Translations under genes and position numbers: made by a program
The notes under the pieces: generated by a model
The model's input: the letters and a program-made list of their open reading frames with translations, nothing else
Databases searched by the model: none
What the model was told of the DNA's origin: nothing
Origin: Bdellovibrionales bacterium
Lineage (GTDB): Bacteria > Bdellovibrionota > UBA1018 > CAIMNF01
NCBI GenBank assembly: GCA_018969905.1
Contig: JAGWXK010000001.1
Span: 4,587 to 68,586, forward strand
Reading direction: 5' to 3'
Length of the DNA: 64,000 bases
Shown here: in pieces, positions 1 to 64,000 of the stretch
Numbering within the stretch: position 1 is the first letter of the stretch
Layout: every line of letters starts with the position of its first letter

Positions 1-108
1 CTTCATGCACCCCAAGTCACAGTGGTGGTGAGTTAAACTGATTATATTGACAAAATATTGACTCATTGAGCCTCAGCCCTCTTTGCAGCTATACTGGTAA
101 TTAGAGAG

Positions 109-762
109 GTGCCGATTTTCATGGGCATACAAGAAAAGCCGGGGTCCTGCGCGCTCACCCTGGACGCTACCCCGGATTCGTTCTTTTTCGAACTAGTGAG
201 GAATGCCGTTGAGCGACAAAAGGTCAGGCTCCAACCTGAAACTGAATTTTATGTTGTAAAATTGCTGAAGCGATTCATATTTAGCGATGCACTTTATTCC
301 AAATCGAGTGATGGCAGCCTCCAGGAACAGCCGATCGCATTTTTGTACAAGGAGGCTCTTGAGGCAGAAGCACATCCCGAACAAAAAGTTTTATTTCAGA
401 ACGTGGGTGACATTTCACTTTTCAAGGCCGGTTTTTTTAGCGAAAGCCTGAGTCGCGCGAATCTTGATATCAATTATTACATCGGGCTGGGTGGTTCAGC
501 CTATCTGAATGCCGCCCAGCGCAGCGATGAAAAACACTTTCGATCTCTCTTCTCAGAGCTTGGCGATCAATTCGGAAAGTGTGTGAACATCCTCTCCGAA
601 GTTTCGGAAGCCACGACTCCGACCCGAACCGAGCAGGATCTCCTTCGTTTGTATGACATCTGGAGCAACACGGGCAGCGAGCGGGTTGCGAGGACACTTT
701 CAAAAACAGGAATTCGCGTCGACAACCTGCCTAATCCCGGCTCTTCACGGAAAAAACAGTAA
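109..762 (+). CDS. hypothetical protein (217 aa), no recognisable motif
   Basis: Long ORF with a GAGAGG Shine-Dalgarno about 9 nt upstream of the ATG; no TM segment and no motif I can place. Confidence 0.45.
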   Translation: MPIFMGIQEKPGSCALTLDATPDSFFFELVRNAVERQKVRLQPETEFYVVKLLKRFIFSDALYSKSSDGSLQEQPIAFLYKEALEAEAHPEQKVLFQNVGDISLFKAGFFSESLSRANLDINYYIGLGGSAYLNAAQRSDEKHFRSLFSELGDQFGKCVNILSEVSEATTPTRTEQDLLRLYDIWSNTGSERVARTLSKTGIRVDNLPNPGSSRKKQ

Positions 763-1933
763 ACCCTTCCCTGGCGGCAAGCGCACGGATGGAAAACGCA
801 TCTCTCAGGACGAGCGGATCAATCCACTCCCTCCAAAGCTTGTCGAGACAAACACCGAGCACCATTCCCTCATGTTCGATCCTGGAAACAGCCCCACTGA
901 ACTCCTCACGGGCAACCTCAGCCCCCGCGGAGGGCAAAACCTCCAAAGTAATTAAATCAAATCTCGATTCAGACGGAAGCGTATGGGGAAAAAACCATCC
1001 CTCCTCTATTTTCAAGGAGTCTCTTCCAATCAAACGGTTGGAGTTGCGTTGGGTGAACTCCAAAGCAAGAAGATCCCGATCAAAGGCGTGAACTTCGCTT
1101 TTCGGCCATCGCATTTTACACAGAACGGGAAGCACGCCGTATCCACTACGAATGCAAAGGACCCGCCTCGGAGCATTCTGTCTGGGCAGGGCATCCAGCA
1201 TCAGGGGAAGGCTGGACTTTAAACGACGGGGATCGTCTCCACCAAGATCAAATGGTCGCTCGAAGGAAACCCCGGAAACCTCAACCCGATCCCTCAGATA
1301 AAGTTCCTGAACCTCTTCCAGATTCAAAGATTGCCTAGGCACTGCCAAAGACATTGAAAATACCGAATGCCTAGGCCCGATTGCGCACTCGACCAGCCCC
1401 ACCCCCAGCTCCAATCCGACTTCTTTTATGATCGGAACCAGATCACGAATCACCACAACTCGCAGTTCCCCATTGGAATTCAGCCTCTTTGCCGACTCTT
1501 GAAAAAGATGAAGAATGAATGGCTTTCCAATGCGCGCCGGCACATTGCAAAGAATCCAGTCAAAGTCCCTTTCACGAACGCAGTCAAACCCCAGACTGCC
1601 CCTTACAAGAACTCCATCCAGTCGATTACTCAGGGCATTTCTCTGCGCCCATTCCACCGCCAACAAATCACGATCCACTAATTCAACAAACGCCTCCGGA
1701 TGAAGTGCGGCCACCGGCAGGCCAAGAGCTCCATAGCCACAGCCAAGATCAAGCACCTTGCGTGGGGGGCTCTCGGGCAGATTTTCAAGCATCAGGATTG
1801 TTCCCTCGTCAATTCGAAGGGTGGAGAATACGTCTTGAGGTACATCAAATTTGAGCTCCCTCCCGGCAAACCGCAGCGAATGCGTGGTCTTGTACCAGGG
1901 ATCGACCGACTTGCCGGCGACTGATGTTCTCAT
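731..1933 (-). CDS. two-domain class I SAM-dependent rRNA (guanine-N2) methyltransferase, RsmC/RlmG family
   Basis: Two tandem methyltransferase cores, each with a glycine-rich SAM motif (VLDLGCGYGALGL and VLCIRSGYGVLPV) followed by an acidic loop (ELVDRD, HAFDRD); this is the RsmC/RlmG architecture. Confidence 0.7.
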   Translation of the reverse strand: MRTSVAGKSVDPWYKTTHSLRFAGRELKFDVPQDVFSTLRIDEGTILMLENLPESPPRKVLDLGCGYGALGLPVAALHPEAFVELVDRDLLAVEWAQRNALSNRLDGVLVRGSLGFDCVRERDFDWILCNVPARIGKPFILHLFQESAKRLNSNGELRVVVIRDLVPIIKEVGLELGVGLVECAIGPRHSVFSMSLAVPRQSLNLEEVQELYLRDRVEVSGVSFERPFDLGGDDPRRLKSSLPLMLDALPRQNAPRRVLCIRSGYGVLPVLCKMRWPKSEVHAFDRDLLALEFTQRNSNRLIGRDSLKIEEGWFFPHTLPSESRFDLITLEVLPSAGAEVAREEFSGAVSRIEHEGMVLGVCLDKLWREWIDPLVLRDAFSIRALAAREGFTVFSVKSRD

Positions 1934-2568
1934 TGAGCCTCAATCGTGACCGATGTCATTCGGTCTCCCACCCTGATTTCATTCATGACATCAAGCCCCT
2001 CCATCACCTGCCCGATCACCGTGTACTTGCCATCAAGATCGAATTGATTGCCGAGCGTGATATAAAACTGGGAATCTGCCGAATTTGGATCCTCCCATTT
2101 TCTGGCCATGGCGACAGCTCCCGCAACATGCTTTCGTTGATTGAATTCGGCCGGAAGCAGAACACCCGATCCGCCATTTCCGGTCCCGGTCGGATCCCCA
2201 CCCTGAATTACGAATCCCGGCTCAGCGCGATGAAATGTCAGCCCGTTATAAAATCCTGAATCAATCAATCGTGCGACCCTTCGAACCGTCTTTGGGGCAT
2301 CCTCCGTGAAAAACTTGAAGCGAATCTTTCCGCGGGTCGTCTGAAGAGTGACCCAGGCCCTCGACAGGCCATCGGTTCCCACCTGCAGTGCGACCTCGAT
2401 CTCCGGTCGTAGATCCTGGACCTGAGTCTGAACGCGCTCAAGATCGCCCCCTGCCATGATCGGAATCATGATCCAGAAATAAGCCGCAATGATGAAGATC
2501 AGAATTCCCGAGGAAATCAGAACCGAAAGTACTCTTTTTGTCCGATGCTGAGAAGCCACGGTTGACAA
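1930..2568 (-). CDS. cyclophilin-type peptidyl-prolyl cis-trans isomerase, N-terminally membrane anchored
   Basis: FHRAEPGFVIQGGDPTGTGNGG and FYITLGNQFDLDGKYTVIGQVMEGLDVMNEI are the conserved cyclophilin core; the N-terminus has a hydrophobic helix. Confidence 0.8.
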   Translation of the reverse strand: MSTVASQHRTKRVLSVLISSGILIFIIAAYFWIMIPIMAGGDLERVQTQVQDLRPEIEVALQVGTDGLSRAWVTLQTTRGKIRFKFFTEDAPKTVRRVARLIDSGFYNGLTFHRAEPGFVIQGGDPTGTGNGGSGVLLPAEFNQRKHVAGAVAMARKWEDPNSADSQFYITLGNQFDLDGKYTVIGQVMEGLDVMNEIRVGDRMTSVTIEAQ

Positions 2569-2624
2569 CCACCTTCCGTTCTAAGAACTTCTTTCTCGTG
2601 GATCAGGAACATTCAAACGCCTTT

Positions 2625-3356
2625 ATGGGTTTTTGGCAACACCTAGATGAGCTCAAGGCGCGGCTTGTCCGTTGTCTTTTCGTTTTCTTTGCCGGATTCC
2701 TGCTGTGTTATTTTTATACAAACAAATGGGTTTTCGGTTTTCTTCAAAAGCCCCTCTTCAGTGCGCTGCCTCCCGAACAGCAGAAACTCTATTTCACGAG
2801 CTTGTTTGAAAATTTTTTTACGCATCTGAAAATTGCGGGTTACTCCTCTCTTTTCCTGTTTAGTCCTTATTTCTTTTATCAACTCTGGGCCTTCGTTTCA
2901 CCGGGCCTGCTGCAAAAGGAGCGAAAACTCGCGATTCCCTTCGTTGCGGCCGCAACATTTTTTTTCCTGGCCGGCGCTGCGTTCGCATACTGGGTGCTCT
3001 TTCCAATAGGATTCAAGTTTTTTGTTTCCTTTGGGCTTCCGGGGGATGCCCCCCTTCTCACGATTGACTCGTACTACGGCACTTGCCTGAAGCTCATGTT
3101 TTTATTTGGCGCGGCATTCGAACTGCCGGTTCTTTTGATTCTCTTGGGGTTTTTGGGTGTCCTTGATTCAGCCACCTTGAAAACTCAGCGCCGCAATGCC
3201 TATATGGCCATCACGATTGTCTCAGCTTTTGTAGCCCCCCCTGACGCAATTTCCATGCTTCTGCTCATGGCGCCACTGGGAATCATGTACGAAGGGGCAA
3301 CCCTCGTCGTTGGAATCATAGAGAAAAAGCGCCAAAAAGCAGCAGTTAGCGCTTGA
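2625..3356 (+). CDS. tatC: twin-arginine translocase subunit TatC
   Basis: Multi-TM protein with the TatC signature FTHLKIAGYSSLFLFSPYFFYQLWAFVSPGLLQKERK. I moved the start from 2538 to the ATG at 2625 to avoid overlap with the cyclophilin gene and to give the usual ~243 aa length. Confidence 0.8.
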   Translation: MGFWQHLDELKARLVRCLFVFFAGFLLCYFYTNKWVFGFLQKPLFSALPPEQQKLYFTSLFENFFTHLKIAGYSSLFLFSPYFFYQLWAFVSPGLLQKERKLAIPFVAAATFFFLAGAAFAYWVLFPIGFKFFVSFGLPGDAPLLTIDSYYGTCLKLMFLFGAAFELPVLLILLGFLGVLDSATLKTQRRNAYMAITIVSAFVAPPDAISMLLLMAPLGIMYEGATLVVGIIEKKRQKAAVSA

Positions 3357-3453
3357 TTGCCACCTCCCAACCGTGCTAGCATACCCGTTCCATTGAATTA
3401 ACCTCTTTGCTCCCGGGGCTTGACCCCGCGGGCTGATACCACAAGGAGACCAC

Positions 3454-3837
3454 ATGAAACTACCTGGTTACGAAACCACTTTCATCACCCGAGTTGACCT
3501 CAGCGATGATGGACTAAAGACACTGCGAGACCGTTTGAATGCCATCGTGAAGACATACGGCGGCGAAACCGTTTACGAAGAAGACTGGGGAAAGCGCAAG
3601 TTCGCTTACCCGATTCAGAAGGAAACTCGCGGGCATTACACCCATTTCGTTTATACGGGAAAAGGCGATGTGGTTCATGAAATTGAGCGTAACCTGCGCC
3701 TCCACGAGTCCACCCTCCGCTTTATGACCGTAAATCTCGCCAAGGAGTTCCAGAAGGACGCCTACTTCAAGGAAAATCCCAACGGCACTTCCCTCAAACG
3801 CGAAGATCGCCCTACCCAGCCGGAAATCACGGCCTGA
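3454..3837 (+). CDS. rpsF: 30S ribosomal protein S6
   Basis: AAGGAG RBS; typical S6 sequence (FITRVDLSDDGLKTL, RKFAYPIQKETRGHYTHFVYTG). Confidence 0.93.
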   Translation: MKLPGYETTFITRVDLSDDGLKTLRDRLNAIVKTYGGETVYEEDWGKRKFAYPIQKETRGHYTHFVYTGKGDVVHEIERNLRLHESTLRFMTVNLAKEFQKDAYFKENPNGTSLKREDRPTQPEITA

Positions 3838-3870
3838 TAACGACCAACTTTAACTAAAGAGGAAACCATC

Positions 3871-4203
3871 ATGGCAAGAGACACAGGAAAAGACAGAGAT
3901 TCCCGTTACAACGAGGACATGGAAGATGCGATGGATGACATGGGCGGAAAAAAGGGCCGCAGATTTTCATCCGGGAACAGGAAGAAAGAATGTCGCTTCA
4001 CCAGCGGCGAGGAGGATCCTGCAAACATCTCCTACAAGAATCCCAAGTTCCTCTCCTCGTTCATGACTGAACACGGAAAGATGGTGCCCCGCCGAGTTAC
4101 CGGTAATTGTGCGACCATCCAAAGAAAACTTACCACGGAAATCAAGCGTGCTCGCAATCTCGCACTTCTTGGATTTACATCCATCGGACCTCATTCAAAC
4201 TAG
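3871..4203 (+). CDS. rpsR: 30S ribosomal protein S18 with an acidic/basic N-terminal extension
   Basis: Conserved S18 core (FLSSFMTEHGKMVPRRVTGNCATIQRKLTTEIKRARNLALL); AGAGGA RBS 8 nt upstream of the ATG at 3871. Confidence 0.88.
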   Translation: MARDTGKDRDSRYNEDMEDAMDDMGGKKGRRFSSGNRKKECRFTSGEEDPANISYKNPKFLSSFMTEHGKMVPRRVTGNCATIQRKLTTEIKRARNLALLGFTSIGPHSN

Positions 4204-4209
4204 GTTCTG

Positions 4210-5112
4210 ATGAACGAGAAGCCTCTTGAATTTGGAGCAATCCCGAAATTGATTTTCAGGGTTGCTCCATTTTTTTTATCCTTTCTTCTGTTCCAAGCAC
4301 CACTCTTCCTGGTGGTTTCACCCGTTCCCTTGTTCATTCTGACCCTGAAAAATCGCGTATGGGTCAGCCTTGGTGCTTTTTTGTCCAATCTCGCAATCCT
4401 CTCATCTCTGAATGATCCCAAGGCTCTTTGGGTAGCTGGGTTCTTCTGGCTCGGTGTAGGGATTCTATTTCCTTTTCTCATTCGAAAAACCGGGAAAATC
4501 CAGCAAAGCGCGGCCGTAAGCTATCTTTTCCTGGTTCATGTTGTGGTCGGCGCCCTCGTGGTTTTGGGAAGAAACGCCGGCCAAGGACCCATAGAGTATG
4601 TTCGAAGTGAGGTGTTTCAAATCATGGACCAACTCATTCTCAATCCCCAGGGCGCGGTAAAAGAACTCGTCGAATCCGAGGGGCGCGATGGGCTTTACAG
4701 GAAAATCATGACCGAGCTTCCCTCAGGAATTCTCATTTCACTCCTGCTGTCTTTTTGGGTGAACCTGCTCTTTGCCTCCCAGCTGGTTCGAGGCTTTTTA
4801 TCGAAGACATTTTGGTCCAGATACAGGAATCCGGAATGGTTGGTTTGGCCAACCATTGCTTCCGCGGCTCTTTTTGCTTTCACAGAAAAGGCCCCTTATT
4901 TGATTGGACTCAATGGATTTAAGTTATTCATGGTTCTGTATGGCCTCCAAGGTCTCAGCATTCTGAGCCACTTTTTGAATCGTGCGGGCATTCAGGGCTT
5001 TTTTAGAACAGCGATCTACGCAATCGCACTTTTTGCGGGCAGCCCAGTTGTGGTGAGCGCCGGCTTTTTTGACCTTTGGTTTGACTTTCGTAAGAAATTC
5101 GGGCAAATCTAA
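4210..5112 (+). CDS. polytopic membrane protein, YybS/DUF2232-like
   Basis: About 8 predicted TM helices; it occupies the rpsR-rplI position that YybS holds in Firmicutes-type operons; start is translationally coupled to the rpsR stop. Confidence 0.55.
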   Translation: MNEKPLEFGAIPKLIFRVAPFFLSFLLFQAPLFLVVSPVPLFILTLKNRVWVSLGAFLSNLAILSSLNDPKALWVAGFFWLGVGILFPFLIRKTGKIQQSAAVSYLFLVHVVVGALVVLGRNAGQGPIEYVRSEVFQIMDQLILNPQGAVKELVESEGRDGLYRKIMTELPSGILISLLLSFWVNLLFASQLVRGFLSKTFWSRYRNPEWLVWPTIASAALFAFTEKAPYLIGLNGFKLFMVLYGLQGLSILSHFLNRAGIQGFFRTAIYAIALFAGSPVVVSAGFFDLWFDFRKKFGQI

Positions 5113-5142
5113 GGGTCAAATTCAGATTCAGGAGATTTCCCC

Positions 5143-5592
5143 ATGTTAGTGATTTTGAAAGAGAACGTAGAGAACTTAGGCCGCATTGGTGACGTCGTTA
5201 AAGTTGCGGACGGATATGCCCGAAACTTCCTCATCCCAGGCAAAAAAGTCGTCGCAGCCAACGAAAACAACCTAAGCGCAATCGAACATCAGAAGAAAAT
5301 GCTCGAAAAGAAACGCTCCGCAGAGAAGGCCGGCGCAGAAGAAATTGCAAAAAAGATTGCATCGTTTACTTGCAACATCACCCGCAAGGTGGGCGAGAAG
5401 GATAAACTCTTCGGATCGGTAACTGCCAACGACATCGCGGACTCTCTGAAGGTGGGCGGGATTGAAATCGAAAAGCGTTCAATTCACATCAAAGAACCCA
5501 TCAAGGCACTTGGGGTTCACAACGTTGAGGTTAAACTTCTTCCAGAAGTCACAGCTCAATTGAAAGTTTGGGTGGTGAAAGAAGGAGCCTGA
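5143..5592 (+). CDS. rplI: 50S ribosomal protein L9
   Basis: N-terminus MLVILKENVENLGRIGDVVKVADGYARNFLIPGKKV is canonical L9; AGGAG RBS. Confidence 0.93.
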   Translation: MLVILKENVENLGRIGDVVKVADGYARNFLIPGKKVVAANENNLSAIEHQKKMLEKKRSAEKAGAEEIAKKIASFTCNITRKVGEKDKLFGSVTANDIADSLKVGGIEIEKRSIHIKEPIKALGVHNVEVKLLPEVTAQLKVWVVKEGA

Positions 5593-5596
5593 TCCT

Positions 5597-7033
5597 TTGA
5601 GTGAGGGTCACGGTGTTCCTGCATCCCAGCGCAAACGTCTGCCACAGGATCTGGATGCGGAAAGATCCGTTCTCGGATCTGTTCTTGTAAACAATTCAAC
5701 ATTGGATCAAGTTCGAGAAATAGGTCTCGAGGTGAGGGATTACTTTCTTGATTCGCATCAAAAAATTTTCGAGGCTGCGTGCGCTCTCTCAGATACCGGT
5801 AAACCAATCGATCTCGTAACACTCACCTCGATTCTGCGTGATCGCGGATGGTACGATTCCATTGGTGGCGTGAACACCTTAACCAGTCTCTTTGACCAAG
5901 CATCCTTCCAAATTGCGAACGTGGTTCATTATGGAAGGATCGTTCGCGAAAAGGCCTTGCAGCGCCGTCTTATCGAAACTTGTTCCTTGATCATGGACGA
6001 AGGTCTTTCAGGTGTCGAAAACACAGAGGGCTATATCGATCTTGCGGAAACAAGAATCTTCGAAGTTTCCCAGACAAAGGCACAAAAAAGCTTTTCCAGT
6101 CTCGCAGAAGTCATCTCTGGAAACATGACCCGCGTTCAGGAGTTGTTTCTGTCCGGGGGCGAAGATGTTGTGGGTCTGCCTACCGGATTTCACGAGTTCG
6201 ACAAACTTACAACGGGTCTTCACCCGGGTCAGGTTACGATACTTGCGGCCCGCCCCGGCATGGGTAAAACCTCCTGGTTTATCTCCGCACTTCTTCACTC
6301 CTGTGTAGTAAAGGGTTCCGTGGCGGCGCTCTTCTCGCTCGAAATGTCCAAAGAGGAACTAGGGTTCAGGTTTTTTTCTTCCATCAGCAGAATCGATTCA
6401 AAACGTCTCAAAACAGGCTCGTTGGCCAAAGAGGAGTTTCGCCGGCTCATGACTGCGGCTGAACAACTTGGTCAGGCAAGAATCCATATCGACGATACCC
6501 CGGCACTTACAGTGATGGATCTCAGGTCTCGTTGCCGTCGTCTCAAATCAAAAGAAAAAAAACTGGACCTGATCGTCATCGATTATCTTCAACTCATGAG
6601 GGGGCCCAAGACGGCATCGGCGGGTGGAAGCCGGGAACAGGAAATCTCCGCCATTTCGAGGGGACTGAAGGAGCTCTCAAAGGAAATCGGCGTCCCAATC
6701 ATCGCCCTCTCTCAATTGAGCCGTAACGTGGAAAGTCGGACTGACAAACGCCCTATGCTCTCTGATCTTCGGGAATCCGGCGCAATCGAGCAAGACGCGG
6801 ACTTGGTTTGCTTCATTTATCGTGATGACTATTACAATCAGGACTCCGACGATAAAGGCATTGCTGAGATCATCATCGCGAAAAACCGACACGGCGAACC
6901 AGGCACTGTGAAGCTGGCCTGGCTCGGCCAATATACTCTCTTTGCAAACCTTGCAAATGAGGACGGTTCCGCTGCTTCTGCCTCACCTGCACAAAGAAGA
7001 TCCAGCTCCCCACCAGACGATATCAGTCTCTAG
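5597..7033 (+). CDS. dnaB: replicative DNA helicase DnaB
   Basis: DnaB N-domain (ERSVLGSVLVNNSTLDQV), Walker A GARPGMGKTS, RecA-like C-domain; TTG start with GAAGGAG RBS; conserved rplI-dnaB linkage. Confidence 0.92.
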   Translation: MSEGHGVPASQRKRLPQDLDAERSVLGSVLVNNSTLDQVREIGLEVRDYFLDSHQKIFEAACALSDTGKPIDLVTLTSILRDRGWYDSIGGVNTLTSLFDQASFQIANVVHYGRIVREKALQRRLIETCSLIMDEGLSGVENTEGYIDLAETRIFEVSQTKAQKSFSSLAEVISGNMTRVQELFLSGGEDVVGLPTGFHEFDKLTTGLHPGQVTILAARPGMGKTSWFISALLHSCVVKGSVAALFSLEMSKEELGFRFFSSISRIDSKRLKTGSLAKEEFRRLMTAAEQLGQARIHIDDTPALTVMDLRSRCRRLKSKEKKLDLIVIDYLQLMRGPKTASAGGSREQEISAISRGLKELSKEIGVPIIALSQLSRNVESRTDKRPMLSDLRESGAIEQDADLVCFIYRDDYYNQDSDDKGIAEIIIAKNRHGEPGTVKLAWLGQYTLFANLANEDGSAASASPAQRRSSSPPDDISL

Positions 7034-7175
7034 CAATTCTTGCGCGACGTGTTTACTGACGGGTCGACAGGTTTCATTGATTCTTTTTCCAGAGCTTCAT
7101 TTTCAGGGTTCATTTTCGATCGGCCTACCCCACGCGGGCCTTGCGCCCCTCCTGAAACGGGGGGAAGATAAAGCC

Positions 7176-8168
7176 ATGTCATCACCCAACATTCAGCAAC
7201 TTACCGAAGTCATTCGGGACAAAAGTCAGTTCATCGATGTCTTATTCCAGGAAGTGGGAAAGGTGGTCGTAGGTCAAACAGAGTTGATTGAAAAACTCGT
7301 ACTGGCACTCCTGTGCGACGGCCATGTCTTGCTTGAGGGCCTGCCCGGTCTTGCAAAAACGCTCACTGTAAAGACGCTTGCACAGACAATTGATGCCAAA
7401 TTCAATCGCATTCAATTCACTCCGGATCTCCTCCCCTCGGATTTGATCGGGACCATGATTTTTAATCAGAAAACTCATGAGTTCTTCCCCAAAAAGGGGC
7501 CCATTTTCACCAACATTGTCCTCGCGGACGAGATCAATCGGGCGCCCGCCAAGGTTCAAAGCGCACTACTTGAGGCAATGGGTGAGCACCAGGTAACCAT
7601 CGGGGAAACTACATTCCATCTCGATGATCCCTTTGTGGTTCTTGCAACTCAGAATCCGATCGAACAGGAGGGCACCTACAACCTTCCAGAGGCGCAACTG
7701 GATCGGTTCCTCTTCAAAGTCAAAGTGGCCTATCCTTCCATCGCCGAGGAAAAGATCATGATGAATCGTATGACCTCCAATGAGGTACCTACCGCAAGCA
7801 GGGTCTGCAGTCCGCAGTCGATTCTTGATGCTCGAAAACTATGCAATGACATTTATATGGATGACAAGGTCAAGGACTATATCCTGAACATCATTTTCGC
7901 CTCTCGATTCCCTGAAAAATACGGCCTCTCTGAACTCAAACCCTTTATCAGCTCGGGCGGATCACCCCGTGCAACCCTGTCCCTGACAAAGGCATCGCGT
8001 GCGAATGCATTCATACGGCATCGGGGATTCGTGACTCCTGAGGATGTTAAATCCGTTGCATATGATATTTTAAGGCACAGGATCCTGCTTACCTATGAGG
8101 CGGAAGCGGAAAATATCACTTCCGAAACTCTTGTAAGGAAGATTCTGGATCGTATCGAAGTGCCATGA
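7176..8168 (+). CDS. MoxR-family AAA+ ATPase
   Basis: VVVGQTELIEKLVLALLCDGHVLLEGLPGLAKTL (Walker A) and DEINRAPAKVQSALLEAM (Walker B / sensor); start set at the ATG at 7176 with a GGGGAAG RBS, because the upstream part of the ORF overlaps the dnaB tail. Confidence 0.88.
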   Translation: MSSPNIQQLTEVIRDKSQFIDVLFQEVGKVVVGQTELIEKLVLALLCDGHVLLEGLPGLAKTLTVKTLAQTIDAKFNRIQFTPDLLPSDLIGTMIFNQKTHEFFPKKGPIFTNIVLADEINRAPAKVQSALLEAMGEHQVTIGETTFHLDDPFVVLATQNPIEQEGTYNLPEAQLDRFLFKVKVAYPSIAEEKIMMNRMTSNEVPTASRVCSPQSILDARKLCNDIYMDDKVKDYILNIIFASRFPEKYGLSELKPFISSGGSPRATLSLTKASRANAFIRHRGFVTPEDVKSVAYDILRHRILLTYEAEAENITSETLVRKILDRIEVP

Positions 8169-9037
8169 ATGAATCCATACTGAAGAAAGTCAAACGCATT
8201 GAGATTTCAAGCCGTCGGATGATGGATGACATCATGGCCGGTGGATACAAAAGCAAGTTCCGGGGGCAGGGAGTGCAATTTTCGGAGCATCGACAGTACA
8301 CTCCCGGCGACGACATCCGGCATCTCGACTGGAAGGTCAGCGCCAGGAGTCGCGAACCGCTGATCAAACAGTACGAGGAGGAGCGGGAACTCAATGTATT
8401 CATCATCGCCGATTATTCCGCCTCGACGGACTTCGGATCACGAAAAAACGCGAAGAAAGACCTGATTTCCGAACTCGGAGCCATGATCGCATATGCCGCT
8501 TCGAACTCCGGTGACAAAGTCGGCGTGCTTTTCGTCACTGATCGGGTTCGAAAGACGATCGAGCTCAAAAAAGGAAAGAACCATGTTCTTCGCATCATTC
8601 GCGACTTGGCAGCTTTTCAGAGTGAACCCGGGGGTACTGGCTTACGGAAGGCCTTCGAGGAAACCAGGAGACTCCTGAAACATTCCGGGATCGTATTCAT
8701 CCTGAGTGACTTCAAGGCCGATGGATACGAGAACGCCCTTCGTCAACTTTCACGTAAACATGATGTCGTTGCAATTAAGATCTCCGATCCTGCAGAGGTT
8801 TCACTTCCTGATGTGGGCAACCTTACCCTGCTGGATCCCGAAAGCCGAATCGACTTTGATTTCAGGCCCGACTCCGACCGCCTCAAGAAACTGTTGCAGG
8901 ATTCTTTGAATCAATTCGAAACAAAGACAAAACAAACATTCAACCTGGCCGGGGTGGAAACCCTGAACGTGGAAACCACGGAGGATCATGCTGAGAAACT
9001 TCTTTTTTTTCTCAAACGCCGCAAGACAAGTCGCTGA
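8165..9037 (+). CDS. DUF58 domain protein (vWA-like, MoxR partner)
   Basis: DIRHLDWKVSARSREPLIKQYEEERELNVFIIADYSAS is the DUF58 hallmark; ATGA overlap with the moxR stop. Confidence 0.82.
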   Translation: MNESILKKVKRIEISSRRMMDDIMAGGYKSKFRGQGVQFSEHRQYTPGDDIRHLDWKVSARSREPLIKQYEEERELNVFIIADYSASTDFGSRKNAKKDLISELGAMIAYAASNSGDKVGVLFVTDRVRKTIELKKGKNHVLRIIRDLAAFQSEPGGTGLRKAFEETRRLLKHSGIVFILSDFKADGYENALRQLSRKHDVVAIKISDPAEVSLPDVGNLTLLDPESRIDFDFRPDSDRLKKLLQDSLNQFETKTKQTFNLAGVETLNVETTEDHAEKLLFFLKRRKTSR

Positions 9038-10010
9038 GACCCTGGTGCTCCTCGGTTTGACGCTTTTCTCAAGCGGTGCTTCGGCACCTGCGATGGAATC
9101 CAGCGCGGACCAAACGAACCCGCCCGAGATAAAGCTCACTGCTGTGGGGCTAACCGGTCCGGACCCGACAGCCAAAATTGGTGATCGATTGACTTTTCAA
9201 GCGGATCTTAAGTCTGTTTCGGCTGAGAATGTTCAAGTTGTCACTCTAAAGCCACTGGATGAGAAGTCCCGATTGGAAGAGCAGGGTTGGTATCTTGTGC
9301 AAGGCACACTGAATCAGAACGGACTCATGCGATTCATTTCCTCTCCACTACGAACTGGTGAGTTGACCCTTCCGTCCCTTCTCATTCTCGACGGTGAGGG
9401 TCGGACCATTGCCAGAAGCGCCCCCTTTACCCTTAAGGTCGAGGGACCGGCATCTTCTGGCGAAGAGAAACCTCAACTCATTGAGGTGATAGAGGTGAGC
9501 CTCCCCAAAAAGTACTGGTTTTATCTCGGCTTGGCCTTGGTTGGAACTGTAGCACTCTTGAGATTTCTATATCTGCGTTTCCTAAAGAATCGTCGTCCGC
9601 AAAAACCGGTTTCCGCGCCACCCGCTCCTTACGAACCTGACCACATTCGCGCGCTCCGCAAGATTGATGAGCTTTACATCCGGCATCCTTCCAGCCCTGC
9701 GAACTTGAAGGTCGTGTCGTTTGGCCTCTCAGAGATCATCAAAGAGTTTTTTTCAAGGAGATTCGAGATCGATGCAATGGAATCGACTACGGATGAAATG
9801 ATCACCCTTTTGCGAAGGGAGGCTCTCTCGGGAGATCAGCTGAGGGCAATCCAGATTCTTTTTCAGGAACTTGATCAATACAAGTTCACCAAAATCGAGG
9901 ATTATCCAGCTTTTTCAGACGATACCCACTCCCATTTGAAGATCAAGACCGCACTGATCATACAAAAATGGGCCCTGGCCGACAAGGATGAAGGAGCGAC
10001 CGACCCATGA
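8988..10010 (+). CDS. hypothetical exported/membrane protein in the MoxR/Bat operon
   Basis: N-terminal signal-like hydrophobic segment plus an internal TM (WFYLGLALVGTVALL); its position between DUF58 and BatA matches the uncharacterised protein found there in Bat operons. Confidence 0.5.
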   Translation: MLRNFFFFSNAARQVAETLVLLGLTLFSSGASAPAMESSADQTNPPEIKLTAVGLTGPDPTAKIGDRLTFQADLKSVSAENVQVVTLKPLDEKSRLEEQGWYLVQGTLNQNGLMRFISSPLRTGELTLPSLLILDGEGRTIARSAPFTLKVEGPASSGEEKPQLIEVIEVSLPKKYWFYLGLALVGTVALLRFLYLRFLKNRRPQKPVSAPPAPYEPDHIRALRKIDELYIRHPSSPANLKVVSFGLSEIIKEFFSRRFEIDAMESTTDEMITLLRREALSGDQLRAIQILFQELDQYKFTKIEDYPAFSDDTHSHLKIKTALIIQKWALADKDEGATDP

Positions 10011-10999
10011 AGTTCGGCGACCCGATCGCATTTCTTCTGATTCCACTGATTCTGGTTCTTTCCTTCATTTGGAACCAGAAGGCCAAACTACCTTCCATCA
10101 ACCTTCAGGTTTTCGGATGGAAAGTCGCAAAAACCAGTAGGATTTCAATTTCCTGGATTCAGACGTTCCTCAAGGTGAGCGCACTCCTTCTGTGCGTCTT
10201 TGCACTTGCCAGACCCCAGACTCTTTCCCGATCACAAGAGCGAAAAGCGAATGGAATCGACATCATGATGGTGCTCGATGTTTCATTGAGCATGTTGATT
10301 CAGGATATGGGGCCGAACACACGAATGGAGATCGCAAAAAAAACCTTCAAGGCATTCATCGAAGGTCGACAAAATGATCGAATCGGTCTTGTGATCTTCA
10401 GCGGGGAGCCCATCACACTCGCCCCCCCCACCCTTGACTACGGCTTGCTCATCAGCCAGATGGGCACCGTCGAGCCGGGGGGCCCCGGGCTCAGGGACGG
10501 GACGGCAATCGGAGACGGGCTTGCGCTTTCGATCAACCGCCTGAAAAAATCCTCAGCGAAAAGCAGAATCATCATTCTACTTACGGACGGGGACAACAAT
10601 GTGGGCAGGATTGATCCGATTACCGCAGGTGAACTGGCACAAGGATACGGAATCAAGGTTTATTCAATCGCAATTGGAACGGAGGGCCGCGTGAAGCAAC
10701 CGCTTCCTGTCGAAACTCCCATGGGTCGAAGTTATACTCATGTTTGGGTGGAAAATCGCTTGAACCCCACCCTGCTTTCTCAGATTTCGAGCAAGACAAA
10801 CGGGAGGTTTTACAGAGTCCAGGACGAAAGCGCACTTCAGCAAGTATTTAGGGACATTGACCAATTGGAGAAAACTGAAATCACCACCAAGGACAAGGTA
10901 CACTATAACGAGGAATTCATACCCTTTGCCTATGCCGGGCTTTTTCTTTTCCTTCTAGAACGCATGATGAGCCTGATCTTTTGGAGGCAATGGGCATGA
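10007..10999 (+). CDS. BatA-like vWA domain membrane protein
   Basis: N-terminal TM helices, then a vWA MIDAS (VLDVSLSM ... IILLTDGDNN). Confidence 0.78.
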   Translation: MKFGDPIAFLLIPLILVLSFIWNQKAKLPSINLQVFGWKVAKTSRISISWIQTFLKVSALLLCVFALARPQTLSRSQERKANGIDIMMVLDVSLSMLIQDMGPNTRMEIAKKTFKAFIEGRQNDRIGLVIFSGEPITLAPPTLDYGLLISQMGTVEPGGPGLRDGTAIGDGLALSINRLKKSSAKSRIIILLTDGDNNVGRIDPITAGELAQGYGIKVYSIAIGTEGRVKQPLPVETPMGRSYTHVWVENRLNPTLLSQISSKTNGRFYRVQDESALQQVFRDIDQLEKTEITTKDKVHYNEEFIPFAYAGLFLFLLERMMSLIFWRQWA

Positions 11000-12723
11000 C
11001 ATTCGGGAACCCGAAAGCCCTTTTGCTGATTCCTGTCCTCCTGGCAATCGCCTTGCTTTGCAATTATTTTTCGCTGTCATTGCAACGACGTATCAGACGC
11101 TGGGTCGACCCAGGATTCTGGCATGTGGTGATTCCGGAATTTTCGGAATCAACTTACAGAAGAAAATATGTTTTTTTGACCATAGGCCTTGTGTTTCTCG
11201 CCCTTGCCACGGCGCGGCCCCAATGGGGAGAACGGGAGGAGCTGATCGAATCTCGAGGGATGGACGTTCTTTTTCTTCTCGACCTGTCAAACAGCATGCT
11301 TGCAGAAGACACCCCTCCCAGCAGACTCAGTCGGGCGAGGACCTTCATCCGGAGCTTGCTCGGGAACCTTGGTGACGATCGCGTGGGAATCGTTTCCTTT
11401 GCAGGCAAGGCTTTCCTCACAGTTCCGCTTACGAACGATTTCGATTATGTGAATGAAATGGCCGAAACAGTCGATCCCTCCGCGATGTCCAGTCAGGGCA
11501 CGAAAATCGGAGAGGCAATCGATGTCGCAATCCGTGCTTTCGAGCGCTCGGCCGAAGACACTCGCAAACAATCCAGGGCAATCGTACTGATTTCCGACGG
11601 CGAGGATTTTGGAGAGTCCGCTCTCAAGTCAGCCACTCGACTTAAGGATTTCGGGGCGGGCTTCTTCACACTCAGTGTTGGCACCCTTGAGGGTGCGCCG
11701 ATTCCCATTCGGGATGATCAAGGTGTGTTACAAACGTACAAGAAAGACGAGCTTCAAAAGCCCATTCTTTCAAAGGTGAACCGGCCATTGCTCGCCAAAA
11801 TCGCCCAGGCTGGCGGAGGCTCACACCTCGAGCTCATCAACCCGGATGATGCCGCCTATCAAGTAGGAAGAGCGCTGAAAAGTTTTACCAGGGATGACGT
11901 GAAAAAAAGAATGGAAACAATCAAGATCGATCGGTTCCAGCACTTTCTCATCCTGGCGATCTTGTTTCTATTTCTTCACCTTTTCACAGGCTACAAAAAA
12001 GCGAATCTTCCCGGTTTGGGATTATTGGTTCTGGCATTCCTTCCCGGGTTTCAATCCCGAGCAGAGAGCATTGGCTCCTACTGGCAGTCCAGAAAAGGGG
12101 CCGAACAATATCGAGCCGGCAAGTATGATGAGAGTTCTCAGTCTTACTCTAAAGCGCTCGAAACTGATCCGGATCATGCGATTCTTTCCTTCAACGAAGG
12201 AACCGCGCTTGCTCAGACCGAAAACAAGGAAGCTGCCGCAGAACGTCTCCGGACGGCTACAAAAAAAGCTCTCTCTCTTGGTGATTTTGAAACCGCAGCG
12301 AAAGCACTTTATAACGAGGGAGTTCTCCACCAACAAAACCAATCCCTGAAGGACTCATTCGATCGCCTGACGAAATCCATTGAACTTGCCAAAAGATCGG
12401 GCTTGAAGGACCTCGAGGAGCGGGCGCGAAGGGCCCTGGCAACCTCGTTTGATCAGCAACAGAAACAAAAGAAGGATTCCAAGGAACAAAAAGACGGGGA
12501 CTCAAAAGGGGATGAAAAAGAAAACCCCTCCTCTGCCGAGAAACAGTCTCCGAAAAGTCCAGAGGAGGAGTCGGGCCGGAAACGTCAGTTCCGCGGCAAA
12601 ACACTCTCTAAGGATGTTGCCGAAAGTCTGATGAATGATCTTGCGGATCGGGAAAAGCAACTGGTACAACGCAGGCTTGGAGGAAGAAAACCAAAGGAGG
12701 TGACAGATGGAAAAGACTGGTAG
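10981..12723 (+). CDS. BatB-like vWA plus TPR protein with a charged C-terminal tail
   Basis: vWA MIDAS (LDLSNSM ... ISDGEDF), TPR segment (AEQYRAGKYDESSQSYSKALETDPDHA), K/E/D-rich tail. Confidence 0.78.
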   Translation: MEAMGMTFGNPKALLLIPVLLAIALLCNYFSLSLQRRIRRWVDPGFWHVVIPEFSESTYRRKYVFLTIGLVFLALATARPQWGEREELIESRGMDVLFLLDLSNSMLAEDTPPSRLSRARTFIRSLLGNLGDDRVGIVSFAGKAFLTVPLTNDFDYVNEMAETVDPSAMSSQGTKIGEAIDVAIRAFERSAEDTRKQSRAIVLISDGEDFGESALKSATRLKDFGAGFFTLSVGTLEGAPIPIRDDQGVLQTYKKDELQKPILSKVNRPLLAKIAQAGGGSHLELINPDDAAYQVGRALKSFTRDDVKKRMETIKIDRFQHFLILAILFLFLHLFTGYKKANLPGLGLLVLAFLPGFQSRAESIGSYWQSRKGAEQYRAGKYDESSQSYSKALETDPDHAILSFNEGTALAQTENKEAAAERLRTATKKALSLGDFETAAKALYNEGVLHQQNQSLKDSFDRLTKSIELAKRSGLKDLEERARRALATSFDQQQKQKKDSKEQKDGDSKGDEKENPSSAEKQSPKSPEEESGRKRQFRGKTLSKDVAESLMNDLADREKQLVQRRLGGRKPKEVTDGKDW

Positions 12724-14602
12724 GCTCAAACTCCCGCTGTGGTTTCCGGCTCTGCTTCTTCTCTCCTCGGTGAGTGCAATGGGAGGCATTCAAGCCGGCG
12801 TCGATCGAACCGAGGTTCCACTCGATGAGTCTGTTTCTCTGAAAATTTCCGCCTCCCCGGACGAAGGTGGTAACTTCTCGCCAAAATTCGATGCCCCGGA
12901 CTTTGAAATCATGAATCAGTTTCAAAATTCGAAATTTTCCTCGGTTTATATCAATGGTAAATTTGAGAACAAATCGGAACTTAGCATCACCTACATTCTG
13001 CGCCCCTTGAAGATCGGGGCTCTCAGGATCCGAAACATCAGCAACAACGGCCAAAACGCGCCGGACATCACGATTCAGGTGATTCAGGAAAATCTTTATA
13101 AAAAGCCCGCACCCGGAGAAGCGCCCAGTCTTAATGGCGACACAAGAAATTTTTTTGTAAGGGCTGAGCTGAGCAAATCGAAGGCCTTCAAGGGTGAACA
13201 GATCATCGTCAGTTACTATCTTTATCGAAGAACCCGTGCGAACATTCGGGATGTGATGCAGTACCCCTCGTTTCAAGGATTCATCCGCGAGGATCTCGAA
13301 ATGCCCATACTTTCCAATCGACCGGACTTTGAAGCGGTGAATCTCGGGGGAATTCCTTTTGAAAGGGCTCTCCTTGCACGTTATGCGGTTTATCCCATCA
13401 AGGAGGGTAGGCTTAAAATCGACGGCTTCTCTGTCCGAGTTGATTACATTCCGAAGAATGAGGCGGCAGATGACCTGATGGAGGATCCGTTTTTCCAGTT
13501 CTTCTCCCAAGTCGCTCCTCGAACAGGCACTTCGAAGAGTGACCCCATCACAATCGAAGTTTCTCCGCTCCCGGAGGAAGGGCGCGGGCCTCGCTTTACC
13601 GGAGGGGTCGGTGACTTCGAGATTGACACTCAAATGGAATCGGGTCCGATTCGGGCAAACAGCCCCCTCACCATACGCTATTCAGTGAAGGGGCGCGGGA
13701 ATACCAGTCTCATTGAGTTTCCAAAGGTAGATTGGCCTTCCGGGCTTAAGTTTTATCAATCTCAAGGAAAGACAAAAAACCTCGGACAGGGGCAACAGGA
13801 AAAAACATTTGAAGTGGTGCTGGTTCCCACAGCCAAGGGAGATATCACCATTCCAGCGGTCGAGTTCGAGTTCTTCAACCCGGAAAGCCGAAGCTACCAA
13901 AGAAAGTCTTCCCAACCAATCTCCATTCATGTGGAAGAGGGCGAGCCGGGAACCAACCCAAGCAATCCAACAGCTCTGGCGTCGGGACCTCTGGATTCGG
14001 CGGGAACCGATTTCTCCGCGGCTTCCGAAACTCGCTCCTACGGAAACGTGCGGGAAAGAGACAAACAGTTGGAAACGACCAATCGAATGCTCGGGATTCC
14101 GCTTTGGCGTTGGGTTTCGTGGTTCGGACTTTTTGTGTTCGCCGGCTTCCTCAGTCTTGTATTTTGGGATCAAGCAAAAAAGCGATCCCGTCTTCAGCTT
14201 GAACTTCTCAAGCGCAAAGAGTCTGCCGATTCGAGGTGGAGAGAACTCGAAAAGGAATTGCTTCGGGTTGAATTCACAAACTCGAATGATCGGGCATACT
14301 CCCCGATTCTGGAACGCGCAAAGGATGAGTTATATAAGACCTTGGATGAGGCTTACGGGATCAGCGCGAGAGCGCTGTCCAGTCGCGATTTGGCCAAAAC
14401 CCTGACCGAAACATTTGGGGTTTCCCCGGATGTCTGCAGGTCAATTACCCGCTTCCTTGAGTTTACTGAACTGATTCGCTTCTCCAGCGGAGCCGCCATT
14501 CAACCCGAGGGTGAGGCGGAACGTCTCACTCGAGAGTGGCTGTCCAATCTTCCAAAAATTTGTTCTGATCTGGCGCGGAATCCCTTGGAAAAAAAGCTCT
14601 GA
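12707..14602 (+). CDS. BatD-like secreted/membrane protein
   Basis: Signal peptide, a long beta-rich region and a single C-terminal TM (WVSWFGLFVFAGFLSLVFW); last gene of the Bat-type operon. Confidence 0.65.
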   Translation: MEKTGRLKLPLWFPALLLLSSVSAMGGIQAGVDRTEVPLDESVSLKISASPDEGGNFSPKFDAPDFEIMNQFQNSKFSSVYINGKFENKSELSITYILRPLKIGALRIRNISNNGQNAPDITIQVIQENLYKKPAPGEAPSLNGDTRNFFVRAELSKSKAFKGEQIIVSYYLYRRTRANIRDVMQYPSFQGFIREDLEMPILSNRPDFEAVNLGGIPFERALLARYAVYPIKEGRLKIDGFSVRVDYIPKNEAADDLMEDPFFQFFSQVAPRTGTSKSDPITIEVSPLPEEGRGPRFTGGVGDFEIDTQMESGPIRANSPLTIRYSVKGRGNTSLIEFPKVDWPSGLKFYQSQGKTKNLGQGQQEKTFEVVLVPTAKGDITIPAVEFEFFNPESRSYQRKSSQPISIHVEEGEPGTNPSNPTALASGPLDSAGTDFSAASETRSYGNVRERDKQLETTNRMLGIPLWRWVSWFGLFVFAGFLSLVFWDQAKKRSRLQLELLKRKESADSRWRELEKELLRVEFTNSNDRAYSPILERAKDELYKTLDEAYGISARALSSRDLAKTLTETFGVSPDVCRSITRFLEFTELIRFSSGAAIQPEGEAERLTREWLSNLPKICSDLARNPLEKKL

Positions 14603-14658
14603 ATTCACTATAGTTTATCCAACATAAACCTCATTTTTGAACCGGAAAGGACATCAAA

Positions 14659-15432
14659 ATGAATCTCTACGTTTGCATCAAGCAGGTTCCGGATACCGAA
14701 ACCAAAATCAAGTTGAATGCCGACTCCAGTGGCATTGATTCCACAGGTATTAAGTGGATCATGTCTTCCTATGATGAGTACGGGGTTGAAGAAGCTCTTC
14801 GAATCAAGGAAAAGAATCCTGGCGCAACCGTGACCGCGGTCTCTGCAGGTCCGGATCGCGTGGTGGAAACCCTTCGGACTGCCCTTGCCATGGGTGCGGA
14901 CAATGCGATTCATGTGGAGCTGCCCGAAACTGCAGATAGCTCCATGGCTGCGAAGGCGATTGCGATGACCCTAAAGAAAGAAGCAAAAGTGGACCTGGTT
15001 TTCTTCGGGAAAGAAGCTCTGGATGATGGAGCAGCCCAAGTTCCACAGCTCGTTGCAGCCCACCTGGGAATTCCCGCAGTCACAGTAGTCTGTGGAATGG
15101 AATACGCCGGTAACACGCTAAAATGCAAAAGAGAGATTGAAGGGGGTTCCTTTGAAATGGTGGAAGTGAGTGCTCCTGCGGTCATTGCCGGGAGCAAAGG
15201 TCTCAATGATCCCCGCTACGCAACCCTTCCGAACATCATGAAAGCAAAGAAAAAAGAAGTGAAGGCAGTGAAGCTCGCTGAAATCGGAGTTTCAAGCGCG
15301 GATCAGAAAGTAAAAATGAAAAACCTGCAACTTCCGGCTGCAAAGCAAGCTGGAAAAAAACTCGAAGGCGATGCCGGAGCACAGGCGCATGCTCTTGCGA
15401 CCGCTCTTCATAACGAAGCGAAGGTGGTGTAA
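14659..15432 (+). CDS. etfB: electron transfer flavoprotein beta subunit
   Basis: MNLYVCIKQVPDTETKIKLN..., the typical EtfB N-terminus; GAAAGGA RBS. Confidence 0.9.
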   Translation: MNLYVCIKQVPDTETKIKLNADSSGIDSTGIKWIMSSYDEYGVEEALRIKEKNPGATVTAVSAGPDRVVETLRTALAMGADNAIHVELPETADSSMAAKAIAMTLKKEAKVDLVFFGKEALDDGAAQVPQLVAAHLGIPAVTVVCGMEYAGNTLKCKREIEGGSFEMVEVSAPAVIAGSKGLNDPRYATLPNIMKAKKKEVKAVKLAEIGVSSADQKVKMKNLQLPAAKQAGKKLEGDAGAQAHALATALHNEAKVV

Positions 15433-15434
15433 TC

Positions 15435-16400
15435 ATGGCTAAGGTCGTTGTATTCATCGAACAAAGAGAAGGTAAGGCAAAAAAGGCAAGTTACGAATTG
15501 GTTGCCGCGTCTGCATCCGCGGGGAACGAAACCCACGCGGTTATCGTAGGAGATAACATTGCAGGACTTGCAAACGAAGCGGCTCAGTTTGGAGCAAACA
15601 AAGTTCATCTCATTCAAGATGCCGGACTCAAAATGTATCTGGGTGAGGCCTATGCCAGAGCCCTCACTGCAGCCATCAAGAACATCAATCCGGAGATTGT
15701 GCTTGCGGCTCATACGCCGATGGGTAAAGAACTCATGCCCACCGTTTCAGTACATGTGAACGGGTCATTGGCCACAGACTGCACTTCCATCAGTTTCTCT
15801 GGCGGAAAACTTCAGCTCCGTCGCCCGATCTATTCCGGAAAGGCCACCGCTGAGGTTGAGTTCGTGGGGGGCGGACTACAGATGGCGACCGTTCGACCGA
15901 ACTCTGTTGGACTTCCTAAGCCTGATACCTCTAAGACCGCGGATGCAACCAACATTGCGGTAGATCTTTCAAGTCTCAAAACAAAGATCCTTGAGGTCGT
16001 AAAGGGAAATTCAGCTAGGCCGGACGTAACCGAGGCATCTGTAGTGGTTTCGGGCGGCAGATCTCTCAAGAGTGCTGAAAACTTTAAAATTCTTGAGGAC
16101 CTTGCGGATACCGTGGGTGCCGCCGTTGGCGCATCTCGAGCTGCCGTTGATGCCGGATTCCGTCCGCATCGGGATCAAGTGGGCCAAACCGGAAAGGTGG
16201 TTTCGCCTGCCTGTTACATCGCATGTGGCATTAGCGGTGCCATTCAACATCTTGCGGGAATGCGCACCTCCAAAGTAATTGTTGCGATCAACACGGATCC
16301 ACAAGCTCCGATTTTTCAAATCGCGGATTACGCAGTTGTTGGCGACCTTTTCCAGGTAGTGCCCGCGCTCACCAACGAATTCAAAAAACTAAAGGAATAG
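15435..16400 (+). CDS. etfA: electron transfer flavoprotein alpha subunit
   Basis: FAD-binding C-domain motifs (PACYIACGISGAIQHLAGM, VIVAINTDPQAPIFQIADYAVVGD). Confidence 0.9.
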   Translation: MAKVVVFIEQREGKAKKASYELVAASASAGNETHAVIVGDNIAGLANEAAQFGANKVHLIQDAGLKMYLGEAYARALTAAIKNINPEIVLAAHTPMGKELMPTVSVHVNGSLATDCTSISFSGGKLQLRRPIYSGKATAEVEFVGGGLQMATVRPNSVGLPKPDTSKTADATNIAVDLSSLKTKILEVVKGNSARPDVTEASVVVSGGRSLKSAENFKILEDLADTVGAAVGASRAAVDAGFRPHRDQVGQTGKVVSPACYIACGISGAIQHLAGMRTSKVIVAINTDPQAPIFQIADYAVVGDLFQVVPALTNEFKKLKE

Positions 16401-16407
16401 ACCACAG

Positions 16408-18390
16408 ATGACTTGGCAAACATTTGCATTCTTGGCTGTTGCAGGGACCGCCTTCACCATTTCGGGTAAGCGTTTCATGATCCTCTACAGGCTCCTGAAG
16501 ACTCAGACCGGTAAGGCGCCTGAAATCAAAGAGATTGGGAAAAGAGTTCAGACCACGATTGTAAATGTGCTTGGCCAAAAGGCTGTCCTCAAGGATCGTT
16601 GGATCGGGATCGCCCATACCGCTATTTTTTGGGGGTTCATTGTAATCTCTTTTGGAACCGTTGAGCAGTTCCTTATGACCTTGTATTCCGGGGCCTCCTT
16701 CGAGTTTATCGGACGGGGGCCCTATTCCCTTTTTATCTTTTCACAAGACTTCTTCACGCTTTTCGTTTTGATTGGGGTTTTATTTGCGGCCTACCGCAGA
16801 CTTGTGCTCAGGCCGAAAAACCTGGGCCAGTCATCTGATGCCAACAATGTGCTTTTGTTCACCGGCGGGCTGATGATTTCGATCTTTTTGATGAATGGCT
16901 TTCATATTCTTGCCGCAAACCCAGATTACCAAAATGCCTTTTTTGTATCGAAGTTCGTATCTTCGGCATTTTCGGGTTTTGAATTTGAACACGAAACCGC
17001 TGAGGGTCTTTACACCTTCTTTAAGTGGGTGCACATGTGCCTTGTGTTGGGTTTTGCGGTTTACATTCCTGGGTCAAAACATCTTCACATTGTGGCCGCA
17101 GGTCCAAATACTTTTTTGCGAAAACTTGAGCGTGAAAAAGGAATGACTCCGATCAACTTCGAGGACGAGACCGTAACACAATATGGGGTTGCAAACGTTA
17201 GTCAAATGAGCTGGAAGGATGCTCTTGATCTTTATTCTTGCACCGAGTGCGGACGATGTCAGGCACTCTGCCCTGCCTGGAACACACAAAAGCCACTCTC
17301 ACCGAAAAACCTGATCGTTGATTTAAAAAAGAACCTCCATGCCAACAAGGCCGCAATCCTTGATGGAAAAGCCGATAGCATCACGCATGTGATTGATGAT
17401 CATGTTACCGAGGACGTGATTTGGGCATGCACCTCTTGTCGTGCATGCGAAATCGCTTGTCCTGTATTTATTGAACATACAGACAAGATTTATGATGTTC
17501 GAAGAAATCTCGTAATGATGGAGTCCCGATTTCCAGCCGAAGTTCAGGCCGTCTTCAAGAACATGGAAACCAATGGTACGCCATGGGCATTCAGTCCATC
17601 CGAGCGCGCAAACTGGGCGGAAGGATTGAACATCAAAACGATGGCCGAGGCTGGTTCGGCTGCAGATCTTGATGTGCTTCTTTGGGTTGGTTGCGCGGGA
17701 GCCTATGACGATCGAAACAAGTCTGTCGTGAAGTCATTCGTAAGCCTTTTAAACAAAGCGGGGATCAAGTTCGCGATACTTGGAACAGAGGAAACGTGCA
17801 CCGGTGATGCCGCCCGGCGCATTGGAAACGAATACCTTTTCCAAACCCTTGCAAAGACCAACGTAGAAACCCTGAACCGGTACCAGGTCAAAAAGATCGT
17901 TACCGCATGCCCTCATTGTTTTAACACCTTGAAAAACGAATATCAGGAGATGGGTGGAACCTACGAAGTATTTCACCACTCCCAGTTTATTGCTCACTTG
18001 CTCCAAACTGGGAAACTGAAGCCTACGAAGGCCATGGATGAAACCATCACCTTTCATGACAGTTGTTACCTTGGGCGGTGGAATAACGTGTATGAGCAGC
18101 CCCGTGCGGTTCTTTCCTCCATCCCAAAGGTCAATCTTGTGGAAATGAAGCAACACCATGATCAGGGAATGTGTTGTGGCGCAGGTGGTGGGCGGATGTG
18201 GATGGAAGAGCATATTGGAGCAAGAATCAACGTGACCCGCACCGAGCAGGCGATTGAAACCAACGCGAAGACAGTAGCAAGCTCATGTCCGTTTTGTCTG
18301 ACCATGATCACCGACGGGGTAAAGACCAAGGACATGACCGATAAACTTCAAGTGAAGGACATCGCAGAACTCATTGACTCCGCGACTTAA
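16408..18390 (+). CDS. membrane-anchored Fe-S oxidoreductase (HdrD/GlcF-like CCG domains with an N-terminal polytopic membrane domain)
   Basis: About 5-6 N-terminal TM helices; two 4Fe-4S ferredoxin motifs (CTECGRCQALCP, CTSCRACEIACP); two cysteine-rich CCG domains (TACPHCFNTL, SSCPFCLTMI); immediately downstream of etfBA. Confidence 0.8.
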   Translation: MTWQTFAFLAVAGTAFTISGKRFMILYRLLKTQTGKAPEIKEIGKRVQTTIVNVLGQKAVLKDRWIGIAHTAIFWGFIVISFGTVEQFLMTLYSGASFEFIGRGPYSLFIFSQDFFTLFVLIGVLFAAYRRLVLRPKNLGQSSDANNVLLFTGGLMISIFLMNGFHILAANPDYQNAFFVSKFVSSAFSGFEFEHETAEGLYTFFKWVHMCLVLGFAVYIPGSKHLHIVAAGPNTFLRKLEREKGMTPINFEDETVTQYGVANVSQMSWKDALDLYSCTECGRCQALCPAWNTQKPLSPKNLIVDLKKNLHANKAAILDGKADSITHVIDDHVTEDVIWACTSCRACEIACPVFIEHTDKIYDVRRNLVMMESRFPAEVQAVFKNMETNGTPWAFSPSERANWAEGLNIKTMAEAGSAADLDVLLWVGCAGAYDDRNKSVVKSFVSLLNKAGIKFAILGTEETCTGDAARRIGNEYLFQTLAKTNVETLNRYQVKKIVTACPHCFNTLKNEYQEMGGTYEVFHHSQFIAHLLQTGKLKPTKAMDETITFHDSCYLGRWNNVYEQPRAVLSSIPKVNLVEMKQHHDQGMCCGAGGGRMWMEEHIGARINVTRTEQAIETNAKTVASSCPFCLTMITDGVKTKDMTDKLQVKDIAELIDSAT

Positions 18391-18420
18391 CACTTGAGTC
18401 CAGGAAAACTTGGGATGCCT

Positions 18421-18981
18421 CTATAGCTGCGCCTCGAGATCGACCACCTCGGGCGGGAGACCCTCAAGCTTTGCCGATACCCCCGGGGCCCACTGCGTGG
18501 GGTTATTCCTAAGGGAGTGAAGGCACATCGCACGCACCGAGGGTGGGAGCTCTGATCCCGCAGCACAGTCCGAAAAAAACCGACTTGCGCTCAAAAACTC
18601 CTCTGGCTTTTTCTCAAGGTACTCTTCGAGATCGCCTAGTGCGGCCCCTGCCTCAATGATCCTGGCAGGAGCTCCGTGAACTTCGTCCAACGGTAAGGAT
18701 CTTAATTCGGTTACGCTAGGAAGCGTACGTTTCACTTTTGAAATCTCGCCTAAAAGCTCTTCCGAATATCCATCATTAGGCAAATGTCCCGGAGCAAACT
18801 GTGCTACGCCGCCAACATTCGTCTCTACAAACCCTTCACTTGAAGCCTCTTCAGTCGTGACTGCTTCTTTTGCATCGATGGGTTGATCTACCACATTGGG
18901 CTGCTCGGGTTTATTTCCAGCGTTTAAATATACCAAGACACAGAGCCCGGAAATAAAGCCAACCAGAACTGAATTCTTCAA
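18421..18981 (-). CDS. hypothetical exported protein (186 aa)
   Basis: N-terminal signal/anchor (VLVGFISGLCVLVYLNA); 3-bp spacing to the upstream HEXXH gene implies one operon. Confidence 0.45.
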   Translation of the reverse strand: MKNSVLVGFISGLCVLVYLNAGNKPEQPNVVDQPIDAKEAVTTEEASSEGFVETNVGGVAQFAPGHLPNDGYSEELLGEISKVKRTLPSVTELRSLPLDEVHGAPARIIEAGAALGDLEEYLEKKPEEFLSASRFFSDCAAGSELPPSVRAMCLHSLRNNPTQWAPGVSAKLEGLPPEVVDLEAQL

Positions 18982-18983
18982 AA

Positions 18984-19970
18984 CTACTCCAAATCACCGA
19001 TCCGTTTTTTCTTAAAGGAAACAATTCTCTCGGGTTGATCACTCCAAGCCATCGCTCTCTGCGAGATGCCTTTGGAATTTATGAATGCCCTTAAAACACG
19101 AGATCTTGAGTCAGCTTCAATCGTCTTTAGGATCGTTTTCTCTTTGGTCCCGCATTCCGTGCAAGCGGCAATCAGAGTATTCAATACCTGAGCACCCACA
19201 GTATAGGGACCATTTAGGTTTTTATCACAAGCAGGATATCCTGCATAGGCATGACCCTCTGGACAAATCGCATGCATAAAGCCCAATGATTGCCCGTTTC
19301 CATCACTGTGCCTTGCTTCATGGAAAAGAGTTGATAGTCGGGATATGGAATTGGCTGGATGATCCTGAGTGTTGGGGTTTACTCGCATTCGCTCAAGAAA
19401 AAGACCTGAGCCAATCTGGATTACACCACTGCGTGGCGAAAGAATGGGGAAGAGGGATCCGTCAGTCCTCTGCAGAACGAGCAAAACACCATTTTGTTTT
19501 CCAAGCAAATACAAGCCGGCGCCAGTATTTGACATTACGATCACGGGATCGTGAGTGCCTCCGGAACCACCTCCCACTGGCTTTGGATTACCGCCCGCGA
19601 GGTCTGGAATCGGCAGGGTTTTTGGCTCGGGGTAGACGACCCTTCCTGACCCCACCAAAATGGATTTCTCCAAATCCATTCTCTCGGAGATGATCAGTGC
19701 CACTCTCTGACCCAGCCACTCACGAAGAACTTCCGGACTGATCGCGCGATCAATACCGAGGAGATTTTTTGTGACTTCATCCTTTTCATTGTGTCGAAAT
19801 TGGAGTCGATCGAGATAGGCCTGATCTAGCTCAATAGATCGAGCCTGGTCTTTTGGCACAGAATGATCGATTTCAATGGCCAGGGTAAATTGAATGGAAA
19901 TGAAGAACGTCACCAAAGAAAAGAAAACACCCAGCATAAAGCCTCCATCCCAGAAAACGGGATGGCGCAA
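18984..19970 (-). CDS. hypothetical membrane-anchored protein with an HEXXH motif (candidate zinc metallopeptidase)
   Basis: N-terminal TM (GVFFSLVTFFISIQFTLAI); FHEARH ... FMHAICPEGH gives an HEXXH followed by a possible third ligand; Gly-rich linker. Confidence 0.5.
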   Translation of the reverse strand: MRHPVFWDGGFMLGVFFSLVTFFISIQFTLAIEIDHSVPKDQARSIELDQAYLDRLQFRHNEKDEVTKNLLGIDRAISPEVLREWLGQRVALIISERMDLEKSILVGSGRVVYPEPKTLPIPDLAGGNPKPVGGGSGGTHDPVIVMSNTGAGLYLLGKQNGVLLVLQRTDGSLFPILSPRSGVIQIGSGLFLERMRVNPNTQDHPANSISRLSTLFHEARHSDGNGQSLGFMHAICPEGHAYAGYPACDKNLNGPYTVGAQVLNTLIAACTECGTKEKTILKTIEADSRSRVLRAFINSKGISQRAMAWSDQPERIVSFKKKRIGDLE

Positions 19971-20057
19971 AGCTAAATGAATTTCATTCTTTTGTAAACA
20001 ATATTAATTTAATTAATGCGGTCGAGATCGATACCATTCTGGCGTTGGGGTAAAATT

Positions 20058-20375
20058 TCACTTCTTTCGCGGTAGAAAATCGCTATGGACTGCAATAAAT
20101 CTCTTTACCGCAGTGTTTACGATCTCAGATTCACCGAACTTGGTGAATTCAGCCATTTTCTTTATGGTTTCAGCAACTTCCTTCTCAAGAGTGAGAGTGA
20201 TCTGGGCGGTAGTACCCTTCAATACATAATCTTCTTTCATAGTCCCTGGACAGTATTCATAATTCGCGAATCGGTCAATGGGTATCCAAAAGGATGCCCT
20301 GTCTAGATTTTTTACAGCTGTAGAGTACAAATCTTGGACATCAGGCTTAGTACCTATCCATGGCATTTGGGGCAT
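20058..20375 (-). CDS. small hypothetical protein with a ribbon-helix-helix-like C-terminus
   Basis: AQITLTLEKEVAETIKKMAEFTKFGESEIVNTAVKRFIA looks like a CopG/Arc RHH. I trimmed the start to the internal ATG (MPQMPW) because the longer ORF overlaps the divergent 701-aa gene. Confidence 0.35.
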   Translation of the reverse strand: MPQMPWIGTKPDVQDLYSTAVKNLDRASFWIPIDRFANYEYCPGTMKEDYVLKGTTAQITLTLEKEVAETIKKMAEFTKFGESEIVNTAVKRFIAVHSDFLPRKK

Positions 20376-20428
20376 GGCCCTAAACTTGCTTACATAGTTC
20401 TGAGAGATTTTTTTGATAGGAGAGTTGT

Positions 20429-22534
20429 ATGAAAAGAGCCATTTACAGTTCATTACTTTTAGTTGCGCTTTTGGGAGCGCCGCAAATCGGATTCGCTGGA
20501 CCAACAGACTGCCCAAAATTATCCGCCTTTGGAAAAGACTCAACAAAAACAGCCGACATCCAAGCTCTTCAACAGATTCTAAACTATTTGAATCCAAACC
20601 TAAATTTGGTGGAAGATGGCAATTTTAATACAGAAACTAAGAATGCTTTGATTCAGTTCCGTAATAAACACAAACTCAAAAACACGGGAAGCGGCGCTAC
20701 TTATCCAGCATATGTCTCCGAACCAGTAAAACAAAAGCTTGAGTCAGAATGGAAGAATAAGGCGGAGGCTGAAGCGAAGGCGGAGGCTGAAGCGAAGGCG
20801 CCGGCTGATGCGAAGGCGGAGGCTGAAGCGAAGGCGGAGGCTGAAGCGAAGGCGCCGGCTGAAGCGAAGGCGCCGGCTGAGGCGAAGGCGCCGGCTGAGG
20901 CGAAGGCGCCGGCTGAGGCGAAGGCGCCGGCTGTCATTACTTATCTAAATTCTGAGGATCTTGATGAACACGGATTAAGGCTTGAGTTTGTAGACTACAA
21001 TCTTGTTGTCTCAGGGTACCTTCCCAAAGAGTGCGCAAAGCTCCTCAAAATCGGCAACAAAGAAGTTTTCGGTGCTGAAAGCCCAGATTCCACAAGCGCG
21101 CTGGCCAGCGTAGAGGATCTCGAGAGCCGCTCTAAACGGGTCGGCATTCAAGTGAAGTTTCATGGAGATCAAAATGAAAAATCACTTGCTGAGTGCGTGG
21201 AACATCACAAGGACGGCGAGAGACAAAAATTAACACTTAAAAAGTATGTTGATCACTCCAATCAGTCGATGATCGCTGGACTTTTGGGTGAGGCTGATGA
21301 GTTCAGTGCCATTTCCCCAAGGGTTGCATCCCCAACCTTCAAAAAGCTCGAGCTCGCCATCGGCAACTGCCCTACCTGTGACCATAACCCGGATCAGGCG
21401 CGCGAACTTCTAAGCGAGCTGAATGGATTGGGCTCAGGCTTCCTCATCGGTACCCAGAAGGAACTCATTCGAAAATCCTTGAATCAAATCGAGGAAGGAA
21501 TAAAGAGTGCAAAATCCTTACATGAGCTGAAGATTCTTCAAGCTGAGCTATCGGACCTTGCGAAACGAATCGAGACACTAGCTCTCAGCGAAGCTGACAA
21601 GGAAGCTATGTTAACGGCGATCAGTGCCGGTATGGATTTGTTGCTTTCAGCAAATGAAAAGGTTTTAGCAGACTCGAAGAAAGCCTGTAGCGAGAAGCGT
21701 CAGGGCCGAAGCTTTTATTCAAGAAAGACTTGCGGCTCCGAATCTGACCATGCGGATTTCATCGCTTCCACGCATGAGGCGATCTCGAAACTCCCCGGGC
21801 TTGATGAAGCAAGTCGCGAAAGTGAACTCCGGGTCGCTTCAGAATTTGCTCCAGGCGGTCTCGGTCGCGTTGACTTCATTTCGCAATTTGATCCTGCACA
21901 CGAGGAGGTGGTGGATGCTCTGAATCAAGGACAGGCCGACCTTCAGTATCTCAGCATGAACGCTCAGCGATCTTGTGCTTGGCTCACTCCGGCAACCTTC
22001 GCAAGCTGCAATCAAGCAAGGTATGAATATCAGCAGACTCTTGAAACCTATCAGAGCCTGTCTCAGCGATACTCAAACCTTCAATCCACAACGATGTACG
22101 GCCAGAGTGCGTTCGGACCAAATGGACTCCAGTCCAACGGATTTCAGTACTCCACTTTCCCAATCAATGGTCAAATCCCTCAAAATTTCGGCCAAAATAA
22201 CGGATTCAACCAGGGAAATGCGTTCATGACGAATACAGCGTTCGGACCAAACTACGGAACAGCTTCGAACTTCGGAGTTGGGCAAACCAGTCCATTTGGC
22301 TCCAGTCAGTGGAATGGATTTCCGCAGCAAACAGGGTTTCAACAAAATGGAAGTCAATTTGGAGCTCAAGCCGGGAGTTCTCCGAACGGATTCAGTTACG
22401 CAACCTTCCCCTTGAGTGGAACTCCACAAAACGGGAACTTTGTCCAGCCCTCAAATGGGATGCCGAACTCGCAAAACTTGCCCGTCGCAATTCCCCTCGG
22501 AGGAAATATGAACTCCTGGGGACAATCGGGGTAA
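20429..22534 (+). CDS. secreted protein: signal peptide, putative peptidoglycan-binding domain, AEAKAP tandem repeats, helical Cys-containing middle domain, Q/N/G/F-rich C-terminal tail
   Basis: GGAGAG RBS; signal peptide MKRAIYSSLLLVALLGAPQIGFA; PG_binding-like segment (ADIQALQQILNYLNPNLNLVEDGNFNTETKNALIQFRNKH); (A/P)EAKA repeats; about 160-aa NGF/FGP/QN-rich tail. Confidence 0.7.
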   Translation: MKRAIYSSLLLVALLGAPQIGFAGPTDCPKLSAFGKDSTKTADIQALQQILNYLNPNLNLVEDGNFNTETKNALIQFRNKHKLKNTGSGATYPAYVSEPVKQKLESEWKNKAEAEAKAEAEAKAPADAKAEAEAKAEAEAKAPAEAKAPAEAKAPAEAKAPAEAKAPAVITYLNSEDLDEHGLRLEFVDYNLVVSGYLPKECAKLLKIGNKEVFGAESPDSTSALASVEDLESRSKRVGIQVKFHGDQNEKSLAECVEHHKDGERQKLTLKKYVDHSNQSMIAGLLGEADEFSAISPRVASPTFKKLELAIGNCPTCDHNPDQARELLSELNGLGSGFLIGTQKELIRKSLNQIEEGIKSAKSLHELKILQAELSDLAKRIETLALSEADKEAMLTAISAGMDLLLSANEKVLADSKKACSEKRQGRSFYSRKTCGSESDHADFIASTHEAISKLPGLDEASRESELRVASEFAPGGLGRVDFISQFDPAHEEVVDALNQGQADLQYLSMNAQRSCAWLTPATFASCNQARYEYQQTLETYQSLSQRYSNLQSTTMYGQSAFGPNGLQSNGFQYSTFPINGQIPQNFGQNNGFNQGNAFMTNTAFGPNYGTASNFGVGQTSPFGSSQWNGFPQQTGFQQNGSQFGAQAGSSPNGFSYATFPLSGTPQNGNFVQPSNGMPNSQNLPVAIPLGGNMNSWGQSG
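20759..20933 (+). repeat. in-frame 18-bp tandem repeat, about 9.7 copies (aaggcg[g/c][a/c]ggctga[a/g]gcg), encoding KAEAEA/KAPAEA
   Basis: Directly visible periodicity in the sequence. Confidence 0.9.
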
Positions 22535-22574
22535 CGGCGAGTCTCTTAACTCTATTTAAATAAAAACTCTCAAA

Positions 22575-22603
22575 ACAGAGCGGGCAACCGCTCTGTTTTT
22601 TTA
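22575..22603 (+). terminator. rho-independent terminator of the 701-aa gene
   Basis: acagagcgg-gcaa-ccgctctgt hairpin followed by TTTTTTT. Confidence 0.65.
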
Positions 22604-22684
22604 TTTGACGGAAATCTGACGAACCGTTATCCCTTAATCATAGACATCAGTTGTTGCTTACATCAGTTTTGAAAGGGGATTTTA

Positions 22685-22903
22685 ATGGCAACTCAGGTAA
22701 AAGGCACCGTGAAGTGGTTCAACGACGCGAAAGGTTTCGGTTTCGTACAAACCGAGTCGGTAGACGGAGACATTTTCGTTCATTATAGCGCGATTCAGGG
22801 AGATGGGTTCAAAACTCTTTCCGAAGGTCAAGCAGTGCAGTTCGAATTGGTTTCTGGTCCAAAGGGCCCACAAGCATACAACGTAACCAAGTTCGAGAAT
22901 TAG
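22685..22903 (+). CDS. cspA: cold-shock protein, CspA family
   Basis: [16 protein letters not shown] (RNP1) and DIFVHYS (RNP2). Confidence 0.95.
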
Positions 22904-22927
22904 TTCTTGTAGATTGGTGAGTAAATG

Positions 22928-22958
22928 AAAGCCCCGTGTTCAACACGGGGCTTTTTTT
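22928..22958. terminator. bidirectional rho-independent terminator (cspA on +, aldehyde dehydrogenase on -)
   Basis: aaagccccgtg-ttca-acacggggc hairpin with T-runs on both strands. Confidence 0.65.
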
Positions 22959-24354
22959 ATTTCTCAGCGCACTCCAAAGCCAACTGTCCGAGAAGACGAT
23001 GTCCCAGCCGGCCATGATTGCCGCTACGCTTTCGGGCAATCGCCCCCTTCCACGGATCAAGCTCAAAGAGGCTAGCACCTAAGGTTACAAGACCGACCTT
23101 TTGTGCAAGCACCAACTGTTCGGGACTTGAGGGGTTTCCAAAAAAAGAACAAGCAAGGCCATAAGTCAAATCATCAAATAAACCCAGGAGCTCGTCAAAG
23201 TCGGCATAAGATACCATCGTGAGGTGAGGGCCTAAAACCTCAGTCTGGAAGCTTTCCATTTTCCTCATTTGCCCGGGTCTGATCTCTCGAAAAGCCGCGA
23301 GAGTTGGGGTGGAAAAACAAGAGTGCGTGCGACTCGAATCGCGATTGCCCTTCAGCTCGAATCTGGCTCCTTCCCGCTCAAGCACATTGATAAACTTCAA
23401 ATACCGTTCAACACGAGCCTGGTCTTGAAGGACCCCGATCCAATTCGCTCCACCTTCATCAGTTCCCGATGAAGATCGCAGTGCTTTTGACAGACCTTCA
23501 AGTGCATCGTTAAAATGTCGCGCCTGTACGAAGAGCAGGGGCGTACTCAGACAGTGCTGACCCGCGCCTAAAAAAGCATTTTCCAAGATGGTTCCACAGA
23601 TCTCCTCAGTGATCGGCTTATTCAGCACGATGGGATTTTTCGAGCCCAGAAACAAAAGGAGCTCCTTTGACGGCGAGGCGAGCGTGTCCTGCCGAATCCT
23701 CATTCCCGTTTCATAGCCACCCTGAAAAATGATCACATCAACACCATCATTGCAGGCAAGCCTTCGGCCGGTCTCTTGATCGCCCACCAACACCTGTACG
23801 GATTCGAGGCTTCCGCCAAGCGATCGCAGTTCCCGGACCCACTCCAACACGATTCGCGAGACTCTCTCGGAAGGCTTGAGAATGACCTCATTGCCAACTA
23901 GAAGATTCGCGAGAATAAACTGGGTTGAGTGGAAAATCGGCCAAATCGAAGAGGCAATGACAGCACACACACCCCTTGGAACATATTCTGATGGTCGGGT
24001 GGCATTTTCCCGAAGGGAATCAAGATAAGATATCAAAGCATCCATCTCCAGGTCGAAATCGCGCTTCGTTCGGGCGGACTCCTCCTGCACAGTTTTAAGG
24101 AGCCGGTTACGGACTCGAAGGAGCAAAACCCTAATGCGTTCGATCTCGGTGTCGGGCATGGAATGGAGTCCATTGCGGATTCGAAATTCGAAAGACTCAC
24201 GGGCAAGCCCGACCGCAAGCGGAATCTCAGGGAATCGGAACTCAATGCATGCCGTCTGTAGCTTTTGGTTCATTGGAGAAAACCGGTGAATCACACCGCT
24301 GGGAGGACCAGGCGTAGTGGGGTTTTGCCTCAAGATACTTCCCAATTTTTCCAC
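22957..24354 (-). CDS. NAD(P)-dependent aldehyde dehydrogenase family protein
   Basis: ALDH fold with catalytic Cys context FLGAGQHCLST and Glu context ELLLFLGSKNPIV. Confidence 0.8.
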   Translation of the reverse strand: MEKLGSILRQNPTTPGPPSGVIHRFSPMNQKLQTACIEFRFPEIPLAVGLARESFEFRIRNGLHSMPDTEIERIRVLLLRVRNRLLKTVQEESARTKRDFDLEMDALISYLDSLRENATRPSEYVPRGVCAVIASSIWPIFHSTQFILANLLVGNEVILKPSERVSRIVLEWVRELRSLGGSLESVQVLVGDQETGRRLACNDGVDVIIFQGGYETGMRIRQDTLASPSKELLLFLGSKNPIVLNKPITEEICGTILENAFLGAGQHCLSTPLLFVQARHFNDALEGLSKALRSSSGTDEGGANWIGVLQDQARVERYLKFINVLEREGARFELKGNRDSSRTHSCFSTPTLAAFREIRPGQMRKMESFQTEVLGPHLTMVSYADFDELLGLFDDLTYGLACSFFGNPSSPEQLVLAQKVGLVTLGASLFELDPWKGAIARKRSGNHGRLGHRLLGQLALECAEK

Positions 24355-24357
24355 GAT

Positions 24358-25821
24358 TCAACCCTGACTGAGGCGGACCATCAAGTCACGATAGACGGCA
24401 ATCGCAGTCTCCAACTCGCTCCACCGAACGGCCTCATTTGGTCCTTTAGGAAGATGGTCCACTAATCCGCAGCCGATCGCTGAGACCGGAAAACCCGCCC
24501 GGTGAAAAAGTCCCGCATCACTCAGATAGTTGGTACAAATTTCTTTTGATTCCGACGGTCCTATCGCTCCCGGGACAAGATAGTCTCTTTGAATTGAAAA
24601 ATGAAAATGGGGATATTTCTCGGAAGTCCTCTTGACTGAATCGCGCCAGGATGATTCCAAAGCGACCAAATCCACTTCGGGTAAAGTCCTCAATTCGAAA
24701 ACCACTCTCATTTTTCCGTTGGCGGTGGTTAGAATTTTCACTAGCGCACCGGAATTCTCGGGGTGTGAGAAGGATGGATCATTGTTTCGATTCAGGTTGG
24801 CCAGAAAAAGCTTCCACTCGTGATCCAACTCAAGGACCACTTCCACGAGCTCGGACGGTATGAATCGGGTCACGGAATCCGTCATTCCTGCAAAGTCCAC
24901 GCGAAAAAATCGGGCCTGATCTTCGTCACCAATCCGCTCCCGCAGGAATTGCTTGAAATCCTCAAACTGAAACGAGGTGAGCGCAATTCTTGCTGCCGCC
25001 AGGTCGGGGTTGGTTCCTGATGCGTTTTTCACTTCAATGGCCGACCACTGAAAATCGAAGCCGCTTTCTGTGGCCTGCAGCAACAAATCAATCAGGAGTT
25101 CATAGGCATTGATTGCATTTTTTGGTGTCGAAAAGTCAACCCCGAGTCCATAAGCGGTGATGCTCAAACTTCTGTTGTAGCCACGGGAATCCCGATCGCG
25201 AATCGAGGAGTCAAGATCCACCGAGAAGGACACCTGCCCCGTTGCCCTGCTTTGACTCTTCAGGCCAGTAGGCGCAAAGGTGTGGACCGTCTTCGGATTC
25301 ACCGCAAGCGATTCGATCAAAAACCGGCTTCCCATCATGCCTGAGTGTGATGCGCAGGTTCCCACAAGATAAATCGGACTGCGAGTGCGCTTGTCCACTA
25401 GATCAATGGCCGCAAATATTCTGCACAGAAAATCGAGTTTCCCCTGTACGGCTCCAGCGCCGACAATTCCTTGGTCATTCACAATCGGAGCTTGAGGATT
25501 GCCCTGAGTGGCCGTCCAAAGGTGCGGAAGATTTCCGGTTGATACATCCAGCGGATTCACAAAAAGATGCCCTCTACGCGTCGTTCGATCCACAAGTGGA
25601 TCCGAGACAAATCCCAACAGATTTGCTTGCCGTTTGGAAAGCAGGTCCGAGGAATGACTTACGGGTTGCACCGAAGTCTTCATCCCGTAGTCATGCATTG
25701 CCGCCTGAAGGTATCTTACCAGTTCCTCATTGCCGGACTCGGCATGAGATGGAATGCTCAAAATTCGTTTCGCGTGTTCTTTGAATTTATCAAAACTCAA
25801 CATCTTGTTTTTGAATATCAA
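24358..25821 (-). CDS. M20 family metallopeptidase (ArgE/DapE-like deacylase)
   Basis: C-terminal M20 signature AIGCGLVDHLPKGPNEAVRWSELETAIAVYRDLM; 3-bp spacing to the aldehyde dehydrogenase gene implies one operon. Confidence 0.65.
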   Translation of the reverse strand: MIFKNKMLSFDKFKEHAKRILSIPSHAESGNEELVRYLQAAMHDYGMKTSVQPVSHSSDLLSKRQANLLGFVSDPLVDRTTRRGHLFVNPLDVSTGNLPHLWTATQGNPQAPIVNDQGIVGAGAVQGKLDFLCRIFAAIDLVDKRTRSPIYLVGTCASHSGMMGSRFLIESLAVNPKTVHTFAPTGLKSQSRATGQVSFSVDLDSSIRDRDSRGYNRSLSITAYGLGVDFSTPKNAINAYELLIDLLLQATESGFDFQWSAIEVKNASGTNPDLAAARIALTSFQFEDFKQFLRERIGDEDQARFFRVDFAGMTDSVTRFIPSELVEVVLELDHEWKLFLANLNRNNDPSFSHPENSGALVKILTTANGKMRVVFELRTLPEVDLVALESSWRDSVKRTSEKYPHFHFSIQRDYLVPGAIGPSESKEICTNYLSDAGLFHRAGFPVSAIGCGLVDHLPKGPNEAVRWSELETAIAVYRDLMVRLSQG

Positions 25822-25871
25822 AGACTTATTTTTGTTGCAATGAAAGAGGGCCTGTCGCTAGATTATGTCAA

Positions 25872-26567
25872 ATGGCAGATCTGACCCAACTCGAACGCGC
25901 TGGCAAATTCAAGGAGGCGATCGAGGCTCTGAAGTCTTCCCCCACCTATGATGCCAGCTATTTTTATAATCTTGGGGTGCTTCATGGAAAAATTGGCTCT
26001 CCGGGCCAAGCGGTAGCCTATCTTGAGAAAGCCAATCACCTAAAACCCCACGATCCTGAGATTCAGCGAAACTTGATTCTTGCAAAAAATGCCTTGCAAA
26101 GCTCGCTTGATTCCAACAACTCCGAGATTGGAATCGATAGCACCTCAAGCCCCTTGGAGTTATTCTCCGACCGGATCCAGGCCGATGAGATCTTCGGCGT
26201 AATCGGCATGATCTCCTTGATTGTCTCGATTTTGTGGATTCGAGCGTATTTGAAGACGCGTAATTTGCTCAAGACCTTGCTGAAGCCCTCTGGTTGGTTC
26301 GGGCTTCTCGGACTGATCGTGGTTTTCGCATTTTATGGCTTTTATCGATCAGCGAATTCCACCCCCCCTGCCGTTTTGATTACCAGAGAATTGCTCCGCA
26401 GCGGTCCCGGACTTACATTTCCTGAAATCGCTCCAATTGAAACCGGTGTAAAGGTTCGGCTCGTTGGCCCCCCCTCGAGTGTAAATGAAAATGAAACATG
26501 GCAGAAAGTGCGCTATAAGGGTAACGAAACCGCTTGGTTGCCCGCTTCAAGCCTGCTTCCACTTTAG
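25872..26567 (+). CDS. BatE-like protein: TPR, two TM helices, SH3b-like C-terminus
   Basis: TPR-like N-terminus, hydrophobic helices (IFGVIGMISLIVSILWI; WFGLLGLIVVFAFYGF), C-terminal KVRYKGNETAWLPASSL resembling SH3b. Confidence 0.5.
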   Translation: MADLTQLERAGKFKEAIEALKSSPTYDASYFYNLGVLHGKIGSPGQAVAYLEKANHLKPHDPEIQRNLILAKNALQSSLDSNNSEIGIDSTSSPLELFSDRIQADEIFGVIGMISLIVSILWIRAYLKTRNLLKTLLKPSGWFGLLGLIVVFAFYGFYRSANSTPPAVLITRELLRSGPGLTFPEIAPIETGVKVRLVGPPSSVNENETWQKVRYKGNETAWLPASSLLPL

Positions 26568-26575
26568 GAGAAAGT

Positions 26576-27226
26576 ATGAAAGCGCTGAAATTTGGTTTTT
26601 CCCTCATTCTGCTCGCGTGCTCATGCCAGATTTTCTTGGGATGTGCGGGAAAGACCATCAATGAAAATGACCCCAAAGAGTTATACGAGGATGCGGACGA
26701 GGATGTAAAAAACGACCGCTTTCTGCTCGCTCTCGACAAGTTGCGCGTAATCAAGAGTAAGTTTTCCTATTCCAGTTATGGAGCGCTCTCACAACTCAGA
26801 ATTGGTGACGTTTATTTCCTTCAGGAGTCATACCCTGAGGCTGCATCAGCTTACGAAACATTCGTCGAACTTTATCCGAAGCACGAGCGCGCACCCTATG
26901 CGCTATTCCGTGCGGGCGAATCCTTTTTCAACGACATACCCTCCACGATCGCCAGAGACTTGAGATCTGCCGAAAGTGCTGTCGCCTCTTTTTCCTTGTA
27001 CTTGCGACGGTATCCCAGCGGTGAACATTCGATTGCGGCCTTGGACCTCAAGAAAAAGGCATACAACAAGCTCGCCGAAAAGGAGATGGAGATTGCGGAG
27101 TTTTACATCAAGAGAAAAAAGCCTGCCTCTGCTAAATCCCGTCTTGAAAAGATCCTTAATCTCTACACCGAATCCGACCTGGCTTCCAAAGCCCGGACGT
27201 TAATGGAGAAGCTTCCCTCTGAATGA
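26576..27226 (+). CDS. bamD: outer membrane protein assembly factor BamD (lipoprotein)
   Basis: AGGAG RBS; lipobox FLGC; TPR-like repeats with BamD-like YALFRAGESFF. Confidence 0.75.
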   Translation: MKALKFGFSLILLACSCQIFLGCAGKTINENDPKELYEDADEDVKNDRFLLALDKLRVIKSKFSYSSYGALSQLRIGDVYFLQESYPEAASAYETFVELYPKHERAPYALFRAGESFFNDIPSTIARDLRSAESAVASFSLYLRRYPSGEHSIAALDLKKKAYNKLAEKEMEIAEFYIKRKKPASAKSRLEKILNLYTESDLASKARTLMEKLPSE

Positions 27227-27230
27227 GCCC

Positions 27231-27929
27231 ATGATTCCACCAAAAGAAATTCAAAAAAACATTCAGCAAAAGAAGTACCACATCGCTGAAGATCAGCTGA
27301 AGAAGGGCCTCACACTTGAGCCAGACAACGCCGACTTTTACTATCTCCGCGGGTTGCTGCGCTCCTATCAAGGGCGCCTGGTTGACTCGATTGAGGATTT
27401 GAAGCGAGCTCTTTTCATAGAGCCTAAACATACCGATTCCGCAGTTTGCCTGAGCATCATTCTGAATGACATCGGCAGATATGATGAGGCGAAAAAGGTT
27501 TTCGAGCAGGCAAACCAAAGTGTGTTTCTGAAACAACTCGGAGATGACCAACAGATCGATCGACGTTTTGCAGTCAAACATTTTGAAATGGGTGATCTTT
27601 ACTTCCGTTATCGCCGATTCGACGAGGCGATTGAGGAATACAATAAGGCCATAATGCTTGACCCTGGATCGATCGATATGCGCGTGAAGAGAGCCAAAGC
27701 TTTCGCTAAAAAAGGCTTTATTACTCGTGCCATTCAGGATTTACAGCAATTAAAATTGGAACGTCCCACTGATCTTGCTGTGCGCGTGCAACTAGGCCTT
27801 CTTCACTACAGTCAGGGCAACGTACTCGATGCGGAGCTTGAATGGGAATCCGTTTTGGAGCTTGACCCTGTCCACCGTGAAGCTATCGCTTACCTGGAGC
27901 TGATCAAATCAGCTCGACCCTCGTCGTAA
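27231..27929 (+). CDS. tetratricopeptide repeat protein
   Basis: Multiple TPR motifs (ADFYYLRGLLRSYQGRLVDSIEDLKRAL, etc.). Confidence 0.7.
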   Translation: MIPPKEIQKNIQQKKYHIAEDQLKKGLTLEPDNADFYYLRGLLRSYQGRLVDSIEDLKRALFIEPKHTDSAVCLSIILNDIGRYDEAKKVFEQANQSVFLKQLGDDQQIDRRFAVKHFEMGDLYFRYRRFDEAIEEYNKAIMLDPGSIDMRVKRAKAFAKKGFITRAIQDLQQLKLERPTDLAVRVQLGLLHYSQGNVLDAELEWESVLELDPVHREAIAYLELIKSARPSS

Positions 27930-28443
27930 GCGGAAGCGTTCCAACAGAAACCACAGAGCGATCATTGCTTTTAACAACTTCGCTGGATGCACTTCTGACC
28001 GAAAGGATCTGGGCGCGAAGTTCCTTGAACATTGGGTGCTTTATTGGCTGATCATTCTCTTGAAGAACCACCTGCTTGGCGACTCGATCACGGACGTTGA
28101 TCACCAAAGGTGCCTTCAGATTTGCGGTCATTTCTGGAAGTTGATTCGGAATGGTGAGGATGGTGAAGACACTCGCCTCTTGGATCGAGGAAAGCCTGAG
28201 CTCACGAAGCTCTGCGGCCGAAAGCCTGACAATGTAGTTGGATTTGAAGATTCTCGGTTCAAGGACCGGAAATGCAAGACGAGGATTGGAGAGGGACTGA
28301 AGCCAGAGAATCAAGGTTTCATCCCCTGGATCAACCAAGCAAAAATTCTGATCATCCGGAAAACCAAGTATTCCGCTCGGGATCGAAATGATCTCGTCTG
28401 TGGAAACCTCTATTTGGCCAAAACGTCCTGTTTGTACGACCAC
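27904..28443 (-). CDS. fliW: flagellar assembly factor FliW
   Basis: FGQIEVSTDEIISIPSGILGFPD is the canonical FliW N-terminus; GTG start with GGAGG RBS. Confidence 0.82.
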   Translation of the reverse strand: MVVQTGRFGQIEVSTDEIISIPSGILGFPDDQNFCLVDPGDETLILWLQSLSNPRLAFPVLEPRIFKSNYIVRLSAAELRELRLSSIQEASVFTILTIPNQLPEMTANLKAPLVINVRDRVAKQVVLQENDQPIKHPMFKELRAQILSVRSASSEVVKSNDRSVVSVGTLPLTTRVELI

Positions 28444-28572
28444 AACAACCTCCAGGAATGAAATCCACTCCCGAAACTAGGATAATCCGAGTTTTGTTAT
28501 GCGAGCAAGGAACTTTCTTACCTAGACGGGCAAAATGACAAATTTATGACATCGAGAATGACGCGATGGGTC

Positions 28573-28797
28573 TTAATCTTCAAATGCCTTTGTGACATCT
28601 TCAAGATTACCGGTAGCGTTTCCCGCCACCTTATTCTGATCCTGGATCTGGGAATAAACCTCTTCCCTGTGAATTTTTGTTTCTTTAGGTGCCTGAATTC
28701 CCAGGCGGACCTGCTTGCCTTTGATTTGAACGACAGTGATCTTGATGTGATCATCAATCGCAATACTTTCACCCAATTTTCGGGTCAGCACTAACAT
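28573..28797 (-). CDS. csrA: carbon storage regulator CsrA
   Basis: MLVLTRKLGESIAIDDHIKITVVQIKGKQVRLGIQAPKETKIHREEVY. Confidence 0.92.
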   Translation of the reverse strand: MLVLTRKLGESIAIDDHIKITVVQIKGKQVRLGIQAPKETKIHREEVYSQIQDQNKVAGNATGNLEDVTKAFED

Positions 28798-28880
28798 GAA
28801 CAACCTCCATGTACTGAACAACGAAGTAATCCGTTACCCAAGGGGTTTGTTAGCGTATTCAGGTCAGATTCACAAGGGAA

Positions 28881-29852
28881 TTATCTCAGAAAGTCCAAAA
28901 GTGTCGGTTGAATCAGGTGTTTTGAGCTGGCAAGACTGCTTTTGAAAACGGTCTCTTCCTTGGCGAGATCACTCACAACCTGGGTCATGTCGGCATCTTC
29001 AATGGAAGAGGTTAACTGAGCATTGGTCACATTGTGCCGGTCAAGGGCGGTCATGTTTCCTTCGATGCTCTGGATTCTTGCTCCAATCTTGGCCCTCGTT
29101 GAAATCACCTTGCCCAAAAGATCATCGAAAGAATCCAAAGTCCCCCGAATGGTTTCAATGTCCCCGGTGAGCAGGCCAGTTCGAAGCGCCTTGAGCTGCT
29201 GAAAAAGATTCACATTTTGGGGACCAGCAGGAACAGTGGCAAGGCGACGGTCCGCTTGTTCTTCGGACCCCGACTTGAGTCGATGCTTGTCTGTCGATCC
29301 ATCCGGATGAGTGTTGAAGACCTCGTATCCCGGTACGTTTGCTCCAATGAACACCTCACGCCCCACTTCGATCATGATCTCCCCGTCATCCCCACGATAA
29401 TTTCCATCGCCATCAACAGGGGCGGTGGTGCTCTTGAAACCGCCGAAGATATATCGATCTCCGATCCTTCTATTTCCAGTGGCTACTGCACGTTGAAAAA
29501 GCTGACTCACTTCCTCACTCACTCCGAGTCGAGATTCAGGAGTGGAGCTCGCATTACTGGACTGGTTAATGGCAATCTCTTTGGCGCGCATGACGATCTC
29601 GCTAATCTCATCCAATGCATGATCCGTGTTATCCAAGAAAGCTTGAGCGAGTTTTGCGTTCACCTGAAATTGTTCGTTATTCACTTTGTCCGTCCTCACT
29701 TCCAGAACTTTGGCCGCACCCACGGGATCGTCAGAAGGGCGGTTCAGCTTCTTCAGGGTCGCAGACTCCATCTGAAGATTCTCCATCCGTCCTCTCGAGC
29801 GGCTGATACTGTCCCGTACGACTCCGTAATTCGTGTTATCGGTTACCCTCAT
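28881..29852 (-). CDS. flgL: flagellar hook-associated protein 3 FlgL
   Basis: Flagellin-like N helix (MRVTDNTNYGVVRDSISRSRGRMENLQ) and C helix; follows flgK. Confidence 0.82.
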   Translation of the reverse strand: MRVTDNTNYGVVRDSISRSRGRMENLQMESATLKKLNRPSDDPVGAAKVLEVRTDKVNNEQFQVNAKLAQAFLDNTDHALDEISEIVMRAKEIAINQSSNASSTPESRLGVSEEVSQLFQRAVATGNRRIGDRYIFGGFKSTTAPVDGDGNYRGDDGEIMIEVGREVFIGANVPGYEVFNTHPDGSTDKHRLKSGSEEQADRRLATVPAGPQNVNLFQQLKALRTGLLTGDIETIRGTLDSFDDLLGKVISTRAKIGARIQSIEGNMTALDRHNVTNAQLTSSIEDADMTQVVSDLAKEETVFKSSLASSKHLIQPTLLDFLR

Positions 29853-29858
29853 CTATCC

Positions 29859-31292
29859 TCAACCCCTCAGCTTCAAAACCGTATCCATCATCTCATCAGC
29901 AACCCTAATCACGCGGGCTGACGCATCGAAGGCGTGCTGAAACTGCATAAGATTGGTCGTCTCTTCATCAATCGAAACTCCCGAGACCTGATCACGCACC
30001 CGATTGAGTTGAGTAATGATGCTTTGCTGTTGCCCAAGTGCCTCTTTGTTCCGGGAACTCGCAACTCCCACCTCGGATACGATGGAGTTGTAAAAGTCAT
30101 CCACGGTGGAGTGCCCCCCGTTCATGAGATGGTGATTTTGAAGGTTTGCGATCGCAAGCGCATTTCGATTGTCACTTGGGGCATTCGCTTGAAGAGCCAC
30201 CGCAATATTGTTTACATTGCCAAGGATCTCACCGGAGAGAGCCAGTCGGTCTGCAGCCCCTAGAACCTGATTGGGTGTTTCAAAAAATCGTACTCCGGTC
30301 TTTCCGTCCAAAGTGAAGCCTTTTTCATGGAGCTCATTCACGGACCTGGAAATTGCATATGCAAGTTCGTCGAGCCTCCCCAAAACCTGGTTCACAGCTC
30401 GATCGCGAGTCTCGATTTGAGCACCTATTCTGCCACCCTTAAAGTGGTCGGTAATGAAATTCTTGCTTTGCGAGCTCCTTGAAATCTGAAGCGAATTCTC
30501 GACCGAACCACTTGTGGAATCCGCTCCGTGGCGCGCAAGAGAGTAGTCCGAAGTCACAACCCCGGTCACCAACGGGCCAACCCCCTTGATATCCACATTG
30601 AGGTTTCCTTGATTGTCTTTGTGAGCGGTGATGTCGACAAGGGAGTTCATCTTCTTCACTACAAGATCTCGCCGATCGCGCAGATCATTGGCGGCATCGG
30701 TACCCTGAACCTCCGCCTGAACGATTTTTCGATTCAATTCCGCAAGTTCACCCGCAAGGGTATTCAGCTCCCGGACGCTTCCTTCGATACGATTGTCGAT
30801 GTGGCTGCGAATGCTCTCAACCTCGCCGCGGAGTCGTTTGAAGTCCCGAATCATTGCCTGAGAAGATTCTCGTACGGACTGACGAATCGCTTCAGATGTC
30901 GGTTCATTGGAGAGCTTTCTAAAGTCGTTATGAAATCTTGCAATGAGACGGTTCAAGCCATCGCCGTTCATCTCATTGAAAACATCCTCCACCTGGTTCA
31001 AAAAGACCTGTTTTTCTTCATGAAATGCGGTATCCCGCGAGCCCTCTCGCAGCTGTTTTTCGAGGTACTCATCATTGATTCGCTCAACCCGTGCAATGCG
31101 GGAACCCTCACCGACGAAGTGTCCACCACTCTGGCCTGCAGCTTGCTTTGCTACGGCAGCCTCAGATTGCACCCTTTGCCTGGAAAAGCCTTCACTGCTT
31201 GCATTCGCAATGTTATGCCCCGATGTCGCAATGCCAGCCTTGGCGGTGCTCATCCCGGATTTTCCGGTTTGCAGGACATTCAACAGTGCCAT
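29859..31292 (-). CDS. flgK: flagellar hook-associated protein 1 FlgK
   Basis: N-terminus MALLNVLQTGKSGMSTAKAGIATSGHNIANASSEGFSRQ, conserved C-terminal helix. Confidence 0.9.
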   Translation of the reverse strand: MALLNVLQTGKSGMSTAKAGIATSGHNIANASSEGFSRQRVQSEAAVAKQAAGQSGGHFVGEGSRIARVERINDEYLEKQLREGSRDTAFHEEKQVFLNQVEDVFNEMNGDGLNRLIARFHNDFRKLSNEPTSEAIRQSVRESSQAMIRDFKRLRGEVESIRSHIDNRIEGSVRELNTLAGELAELNRKIVQAEVQGTDAANDLRDRRDLVVKKMNSLVDITAHKDNQGNLNVDIKGVGPLVTGVVTSDYSLARHGADSTSGSVENSLQISRSSQSKNFITDHFKGGRIGAQIETRDRAVNQVLGRLDELAYAISRSVNELHEKGFTLDGKTGVRFFETPNQVLGAADRLALSGEILGNVNNIAVALQANAPSDNRNALAIANLQNHHLMNGGHSTVDDFYNSIVSEVGVASSRNKEALGQQQSIITQLNRVRDQVSGVSIDEETTNLMQFQHAFDASARVIRVADEMMDTVLKLRG

Positions 31293-31294
31293 CC

Positions 31295-31858
31295 CTATAC
31301 CTCTTTCGAAATCAATCGCGGGCCATGGGGATTTCCCGCGGCCTGGTTCTTTTGCCCCAGCTGGTTGTAGGTTTTTCCTTGGTGTGTGGTTTCACCGAAG
31401 ATATTCCCCTTCATGTTGTTGATGTGCTTTAATGACTGGCTGATCAGACTACCGTTGACCTGATTCTGTTTTTTAACCCTCTCGACAAGAATCACCAAAG
31501 CATTCAAGTCGGCTTGTAGCCTGGATGCAAGCTCCGGGCTCTTCACCTGGTAGTGAATGATCAATTCCTTGAGGGTCGGATTCGATTCGTCTGGTAAAGA
31601 CTCGAAACTCTTTAACTCCAGGCTAAGGGCCTGACGCTCCAACTCCGCCTGATGGATCCAATGGAGCAATGCCTCCTTGTTGGCAACAGCCTCATAGGTC
31701 GCTTTCGTATCGGCCTGGGTAATCGCCTCGTGTTCATGCTTCACGATTTCATAAAGCTGCCGATGCAGTCCAATGAGGCCCTGCAAACTTTCGTGCAGTC
31801 TGTTTCCCGGACTGTTTTTTTGATCCTGTTCTTTTTCCATGATCGTCCTCACCCGCAT
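31295..31858 (-). CDS. flgN: FlgN-like flagellar export chaperone (tentative)
   Basis: Helical protein with no motif; its position between flgM and flgK is the classic flgN slot. Confidence 0.45.
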   Translation of the reverse strand: MRVRTIMEKEQDQKNSPGNRLHESLQGLIGLHRQLYEIVKHEHEAITQADTKATYEAVANKEALLHWIHQAELERQALSLELKSFESLPDESNPTLKELIIHYQVKSPELASRLQADLNALVILVERVKKQNQVNGSLISQSLKHINNMKGNIFGETTHQGKTYNQLGQKNQAAGNPHGPRLISKEV

Positions 31859-31886
31859 CCTGCTCGGAGGTTGAAGTTAACTGCTC

Positions 31887-32213
31887 TCAGGCTCCTGCCA
31901 TTCGCAAATGGTCATCCACCAGTCGGTCTGCGATCGCGTCGGCGCTGACATTGTAGGTCTTATTTTGAATTTTTTCCCGAAGTTCAGCGATCTTTGCTTC
32001 CCGCAAATCAGGGGCCTCTCCGGCCACCTGCTTGGCCTTGGCCATATCACGAGCTTTGACAGAAATGTCAGCATTCACCGAATCTGTTCGGACCGGAGCC
32101 GACACGCTTCCTGCCCTGCCCTCCTGGGACTGCGGCTTTGTTTTTTCAGTTTTTTTGGTGGCTTGGGCTTCGGAACCCTGGACTGGGGAACTATTCGCTG
32201 GATTGATCCTCAT
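31887..32213 (-). CDS. flgM: anti-sigma-28 factor FlgM
   Basis: C-terminal FlgM motif AKIAELREKIQNKTYNVSADAIADRLV; start set at MRINP (GGAGG RBS), which removes the Arg-rich upstream extension. Confidence 0.7.
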   Translation of the reverse strand: MRINPANSSPVQGSEAQATKKTEKTKPQSQEGRAGSVSAPVRTDSVNADISVKARDMAKAKQVAGEAPDLREAKIAELREKIQNKTYNVSADAIADRLVDDHLRMAGA

Positions 32214-32565
32214 GTGTACCTCCTGTACGCACCGGGCCCGCGTCCGGGCCCGTGTTCTCATTGTACTTTGGATCCGGCATCGAGCGCAACCAATAATCAA
32301 TGATCTGCCCGGAAAGACCAATTGCATTTTGCCTCGCGGAGGACTCCGCATATTCCTGGTCAAGCATTCCCTCGTAAATCTCGCTACCGGGATTTCGCAA
32401 AGAAAACTCGGACTTCTGAACAGTTCCTCTCATGGCCTTCATCATTTCCGAGGTGAAGATAGCCTCTAGGCCACGTGCGGCCTCTCGCATCTCAGCGGTG
32501 ATCCTTGGATCGTCAGAATTTTGCTGTTGAATGGCGGGTCTGGGAATAACCGGAGGGAGCTTCAT
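32191..32565 (-). CDS. flgJ: flagellar rod-binding protein (FlgJ N-terminal domain only, no muramidase domain)
   Basis: LEAIFTSEMMKAMRGT is the FlgJ_N rod-binding motif; GGAGGGGG RBS. Confidence 0.62.
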   Translation of the reverse strand: MKLPPVIPRPAIQQQNSDDPRITAEMREAARGLEAIFTSEMMKAMRGTVQKSEFSLRNPGSEIYEGMLDQEYAESSARQNAIGLSGQIIDYWLRSMPDPKYNENTGPDAGPVRTGGTHEDQSSE

Positions 32566-32765
32566 TTCAAGCCCCCTCCGGTTTCGAGCGCAAACAGATC
32601 TGAACGGGAACCTCTTGTTCCGGCGTAGGTTTGATGAATTGAAAAGAATTGAACGGACCCACCATCCTAGCAGATCGTTGCTTCATTTCTGTTTCCTGGA
32701 TCATCGTACCTTTTTTCATCCTTCCGTGGATCTCCGCCTGTTCTTCCTCCGTCTGCACAAGACCT

Positions 32766-33854
32766 TTAAATGAATTCAAGCTCCGCCTGCAAGGCGCCCG
32801 TCGCCTTGATGGTTTGAAAAATTGCGGTCATATCCCTCGGTGCCACACCAAGAGCATTCAGTAGTTTGACAAGATCTGCGACCGTGGCATTTGCATTGAT
32901 CAGGCCTCGATCCGCGTCGGCTCGTGCTCCCGGCCTGAATTCCATAAGTCGCTCGGGCTTGGACTGACCCTTAACTTGAATCGACAGGTCTCCATGCGAG
33001 ATTGCAACCGGGGCAATACTAACCCGATCGCCCATGACCACGGTTCCCGTTCGTTCATTCAATACCACTTTTGCCTTGGAATCTGTAACTACCCGTATGT
33101 TCTCAATACGCGCCATCAAATCCACCGTGTTTCCGTCATAATTGAAAGGAACAACAATATCTACAGTCGCACTGTCCCTCGCAGTTGCAAACTTTCCACC
33201 CAGCTCCGAATTGACCAAGGCGACCGCCCGAGCTGCCGTGGTGAAGTCGGGATTGTTCAAGGACAAACGAAAGCTCTTCTTGCCCGCAAAGTTCGTATCG
33301 ACGTCTTTTTCAACGGATGCTCCCGAAACGATTCGTCCGACTGTCGGGAATGCCGCCTTTCCATCGGTAAGTGTCCCCAACGTTACCTGTCCTTGAGCAA
33401 CTGCATAGACTTGCTGGTCCCCTGCGCGGAGAGGTGTCACGAGGAGAGTTCCTCCCTCCAGTGATGCAGCATCACCTATGGACGAAACCGTAACATCGAT
33501 CTGTGTTCCAGATCTTGAGAATGCGGGCAACTTTGCAGTCACAATCACTGCTGCCGCATTCTTTGATTTGACCGCCGCATTTTTCTCAACGTCGAGACCC
33601 AGTTTTCCGAAAAGCCGTCCAAGAGACTTGGCGGTGACATCTGTACTGGAGTCTCCGGTACCCTTCAAACCAACAACAATGCCGTATCCAATCAGGATGT
33701 TTTCCCGCACTCCCTTTATGGACGCAATATCCTTCAGCCTTGCCCCTACGGTGGTCGATGCCTGCGATTCACTCGCGAAGACACCCCCAAAAAAGAGGAT
33801 GAATAACCAGAGGATCATGATGAATTTACCTTCCAACGCGAATTTTATACTCAT
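32766..33854 (-). CDS. flgI: flagellar P-ring protein FlgI
   Basis: Signal peptide then RLKDIASIKGVRENILIGYGIVVGLKGTGD. Confidence 0.9.
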   Translation of the reverse strand: MSIKFALEGKFIMILWLFILFFGGVFASESQASTTVGARLKDIASIKGVRENILIGYGIVVGLKGTGDSSTDVTAKSLGRLFGKLGLDVEKNAAVKSKNAAAVIVTAKLPAFSRSGTQIDVTVSSIGDAASLEGGTLLVTPLRAGDQQVYAVAQGQVTLGTLTDGKAAFPTVGRIVSGASVEKDVDTNFAGKKSFRLSLNNPDFTTAARAVALVNSELGGKFATARDSATVDIVVPFNYDGNTVDLMARIENIRVVTDSKAKVVLNERTGTVVMGDRVSIAPVAISHGDLSIQVKGQSKPERLMEFRPGARADADRGLINANATVADLVKLLNALGVAPRDMTAIFQTIKATGALQAELEFI

Positions 33855-34719
33855 AGAGTTTCCCCGAGCTAATTAAGTCTTTTTCATCGAAGTCCGCAAC
33901 GGGAGCGACTGCAACCAGTGCGATGGACTTGGAAGCACCTCGATAAAGAACCCTCTTTACGGCACGAATTTTGAAGTTTCCATTCTGATAGCGATCCACA
34001 ATTTCCGCCCGTAGCTCCTCCGACGGTGATAGTCCTATTGCTTTACTCAGATCGACCTGGGACCACCTTACCGCCCGCTCCATTCTAAGTTTCACCTCTT
34101 CGGCCTCGGTGGACCGCAAATCCTCGGACGCAACGTTCCTGTACGCCTTTAGATCCTCATCATTCCGTGCACCCTCCGTGTTTTTCAGGTAGAGGGCCAT
34201 TTCAACTTCCTGCTCAGCGGGTGTAAGACTTTTTTTCACCTCCTCGGCAATCTGACGAATGAAGTTATCATCAATCTTTACAGAGACGATGTCTCCGATC
34301 GCATGGACTTTGCCCTTAGTGAAAAAATAGTTCCCATCGTTTTCATTTGCCCAAAGGGAGCCGTCACTCGGGGCGTTGTCATAAAAATCAGCACGTGTGG
34401 CCCTGTCTCCCCGAATGAACTTCGAGGGTGCGACACCTCTTCCTGCTTCGATTCTCCCCTTTACCGTCTCTTCCGCGGGATCCAGGATTGATTCCTCCCG
34501 CGCCGGACTCTCGCGGTTGGAATTCAAGGCCGGACTTCTTGATTGCCTTGACTCACCCGTAGAAGTCCCCCACCCGCCGCGGCGATTTTCACTCGAAGGA
34601 TTTGAGTCACCATAGGTGAGCGCATTATAGTCAATGGCCTTCTCCGCCTTGAAGGGATTAAGGCTCGCACAACCAGCCAGAAAAAGGGTACCAAACAGTG
34701 CTCCACTCCGGATTTTCAA
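33826..34719 (-). CDS. flgH: flagellar L-ring lipoprotein FlgH
   Basis: Lipobox LAGC; GSLWANENDGNYFFTKGKVHAIGDIVSVKIDDN matches the FlgH core. Confidence 0.78.
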   Translation of the reverse strand: MKIRSGALFGTLFLAGCASLNPFKAEKAIDYNALTYGDSNPSSENRRGGWGTSTGESRQSRSPALNSNRESPAREESILDPAEETVKGRIEAGRGVAPSKFIRGDRATRADFYDNAPSDGSLWANENDGNYFFTKGKVHAIGDIVSVKIDDNFIRQIAEEVKKSLTPAEQEVEMALYLKNTEGARNDEDLKAYRNVASEDLRSTEAEEVKLRMERAVRWSQVDLSKAIGLSPSEELRAEIVDRYQNGNFKIRAVKRVLYRGASKSIALVAVAPVADFDEKDLISSGKLYEYKIRVGR

Positions 34720-35465
34720 AGCCTCACCTCCACTGAATGATCATCGCGGATTGTCCCGACAACCTCTTTTTTCGACTTATTGGTGAGAACACGGATTCGA
34801 TCTCCGACTGAACCAGACTCACTGGCAACCGCCTGGGTGCTCAGCGTGAGGTCGCCGGATGTGAGATCAAGGCGAACCATATCTCCCTTCCTGAGCTCTG
34901 GCTGCTTTTCGATTGATGATGTCGTCACAAACTGATTTTCAAGTATGGATTGACGGCTTTGGAAGCCACTCATGACAGTATCGGGCGCAACCATGACTCC
35001 GCGATACTCCCTCGCTGGACCACTGGCAACATTCACCTCCTGCACCTTGAAGTCTTCGTCCTTCAATTTACTGTTGGGATAGATCCTTCGTACGGGGGAA
35101 AGTACTTTTTTCCAGGCCGAATATGGAGTTTGTACAAGATCTGAGCGCTCCGTCCCATCCGCTCCGATCCCGTTGAGCTCGAAGAGCGCCACCCCCTGCG
35201 GTCGGTCTTCCACCAGCCTAACTTTTGAGATTGTAGAATAATCTCGGAGTGGCGGCTCAGAGCAGATTTTCTCAAGCGAGGGTATGCGAATTTCGGCGCC
35301 AGGAATTCTGGTCGTCAATGCATTCTTGAATTTTTCTGTCAGCGCGCTGGTAAGCGATTCGTCTCCGGCCCAAGCATGGGCACAGGCAAAAAGATGCAGG
35401 AAAAGAGTAGAAGCCAATCGGAAAATCAATGTTCCACCCTCCTTGGTGAAGTTATGTTGATTCAA
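34716..35465 (-). CDS. flgA: flagellar P-ring assembly chaperone FlgA
   Basis: Signal peptide; C-terminal SAF-like GDRIRVLTNKSKKEVVGTIRDDHSVEV. Confidence 0.72.
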   Translation of the reverse strand: MNQHNFTKEGGTLIFRLASTLFLHLFACAHAWAGDESLTSALTEKFKNALTTRIPGAEIRIPSLEKICSEPPLRDYSTISKVRLVEDRPQGVALFELNGIGADGTERSDLVQTPYSAWKKVLSPVRRIYPNSKLKDEDFKVQEVNVASGPAREYRGVMVAPDTVMSGFQSRQSILENQFVTTSSIEKQPELRKGDMVRLDLTSGDLTLSTQAVASESGSVGDRIRVLTNKSKKEVVGTIRDDHSVEVRL

Positions 35466-35490
35466 GACCCGTCCTTGAGTCTTTTTTAAA

Positions 35491-36276
35491 TTATCTCACA
35501 ATATTTGTTGTGGCTTCAAGCATTTTGTCCGCGACACCCATGACCCTTGTGTTCATTTCATAGGCCCTTTGTGCACCAATCATTTCAATCATGCTGTTGG
35601 CGACATTGACATTCGAAGATTCGAGCGCCCCCTGAAGCAACGTGCCGGTGCCGCCTTCGCCAGGAACAAGAGTCTGAGCCTGTCCGCTTGCTGACGTTGA
35701 TTTGTAGAAGTTGTTTCCGATCGACATTAGGCCCTGCGGGTTGATGAAATTCGCAAGCTGTATTTGACCAATGTTCTGTTCCCCCTGAGCCGTCACGGCC
35801 TTGACTTCCCCATTCGGAGTTATGACCACACCGGTTGCCTCCGATGGAACAGCGATTGCTGGCTCAAGCAAAGCGCCGTTGCTCAAGCTGATCCTTCCTT
35901 GTGCATCAAGCTTGAAGTTTCCGGTGCGAGTAAATACAACCTCCCCCGTATTCGGCAGGGTGACAGGGAGGAACCCCTTACCTTCGATCATCAGGTCGTA
36001 GGGGTTGCTGGTAAGTTTTACCGAACCCTGTTCAAACAGCTTGTGATTCGACCCGACCTTAACACCCATACCCCGCTGGATTCCAGTAGGTGAAACCGTG
36101 GAGGCGCCCTGGCGCGCACCCGGATCCTTGATGTTCTCGTACATCAAGTCGTGGAATTCCGTGGTTTCCCGCTTGTAGCCATCAGTATTCACATTCGCCA
36201 AATCGTTCGCAATCCGGTCAATGTTCGCCTGTTGCGCTTCCAGCCCTGTTGCGCTCGTGGTAAGTGCTTTAATCAT
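35491..36276 (-). CDS. flgG: flagellar distal rod protein FlgG
   Basis: MIKALTTSATGLEAQQANIDRIANDLANVNTDGYKR ... ALESSNVNVANSMIEMIGAQRAYEMN. Confidence 0.9.
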   Translation of the reverse strand: MIKALTTSATGLEAQQANIDRIANDLANVNTDGYKRETTEFHDLMYENIKDPGARQGASTVSPTGIQRGMGVKVGSNHKLFEQGSVKLTSNPYDLMIEGKGFLPVTLPNTGEVVFTRTGNFKLDAQGRISLSNGALLEPAIAVPSEATGVVITPNGEVKAVTAQGEQNIGQIQLANFINPQGLMSIGNNFYKSTSASGQAQTLVPGEGGTGTLLQGALESSNVNVANSMIEMIGAQRAYEMNTRVMGVADKMLEATTNIVR

Positions 36277-36289
36277 CCTTCAGTTCTCC

Positions 36290-37105
36290 TCACAGTTTTC
36301 CGATATCATTCACTTCACGCTGAAGCATTTCATTTACTGTTTTCATCGCCTTCAGGTCCTGCTCGAACATGCGATTCGCTCGGATCAGATTGCTGATCTC
36401 CTCGACAGGATTCACATTGGATGTCTCCAACATTCCTTGCTTCACAAGAGTTGCAACTCCATTCTGAGGCGGGTTTCCTACCGGATTCTTGTTTTCGAAA
36501 TACAACCCGCCGGTCTTACGGACCGTTTTCAGGTCACCGAATTCGACAACCGAAAGCGGACTCACAAGTGTGTCCCCCGCGTACAGCTCTCCCGCCTCAT
36601 TGATGTGAATCCCGCCCTCCCTTCCGCCCAACTGGATGAATCTTGAAGCAGGGTCAGATCCCGCGTCACCCTTCGCGAGGACCGGATGACCCTCGCTTGT
36701 CACGAGTCTTCCGTCGGGCGACAACTTAAAGGCGCCGGATTTCGTGTACCTTATGCCCGCAGGACTTGCGACCTCAAAAAAGCCAGGACCATTCAAGGCC
36801 AGATCCAGAGGATTGTCTGTAACCTTCATGCCCCCCGACTTAAAACTCGTGTGAGTTCCGTTTACAACAACAAAAGACTGATCCCGCCCTTCAAGAGGGT
36901 AGAGGTCTTTGTCCTTGATCGGAGAACGGGGTATATCCGCCGCAAGATCCCCCTCTTTCTCATTTCGCGAGAGGTATTCCTTGAAGTCGACAGCGTCTTT
37001 TTTGAATCCAATGGTATTTACGTTTGCAAGATTGTTCGAGATGACCTCGACTTGCATGTCCCTGGCAACTGCTCCGGAAACCGCCGGCCATAAGGGTTTC
37101 GACAT
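36290..37105 (-). CDS. flgF: flagellar rod protein FlgF (FlgG paralogue)
   Basis: DMQVEVISNNLANVNTIGFKKD ... LETSNVNPVEEISNLIRANRMFE; start set at MSKPLW with a GAGGAG RBS. Confidence 0.8.
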   Translation of the reverse strand: MSKPLWPAVSGAVARDMQVEVISNNLANVNTIGFKKDAVDFKEYLSRNEKEGDLAADIPRSPIKDKDLYPLEGRDQSFVVVNGTHTSFKSGGMKVTDNPLDLALNGPGFFEVASPAGIRYTKSGAFKLSPDGRLVTSEGHPVLAKGDAGSDPASRFIQLGGREGGIHINEAGELYAGDTLVSPLSVVEFGDLKTVRKTGGLYFENKNPVGNPPQNGVATLVKQGMLETSNVNPVEEISNLIRANRMFEQDLKAMKTVNEMLQREVNDIGKL

Positions 37106-37165
37106 TCTGTCTCCTCTACCCCTTTCTTCCTGAAAGGGAACGCCTCTCTTATTGTAATGGGGAGA

Positions 37166-37181
37166 GGGCCCCTGTTGCAAA
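37166..37181 (-). promoter_or_regulatory. candidate sigma54 (-24/-12) promoter for flgF-flgG
   Basis: Minus strand reads TGGTTTTGCCTTTGCA, i.e. GG-N10-GC with a TTGCA -12 element, about 60 bp upstream of the flgF ATG. Confidence 0.3.
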
Positions 37182-37294
37182 GGCAAAACCAAAACAACAA
37201 ACAAACTCCACGATTTCGGTTGACGACAATTTTATGGCTGCGTTTTTCTTCTTTAGACACACAACCCTTGATATGGTGTCGGCGGAGAGTTTTA

Positions 37295-38596
37295 ATGATC
37301 AACCGCTACGAAGTCCCCGCGATTGCTGAAATCTGGTCAGAAAAGGAACGCTGGAACCGTCTCTTTAAAGTGGAAATGGCGCTCCTCGAATCTCTTGAAG
37401 AAACGCACTGGGTCCCCGCCGGATGCGTTGCTGCGTTCAAGAATGTGAAAATCGACCCCGTCCGGATCCGTGAACTTGAAAAAAACACCCGCCACGATGT
37501 CGTGGCTTTTTGCAGCAGCGTTACGGAACAGGTTGAATCGAAATATTCGAGGTTTTTCCACTATGGAGTCACCTCCTCAGACATTCTCGACACTGCTCTC
37601 TCATTGCAGATCAGGGAGTCACTCCAGGCAGTTGCTTTTGAGACTGGTGCCGTGATCAAATCGCTGGAAAGCATCATCAATAGAACTTCCGGACTGCTTT
37701 CCCTCGGACGCTCACACGGAATGGCCGCTGAACCAATGATTTTTGCGCAAAAGTTCTTTTCTTTCCAAATGGAGCTCTGGAGACGGCTGGGCGATGTCGA
37801 AGCACTGATCGAACACGAAATTACCGGGCAGTTTTCAGGCTCCGTCGGAAATTACTCGATCCTTACTCCAGAAGTGGAGAACCTAGCCCTTGCGCGACTC
37901 GGATTGCGAGCAGAACCGGTATCGAGCCAAGTCATTCCCCGGGATAGAATCGCGAAAATCGTTTCGATCGGCTCTTTACTGGCATGCTCGATCGAACGAA
38001 TTGCAACTGAGATCCGGCATTTGAGCAGAAGCGAGGTGGGAGAGGTTCTGGAAGAGTTTTCTGATTCTCAGACCGGGTCTTCCACCATGCCACACAAGCG
38101 AAATCCCGTTTCTTCCGAAAATCTTTGTGGCTTGGCGAGAGTCATTCGCTCTCATTTGGTACCAACCCAGGAAAACACCGTGCTCTGGCACGAGCGCGAC
38201 ATTTCCCACTCCAGTGTGGAGCGACTGATTCTGCCCGATCACTTCGGTCTTCTCGTGTATTCACTCCAGCGCCTAAACCAAACTCTTTCCAACTTGAGAA
38301 TCAACCAAGACCGTATCTCGGAAAACCTCAGAAGAACCCCCGGCGTTTTTTCCAGTTTAATTCTCCACTCCCTGCTTGAACAGAACACCTGCTCCAGAGA
38401 GGTCATCTACAGGTTGGTTCAGAGTGCCGCACTTGGGTCTGTAACCCTCCAAGAGATGACCGAAAAGATTCGAAAGAGTGCAACAGACCTAGGTCTTCAT
38501 GCCCAAATCGAGGACCTATCCCTCGAATCGCTTTGCGAGCTTTATCGGCAAAGATTCATCGAGATTCGGGATAGAGCCCGGGCGGTGAGCGAATGA
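37295..38596 (+). CDS. purB: adenylosuccinate lyase
   Basis: MINRYEVPAIAEIWSEKERWNRLFKVEMALLE; fumarate-lyase signature GSSTMPHKRNPV. Confidence 0.9.
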   Translation: MINRYEVPAIAEIWSEKERWNRLFKVEMALLESLEETHWVPAGCVAAFKNVKIDPVRIRELEKNTRHDVVAFCSSVTEQVESKYSRFFHYGVTSSDILDTALSLQIRESLQAVAFETGAVIKSLESIINRTSGLLSLGRSHGMAAEPMIFAQKFFSFQMELWRRLGDVEALIEHEITGQFSGSVGNYSILTPEVENLALARLGLRAEPVSSQVIPRDRIAKIVSIGSLLACSIERIATEIRHLSRSEVGEVLEEFSDSQTGSSTMPHKRNPVSSENLCGLARVIRSHLVPTQENTVLWHERDISHSSVERLILPDHFGLLVYSLQRLNQTLSNLRINQDRISENLRRTPGVFSSLILHSLLEQNTCSREVIYRLVQSAALGSVTLQEMTEKIRKSATDLGLHAQIEDLSLESLCELYRQRFIEIRDRARAVSE

Positions 38597-39438
38597 TCTT
38601 GCTTGCCGCAAAGCCTGTGGTGGAGAAAAGAAGGGCCGAACTCCAGTCCAAAACCGCAGAGCTCCGAAACGCTCTCGGGCGCCCCCCCCATTTGAGTGTC
38701 ATTTTGATCGGTGAGGACCCTGCAAGCCAGGTTTATGTGGGGCGAAAGTCCAGCGCTGCCATAAGGGCGGGATTCACAAGTGAGACCATCGGATTTCCAA
38801 AGAATGTTTCGCCCGAGACGGTACATCAAAAAGTCCGAGAGTTGAATGCCGATCCCCGTGTCGATGGAGTATTGATTCAGAGGCCGCTCCCCCCCCAAAT
38901 GAAAGAAAAGGATGTTGCGCTCTGGGTGGACCCCTCCAAGGATGTGGATTGCCTGCATCCTGAAAACATAGGACTCTTGGTGACGGGGAACCCTCGTTTT
39001 ATCCCCTGCACACCCGGTGGAATCATTCTTCTTCTCGATCACTACGGTATTCCGATTGAAGGGAAAACCGTTTGCGTGATCGGTAGGAGCGCCATTGTAG
39101 GAAAACCTCTCGCCTCCATGCTTCTTTCGAGAAACGCCTCACTCATTCAGGTTCACCGCAGAACTCCCGATCCCGCAGCATTATGCAGGCTGGGAGACCT
39201 TGTATTTGTGGCGGCAGGCGCACGCGGATTACTGAAACGCGAATGGCTGAAACCAGGGTCGGTTGTGGTGGATGTGGGAATACACAGGGGAATGGATGGT
39301 CGGATATCAGGTGATGTTGACACGGAGTCGATTGCCGGGGTTCCCCGCGCACTTACGCCGGTTCCCGGAGGAGTGGGCCCCATGACAATTCAAGTTTTAC
39401 TTGAAAACACATTTGCGGCTGCAAGCAGACGGAGCTAA
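38593..39438 (+). CDS. folD: bifunctional methylene-THF dehydrogenase/cyclohydrolase FolD
   Basis: LSVILIGEDPASQVYVGRKSSAA ... RVDGVLIQRPLPP; NAD(P) site GRSAIVGKP. Confidence 0.9.
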   Translation: MILLAAKPVVEKRRAELQSKTAELRNALGRPPHLSVILIGEDPASQVYVGRKSSAAIRAGFTSETIGFPKNVSPETVHQKVRELNADPRVDGVLIQRPLPPQMKEKDVALWVDPSKDVDCLHPENIGLLVTGNPRFIPCTPGGIILLLDHYGIPIEGKTVCVIGRSAIVGKPLASMLLSRNASLIQVHRRTPDPAALCRLGDLVFVAAGARGLLKREWLKPGSVVVDVGIHRGMDGRISGDVDTESIAGVPRALTPVPGGVGPMTIQVLLENTFAAASRRS

Positions 39439-39447
39439 GTTGTTGCC

Positions 39448-40563
39448 ATGTTGAAGAGAACTCCCTTGTTCGAGGAACACAAGAAGCTCGGTGGAAAAAT
39501 GGTGGACTTTGGTGGCTGGGAGCTACCCGTCCAGTACTCTGGCCTTACTCAGGAGCACGAGGCCGTTCGGAATCATTGTGGGATTTTTGATGTGAGCCAT
39601 ATGGGTGAATTTCGCGTACAAGGGCCCGGAGCACTCGGATTCGTGAATTTCGCAACCACCAACGATGCCTCCACGCTTGCCGTTTTTCAGGCGCAATATT
39701 CGGCACTTTGTAACTCACACGGTGGTATCGTGGATGATCTCGTGGTCTATCGCCTGGGCGAACAGGAATTTCTTTTGGTGGTAAATGCCGCAAATATTGA
39801 AAAGGACTTTCATCATCTCTCCGCGGCATTATCCCACTTCGAAGGCCCCAAGCCCCAGCTTACCAATGAGTCGGAACAGTTTGCCCAAATTGCCATACAA
39901 GGTCCCGCTTCAAGTGCGGTTCTGCAGACGCTTGCGGACATGAATCTTGAAGAAATCAAAACTTATTGGTGTTCCGTAGGAAAAGTCTGCGGGGAATCAT
40001 CTTTGGTCGCCCGCACCGGTTATACCGGGGAAGACGGGTTTGAAGTTTATGTCACGCCTGAAGCCGCACCCAAAATCTGGAACGCTCTACTGACCGCCGG
40101 TGCACACTTCGGGATTCTTCCGTGTGGACTGGGGGCGAGGGATACGCTTCGCCTAGAGATGAAGTTCGCTCTCTATGGACACGAGTTGACCGAAAACACC
40201 AACCCCTTTGAGACCGGACTGGGGTGGATCACCAAGCTGAAAAAAAACTCTGAGTTTATTGGGAAACCCGCGATATCAAAAATCAAGGATGCTGGTCCAA
40301 CAAGGTCTCTTGTGGGGATTCTTTCGCTAGGAAGGGGAATTCCACGACAGGGGTACGAGGTTTTTGACGAAACCCGTAAGACTCGCGTAGGCTTTGTCAC
40401 CAGCGGCACACAAAGCCCAACCTTGAAAAAAGCGATTGGGATTGCATTGATTGAAAAAAAATGTGAGAAGGCCGGGACGCGCCTTTGGGTGAAGATTCGA
40501 GAGGACCTCCACGAGTTCGAGGTGTGCAAAACGCCGTTTATTGACAAAAAAAAGGAGAATTAA
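39448..40563 (+). CDS. gcvT: glycine cleavage system aminomethyltransferase T protein
   Basis: RTPLFEEHKKLGGKMVDFGGWELPVQYSGLTQEHEAVRNHCGIFDVSHMGEF. Confidence 0.95.
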   Translation: MLKRTPLFEEHKKLGGKMVDFGGWELPVQYSGLTQEHEAVRNHCGIFDVSHMGEFRVQGPGALGFVNFATTNDASTLAVFQAQYSALCNSHGGIVDDLVVYRLGEQEFLLVVNAANIEKDFHHLSAALSHFEGPKPQLTNESEQFAQIAIQGPASSAVLQTLADMNLEEIKTYWCSVGKVCGESSLVARTGYTGEDGFEVYVTPEAAPKIWNALLTAGAHFGILPCGLGARDTLRLEMKFALYGHELTENTNPFETGLGWITKLKKNSEFIGKPAISKIKDAGPTRSLVGILSLGRGIPRQGYEVFDETRKTRVGFVTSGTQSPTLKKAIGIALIEKKCEKAGTRLWVKIREDLHEFEVCKTPFIDKKKEN

Positions 40564-40950
40564 ATGAACTACCCGGATCATCTAAGATACACCAAGGATC
40601 ATGAGTGGGCTGAGTTGGTCAGCGAGAGCAAAGTGCGAGTTGGAATTACCGAGCACGCTCAAAGCAGTCTCGGGGACATTGTTTATCTCGAACTTCCAAA
40701 GATGGGGCGGGAACTCAAGGCGAACGAGACTTTTGGAGTCGTAGAAAGCATCAAGGCGGTTTCCGATCTTCTTTCCCCGGTCTCTGGAAAGGTGATCGAA
40801 GTGAACTCTGATCTCACATCCAACCCAGGAAGAATCAATGGTAACCCACACCTGGAGTGGATGCTCGTGATTGAAGCTGCGAACGCCAAGGAACAATTCG
40901 GGACTCTGATGGACTCCGGAGCCTACTCCAAGTTTGTCAAATCACTCTGA
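40564..40950 (+). CDS. gcvH: glycine cleavage system H protein
   Basis: YTKDHEWAELVSESKVRVGITEHAQSSLGDIVYLELP ... ESIKAVSDLLSPVSGKV, with the lipoyl-lysine context. Confidence 0.95.
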   Translation: MNYPDHLRYTKDHEWAELVSESKVRVGITEHAQSSLGDIVYLELPKMGRELKANETFGVVESIKAVSDLLSPVSGKVIEVNSDLTSNPGRINGNPHLEWMLVIEAANAKEQFGTLMDSGAYSKFVKSL

Positions 40951-41698
40951 GTCACACGAGTTAGCTGCTTTTCTGATTCATGACGGGAAGTTGTATTTAT
41001 CGAGAGGCAATCCAAGCCCCCTGGAAACACCCATCACGACTCTGATTCGCGGCATCTGCGAGCAGGAGCCCGAACGCTCCATCGCAATCACGAGGACGCG
41101 TATTTTTTGCAACTATCGCGCTGATCCTGTTTGCCTCGGCATGATTAGAGTGGCAGCCAAACGTCACACCCATCTCTTGGATGATGCGTTTTTTTCAAAG
41201 CTGCGTTCCTTCAGGGGACCATGCGTCGAGGTAATGGCCCCCGAGTGTGCACCATTTGAGGACCCACGGATCCCGAGGGGGAAAACATTCTTAACGTCAG
41301 ATATCCCGAAAATGCTACAGCTTCTTCTAGAGCGCGCCACGGGAAGAAGGAAAGTCGCTTCAATTCTCACAAGCGATGAGGGTGAGGTGATTTCCTATTC
41401 CTGGAGTCGTAGTCTTGCAAACCGAACGAGTCATGCCGAACTGCAGTTGACACACTCACTGTTCCAATCCGGAATGTCAGGGTTTCCTCTGGATTGCACT
41501 TTGTGGGTTTCTCTTCGCCCTTGCGCGATGTGTTCGGCCATTCTCCTGAAATTCAGCAACAAGATCCGGCCAACGCGAATCCGGTTCCTTCAGGATGATC
41601 CGGGCCCTGCCGCACAAAACTCCTGTTTGGTTCACGGATCCTTCCTTTGGAGGCACGCAGGGCATCCGACACTGGACATAGGCGCCATTCAGCCTTGA
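40934..41698 (+). CDS. CMP/dCMP-type zinc deaminase, TadA-like C-terminal domain with an N-terminal extension of about 100 aa
   Basis: HAE-x26-PCAMC zinc-binding signature ([39 protein letters not shown]) preceded by [11 protein letters not shown], as in TadA. Alternative shorter start at the ATG at 41234 (154 aa); the frame stays open for 300 nt upstream of that. Confidence 0.6.
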
Positions 41699-44601
41699 TA
41701 GTTTTCGATCGGAGCACAGGAGCAAACAAGATTCCTGTCTCCGTACACATTGTCAATTCTTGCAACAGAAGGCCAAAACTTCTTATGACGAAGATATGGC
41801 AAAGGAAAGGCGGCCTGCTCCCTTGTATAGCCAAAAATCCACTCTGTAGAAGAAACCATTTCCGCTGTATGTGGTGCATTTTTTAAGGGATTGTTCCGTC
41901 GATCCATTTTACCACTGCGGATTGACTCGATTTCAGCTCGAATGGAAATCAAGGCATCAATATAACGATCCATCTCAGCCTTTGATTCACTCTCCGTGGG
42001 CTCAATCATGATTGTGCCGGCCACGGGAAAGGAAACAGTCGGAGCATGGAATCCGTAATCCATCAGTCGTTTTGCTACATCTTCAACTTCAATTCCCGTT
42101 TCAGCCTTGAGGGGGCGCAAGTCAAGAATACACTCATGAGCTACAAAGCCACCGAACCCCTTATAGAGCACGGGAAAGTGGGACTCCAGGCGCTTCGCCA
42201 TGTAGTTTGCGTTGAGGATTGCCACCTCAGTGGCCCTCTTCAACCCCTCTGATCCCATCAACTTAATATATACCCAGGAAATTGGAAGTATGCTCGCGCT
42301 ACCCCACGGCGCCGAAGAAACCGCTCCAGTGCTGCCGCCCACCTTTATACCGGAGAGTGCCGAAAATACGTGGCCCGGCAGGAAAGGGGCCAACTGTTTT
42401 TTCACGCCGATAGGTCCCATTCCAGGACCACCTCCACCATGCGGGATGCAAAAAGTTTTATGAAGGTTCAGATGGCAGACATCCGGTCCAAAATCTCCAG
42501 GCCTGCATAAACCAATTTGAGCATTCATGTTTGCGCCGTCCATGTACACCTGCCCGCCATGCTTGTGAATCACTTCACAGATTTCGCGAATTGCCGACTC
42601 AAACACTCCATGCGTCGAAGGATAAGTGACCATCAGCGCCCCGAGTTTGGAAGAATGTTGCTCCGCAAGGCGTGTTAGGTCAGAGAGATCCACATTCCCG
42701 TCTCGATCGCACTCCACCACTACCACCTCAAATCCCGCCATCACGGCGGACGCCGGGTTTGTTCCATGGGCTGACTTTGGAATCAGACAGATGTTCCGAT
42801 GAGCCTCTCCTCTTGACTCATGATAACCGCGAATGGCTAGAAGGCCGGCGTACTCGCCCTGAGATCCGGCGTTCGGCTGCAAGGAAACGGCATCAAACCC
42901 CGTCACCTCTGAGAGCATGGCTTCAAGATCCTTAAAGAGATCCAAATAACCCTCCACTTGTGCTTTCGGAGCCGCCGGATGAAGCTTTCCAATCTCTGGC
43001 CAGGTGACCGGGATCATTTCCACAGTGGCATTGAGCTTCATGGTGCATGACCCAAGCGGAATCATCGAGAAATTCAATGCCAAGTCTTTTTTTTCAAGCA
43101 TTGACATGTATCGGAGCATTTCATGTTCGGAGTGATACTGATGAAACACCGGATGCTCAAGAAGGGGCGTATCTCGTTTTATGGATTGGGGAATCTGTTC
43201 GTACACTCCCTCTCTTAAGAAGGTGTCGAGCGAAAGCTTTCCGGAGGAGAAAATTCCGATGATGCGGGAAACTTCATCAACAGTGCTGACTTCATCAAGC
43301 GCAATTGTGATCCAGGCGCCCGTGTGCCTGATATTGATCCCGTGCTTTAGAAACTCGAGAACCCATCTCTTTGCATCAATCTCTGTGCCCGCACTAAATG
43401 TCACAGTATCGAAAAAACATTCACCTCGAAGCTGAAAACCGAGTGCTTTGAGCCCCTTTCCCATCAACACTGCAAGTCCATGGGTCCTGCTGGCGATCTG
43501 TCTGAGTCCGTCAGCACCGTGGTACACCGCATACATGGAGGCAATGACCGCGAGAAGCACCTGTGAAGTACAGATGTTACTCGTAGCCTTTTCCCTTCGA
43601 ATGTGTTGTTCGCGGGTTTGCAGCGCAAGCCTTATGGCAGGTCGACCGCGCATATCCTTTGAGAGTCCAACGATTCTTCCCGGCATGCTTCTTTTGAACT
43701 CATCTCTACAAGCAAGGTACGCTGCACTTGGTCCTCCAAAACCCATGGGTACCCCGAACCGCTGGAAGCTTCCCACGGCGATATCCGCGCCAAGCGCGCC
43801 CGGACTTTTCACCAGCGTGAGCGCAAGCGGATCTGCCGCCACCGTCACCAACAGCCCCTTTGACTTTGCAAGATGGATTTTGTTTTCAAGATCAGGATCC
43901 ATCAATCCATCGGTATTGGGATATTGAAAAATCACCCCAAACATTTCCTCATCGGGAGAATAGGTAACTTGATCAAAGGTTCGGACCTCAATTCCAAGAG
44001 GACGAGCTCGCGTCTCGATGACGGCCCGATTTTGAGGATGCAAATCCATCGAAACATAAAAGAGCTTTCTTTGTTGATCTTGGTGAAGCGCATGACTCAT
44101 GGTCATCGCCTCCGCACAGGCTGTGGCTTCATCCAGTAAAGAGGCGTTTGCCACAGGAAGCCCCGTAAGATCGACGGTCATGGTTTGAAAGTTTAGAATC
44201 GCCTCCAAACGACCCTGTGCAATTTCTGCCTGATACGGTGTGTACTGTGTATACCAACCTGGGTTCTCAAGAACGTTTCTCAAAATCACATTGGGGGTAA
44301 TACAGTCGGAAAAACCAAGCCCCAAAAGGGAACGATTCACCTGATTCTTGCCCACGAGATTTCGAAGCTTCTCCAAAACCGCTCTTTCGTCGGAAACACC
44401 CTCCACTTGGATGCTTTTCCGTAAGCGAATGGCATCAGGCACTGTTTTGGCCACCAGCTCGTCAAGAGATTTCAAGTCAAGTGCTTTCAGCATCTCCGAC
44501 TGGTCTTTTTCGTTCGGACCAATGTGGCGAGAACAAAAATTGTGGAATTCACCAAAAGATATTTTTCTCAAAATTTGCGGTTTTTCTGAGGGTTTTTGCA
44601 T
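41689..44601 (-). CDS. gcvP: glycine dehydrogenase (decarboxylating), single-chain P protein
   Basis: 970 aa with tandem PLP-dependent domains, full length colinear with single-chain GcvP. Confidence 0.95.
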
Positions 44602-44671
44602 GGTCGCATTTTATATGAGGATTCCCACCAGAGAAAGCACTTCCAAAAAATAATTTCTTCGAGTAGCTTCG

Positions 44672-45049
44672 GTGGCTCGCAGTGATTTGGGAATTGGGAT
44701 GAACAACAACCTGGACTTACAACTTCGTCTTCAAGAGTCATCTACAATGGAAAAGGACTACCGTTCTTCTGGGGGTATCAGTGATGATACCCGTGAATGG
44801 ATTAGCGCTTTGAATACATCCATTCTTACTACTCGAACCAACCTGATCAAGGACCGCTCCTCTGAACTGTCGGGAATCATGCAATCTCCTGAGTTCACCA
44901 GTCTACTATTTGCGGCTCAGTATTTGGGTGACTCGCTTGGTTTGACCAAGGAGGAAGCTACCGAGAGGTTGATCGATACCTTTCGAAAGCTGGATGCCAT
45001 CTGGGGCGATATGGTGATCAAACGCGGCATTCAAGCGATGATTGATTAG
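44672..45049 (+). CDS. hypothetical protein (125 aa)
   Basis: ORF only; no motif; tight against the TonB gene stop. Confidence 0.35.
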   Translation: MARSDLGIGMNNNLDLQLRLQESSTMEKDYRSSGGISDDTREWISALNTSILTTRTNLIKDRSSELSGIMQSPEFTSLLFAAQYLGDSLGLTKEEATERLIDTFRKLDAIWGDMVIKRGIQAMID

Positions 45050-45864
45050 GTCTTGAGAATAAAATCCCATCGGATTTCAACATGTCCTGAGGAATCAATC
45101 AGTCCTTTCGGAGGGTTTGGGTATGGTCCTGCCTTGTTAAGCGCATCGATGGCGGCTTGATCCAAGTCCTGTGTTCCCGACTCCTCAAGAATTTGAATCC
45201 TTAAGATCTCACCTCGTTGATTCATCGTAACCATTGCTCGCGTAACAAAGTCTGAATTGGAGGCCAAATGGCGTCCAGCCTTCAAGAGTCGGTGTACGTT
45301 CTCACGCAAAATAGGTTGCCAGGCTTGATCCAGCTGTCGCCTCACCCTTTCAAAGTAGGAATAGAACACAAACTCCTTTGTGTTCAGGGCGGAAAACTCA
45401 CCCTCCTTCATCCCCTGAATGTATTGGCCTCCCCTGAGCACCTCTCCCAACTGGTTTTTTGCCCAGTTTCTTTGTTTGCCAGCGTCTTCTTGGGTTTGAG
45501 GCCTGAGTTTTAAACCAAAATCGGATAGATCCACTTTCTGCTTCGTTGTTTTCGAAAGAATTTCAGGCTGAGCCCCGCCGGTAAACTCGCCCCCCGTTCT
45601 TGAGGAGAGCTCCTCCTCTACTACCCGGGTTTTGTCGCTCAAGTATGAGTCCTTTTTAGCGGTTTTTTCCTCTTGGCCTGCGGATCGCTTCACAATGGTG
45701 TTCTTGGGTTTTTCGTGTTTGGGATCTTTAAGCGCGACCTCAATCGGATCTTCCCTTAAAGTAATCTGCGGCCCTTGCGTGACATAGAAAAATGCCACGA
45801 TCAAAAAGAGAAGATGGAAGGTAATCGACCGCGCTAAGGGCCTTTCCAATACTCGCGTTTCCAC
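45046..45864 (-). CDS. TonB family energy transducer
   Basis: N-terminal TM anchor, charged proline-poor linker, C-terminal TonB fold (GEILRIQILEESGTQDLDQAAIDALNKAGPYPNPP ... GHVEIRWDFIL). Confidence 0.72.
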   Translation of the reverse strand: METRVLERPLARSITFHLLFLIVAFFYVTQGPQITLREDPIEVALKDPKHEKPKNTIVKRSAGQEEKTAKKDSYLSDKTRVVEEELSSRTGGEFTGGAQPEILSKTTKQKVDLSDFGLKLRPQTQEDAGKQRNWAKNQLGEVLRGGQYIQGMKEGEFSALNTKEFVFYSYFERVRRQLDQAWQPILRENVHRLLKAGRHLASNSDFVTRAMVTMNQRGEILRIQILEESGTQDLDQAAIDALNKAGPYPNPPKGLIDSSGHVEIRWDFILKT

Positions 45865-45984
45865 AAATTCCTCATCGGTCGGAAAAGCGATCCGACTAAA
45901 GCAATTTTACTCCCGAACGCCCTCAAAAAAGAGAATAAATCGCGTCATTTATTTCACGTAAGGCGTTTGCTCGCAAGCATTGGT

Positions 45985-48522
45985 TTATTGATCCTCACGG
46001 AGCGCCTCATCATTGTCCTCTTCTAGTTTTGGGACGGTTCCGGGAATGGCAGCTGGAGCACCGCTCTCATCAGACAAATTCCCTTCGGTTTGCTTGGCTC
46101 CGGGCTCAGTTCCTGAAATAAAAACCTCTTTGATTGATTTCTGGGTGCCTGAAACTTTTCCGGATTTTGGATCGATGTTCGCAAACGTTACTCCTTCGGG
46201 AATTTGGAAGTCATCAGGCGCATAGTCCTTGAGAACATTTGTCATGTATTTGACCCATATAGGTAGAGCTGTATTGGCCCCGGTTTCGCCGCGGCCCATG
46301 GAGCGTTGATCATCATATCCGACCCACACCCCTGTAACCACCCTCGGAGAGAATCCGATAAACCAACCATCCCTGAAATCCTGCGTCGTCCCGGTTTTCC
46401 CGGCCAAAGGCCTTCCTATACTGCTCGCCTTGGCGGCCGTTCCGAATTGAACCACTTCTTTCATCAGATAGGTCATCAAATAAGCCACGCGCGGATCCAA
46501 TCGCAAACCTGGTACAAGCGGGGCAAAAGGAAGCTTTTTGCCCTCTAACGGCTCTCCAGATCCACCATTCTCGATCGGAAGATCTGCCTGAGTTTCAAGG
46601 GTTCTCCCATCCCGATCTTTGATCGATTGAAAAACATTGGCCCTAAAAGCTTTACCGGAGAGGGGAAAGGCCGTGAACGCATGAACAAGATCCTGAACCG
46701 TGGTTACCGCGGAGCCAAGTGATATGGAAAGATCAGGTATAAATTGCGTATCAAGACCGAGCCGTTTGGCAAGATTGATCACCGTCTGGACTTTTATGTC
46801 TTGCACAATCTTTACGGTTGGAATGTTGCGGGAATTGATGAGGGCCTGACGAAAGGTGGTATCTCCATAAAATTTTTCTTCGAAGTTCTCCGGCTTCCAA
46901 ACCCCGTTCTCTTTATCTTCAAAAACAATCGGCGAATCCACAATGATGCTTGCTGGAGTGTAGCCGCTTTCCACTGCTGCGGAGTAAATGATGGGTTTGA
47001 AGGTAGAACCCATTTGTCTCTTTGCTTGAACGGCTCGATTGAATTCCGAAGCAGCGTAATCGTAACCCCCAACCATTGCCAGGATTTGCCCTGTCTCAAC
47101 GTCAACAGAATACAATGCCCCTTGGATTTCTGGAGTCTGAGAAAGACGGGCCTTCCAAAGGCCGTTTACGAATCCCTTTACCTTGACCCAGACGACATCA
47201 CCCGTATGCAACACCTCGCCAATCGACTTTGGGGTCTTCGTGGGGTTACTTGATGGGCTCGCCCATTTTACATCTTCAAACGGAAGCTGTGCGCTTACCA
47301 GCCCGAGACTCACCTGTGCGAACTTTTGATCGGGTGAAATCTGAGTCACGAGTCCCTTTAAACGTTTTCCGATCAGGGTTTTCTCATAGGTAGGATCAAA
47401 ATCAGCGACCGCTGAGTCAAGGTCCAAGACTCCTTCCGGAGTGAGAAATCTAAAGGGGAGATGATCTTTCGTAATTTCTTTTTTCATCTCCTCACGGAAG
47501 GAATTCCACTCCGGCTCTGGCAGGTTTTTCAGTGGGCCCCTGTACCCCTTTCTTTGATCGATTTCCTCAAGCCCTGCCTCAAGAGCTTCCTGGGCATATT
47601 GGGAATACTTTGCTGCAGATGGAATCATAACACTCAAACCATCCTCATAAAGCATTTCCTCACCATACTTTTGAGCCAGATGCCTTCTTAGGTATTCAAC
47701 GAAATGGGGAGCGAGTTTTCTCTCAGTCCCATCGTTTACAAAAATCTTAACCTTTTCCTGGGCGGCGCTTCTCTGCTCACTCTCTGTAATGAATTTGTTT
47801 TCTCGCATCCTCTTCAAAACGTAGAGCTGACGATCTTTGGCTTTTCGCGGATTTAAAAGAGGTGAGTACTTGCCAGGTGCCGTAGGAAGTCCGGCGATCA
47901 ACGCCATTTCGGCAATACTCAGATTCTTCAACTCTTTTTGAAAGTAGGTTCGTGCCGCGGCTTGCACTCCGTATGCCCCGCTCCCAAGGTAGATTTGATT
48001 CAGGTAGAGGTACAGAATTTCTTCTTTAGTAAGGTTTTTTTCAAGTTGAAGGGCAAGAAAAAGCTCTTTCGCCTTCCTGAAGATGTTCTTTTCGGGACTC
48101 AAATAAAGCGACTTGGCGATTTGCTGGGTGATCGTGCTTCCGCCCTGAACCACTTGTCCCGCCAGGAAGTTTGCAATCGCGGCTCTTGCAATTGCAAGTA
48201 GATTCACCCCCTGATGTTCAAAGAAAGTAGAGTCTTCCGCTGACAAGAAGGCATTTACGAGCCTCTGTGGAATTTGGTCGTAGGGAGTCAGATAGCGCCT
48301 TTCTTTGTAGAACTCCGCCATGATCCTGGTGTTTCCATTTTCTACTGATAGAATCTGTGTCACTCCCAAAGGCCGATAATCAGAAACTCTCCTGATTTCA
48401 GGCACCTCTTTGTTGATCTTTTCGTATGCATACCAAAGCAACGCTGCCATTGAGACAGCGACACCTGCGGAAAGGAGCCCAATCATTTTAGCCCATTTTT
48501 TGAGCCGTTTTCTTATCCTCAT
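45985..48522 (-). CDS. mrcA: class A penicillin-binding protein 1A (glycosyltransferase + transpeptidase)
   Basis: GT51 motifs (SAEDSTFFEHQGVN, GGSTITQQ) and transpeptidase motifs (STFKP, SRN, KTGT). Confidence 0.9.
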   Translation of the reverse strand: MRIRKRLKKWAKMIGLLSAGVAVSMAALLWYAYEKINKEVPEIRRVSDYRPLGVTQILSVENGNTRIMAEFYKERRYLTPYDQIPQRLVNAFLSAEDSTFFEHQGVNLLAIARAAIANFLAGQVVQGGSTITQQIAKSLYLSPEKNIFRKAKELFLALQLEKNLTKEEILYLYLNQIYLGSGAYGVQAAARTYFQKELKNLSIAEMALIAGLPTAPGKYSPLLNPRKAKDRQLYVLKRMRENKFITESEQRSAAQEKVKIFVNDGTERKLAPHFVEYLRRHLAQKYGEEMLYEDGLSVMIPSAAKYSQYAQEALEAGLEEIDQRKGYRGPLKNLPEPEWNSFREEMKKEITKDHLPFRFLTPEGVLDLDSAVADFDPTYEKTLIGKRLKGLVTQISPDQKFAQVSLGLVSAQLPFEDVKWASPSSNPTKTPKSIGEVLHTGDVVWVKVKGFVNGLWKARLSQTPEIQGALYSVDVETGQILAMVGGYDYAASEFNRAVQAKRQMGSTFKPIIYSAAVESGYTPASIIVDSPIVFEDKENGVWKPENFEEKFYGDTTFRQALINSRNIPTVKIVQDIKVQTVINLAKRLGLDTQFIPDLSISLGSAVTTVQDLVHAFTAFPLSGKAFRANVFQSIKDRDGRTLETQADLPIENGGSGEPLEGKKLPFAPLVPGLRLDPRVAYLMTYLMKEVVQFGTAAKASSIGRPLAGKTGTTQDFRDGWFIGFSPRVVTGVWVGYDDQRSMGRGETGANTALPIWVKYMTNVLKDYAPDDFQIPEGVTFANIDPKSGKVSGTQKSIKEVFISGTEPGAKQTEGNLSDESGAPAAIPGTVPKLEEDNDEALREDQ

Positions 48523-48569
48523 GATGCTAGATCATACTCCGATTCACGGACCAACCCACGCTAAATTTT

Positions 48570-49334
48570 TCAACTCTCGCCGGATTTCTCCGGTTGGCTC
48601 AAATGAAAAAGATACTCTACATTTCCATCCGCTCCACTGATTGGAGATTGAATCCACCCCTTTGTTAGGAGTCCCAGTTCTGATGCCCAGGTCAATGTTT
48701 CCTGTAGATGCTGACGTGCGCGTTCCTGATCACGCACAATACCACCCTCCGTGAGCCACTCCCGGCCAAGCTCAAATTGCGGCTTGTACAGCAGAATGAG
48801 ATCGGCACTCGGCTGAAGTCCTGAAATGATTGAAGGAAGAATCAGTCGTAGGGAAATAAAGGATACATCCATGACGAGGAGGTTGAATTTTTCTGGAAAA
48901 TCATTCGGATTAAAATATCTCGCGTTGTAATTTTCACGGCTAAAGACCCTGGGATCAGATCGCAGCTTCCATGCTAGTTGGTTTGTCCCAACATCAATTG
49001 CATGCACCGAGCGCACCCCCCTCTCCAAAAGCACCTCGGTGAATCCACCTGTAGAAGAGCCGACATCAATGGCGATTCTATCATGCACGGGAATTTCAAA
49101 GTGGTCTAGAGCTGCCACAAGCTTTAAAGCTCCTCGTGACACATACTTCAATTCGGGCTCCCTAAGTCGAACGATTGCGTCGAGAGGAACCTTTTCCCCC
49201 GGCTTAACCATTGGAACATCATTCACCAGAACATGCCCCGCCATGATCATTGCTTGCGCCCGTGCGCGAGTACTCACCAGCCCCTTATCAACGAGGATCT
49301 TGTCAATTCGGGCCTTTTCTTTTTTTGAATTCAC
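48570..49334 (-). CDS. tlyA: TlyA family rRNA 2'-O-methyltransferase / hemolysin A
   Basis: S4 domain (RIDKILVDKGLVSTRARAQAMIMAGHVLVN) plus FtsJ-like MTase (DVGSSTGGFTEVLLERG). Confidence 0.9.
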   Translation of the reverse strand: MNSKKEKARIDKILVDKGLVSTRARAQAMIMAGHVLVNDVPMVKPGEKVPLDAIVRLREPELKYVSRGALKLVAALDHFEIPVHDRIAIDVGSSTGGFTEVLLERGVRSVHAIDVGTNQLAWKLRSDPRVFSRENYNARYFNPNDFPEKFNLLVMDVSFISLRLILPSIISGLQPSADLILLYKPQFELGREWLTEGGIVRDQERARQHLQETLTWASELGLLTKGWIQSPISGADGNVEYLFHLSQPEKSGES

Positions 49335-49567
49335 GACTCAGAGCCTGAAAAAGGCTTGGTTTCCACCCCCTCGGCGTTCGCCTTGATCAGCACATCCACT
49401 TTTTGTTCGGCTTGTGCGAGTAGAGATTGGCAATTCTTCACCAGACCGACTCCCTCCTGGAACGCTGCGAGCGCTTCCTCCAACGGGAGAGTCCCAGTTT
49501 CGAGATTCTTTACCAAAGCTTCCAGTTTCTGAATTGATTGTTCGAACTTTTCTGAGGAAATCATCAC
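49331..49567 (-). CDS. xseB: exodeoxyribonuclease VII small subunit
   Basis: FEQSIQKLEALVKNLETGTLPLEEALAAFQEGVGLVKNCQSLLAQAEQKV. Confidence 0.85.
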   Translation of the reverse strand: MMISSEKFEQSIQKLEALVKNLETGTLPLEEALAAFQEGVGLVKNCQSLLAQAEQKVDVLIKANAEGVETKPFSGSES

Positions 49568-51535
49568 TCATGGGGATATCACATGGATCACCCTTGGCGA
49601 AACAGGGATAAGGTCGCTTTTTAGCACCTCTTCATTTGGCCCCTTTAAGAGGACCTGGCTCAACCCTTCTGATACCTGTACCGACATGAATCGTGGCAGG
49701 TCTCCTTCCAAAGGATCTTGCGACGAGATTTTACCGTTCCAGAGAATGGAATAGTTCAGTGGCTCGAGTCCGAATCTGCTCGTCAACGGTCGTGTTTCAG
49801 TGCGGTACTCCTCCCTGAAGCCGTCTATCCTTGTTCTTTGGTAGGCTCCGACCACCAAAGCCCCTTGATCACTCAATCCTTGCTTCACCTGATTCAACCA
49901 CCGATACAACGATTTTTCCGCAATTTGATTTACCTGGAAATACCCTGAAGAGTCTGGCTCGATCAATTCATACCTGTAAATGTACCCGGCCTCCTGTCCC
50001 TGTCGTGAACCTATATCAACGAAAAGAGGATATCCCTTAATGGTCCGAACATTACTCAAGAGTGCGGTTCCGTCGCTTCTGGTAATGGCTTGTATGCCAG
50101 TTTGAGTAGAGAGGCCTACCGTTAATCCGACAATTTCCTGGTCTTCCCTTGTCGTGTTTTTGTTCACCTTGACCTGAATATTCCGTACTTCTGGTTCGGA
50201 AAGCGCCATGAAGGTCACCACGTCTTCGAGCACCGGCACAAACACCGTGGTATTGAGTTCCTGGTCCTTTTCGGATACCAGCTCCAGAACGCCTGCGCCA
50301 GGCTCTACGTTCAGGATCGCAAAGTGCTTGTTACCCTTCGACTCAAAGTATACGGGTTCCTCTGAGCGGCCTGCGAAATCCACTTTGTATCCCACAGGAA
50401 CCTTTCCAACGATAATTCCCATGCCTTTCGTGAGCCGTGCACCAGCCTTTAGAAATAGGTCCGCAAGGTGATATTCGTGCATCAACAGTGTTTCAATGTT
50501 CGAGGGCGCAGGATGTCGGGTCAAGGTGGGCATGTGCCTTGCCCCTTCCACTTTGACCCACCCGGTGGAGTTCCACGACCTGGATATCCATGTCAGTTTT
50601 TCCGGGCAGATTTGACTATCCATCTCAAGCGGGGTTTCATTACCGGGAAGTGAAAAAGGATGCTCTATTCCCAGGCCACATTTTCCGGGCTTTTCAACCT
50701 CTTTTGGCTTGATCTGGGCTAGCTCCCAGGGACTGGCTTTGCTGTACTCAAGTGCCCTTTTCTGGTTTTGGGCAATTGTAATGGGACGTGGATTCAGTGG
50801 CGCTCCGACTGAACGCTCATTGGGGGTTGTTGAATCGGGTCTAACAGCTACTGAGTTTATCTTGATTTGCTCCCCCAGCAAGAGACTTGCTAGATCAGAC
50901 TTTTCTTTCTCACTCAGCTCGGGCGAAAGGTTGATCTGTCCCGGATGGACATCAGAAGACCTTGGTTGACTAGGTTCAAACTTAGATTCGGATCTCGCCT
51001 GCTCTTTCCTTGGACGTGGTGCCGGAACCTGTATGCTCAGGTCATTGCCCCATACCCAGTCCGATTCAGAAGCAAGTTTGCTTGAATCAAGCTTCATGAA
51101 AGCTCCTCGATGGAAATGAGCCGCAAACTGAAAGTCCTGATACAGATCCCGATTTACTGTTTCGAGAGCCTCAACCGCATTCTTTAGCCTTTTAAGATTT
51201 TCCCGGGGTTGGGTAAATTGCGATTTTTGAAGCGCCGCTTGTGCAGGGAATCTTTGAACAGAGACAGGTTTTGGATCAAGAACAGAAATCGAGGGAGCGG
51301 CCAAATCTCCGTTTGATTCAGCCAATTTAACCGTGGCCGTGCCTTTGAGCCATTGGATGCCTCGAAACTCAATCTTCTGCTTTTGAAAGGTAATTCTAAA
51401 ACTCCTCAAAGAAATTTCAGAGTTTAGGCCTGCAAGTAGACCTCCGGAAAAACTAAACACAATCGCGGACACCGAAAGGGCGCGGAATGGAAACTTAAGA
51501 CTAGTGTTGTCAAAGCACGAAATGAATCCGTTCAT
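49568..51535 (-). CDS. hypothetical membrane-anchored protein (655 aa), no recognisable domain
   Basis: N-terminal TM (ALSVSAIVFSFSGGLLAGL); its stop abuts the xseB start, so the two are translationally coupled; it is not XseA-like. Confidence 0.55.
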   Translation of the reverse strand: MNGFISCFDNTSLKFPFRALSVSAIVFSFSGGLLAGLNSEISLRSFRITFQKQKIEFRGIQWLKGTATVKLAESNGDLAAPSISVLDPKPVSVQRFPAQAALQKSQFTQPRENLKRLKNAVEALETVNRDLYQDFQFAAHFHRGAFMKLDSSKLASESDWVWGNDLSIQVPAPRPRKEQARSESKFEPSQPRSSDVHPGQINLSPELSEKEKSDLASLLLGEQIKINSVAVRPDSTTPNERSVGAPLNPRPITIAQNQKRALEYSKASPWELAQIKPKEVEKPGKCGLGIEHPFSLPGNETPLEMDSQICPEKLTWISRSWNSTGWVKVEGARHMPTLTRHPAPSNIETLLMHEYHLADLFLKAGARLTKGMGIIVGKVPVGYKVDFAGRSEEPVYFESKGNKHFAILNVEPGAGVLELVSEKDQELNTTVFVPVLEDVVTFMALSEPEVRNIQVKVNKNTTREDQEIVGLTVGLSTQTGIQAITRSDGTALLSNVRTIKGYPLFVDIGSRQGQEAGYIYRYELIEPDSSGYFQVNQIAEKSLYRWLNQVKQGLSDQGALVVGAYQRTRIDGFREEYRTETRPLTSRFGLEPLNYSILWNGKISSQDPLEGDLPRFMSVQVSEGLSQVLLKGPNEEVLKSDLIPVSPRVIHVISP

Positions 51536-51640
51536 TCCTGTTTCATTGCAGCAGTCATTGCCGCAGATATCCTATGCCTTACATTATTGCCAAAAAGGCC
51601 TCAAAGAACAACAAAATAGAGGGTTAGGTCAGAGCGACTC

Positions 51641-52048
51641 CTATTTGCCGCCAAGACTCTGTCGAATCAATGCCCTTTGAAGTTTTAATTGATACTTCCT
51701 GAACGCTGACGAATCCAATGAGGCATCTGCAAGCATTTTCTCTGCTTTCATCTGCGCTGCCTTGGCACGCGAAAGGTCGATTTCGTGGGCAAGTTCGACC
51801 GTTTCCGCAATCACCTTGACGGCCCCGTCTTCAACATTGACAAATCCACTGGAAATCACACCACGCACCGGGCTCTTATCCACCGGCGTGTAAACAAAGT
51901 GACCGGCATCAAGAGCAGAAATCATGTTCGCATGACCGGGAAGAATCTCTATTTCCCCTTTTGTGGTAGTCACAACAAACGACTGCACTTGTTCATCCTG
52001 GGTCAGGCGCCGCTCTGGTGCAAAGACACTCAGACTGAAACTCTTCAT
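51641..52048 (-). CDS. atpC: F1 ATP synthase epsilon subunit
   Basis: VVTTTKGEIEILPGHANMISAL. Confidence 0.9.
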   Translation of the reverse strand: MKSFSLSVFAPERRLTQDEQVQSFVVTTTKGEIEILPGHANMISALDAGHFVYTPVDKSPVRGVISSGFVNVEDGAVKVIAETVELAHEIDLSRAKAAQMKAEKMLADASLDSSAFRKYQLKLQRALIRQSLGGK

Positions 52049-52071
52049 TCACGAACCCTCATTCCTTTTGA

Positions 52072-53505
<1,434 letters not shown>

Positions 53506-53508
53506 TTA

Positions 53509-54381
53509 CTAAGCTTGAACTTTCTGCGCTTCACTTCCGGAAATAATCTCCAGAAGCTCCTTCGTAATCGCAGCCTGTCTTTGTTTATTATACTGAAGGG
53601 TTAGTTTTCTAATCATGTCTCCCGCGTTCTTTGTCGCGTTTTCCATGGCACTCATGCGCGCACCATGCTCCGAGGCCTGTGCCTCAAGCAATGATTTGAA
53701 CACCTGAATGACAAAATACTTCGCTGAGAGCGCCTCATAAAGTTCTGGTCTGGAGGGCTCGAAAATTGAGAGATCGGCTTTGACAGAGTCGATGCCTGTT
53801 TGTTCGGAAACGGTGATCGGCAAGACTTGCTCCGTTTTCACCACCTGAGAGATTGCATTCTTGAACTCGTTGTAAATGAAAACCACCTCGTCGACGGCAC
53901 CTGACTCAAACAGTGGAAGGATCGTTCTCGAAAGATCGGCTGCCTTCCGAAAAGTCACCTTAGCGCCGAACTCCTCGAAATGAGTTTGATCCACTGATGT
54001 TCTAGCCTTGACAAGCTCCATCGCCTTCTTGCCGACGAATACGACTCTCACCGCTCTGCCTTCTCTCTTCTTCTCAGAAAGAAAAGAGAGTGCCGCGCGT
54101 GTGACGCTTCCGTTGTAGCCTCCGCATAGACCTCGATCAGAGCTTACCACTACAAGAAGACTGGTCGGTGCCTTTGTCAAAGCTGAATCGCCCTCATTTA
54201 CCTGTCCGCCCGAAAGCGTGGCCATCATCCTGGCAATCTCTTTTGCATAGGGCCTTTGGCTCAAAATGGCCTCTGTTGCCCTTCTTAACTTGGCAGCAGA
54301 AACCATTTTCATCGCCTTTGTGGTCTGTTGAGTGTTCTTTACCGAAGAGATTCGGCTTTTGAGATCCTTTATACTGGGCAT
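53509..54381 (-). CDS. atpG: F1 ATP synthase gamma subunit
   Basis: [35 protein letters not shown]. Confidence 0.95.
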   Translation of the reverse strand: MPSIKDLKSRISSVKNTQQTTKAMKMVSAAKLRRATEAILSQRPYAKEIARMMATLSGGQVNEGDSALTKAPTSLLVVVSSDRGLCGGYNGSVTRAALSFLSEKKREGRAVRVVFVGKKAMELVKARTSVDQTHFEEFGAKVTFRKAADLSRTILPLFESGAVDEVVFIYNEFKNAISQVVKTEQVLPITVSEQTGIDSVKADLSIFEPSRPELYEALSAKYFVIQVFKSLLEAQASEHGARMSAMENATKNAGDMIRKLTLQYNKQRQAAITKELLEIISGSEAQKVQA

Positions 54382-55886
54382 TAGGTGAATACCTTTTCAA
54401 AGGCCTTGAGTGCTTCTATCAGCTTGGCTTTGGTATCATCGTCAATTGCTTTTTTCTCCGTGATCGTTTTTGCAATTGCTGGATGATTCTTGGTCAAATA
54501 GTCGAGAAGCTGAGATTCATATGCCAGAAGTTTCGATGTAGGCATTCGATCCAAGAATCCGTTCACCCCCGCGAAAATCACGAGAATCTGATCCTCAACA
54601 GGTTTTGGCTGATACTGCGGTTGCTTCAAAATTTCCACCAACCTTTGGCCGCGGGCAAGCTGACGTTGCGTTGCCGGATCAAGGTCGGATCCGAACTGTG
54701 CGAATGCTGCCTTTTCACGGTACTGCGCAAGGTCAATTCGAAGTGTTCCCGCTACCTGTTTCATGGCTTTGATCTGAGCAGCACCTCCAACCCTCGAAAC
54801 TGAAAGACCCACGTTCACTGCCGGACGAACTCCGCTGTAAAAAAGATCGCTTTCCAGAAAGATTTGCCCGTCAGTGATTGAGATCACGTTGGTAGGGATG
54901 TAACCAGAAACGTCGCCGGCTTGGGTTTCCACGATCGGAAGAGCGGTCAAACTTCCCGCCCCCAACTTGTCACTCAATTTAGCCGCACGCTCAAGTAAGC
55001 GCGAGTGGAGATAAAAAACGTCTCCGGGGTAGGCTTCCCGCCCCGGTGGACGACGCAGAAGAAGTGACAGCTGACGGTAGGCTTGTGCCTGCTTGGTAAG
55101 GTCATCGTAAACAATCAGGGCATGCATTCCATTGTCACGAAAAAACTCTCCCATGGTCACGCCCGTATAGGGCGCCAAAAACTGCAGAGGAGCCTGCTCT
55201 GAGGCGTTGGCGGCTACCACAATTGTGTAATCCATCGCCCCAGCCTTTTTCAGGCGATCTACAACTTGAGCCACGGTAGACTGCTTTTGACCGATTGCAA
55301 CGTAGATGCAAAATACGTTTTTCCCTTTTTGGTTGATGATGGTGTCAATTGCGATAGCGGTTTTTCCGGTTTGGCGATCACCAATGATCAACTCTCGCTG
55401 CCCGCGACCGATCGGAATCATGGCGTCAATTGCTTTAATGCCTGTTTGAAGTGGTTCATGAACGGACTTTCGTTCGATGATTCCCGGTGCCTTCACCTCA
55501 ACCCTGGCGTATTTGCTCGCTTTGATTTCGCCCAAACCATCCACAGGTTGCCCCAGAGCGTTGACAACGCGTCCAAGCAGCTCTTTGCCAATCGGAACTT
55601 GCACAATCTTGCCCGTTCTCTTTACAGTCCCACCTTCTTTGATCAAGGTTTCATCACCAAGAATCGCTGCACCTACTGACATTTCTTCAAGGTTAAGAAT
55701 CATGCCTGAAACGCCATTACCGAAATCCACAAGCTCACCGGCCATCGCCTTTTCCAGACCGTAGATTTTTGCAACACCGTCACCCACTGCCAGAACGGAG
55801 CCCGTTTCAGACACGTCCAGCTTTCCATCCAAATTGGACAGTTGACTCTTCAAAACTTCTGCTATTTCACTGGCTTTCAAGCTCAT
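54381..55886 (-). CDS. atpA: F1 ATP synthase alpha subunit
   Basis: Walker A GDRQTGKT; start set at MSLKASEI with an AGGAG RBS. Confidence 0.97.
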
Positions 55887-55908
55887 GATTTTCTCCTTAA
55901 CTTCTTTC

Positions 55909-56439
55909 TTACATGCCCGCAAATCTAGCGAGCTTAGACCTGATGGTTCCGTCGTAGGTCACTCCACTAATCGTTACCCGAATCCCGGCGATCAAGGCAG
56001 GATCCACCGATGAGCTCAATTGCACCGGCTTCTGGAACCGCTTCGAGAATGCTTCCGTGATTTCGACCATGGTGGAAGGATCGAGGGCAATCGCACTTAC
56101 AAGCTCCCCAACCAAACCGCCTCGTCGTTCCACCTGAAGTCTCTCTACCTCTGAAAGAATAGCGGGCAGAAGATCCAATCTTGCTTTTCTGAGTAGCAAA
56201 TTCAGGAAGCGGGCCGAAAAAGGCGAAAGCCGGGCCTTCTCACAAATTGCTTTCAAACCCTTTGTCTTTTCGTCCTCAGAAAACATGGGGCTCTCAAAAA
56301 CCTTCAATCCTTGCTGATTTCCACAAAGCGCCGTCGCAAACGATTGGAGTTCAGATGTCACCGAGAGCAGGTCTACCCCGGACTTCTCAGCCATCGCAAC
56401 ATCAACTAAAACCTGCGCATACAATCGTACTGCCTTCAT
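55909..56439 (-). CDS. atpH: F1 ATP synthase delta subunit (OSCP)
   Basis: Position and OSCP-like sequence. Confidence 0.88.
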
Positions 56440-56921
56440 GCTGGGCCATCTCCTCTCAAGATCTGCCCAACAATTCGTGCGTTGATCTTGACGTGGTCTT
56501 CGGGAGTGAGGGCCTGCAGAATTTTTTGCTCCGCCGAGCTGAGTATCGCTTTTCTAAAGGTTGTGCGAATGGAACCTCGGATTTGCTCAATCAACGCAAG
56601 CCGGTTTTGTTCCGCTTCGATTTTCATCTGGGCAATAACACGGGCAGAAGATTGCCTGATGGTTTCTGCCTGTAGAACACTCTTCTGCGACCATTCGCTT
56701 TCGATTTGGCGTGTTTCTACACCCAAAAGCTCCAATTTTGATTCTGCCTCAGCCCTCCGCCTTTCGGCTTCCTCAAATTGAGCCTTTGATTTGTTTAGAC
56801 CGACAAAGATCTCTTTCCTGCGACCAGAAACAAAATCAAAAAAGGGTGCTTTGGTTTTGTAAGCCAAGAAACCCAAGAGTCCAAAAAGATTGATCGCAGG
56901 CCAAAAAAGTTTTTCCATCAT
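56436..56921 (-). CDS. atpF: Fo ATP synthase subunit b
   Basis: Single N-terminal TM followed by a long charged helix. Confidence 0.82.
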   Translation of the reverse strand: MMEKLFWPAINLFGLLGFLAYKTKAPFFDFVSGRRKEIFVGLNKSKAQFEEAERRRAEAESKLELLGVETRQIESEWSQKSVLQAETIRQSSARVIAQMKIEAEQNRLALIEQIRGSIRTTFRKAILSSAEQKILQALTPEDHVKINARIVGQILRGDGPA

Positions 56922-57361
56922 GATCCTCCCGACAAAACCTTCTGTGCTAGCGCATCGGAAAGAGGTCCAAGCTGAAGCTTCAATTCCGATTCAGCCTTCA
57001 GGCGCTCATCTTGGAGCTCCTGAACCAGTTTAAGATAATCTTTCTTTAATTCCTCTTTTACCTTTGAAATTCGAGCCTCTTCCTCGAGCCTAACTTCGCT
57101 TAAGGCCGATTCATGCGCCTTGATTGCATCTAACCGCGCCTTTGAAAGCGCTTTTTCGTACTGCTCCACTTTTGCTTCGACTGTCTTTAGAAGTTCAGCG
57201 GATGACTCCATGTCGTCCTTAAGTTTGTGGTTTCTTTTTTCTATGAGCCTCTGAATGGGCTTCATGTAGAGCTCGGATAAAAGGAGGAAGAAAACCCCGA
57301 ATAGGGCAAACTGATAAAAAAAGGTTTTGTTGATCTCAAGTTGCTCGAGAATTTGACTCAT
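56918..57361 (-). CDS. Fo ATP synthase subunit b'
   Basis: Second b-type subunit (TM then a charged coiled coil) immediately upstream of atpF. Confidence 0.78.
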   Translation of the reverse strand: MSQILEQLEINKTFFYQFALFGVFFLLLSELYMKPIQRLIEKRNHKLKDDMESSAELLKTVEAKVEQYEKALSKARLDAIKAHESALSEVRLEEEARISKVKEELKKDYLKLVQELQDERLKAESELKLQLGPLSDALAQKVLSGGS

Positions 57362-57451
57362 GCTTACTAGCCCTTATCGCTGCGCTCAAAAGGAAAGGCG
57401 ATTTAATGTTTCACTTTGGCTATCACGCAGAATAAAGCACGGTCAAGCATG

Positions 57452-57811
57452 TCATGTCATTTTATTGGTACCTTCGAAGATTACTCCATCTTCGACCCGT
57501 AAACTGGGGGTACTCATCTCGCCCTTAAAGACTGCGGGTTTCCGGATTTCAACTCGATGCTTTGCGTCGATTGTGGCTTCAACTCGCCCGTAAATGATGA
57601 CGATTCCAGCCTTGATTTCACCGGTGACACGACCGGTTTCCCCAATCACAAGCATATCAGGCGTTGTAACCGTCCCGTTCAGAATGCCGTTTATATGAAA
57701 ACACCCGCTATATGCAAGATTTCCGCGAAACTCCACAGAAGACTCAAGCACACCCGTCACCTGGGTAGAAACCACCTCGGGGGCGGGGAAATCTTTGAGG
57801 CCGTACTCCAT
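57452..57811 (-). CDS. bactofilin
   Basis: Beta-helical bactofilin repeats (VTGVLESSVEFRGNLAYSGCFHINGILNGTV ... IIYGRVEATIDAKHRVEI); start abuts the parB stop. Confidence 0.8.
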   Translation of the reverse strand: MEYGLKDFPAPEVVSTQVTGVLESSVEFRGNLAYSGCFHINGILNGTVTTPDMLVIGETGRVTGEIKAGIVIIYGRVEATIDAKHRVEIRKPAVFKGEMSTPSLRVEDGVIFEGTNKMT

Positions 57812-58842
57812 CAGGCATCTCCCATCAAGATGCCCATTAAACGAAAGAGCTCCTCTTTTGAAGAGTATTTAAGCTGAATTTGGCCGCTTTTTGAGGATCC
57901 TTTGATCTCAACCTTTGCCATGTATCTGCGAGTGAGTTCTTGGGTATATTTGGCAATTTCATGTTCCGGGGCTTGAATTGATTTGGATGGGTGCGTTTGG
58001 GGGGCAGACTTGAGGCCCGCCCCCTTTAGTTCCTGCGCCGACCTCTCAGCCTGACGAACACTCAAGCTCTTTTCAAGAATCTCTTTTGCCAAATTCTCTC
58101 TTTGTGCAACGTCCTCAACCGATAAAAGAGCCTTGGCATGTCCCCTGGAAAGGTGGCCTTTTTTTAACTCAACCAGAATGAAATCGGATAGCTTAAGGAC
58201 TCGAAGCGCGTTCGCAATGGTCGCACGATCCTTCCCCATCCTTTTGGCTAAATCTTCCTGAGAAAGCTGAAACTCTTGCATGAGCTGAAAATAAGCAAGT
58301 GCCTCATCCACACAGTTCAGGTCTTCGCGTTGGATGTTTTCAACAATAGCCAACTCAAGCGCTTCCCGATCTGTGCTTTTACGAATTACCACGGGCACCA
58401 TTTTAAGGCCCGCGATCTTGCTTGCTCTAAGTCGGCGCTCGCCTGCGATGAGCTCATAGCCATCTGCCGCCTTACGCACCACAAGTGGCTGAATCAGGCC
58501 ATTTTCACGAATTGACTGAGCAAGCTCCTCAAGGGCTTGTTCATCAAAATCACGCCGAGGCTGAAATTCATTTGCTTTGATCTCTGAGATCTCGAGCACC
58601 GCAATTCCGGGATGACGATCCCGATTTAGGCCAGGCTTTTCGCTCGGATCAACCACTGGACGCGCCAGGGGTGCTGTATTCAAGATCATGACCGGACCCT
58701 GCGTTCCGGATACCGGTGCGGGGTTTAGCGTTGCTCCCGCTGGAATCGTCTCCTGGGTTTGCTGGTTTTGAGTCTGCGTCGCGGGAGGCAGCAATGATGC
58801 AAGCCCCTTCCCCAGGACTGATTTTGTAGGTGTTGTGCTCAT
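57811..58842 (-). CDS. parB: chromosome partitioning protein ParB
   Basis: ParB box GERRLRAS; HTH; FQPRRDFDEQALEELAQSIRENGLIQPLVVR. Confidence 0.9.
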   Translation of the reverse strand: MSTTPTKSVLGKGLASLLPPATQTQNQQTQETIPAGATLNPAPVSGTQGPVMILNTAPLARPVVDPSEKPGLNRDRHPGIAVLEISEIKANEFQPRRDFDEQALEELAQSIRENGLIQPLVVRKAADGYELIAGERRLRASKIAGLKMVPVVIRKSTDREALELAIVENIQREDLNCVDEALAYFQLMQEFQLSQEDLAKRMGKDRATIANALRVLKLSDFILVELKKGHLSRGHAKALLSVEDVAQRENLAKEILEKSLSVRQAERSAQELKGAGLKSAPQTHPSKSIQAPEHEIAKYTQELTRRYMAKVEIKGSSKSGQIQLKYSSKEELFRLMGILMGDA

Positions 58843-58845
58843 AAA

Positions 58846-59670
58846 TTAAACTCCCAATTCGGGTGCTGGTGCGGCAGATTTTTCGGCTTGAACCTGGCGC
58901 ATCCGGGACTTTTCTAAAACCTCTCGTGCAAGGTCGAGATAAGCAACACAACCCTTCGAGTTAACATCGTACAAAACAATTGGCTTTCCAAACGAGGTAC
59001 ATTCGCTGAGTTTGATATTTCGAGGAATCACAGTCTTGAAGACTTGCTCCTTGAAATGCGTTCGAACCTCGGTTTCAATTTCGTGGCTGAGCTTTAGCTG
59101 GGAATTGAACATGGTTAGCGCAATTCCCTCTATTTCTAAGGCCGGGTTTAGGCTCTGACGAATCAGACCAATCGTTGTCATGAGCTGTCCCAATCCTTCC
59201 AACGCAAAATATTCCGCCTGCAGAGGCACAATTACAGAGTCGGCTGCAGTTAGGGCGTTGACAGTCAAAAGGCCCAGAGTTGGAGGACAGTCAATGAAAA
59301 TGAAATCATAGCGGTGCTTGATTTCTGAAATTGCCGCCTTCATTTTGGCCTCGCGAGCAAATGCGCTCACCAGCTCGATTTCCGCCCCGGCAAGGTGCGG
59401 ATTTGCGGGAGCAAGATCGAGGTGATCAATACCTGTTGGCTTAATCACACTGGAAAGAGGAGCCTCGCCCAAAAGAGCATTGTAAATCGTGAGATTGCCC
59501 TCATCTAGGTTTTGAGCCATCCCCACAGCCGAAGACGCATTTCCCTGGGGGTCAAAATCAATGAGCAACACCCTCTGATCTGCTAGGGATAACGAAGCGG
59601 CAAGGTTCACTGTAGTGGTTGTTTTTCCCACTCCGCCCTTTTGATTGACGATTGCAATTACTTTTCCCAT
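58846..59670 (-). CDS. parA: chromosome partitioning ATPase ParA/Soj
   Basis: Deviant Walker A KGGVGKTT; start set at MGKVIAI (the ORF tool's TTG-initiated extension was dropped). Confidence 0.9.
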   Translation of the reverse strand: MGKVIAIVNQKGGVGKTTTTVNLAASLSLADQRVLLIDFDPQGNASSAVGMAQNLDEGNLTIYNALLGEAPLSSVIKPTGIDHLDLAPANPHLAGAEIELVSAFAREAKMKAAISEIKHRYDFIFIDCPPTLGLLTVNALTAADSVIVPLQAEYFALEGLGQLMTTIGLIRQSLNPALEIEGIALTMFNSQLKLSHEIETEVRTHFKEQVFKTVIPRNIKLSECTSFGKPIVLYDVNSKGCVAYLDLAREVLEKSRMRQVQAEKSAAPAPELGV

Positions 59671-59726
59671 GGTTCCGCCCAAGAGTTTTCTGAGTTCCGC
59701 CCACTTTTACATCATTTTGATGAAAT

Positions 59727-59769
59727 AAAAAAGGGGGTAACACTGCTGTTGTGTTAAAACCCCCCTTCT
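59727..59769 (-). terminator. rho-independent terminator downstream of rsmG
   Basis: On the minus strand, a GGGGGG/CCCCCC stem with a 20-nt loop followed by TTTTTT. Confidence 0.5.
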
Positions 59770-59902
59770 CGCTAGATTGTTCTGTCGCGCTATTTTGCGA
59801 ATAGCTAGTGTGGTTGCGGTGGAGAACAATTCTTTCAAAAATTTTTACTTCAATTACTCACAGATTACTCAGAATATTCTGAATATCAACAAAAAAGATT
59901 AA

Positions 59903-60547
59903 TCAATTTGATTTTCTTTTTAGGGTAACCAGTACCCTTGTTTTTCCATGTGAAGAATAGTCATGGGTGTGGGTAATCGTCAATTTTTTGCCGAATCTGG
60001 TGCTCTTAGCTTCTTCCCACTCCTTCTCCCATCCCCTACTCTTGAATAGTACTAGATTGTTCCACGTGGAACAATTCCAAATCCAGCCTGCAATCTTATC
60101 CACGCTTCCAACTGCTCTGGCGATTATTGTATCCGGATTTATCAGGCTCACAACCTCTTCCGCCCTCTTTGAAAAAACTGTAACCTGACTCAAGGCCAGC
60201 TCTTCCTTCGCCCTCACAAGATAATCCGCCTTATTGCGTTCGGACTCGGTTAAATACCAATAACGGTCGGTTCGTGCCGATACGGCGGCAGCAAGTAGCC
60301 CCGGCACGCCGGAACCCGTACCAATATCCATAATTCTCGTGCCAACGGTGGGTAAAGAAAGAAGTTCGATCACGTCTACCAGGTGCCCATCCACGAATTC
60401 ATCAATTCCAATGATCCGGGTAAGGTTTTGGTTCTCATTTTCTTGATACAGAATCTCACCAAATCGAGCAGCTAGAACTGCGCCAGCCTCATCTAGAGGT
60501 AAATCACTAGCATGAATAGCCTTCAATAGTTCACCCTGACTAAGCAT
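59903..60547 (-). CDS. rsmG: 16S rRNA (guanine527-N7)-methyltransferase RsmG
   Basis: DIGTGSGVPGLLAAAV SAM motif; gidA-gidB linkage; start trimmed to MLSQGELL. Confidence 0.85.
   Translation of the reverse strand: MLSQGELLKAIHASDLPLDEAGAVLAARFGEILYQENENQNLTRIIGIDEFVDGHLVDVIELLSLPTVGTRIMDIGTGSGVPGLLAAAVSARTDRYWYLTESERNKADYLVRAKEELALSQVTVFSKRAEEVVSLINPDTIIARAVGSVDKIAGWIWNCSTWNNLVLFKSRGWEKEWEEAKSTRFGKKLTITHTHDYSSHGKTRVLVTLKRKSN
60048..60063. promoter_or_regulatory. parS-like centromere site TGTTCCACGTGGAACA inside rsmG
   Basis: Perfect 20-bp palindrome ATTGTTCCACGTGGAACAAT at 60046-60065; 14 of 16 matches to the parS consensus TGTTTCACGTGAAACA, with the two mismatches symmetric. Confidence 0.55.
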
Positions 60548-62444
60548 TGTGAATACTCTCACCACTAGATGGCCTTCGAACACCAATATTCTTCAAATGA
60601 ATCATTAAATTCGCTACAGCGGCAGGTGTTACCCCCTGAATCCGCGAGGCTTGGCCCAGATTCTCAGGCCGAACATCTCTCAACCGACCCTTAATCTCAT
60701 TCGAAAGCCCGGCTACATTCTCGTAGTTCATTGTTTTTGGTATTGGCAGCCCTTCTGCTACCCTTACCCCCTCTAGTAACTCTAAATCCTTTTCAATATA
60801 CCCTTGGTACTTAGTCTGAATCTCAATCTGCTCGCACACTGGATCCATCGGGTTAATCTCTAATGGCAAGCCGAGATCCGCGAGAGTTTTGAAGGACACC
60901 TCTGGTCTCCGTAATAGAGCCTCTGCTGAAATGCGATCCTTGATTGGACTTAAGCCTAGATCCGAGAACCGTTTACTCGTTTCGAAATTAGGGTAAAAGA
61001 ACTTTTCCCTTAGCTCTTTTCTGAGACGCTCAATCTCTGCTATCTTCCGTTCAAAGTTTTCCCAGGCGGGCGAATCCAAAAGCCCGATTGAATTGGCCAT
61101 CGGAGAAAGCCGCAGATCAGCATTGTCTTCCCTCAAAAGAAGTCGATACTCAGCCCTAGAGGTGAACATCCGATATGGTTCGTCTGAGCCCTTAAGGATG
61201 AGGTCATCAATCATCACGCCTATATAGCCCTCACTCCTACTGAGCGAAAATACCTCGCGCCCGAGGGCGGCATGCGCCGCGTTAATTCCTGCAATTATTC
61301 CTTGACCCGCCGCTTCCTCGTACCCAGAAGTACCATTGACCTGGCCGGCAAAGAAAAGCCCGCGGATGTCTTTACTCTCAAGAGTTCTCTGTAGCTGCCG
61401 AGCATCCACGGCATCATATTCGACAGCATAGGCATAACGAATAAACTTCGCGTTCTCGAGGCCAACAATCGTTCGAACAAAAGCCTCCTGAATGTCTCGC
61501 GGGAGGGAGGTTGAAATCCCATTCACATAAATCTCATCGACATCAAGCCCCTCTGGCTCCAGAAACAATTGGTGGCGATCTTTGTCCCGGAACCGAACAA
61601 TCTTGTCCTCGATAGAAGGACAATACCTCGGACCGACACCTGTAATTGCACCACTATACATTGCCGAATGTCCGATGTTCTCTTCAATCAACCTGTGAGT
61701 GACCGCATTGGTATAGGTCAGATGACAATTTACCTGAGGCAAAAAAGGATAAGGATCCGGCTTGTGAAAAAAAGAAAATGGAATCAAATCTTCATCCCCC
61801 GGCTGAGGGGTGGTCTTTGACCAATCAATTGAATCCTTATGCAGACGTGGAGGCGTTCCTGTCTTAAGGCGCCTTAAGCGCAAGCCAAGATTCACTAGGT
61901 CCGCACTCAAACTCTTCGAGGATTTATCACCCTGCCTCCCCCCCTCCTCCTGCTCACTCCCCCGATGCATAATCGCCCTCAAGAAAGTGCCAGATGTAAT
62001 CACAATGGATGGAGCAAAAAAATCGACCCCATTCACCCGAACCCCCTCAACCGAAGCTCCCCTCACTAGAAGGCCAGTAACCTCACCCTCCAATATCTCA
62101 AGGCTTGGGACGCCGGAGAGGTGCGTCTGCATAAACGACGCATAACGGTTTTTGTCGCACTGAGCTCGGGAAGACCTAACAGCCGGACCTTTACTTGAGT
62201 TGAGCCTTCGAAATTGAATGGTAGCAAGATCCGTAATTCGACCCATAAGGCCACCTAAGGCATCGATTTCTTTAACTAATTGACCCTTGGCCAAACCCCC
62301 GATCGCTGGATTACAGGACATAGCTCCGATCTTGGAACGATCCAGAGTAATCATGGCGGTCCTAGCGCCCAAACGCGCAGACGCATGCGCGGCCTCACAG
62401 CCCGCATGGCCCCCGCCTATGACAATGACATCATACTGAACCAT
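60540..62444 (-). CDS. mnmG: tRNA uridine-5-carboxymethylaminomethyl modification enzyme MnmG (GidA)
   Basis: YDVIVIGGGHAGCEAA FAD motif; full-length colinear GidA. Confidence 0.95.
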   Translation of the reverse strand: MVQYDVIVIGGGHAGCEAAHASARLGARTAMITLDRSKIGAMSCNPAIGGLAKGQLVKEIDALGGLMGRITDLATIQFRRLNSSKGPAVRSSRAQCDKNRYASFMQTHLSGVPSLEILEGEVTGLLVRGASVEGVRVNGVDFFAPSIVITSGTFLRAIMHRGSEQEEGGRQGDKSSKSLSADLVNLGLRLRRLKTGTPPRLHKDSIDWSKTTPQPGDEDLIPFSFFHKPDPYPFLPQVNCHLTYTNAVTHRLIEENIGHSAMYSGAITGVGPRYCPSIEDKIVRFRDKDRHQLFLEPEGLDVDEIYVNGISTSLPRDIQEAFVRTIVGLENAKFIRYAYAVEYDAVDARQLQRTLESKDIRGLFFAGQVNGTSGYEEAAGQGIIAGINAAHAALGREVFSLSRSEGYIGVMIDDLILKGSDEPYRMFTSRAEYRLLLREDNADLRLSPMANSIGLLDSPAWENFERKIAEIERLRKELREKFFYPNFETSKRFSDLGLSPIKDRISAEALLRRPEVSFKTLADLGLPLEINPMDPVCEQIEIQTKYQGYIEKDLELLEGVRVAEGLPIPKTMNYENVAGLSNEIKGRLRDVRPENLGQASRIQGVTPAAVANLMIHLKNIGVRRPSSGESIHNA

Positions 62445-62458
62445 ATTGGTCGCGAATT

Positions 62459-62884
62459 TTAACGCGACGGGGCGCTTTTGTCGATATAATTGATAATATC
62501 TTCCAATGCGGTTCCAGGGGTGAAAACCATTGCGGTTCCCGCAGCCTTCAAACCTTCAAAATCCTCTTCCGGAATGATTCCACCGACCAACACCAAGGTG
62601 TCGTTCAATCCGGCAGCTCGAATCCCCTTAATCACCTCGGGAACAAGCGCATTATGAGCACCGGAAAGAACACTAATCCCAATCACATGCACGTCTTCCT
62701 GAACCGCCGCCTGAATGATCATCTCCGGGGTCTGGTGAAGGCCGGTGTAGATTACCTCAAAACCCGCATCGCGAAGCGCGCGGGCAATCACCTTGGCCCC
62801 TCGATCATGGCCATCAAGTCCGGGTTTGGCAATCAAAACTCGAATTCGATTTCTCTGTGCTGGTGTCATTGTTGTCTGACTCAT
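62459..62884 (-). CDS. methylmalonyl-CoA mutase family B12-binding small subunit
   Basis: B12-binding DxHxxG (LDGHDRGAKV) within a Rossmann-like fold; immediately downstream of the catalytic subunit. Confidence 0.85.
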   Translation of the reverse strand: MSQTTMTPAQRNRIRVLIAKPGLDGHDRGAKVIARALRDAGFEVIYTGLHQTPEMIIQAAVQEDVHVIGISVLSGAHNALVPEVIKGIRAAGLNDTLVLVGGIIPEEDFEGLKAAGTAMVFTPGTALEDIINYIDKSAPSR

Positions 62885-62902
62885 AAAACTCCTTAAAAAC
62901 AG

Positions 62903-64000
62903 CTAAAATTTACCTTCTTCACGATATTCACCGTAAACCGACCGAAGAGTGTCGCAAACCTCCTGAAGAGTCGAATAGTGCTTCACTGCCTCGATGATGG
63001 AGGGCATAAGATTCTCATTCTGCTCAGCTGCTCGTTTCACGACCGCCAAGCATTGTTTCACCTTCGCCGAATCGCGCTTTGCCTTTAGTGCATGAAGCCG
63101 TTCAGCCTGCCGCTTCTCGACAGATCGATCGATATAAAGAGTATCAAAAGCGCGCTTTTTTTCCTCGGCTTGATAGCGATTCACACCGACCATCACTTTT
63201 TCTTTTTTCTCGAGTTGCCGCTGAAAATGATAAGCACTATTCCCGATCTCTGCCTGAGGATACCCATTCTCTACGGCTTTGATCATGCCCCCCATCTCAT
63301 CAATTTTTTTAATGTAGGCGAGCGCCTCATCTTCAACCTTTTTGGTTAAATACTCCACTAGGTACGAACCTCCCAATGGATCCGCATAGTTAGCAACACC
63401 ACTCTCCTCCGCAATCACCTGCTGGGTCCTGAGGGCCACCATCACCGCCTCGTCTGTGGGAAGCGCCAGAGTCTCATCCATGGAATTGGTGTGAAGTGAA
63501 TTTACCCCCCCCAAGACGCCGGCCATTGCCTGAATCGCCACACGAACGACATTATTCATGGGTTGCTGGGCAGTGAGCGAAACCCCGGCCGTCTGCGCAT
63601 GGGTTCTTAACATCCATGATTTCGGAGACTTAGCCCCATATCGATCCTTCATCATTCGCGCCCAAATTCTACGCGCAGCTCGAAACTTGGCAATTTCCTC
63701 GAAGAAATCATTATGAACATCAAAGAAAAAAGACAGCCGCGGAGCGAACTCATCCACATCCATCCCGCGCTTTATGGATTCCTCAACATAGGCCATACCG
63801 TCCGCGAGAGTGAAGGCAAGCTCCTGAACCGCTGTCGCACCCGCTTCACGAATGTGGTAGCCGGAAATCGAAACAGTATTCCAATTCGGATAATGCTTGG
63901 TTCCATACTCAATCGTGTCGATCACACACTTTACAGCGGGAGCAATGGGAAAAAGCCACTCCTTTTGGGCGATATACTCCTTGAGTATGTCATTTTGAAG
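62903..64000 (-). CDS. methylmalonyl-CoA mutase family catalytic (large) subunit; N-terminus lies beyond the window
   Basis: TIM-barrel MCM motifs ([25 protein letters not shown] ... [16 protein letters not shown]); the frame is still open at the window edge. Confidence 0.85.

Follow-up and report, generated by a model that had tools for sequence, protein, structure and literature searches.

The 64-kb window (the whole stretch of DNA that was analysed) holds on its plus strand an ORF with an ATG start (20429..22534) that encodes a 701-aa protein, here called the tail protein, and its gene lies between a divergent 60-aa gene and cspA. The ORF, its regulatory signals and each protein segment of the original prediction were all found where it had placed them. 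Also as predicted, the gene is bracketed by its own signals: a ribosome-binding site AGGAG, read from the sequence 6 nt before the ATG (20418..20422, plus strand), and an intrinsic terminator (22572..22606, plus strand), in which a hairpin with a 12-bp stem and a 4-nt loop (22572-22599) is followed by a T-run. AGGAGAG is found in 9 of the 11 sequences compared, the window counted among them. No paralogue of the tail protein occurs among the window ORFs. A flagellar component was considered and rejected because the flagellar genes lie 5-6 kb off with unrelated genes between, and the promoter signal is not common to them.

The divergent gene (20058..20240, minus strand) corresponds to the last 60 codons of a listed 179-aa ORF with a TTG start. 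It is a conserved upstream partner, as a 60/61-aa gene is called at the same position in related loci (at one contig edge, only its 23-aa start), its identity being 93-97% across the most closely related orthologous loci and 70-73% at distant loci. A small ribbon-helix-helix (RHH)-like gene had been predicted here; the divergent gene is present, but its RHH scores are sub-threshold (RHH_1 13.2 bits, cut-off 20.5; RHH_7 14.2, cut-off 27). Likewise, DUF6364 reaches 17.3 bits (cut-off 27.3), and CopG structures are matched at E = 1. The strand-then-two-helices pattern of the predicted product is compatible with an RHH protein, and we regard the gene as possibly of this type.

A putative promoter element of the sigma-54 type (-24/-12), TGGCCCTAAACTTGCT, lies upstream of the tail-protein gene (20375..20390, plus strand) and is proposed from an exact pattern match and its conservation. 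Its GG-to-GC spacing is that of the sigma-54 consensus TGGCAC-N5-TTGCW, so that both a -24 GG and a -12 GC element are found at consensus spacing. It is the sole exact TGGCNC-N5-TTGCW match within the 64-kb window, where 0.25 would be expected, and matches to a relaxed sigma-54 pattern elsewhere in the window are at chance level. Eleven related loci were fetched, of which 10 are distinct (L001 and L003 carry the same gene); neither the window nor any of the 10 departs from TGGCCC-N5-TTGC, the element ends 31-41 nt before the ATG, and only one further TGGCNC-N5-TTGCW-type match occurs across all related loci. The element was missing from the original prediction. No GAFTGA-type sigma-54 activator (enhancer-binding protein) is encoded within the 64-kb window. 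Control of the bacterial exterior by sigma-54 has been reported as a theme (PMC3162934), and the candidate element upstream of the tail-protein gene fits it. In addition, the intergenic region contains a conserved block, GGTCAATGGGTATCC (20273..20287, no strand assigned), with 10 of 15 columns invariant in a 5-locus intergenic alignment. This block may serve as an activator or operator site, or else as the -35 region (TTGACC, minus strand) of the promoter of the 60-aa gene; no inverted repeat or inverted-repeat operator was found in the intergenic region.

The tail protein begins with a predicted Sec-type signal peptide of residues 1-24, MKRAIYSSLLLVALLGAPQIGFA followed by G (20429..20500, plus strand), which is laid out as MKR, a 14-residue hydrophobic stretch and GFA before that G, without a lipobox. 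The 15-aa KD mean reaches a maximum of 2.0 within the first 30 residues; past the signal region, no segment is hydrophobic enough for a TM helix (19-aa KD mean maximum 0.94). Basic-then-hydrophobic N-termini were read from the sequences of nearly all full-length family members. We infer that the protein is exported, as originally predicted, since the signal peptide and the conserved cysteine pairs point that way. A lipoprotein was rejected, the lipobox being absent and Cys28 not conserved.

The signal peptide is followed by a PG_binding_1 match (PF01471; residues 42-87; 20552..20689, plus strand) that scores 24.9 bits (cut-off 23; E = 2.3e-5), spans model positions 3-47 of 57 and exceeds the gathering threshold by a small margin. 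The assignment is thus marginal but above threshold, and is supported by three further family members and by a confident prediction of two helices (AlphaFold pLDDT 81-87). Of the 38 family members, 4 carry the module (best E = 8.7e-7). Anchoring to peptidoglycan, as originally proposed, would be a feature of the protein's own clade only. Because the match is marginal and confined to 4 of 38 members, sacculus anchoring cannot be a family-wide mechanism.

Between this module and the core lies an AEAKAP/AEAKAE spacer (residues about 111-168; 20759..20933, plus strand). The predicted AEAKAP repeats are present at residues 111-168 and are encoded by an 18-nt DNA tandem repeat (TRF: period 18, 9.7 copies, 94% matches). 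The array is missing in both closest orthologues, where unrelated low-complexity linkers take its place. It matches DUF1388 (Pfam), and TolA models match below cut-off only, over residues 101-166. A TolA homologue (TIGR02794/NF007065) was rejected on scores of 27.8 versus 59.45 bits and 23 versus 213 bits, with only the Ala/Glu/Lys repeat matching.

The core domain (residues 169-556; 20933..22096, plus strand) defines the family, and its AlphaFold model (25-sequence alignment) has a mean pLDDT of 85.8 and a pTM of 0.69. A helical middle domain with paired cysteines had been predicted; the cysteines and a helical bundle (residues about 302-558) are there, but residues about 169-300 form a beta-rich subdomain in the model. 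Six of the nine cysteines in the 701-aa protein are invariant or nearly so across the family: C314, C317, C516 and C527 are invariant in 38 sequences, and C202 and C256 nearly invariant. The first two form a CxxC motif, C314-P-T-C317 (21368..21379, plus strand), located where the helical part begins. The core has no match among PDB sequences and no relative in NCBIfam, the family matches nothing in Pfam except PG_binding_1 and low-complexity entries, and fold searches with the core returned generic helical-repeat resemblance only, with no Foldseek match at E <= 0.001.

A core profile search found about 37 clusters or proteins among 1.84 billion representatives, while a word-indexed search with a 25-sequence profile recovered only 3 proteins and metagenome-contig scans found no relatives. 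All 30 clusters that were looked up are metagenomic and carry no functional name; the family is known from metagenomic contigs only, and the sole source-named organism is a Bdellovibrionales MAG. Because the core lacks a Pfam, NCBIfam or PDB relative and these 30 clusters are functionally unnamed, the family appears to be undescribed. Our literature search turned up no account of the family, nor of exported bacterial proteins with FG-like character. By position the family genes are orthologues, as they lie between the divergent 60-aa gene and cspA in Bdellovibrionales-like metagenomic contigs, and the tail-protein gene is the fastest or second-fastest evolving gene in every neighbourhood compared. 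Its identity is 54% versus 79-95% for most neighbours, and 30-33% versus 61-92% in more distant loci; only an aldehyde dehydrogenase is less conserved, in the two closest loci.

The protein has a C-terminal tail (residues 548-701; 22070..22531, plus strand), which bears out the predicted low-complexity N/Q/G/F tail in having no D, E, K or R in 154 residues. These residues hold 6 FG and 5 GF dipeptides, 28% N+Q and 14% aromatics; in the segment 541-701, G accounts for 16%, Q and N for 14% each, S for 12%, F for 9% and P for 8%. The original prediction asked whether such a composition is normal for the organism's secreted proteins; when the 51 window ORFs that reach 150 aa are compared, it lies far outside the others. 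The longest charge-free run in the other window ORFs is 29 residues versus 154 here, the Q+N+G+F fraction per 150 aa is 0.55 versus 0.33 for the next highest, and no other ORF in the window has a charge-free C-terminus. The tail has a pLDDT of about 25 in the full-length AlphaFold run (3-sequence alignment, overall pLDDT 43.9), which was used for the PG-binding region and the tail only, and its charge-hydropathy value falls on the compact side of the Uversky line (0.429 versus a boundary of 0.413). A known spacer with a defined fold had been named as an alternative; the tail is accounted for neither by a match in Pfam, NCBIfam or PDB nor by a confident AlphaFold prediction, and a word-indexed search with the tail alone gave no match.

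Near its end, the otherwise unalignable tail contains a conserved motif, P-V-A-I-P-L (residues 685-690; 22481..22498, plus strand), after which the protein ends GGNMNSWGQSG. The pattern A[IVM]P[LIVM] occurs within the last 70 residues of 20 of 38 members, with close variants in several others, and P689 hardly varies across the alignment of the full-length family. A sorting signal of the sortase or exosortase type (LPXTG, PEP-CTERM, GlyGly-CTERM, MYXO-CTERM) was rejected, as there is no hydrophobic segment (KD maximum 0.94), basic tail or NCBIfam/TIGRFAM match. A copper-binding Met-rich tail was also rejected, since only some members are Met-rich and Met makes up 2% of the window tail.

Every one of the 33 members in which the core match reaches the core end carries a tail, of 61-181 aa (mean 114 aa). 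The tail sequences of these members cannot be aligned, yet they share the same compositional bias: they are rich in N/Q/G/S/P, with 24% N+Q and 8-9% proline. Charged residues make up 4.2% of the tails, 28.6% of the core and about 26% of the pooled N-terminal linkers, while aromatics make up 11.9%, 5.6% and about 3%, respectively. What is conserved in the tail is a property, not a sequence. In the two closest orthologues, much of the tail is replaced by (PNGFA)x10-12, encoded by 15-nt arrays. Because these arrays differ in their synonymous codons and still encode the same peptide, the peptide unit appears to be selected. Aromatics are more evenly spaced than in shuffles in 26 of the 33 tails (Stouffer Z -3.95, a signal inflated by internal repeats, in family members that are not independent); for the window tail alone, p = 0.26 with F/Y/W and 0.02 with Met included.

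From these observations we tentatively favour, at somewhat short of an even chance, a sigma-54-controlled, Sec-exported soluble envelope protein of a small fast-evolving family, whose tail is a cohesive sticker-and-spacer region. In the protein's own clade, the N-terminal PG_binding_1 module would fix it to the sacculus, and the repeat-generated Ala/Glu/Lys/Pro spacer would keep the disulfide-stabilised beta+alpha core off the anchor point. The C-terminal tail of ~150 residues would be intrinsically disordered and uncharged, with Phe/Tyr (FG/GF) stickers each 5-10 residues and N/Q/G/S/P spacers between them. It may cohere through multivalent contacts, whether within itself, between copies of the protein or to glycan, and its conserved P-x-A-[IV]-P-L motif may dock onto a conserved partner.

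The tail could instead be a passive tether, a flexible and non-sticky spacer that lets P-x-A-[IV]-P-L span the periplasm or thread the peptidoglycan mesh to reach its partner, with cohesion irrelevant, much as in the disordered linker of LpoB or the spacers of TonB and TolA. We consider this possible, though less probable than a cohesive tail. The short motif near the C-terminus is the tail's only alignable element, and tail length is held at 61-181 aa while the sequence drifts freely. Further, B. subtilis PBP1 and RsgI have extracytoplasmic disordered regions that are documented to work independently of their sequence (Brunet et al. 2022, PMC9732909). Like the present tail as predicted, these are disordered, lie at the C-terminus of exported proteins associated with the cell wall and are of similar length (about 120-160 residues), with conserved composition rather than sequence and a proposed interaction with the peptidoglycan mesh. 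However, such spacer-type regions are rich in charged and polar residues and poor in aromatics (PMC9732909), whereas the window tail is charge-free and 14% aromatic; its host is also presumably Gram-negative, and the carrier domains are unrelated. The contrast recurs within the family, where the N-terminal linkers are spacer-like (about 26% charged, 3% aromatic) and the tails the opposite (4% and 12%). Because the same proteins hold both a charged Pro/Ala spacer and an uncharged aromatic tail, the tail is probably more than a spacer. The tendency of aromatics towards even spacing in the family tails and the absence of the strict motif from 18 of 38 members likewise argue against a tether.

The protein could also be released, for example into prey or onto surfaces, its tail acting as an adhesive or sealant where predator and prey meet instead of forming part of the producer's envelope; this we judge to be improbable. 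The evolutionary rate of its gene is typical of proteins facing other organisms, although relaxed constraint could be an alternative cause. The predicted product is soluble and exported, with neither lipobox nor TM anchor, and most members have no PG-binding domain. The one source-named organism belongs to the Bdellovibrionales, and a trypsin-like protease gene adjoins the tail-protein gene at two loci. Against release, no secretion signal except Sec was found in the tail protein, and a predatory lifestyle is not established in these uncultured organisms. The PG-binding domain does not discriminate, since it might bind the producer's own wall or that of prey.

A prion-like tail was part of the original prediction, and a Q/N-rich tail of curli or yeast-prion type might form cross-beta fibres outside the cytoplasm as a functional amyloid. 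The 28% N+Q, the absence of charge and Pro-free stretches of up to 22 residues in the window tail are in keeping with it. The Michelitsch-Weissman prion criterion is at least 30 Q/N in 80 consecutive residues, however, and the window tail has a maximum of 26; among the 33 family tails, a single one reaches 30. The tails contain 8-9% proline, and because the two closest orthologues carry it at each fifth residue over 50-60 residues, an amyloid core is argued against. Known functional amyloids (curli CsgA/CsgB, Fap) were rejected on the same proline spacing, on the lack of repeats in the window tail, where curli would have long imperfect ones, and on the lack of any Pfam or NCBIfam match to a known amyloid family. 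Although NQ-rich FG spacers are capable of forming amyloid-like inter-chain beta-sheets (PMC3553378), we consider an amyloid very unlikely, and the prion-like part of the prediction was not borne out. An artefact, whether frameshift, assembly error or neutral run-on of slippage-prone DNA, is largely refuted and barely credible: slippage does expand low-complexity DNA and no identical protein was found on record elsewhere, but the tail is kept in orthologues, in frame through to a common C-terminal motif, all 33 members with a complete core end share its bias in unalignable sequences, the window tail is not a DNA tandem repeat by TRF, and a terminator follows the stop codon.

The FG-like cohesive tail, the remaining part of that prediction, is supported by composition and conservation. 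Cohesive NQ-rich FG domains have about 27% N+Q and few charges, and require Phe for cohesion (Labokha et al. 2013, PMC3553378). Similarly to the tail, FG nucleoporins (yeast Nsp1 residues 1-175, Nup100/Nup116 GLFG domains) have a long predicted-disordered region with FG or GF each 5-10 residues, N/Q/S/T/G-rich spacers, about 27-28% N+Q, almost no charge and Phe as a candidate for the cohesive residue; FG motifs likewise recur here, in a low-charge domain with a pLDDT of about 25. Unlike them, the tail protein is bacterial and predicted to be Sec-exported, and has no pore scaffold or transport receptors. There is no sequence homology, the tail motifs being NGF/NFG/(PNGFA)n versus GLFG/FxFG, and the tail is joined to a core with presumed disulfides and, in its own clade, to a PG-binding domain. 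Membership of the FG nucleoporins was rejected given a bacterial protein with a Sec signal peptide and a Bdellovibrionales-type neighbourhood, and a physical analogy alone remains, by which the tail may be cohesive.

A bolder and improbable extension would make the protein a Bdellovibrionales-like extracytoplasmic counterpart of the nucleoporin FG phase. The sigma-54-induced protein would then be fixed to peptidoglycan or docked through its motif, and its tails would condense into a gel, located either in the periplasm or where predator and prey join, which might for instance selectively plug or seal an opening in wall or membrane. If true, FG-type cohesion would here for the first time underlie a structure of the bacterial envelope.

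The importance of extracytoplasmic disordered regions in bacteria has been shown only recently (PBP1/RsgI, CsgF), and the examples published to date are charged spacers or short segments. E. coli CsgF, of the curli system, is described as forming a cell-surface condensate whose phase separation needs Phe in a disordered segment (PMC10133297). Like the tail protein as predicted, CsgF is an extracytoplasmic bacterial protein with a disordered Phe-bearing segment. It differs in being small and part of the dedicated CsgG secretion machine, and has no homology to the tail protein, no PG-binding module and no long N/Q/G tail. Here, a whole orthologous family carries a long uncharged aromatic-patterned tail of the composition that gives nucleoporin FG cohesion. 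This tail is kept over deep divergence and rebuilt independently via repeat expansion, and its gene lies behind a strictly conserved putative promoter of the sigma-54 type. If the tail is cohesive in vivo, it would provide a tractable bacterial model of a condensate or hydrogel in an oxidising compartment without ATP, and might reveal a new envelope or predation structure.

Two further likenesses concern the repeats. TolA domain II, TonB-type periplasmic spacers and DUF1388 repeats are among the closest known systems; the AEAKAP/AEAKAE array resembles the Ala/Glu/Lys-rich helical spacer of TolA, but the protein has no TolA N-terminal anchor or C-terminal domain, and the array is a recent 18-nt expansion. 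Elastomeric repeat proteins include the elastin-like VPGXG pentapeptides, abductin and HMW glutenin. Homology to these is not expected and the window tail, unlike them, is non-repetitive at the DNA level; the (PNGFA)n orthologues and the G/M/F/Q-rich tails elsewhere in the family are comparable with their short Pro/Gly repeats with aromatic residues or Met. In glutenin subunits, as in these proteins, the repeat region adjoins a cysteine-containing folded domain.

The tail protein, encoded by the sole long ORF at its position (20429-22534, +; 701 aa), belongs to a real, conserved and lineage-specific family. Judged from sequence, its members have export-type features (a signal-like segment, cysteine pairs and no later transmembrane segment), and they share a tail whose uncharged, aromatic/polar composition is conserved, a short terminal motif and a promoter of the sigma-54 type. 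Only two full-length relatives were found in 5.8 billion clustered proteins, the orthologues P0001 (54% identity; its contig belongs to a 'Bdellovibrionales bacterium' MAG) and P0002 (51%). Both lie in the gene order of the window: ETF, Fe-S oxidoreductase, two hypothetical genes, a 60-aa gene, the tail-protein gene, cspA, aldehyde dehydrogenase and M20 peptidase. An exhaustive search with a profile of the middle region against 1.84 billion representatives matched only 37 proteins. All 30 family clusters looked up were of metagenome or MAG origin and none carried a functional name; nr holds one of the 30, as a partial 'hypothetical protein'.

In every fetched context cspA lies directly downstream, and a divergent 60/61-aa gene lies upstream wherever the contig reaches far enough. 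Because this setting is common to the fetched contexts, the genes are positional orthologues of one lineage-specific gene. In two distant loci, a trypsin-family (trypsin-like) protease gene separates the tail-protein gene from the 60-aa gene (L004 115-1275, -; L009 1080-2255, -). Judged by sequence identity, the tail-protein gene evolves faster than nearly all its neighbours. At the closest locus the tail protein is 54% identical, compared with 95% for the Fe-S protein, 93% for the 60-aa protein, 94% for CspA and 83% for M20, and only aldehyde dehydrogenase (43%) falls below it; at more distant loci the values are 30-33% versus 61-65% for M20.

The gene boundaries and N-terminal parts agree with the original prediction. 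An AGGAG ribosome-binding site lies 6 nt before the ATG, and a terminator (a 12-bp hairpin, then a T-run) lies 3' of the stop codon. The N-terminus (MKR, a hydrophobic stretch, GFA/G) has the layout of a putative type-I signal peptide with no lipobox, and a hydropathy scan found no later segment near transmembrane hydrophobicity. The PG_binding_1-like segment was recovered by Pfam at residues 42-87, narrowly above threshold (24.9 versus 23 bits). The AEAKAP repeats form an Ala-rich region (residues 111-168) encoded by an 18-nt tandem repeat (20759-20933; 9.7 copies, 94% matches), and comparison with orthologues indicates that only the window's lineage has this array.

Asp, Glu, Lys and Arg are all absent from residues 548-701, while the next longest charge-free run among the 51 window ORFs of at least 150 aa is 29 residues, which confirms the predicted low-complexity charge-free tail as far outside the local background. 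The last 161 residues are composed of G (16%), Q (14%), N (14%), S (12%), F (9%) and P (8%), and no DNA tandem repeat occurs in the tail-coding stretch. A tail was present in orthologues as well, in all 33 members with a core match that extends to the end of the core, and the tail sequences are unalignable. In these members the tails are 61-181 aa long (mean 114), with 24% N+Q, 35% G+S+P+T, 4.2% charged residues (28.6% in the core) and 11.9% aromatics (5.6% in the core). At their N-terminal side these proteins also carry linkers of the contrary low-complexity type, rich in Ala, Lys, Pro, Thr and Glu, with some 26% charged and some 3% aromatic residues. Met-rich tails occur in the relatives P0031, P0032, P0033 and P0057 (up to 25% Met, e.g. 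NSPFMMNGMQQMN repeats; 2% in the window tail), where Met takes over part of the aromatics' place.

In the two closest orthologues, (PNGFA)x10-12 takes the place of much of the window tail. The underlying 15-nt arrays (L001 9633-9812, L002 4171-4323) are 97-98% homogeneous within each genome and differ between genomes in their synonymous codons (CCA-AAC-GGG-TTC-GCA versus unit AAC-GGC-TTC-GCA-CCG). This pattern suggests that one peptide unit either evolved in concert or expanded independently; the peptide unit, not the DNA, appears to be maintained. Further, an A-[IVM]-P-[LIVM] motif lies in the last 70 residues of 20 of 38 members (P-V-A-I-P-L, residues 685-690, in the window protein).

The most cohesive nucleoporin FG domains contain about 27% N+Q and few charges and require Phe, and charges counteract cohesion (PMC3553378). 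By analogy, the composition of the window tail equals that reported for these domains (PMC3553378), a likeness that is physical. Extracytoplasmic disordered regions of PBP1 and RsgI in B. subtilis are charged and aromatic-poor (PMC9732909), unlike the window tail. The likeness to such recently described regions is one of concept, as it is to the CsgF condensate (PMC10133297). Membership tests placed the tail protein among neither nucleoporins, TolA, curli subunits nor sortase substrates, and a literature search returned no paper on the family or on an FG-like exported bacterial protein. The family fits among envelope proteins with functional low-complexity tails, a function that we infer.

Tentatively, the tail would be a multivalent cohesive or adhesive 'sticker-spacer' region and its short motif a docking motif, on a protein that may be anchored to peptidoglycan in the window's clade. 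The sticker-spacer reading is favoured because of the FG-like composition, the difference from the PBP1 and RsgI regions, and the position of the tail (zero charge, mean hydropathy 0.429) on the compact side of the charge-hydropathy boundary. Its main rival, a passive tether merely presenting the motif, is somewhat unlikely. Release of the protein as a prey-directed adhesive would accord with the rapid evolution of the gene and is clearly less probable. An amyloid is disfavoured and very improbable: the Q/N maximum in the window tail is 26 of 80 residues, so that the predicted prion-like character fails the Q/N criterion, and the repeats in orthologues are proline-rich. An artefact is essentially excluded for a tail so widely present.

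The core (residues ~169-556) was modelled confidently by AlphaFold from a 25-sequence alignment (mean pLDDT 85.8, pTM 0.69): a beta-rich subdomain of eight strands is predicted to precede a bundle of long helices. The helical middle domain with paired cysteines proposed originally is thus borne out in its helices and conserved cysteine pairs, and missed the beta-rich subdomain preceding them. Six core cysteines are invariant or nearly so (C202, C256, C314-x-x-C317, C516, C527), which would fit an oxidising, extracytoplasmic location. No informative relative of the core was found by sequence search of PDB, in Foldseek at E <= 0.001 or in NCBIfam; the domain is novel.

Upstream of the gene, TGGCCC-N5-TTGC, which the original prediction missed, is invariant in the intergenic alignment. 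The sigma-54 -24/-12 consensus is TGGCAC-N5-TTGCW, with exactly the same spacing. This element is the sole exact pattern match in the window (0.25 expected), where relaxed matches elsewhere are at chance level. It recurs 31-41 nt before the start codon in 11 of 11 fetched loci (10 distinct genes), across which there is only one other match. The 64-kb window encodes no enhancer-binding ATPase. A (T)GAGAGA box lies 8-14 nt past the -12 element (window 20399-20408 and equivalents), near the expected transcription start, in every compared sequence except L007 (10 of 11), and could be a leader element or regulator site. An AGGAGAG ribosome-binding site follows the sigma-54-type element in most fetched loci. 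The predicted divergent small gene upstream is upheld and its 60-aa product is highly conserved, but its RHH scores are below threshold. A listed 179-aa TTG ORF (20058-20597, -) extends across the start of the tail-protein gene. When orthologous loci are compared, only its last 60 codons (20058-20240, -) prove to be the real gene.

The downstream region (22685-22903, +; 22957-25821, -; about 27160-37230), with the housekeeping genes cspA, aldehyde dehydrogenase and M20 peptidase, showed no link to the tail-protein finding. AstA or arginase also occurs downstream in some related loci, a hint of arginine catabolism. Farther downstream, related loci carry genes for BamD-like and TPR proteins, then FliW, CsrA, flagellin and FlgK in a cluster; the family-model scan of window ORFs reached 26567, and the BamD-like to FlgK order is known from related loci. 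Two hypothetical genes with no Pfam or NCBIfam match (18984-19970 and 18421-18981, both -) follow the 60-aa gene on the minus strand; some orthologous loci have them, and at least one (P0068 contig) lacks them. Each product has a hydrophobic signal-like N-terminal segment. The 328-aa product also contains an HExxH motif (LFHEARHSDG), and its C-terminal part is cysteine-rich. The pair evolves fast, with 59-63% identity to the closest locus.
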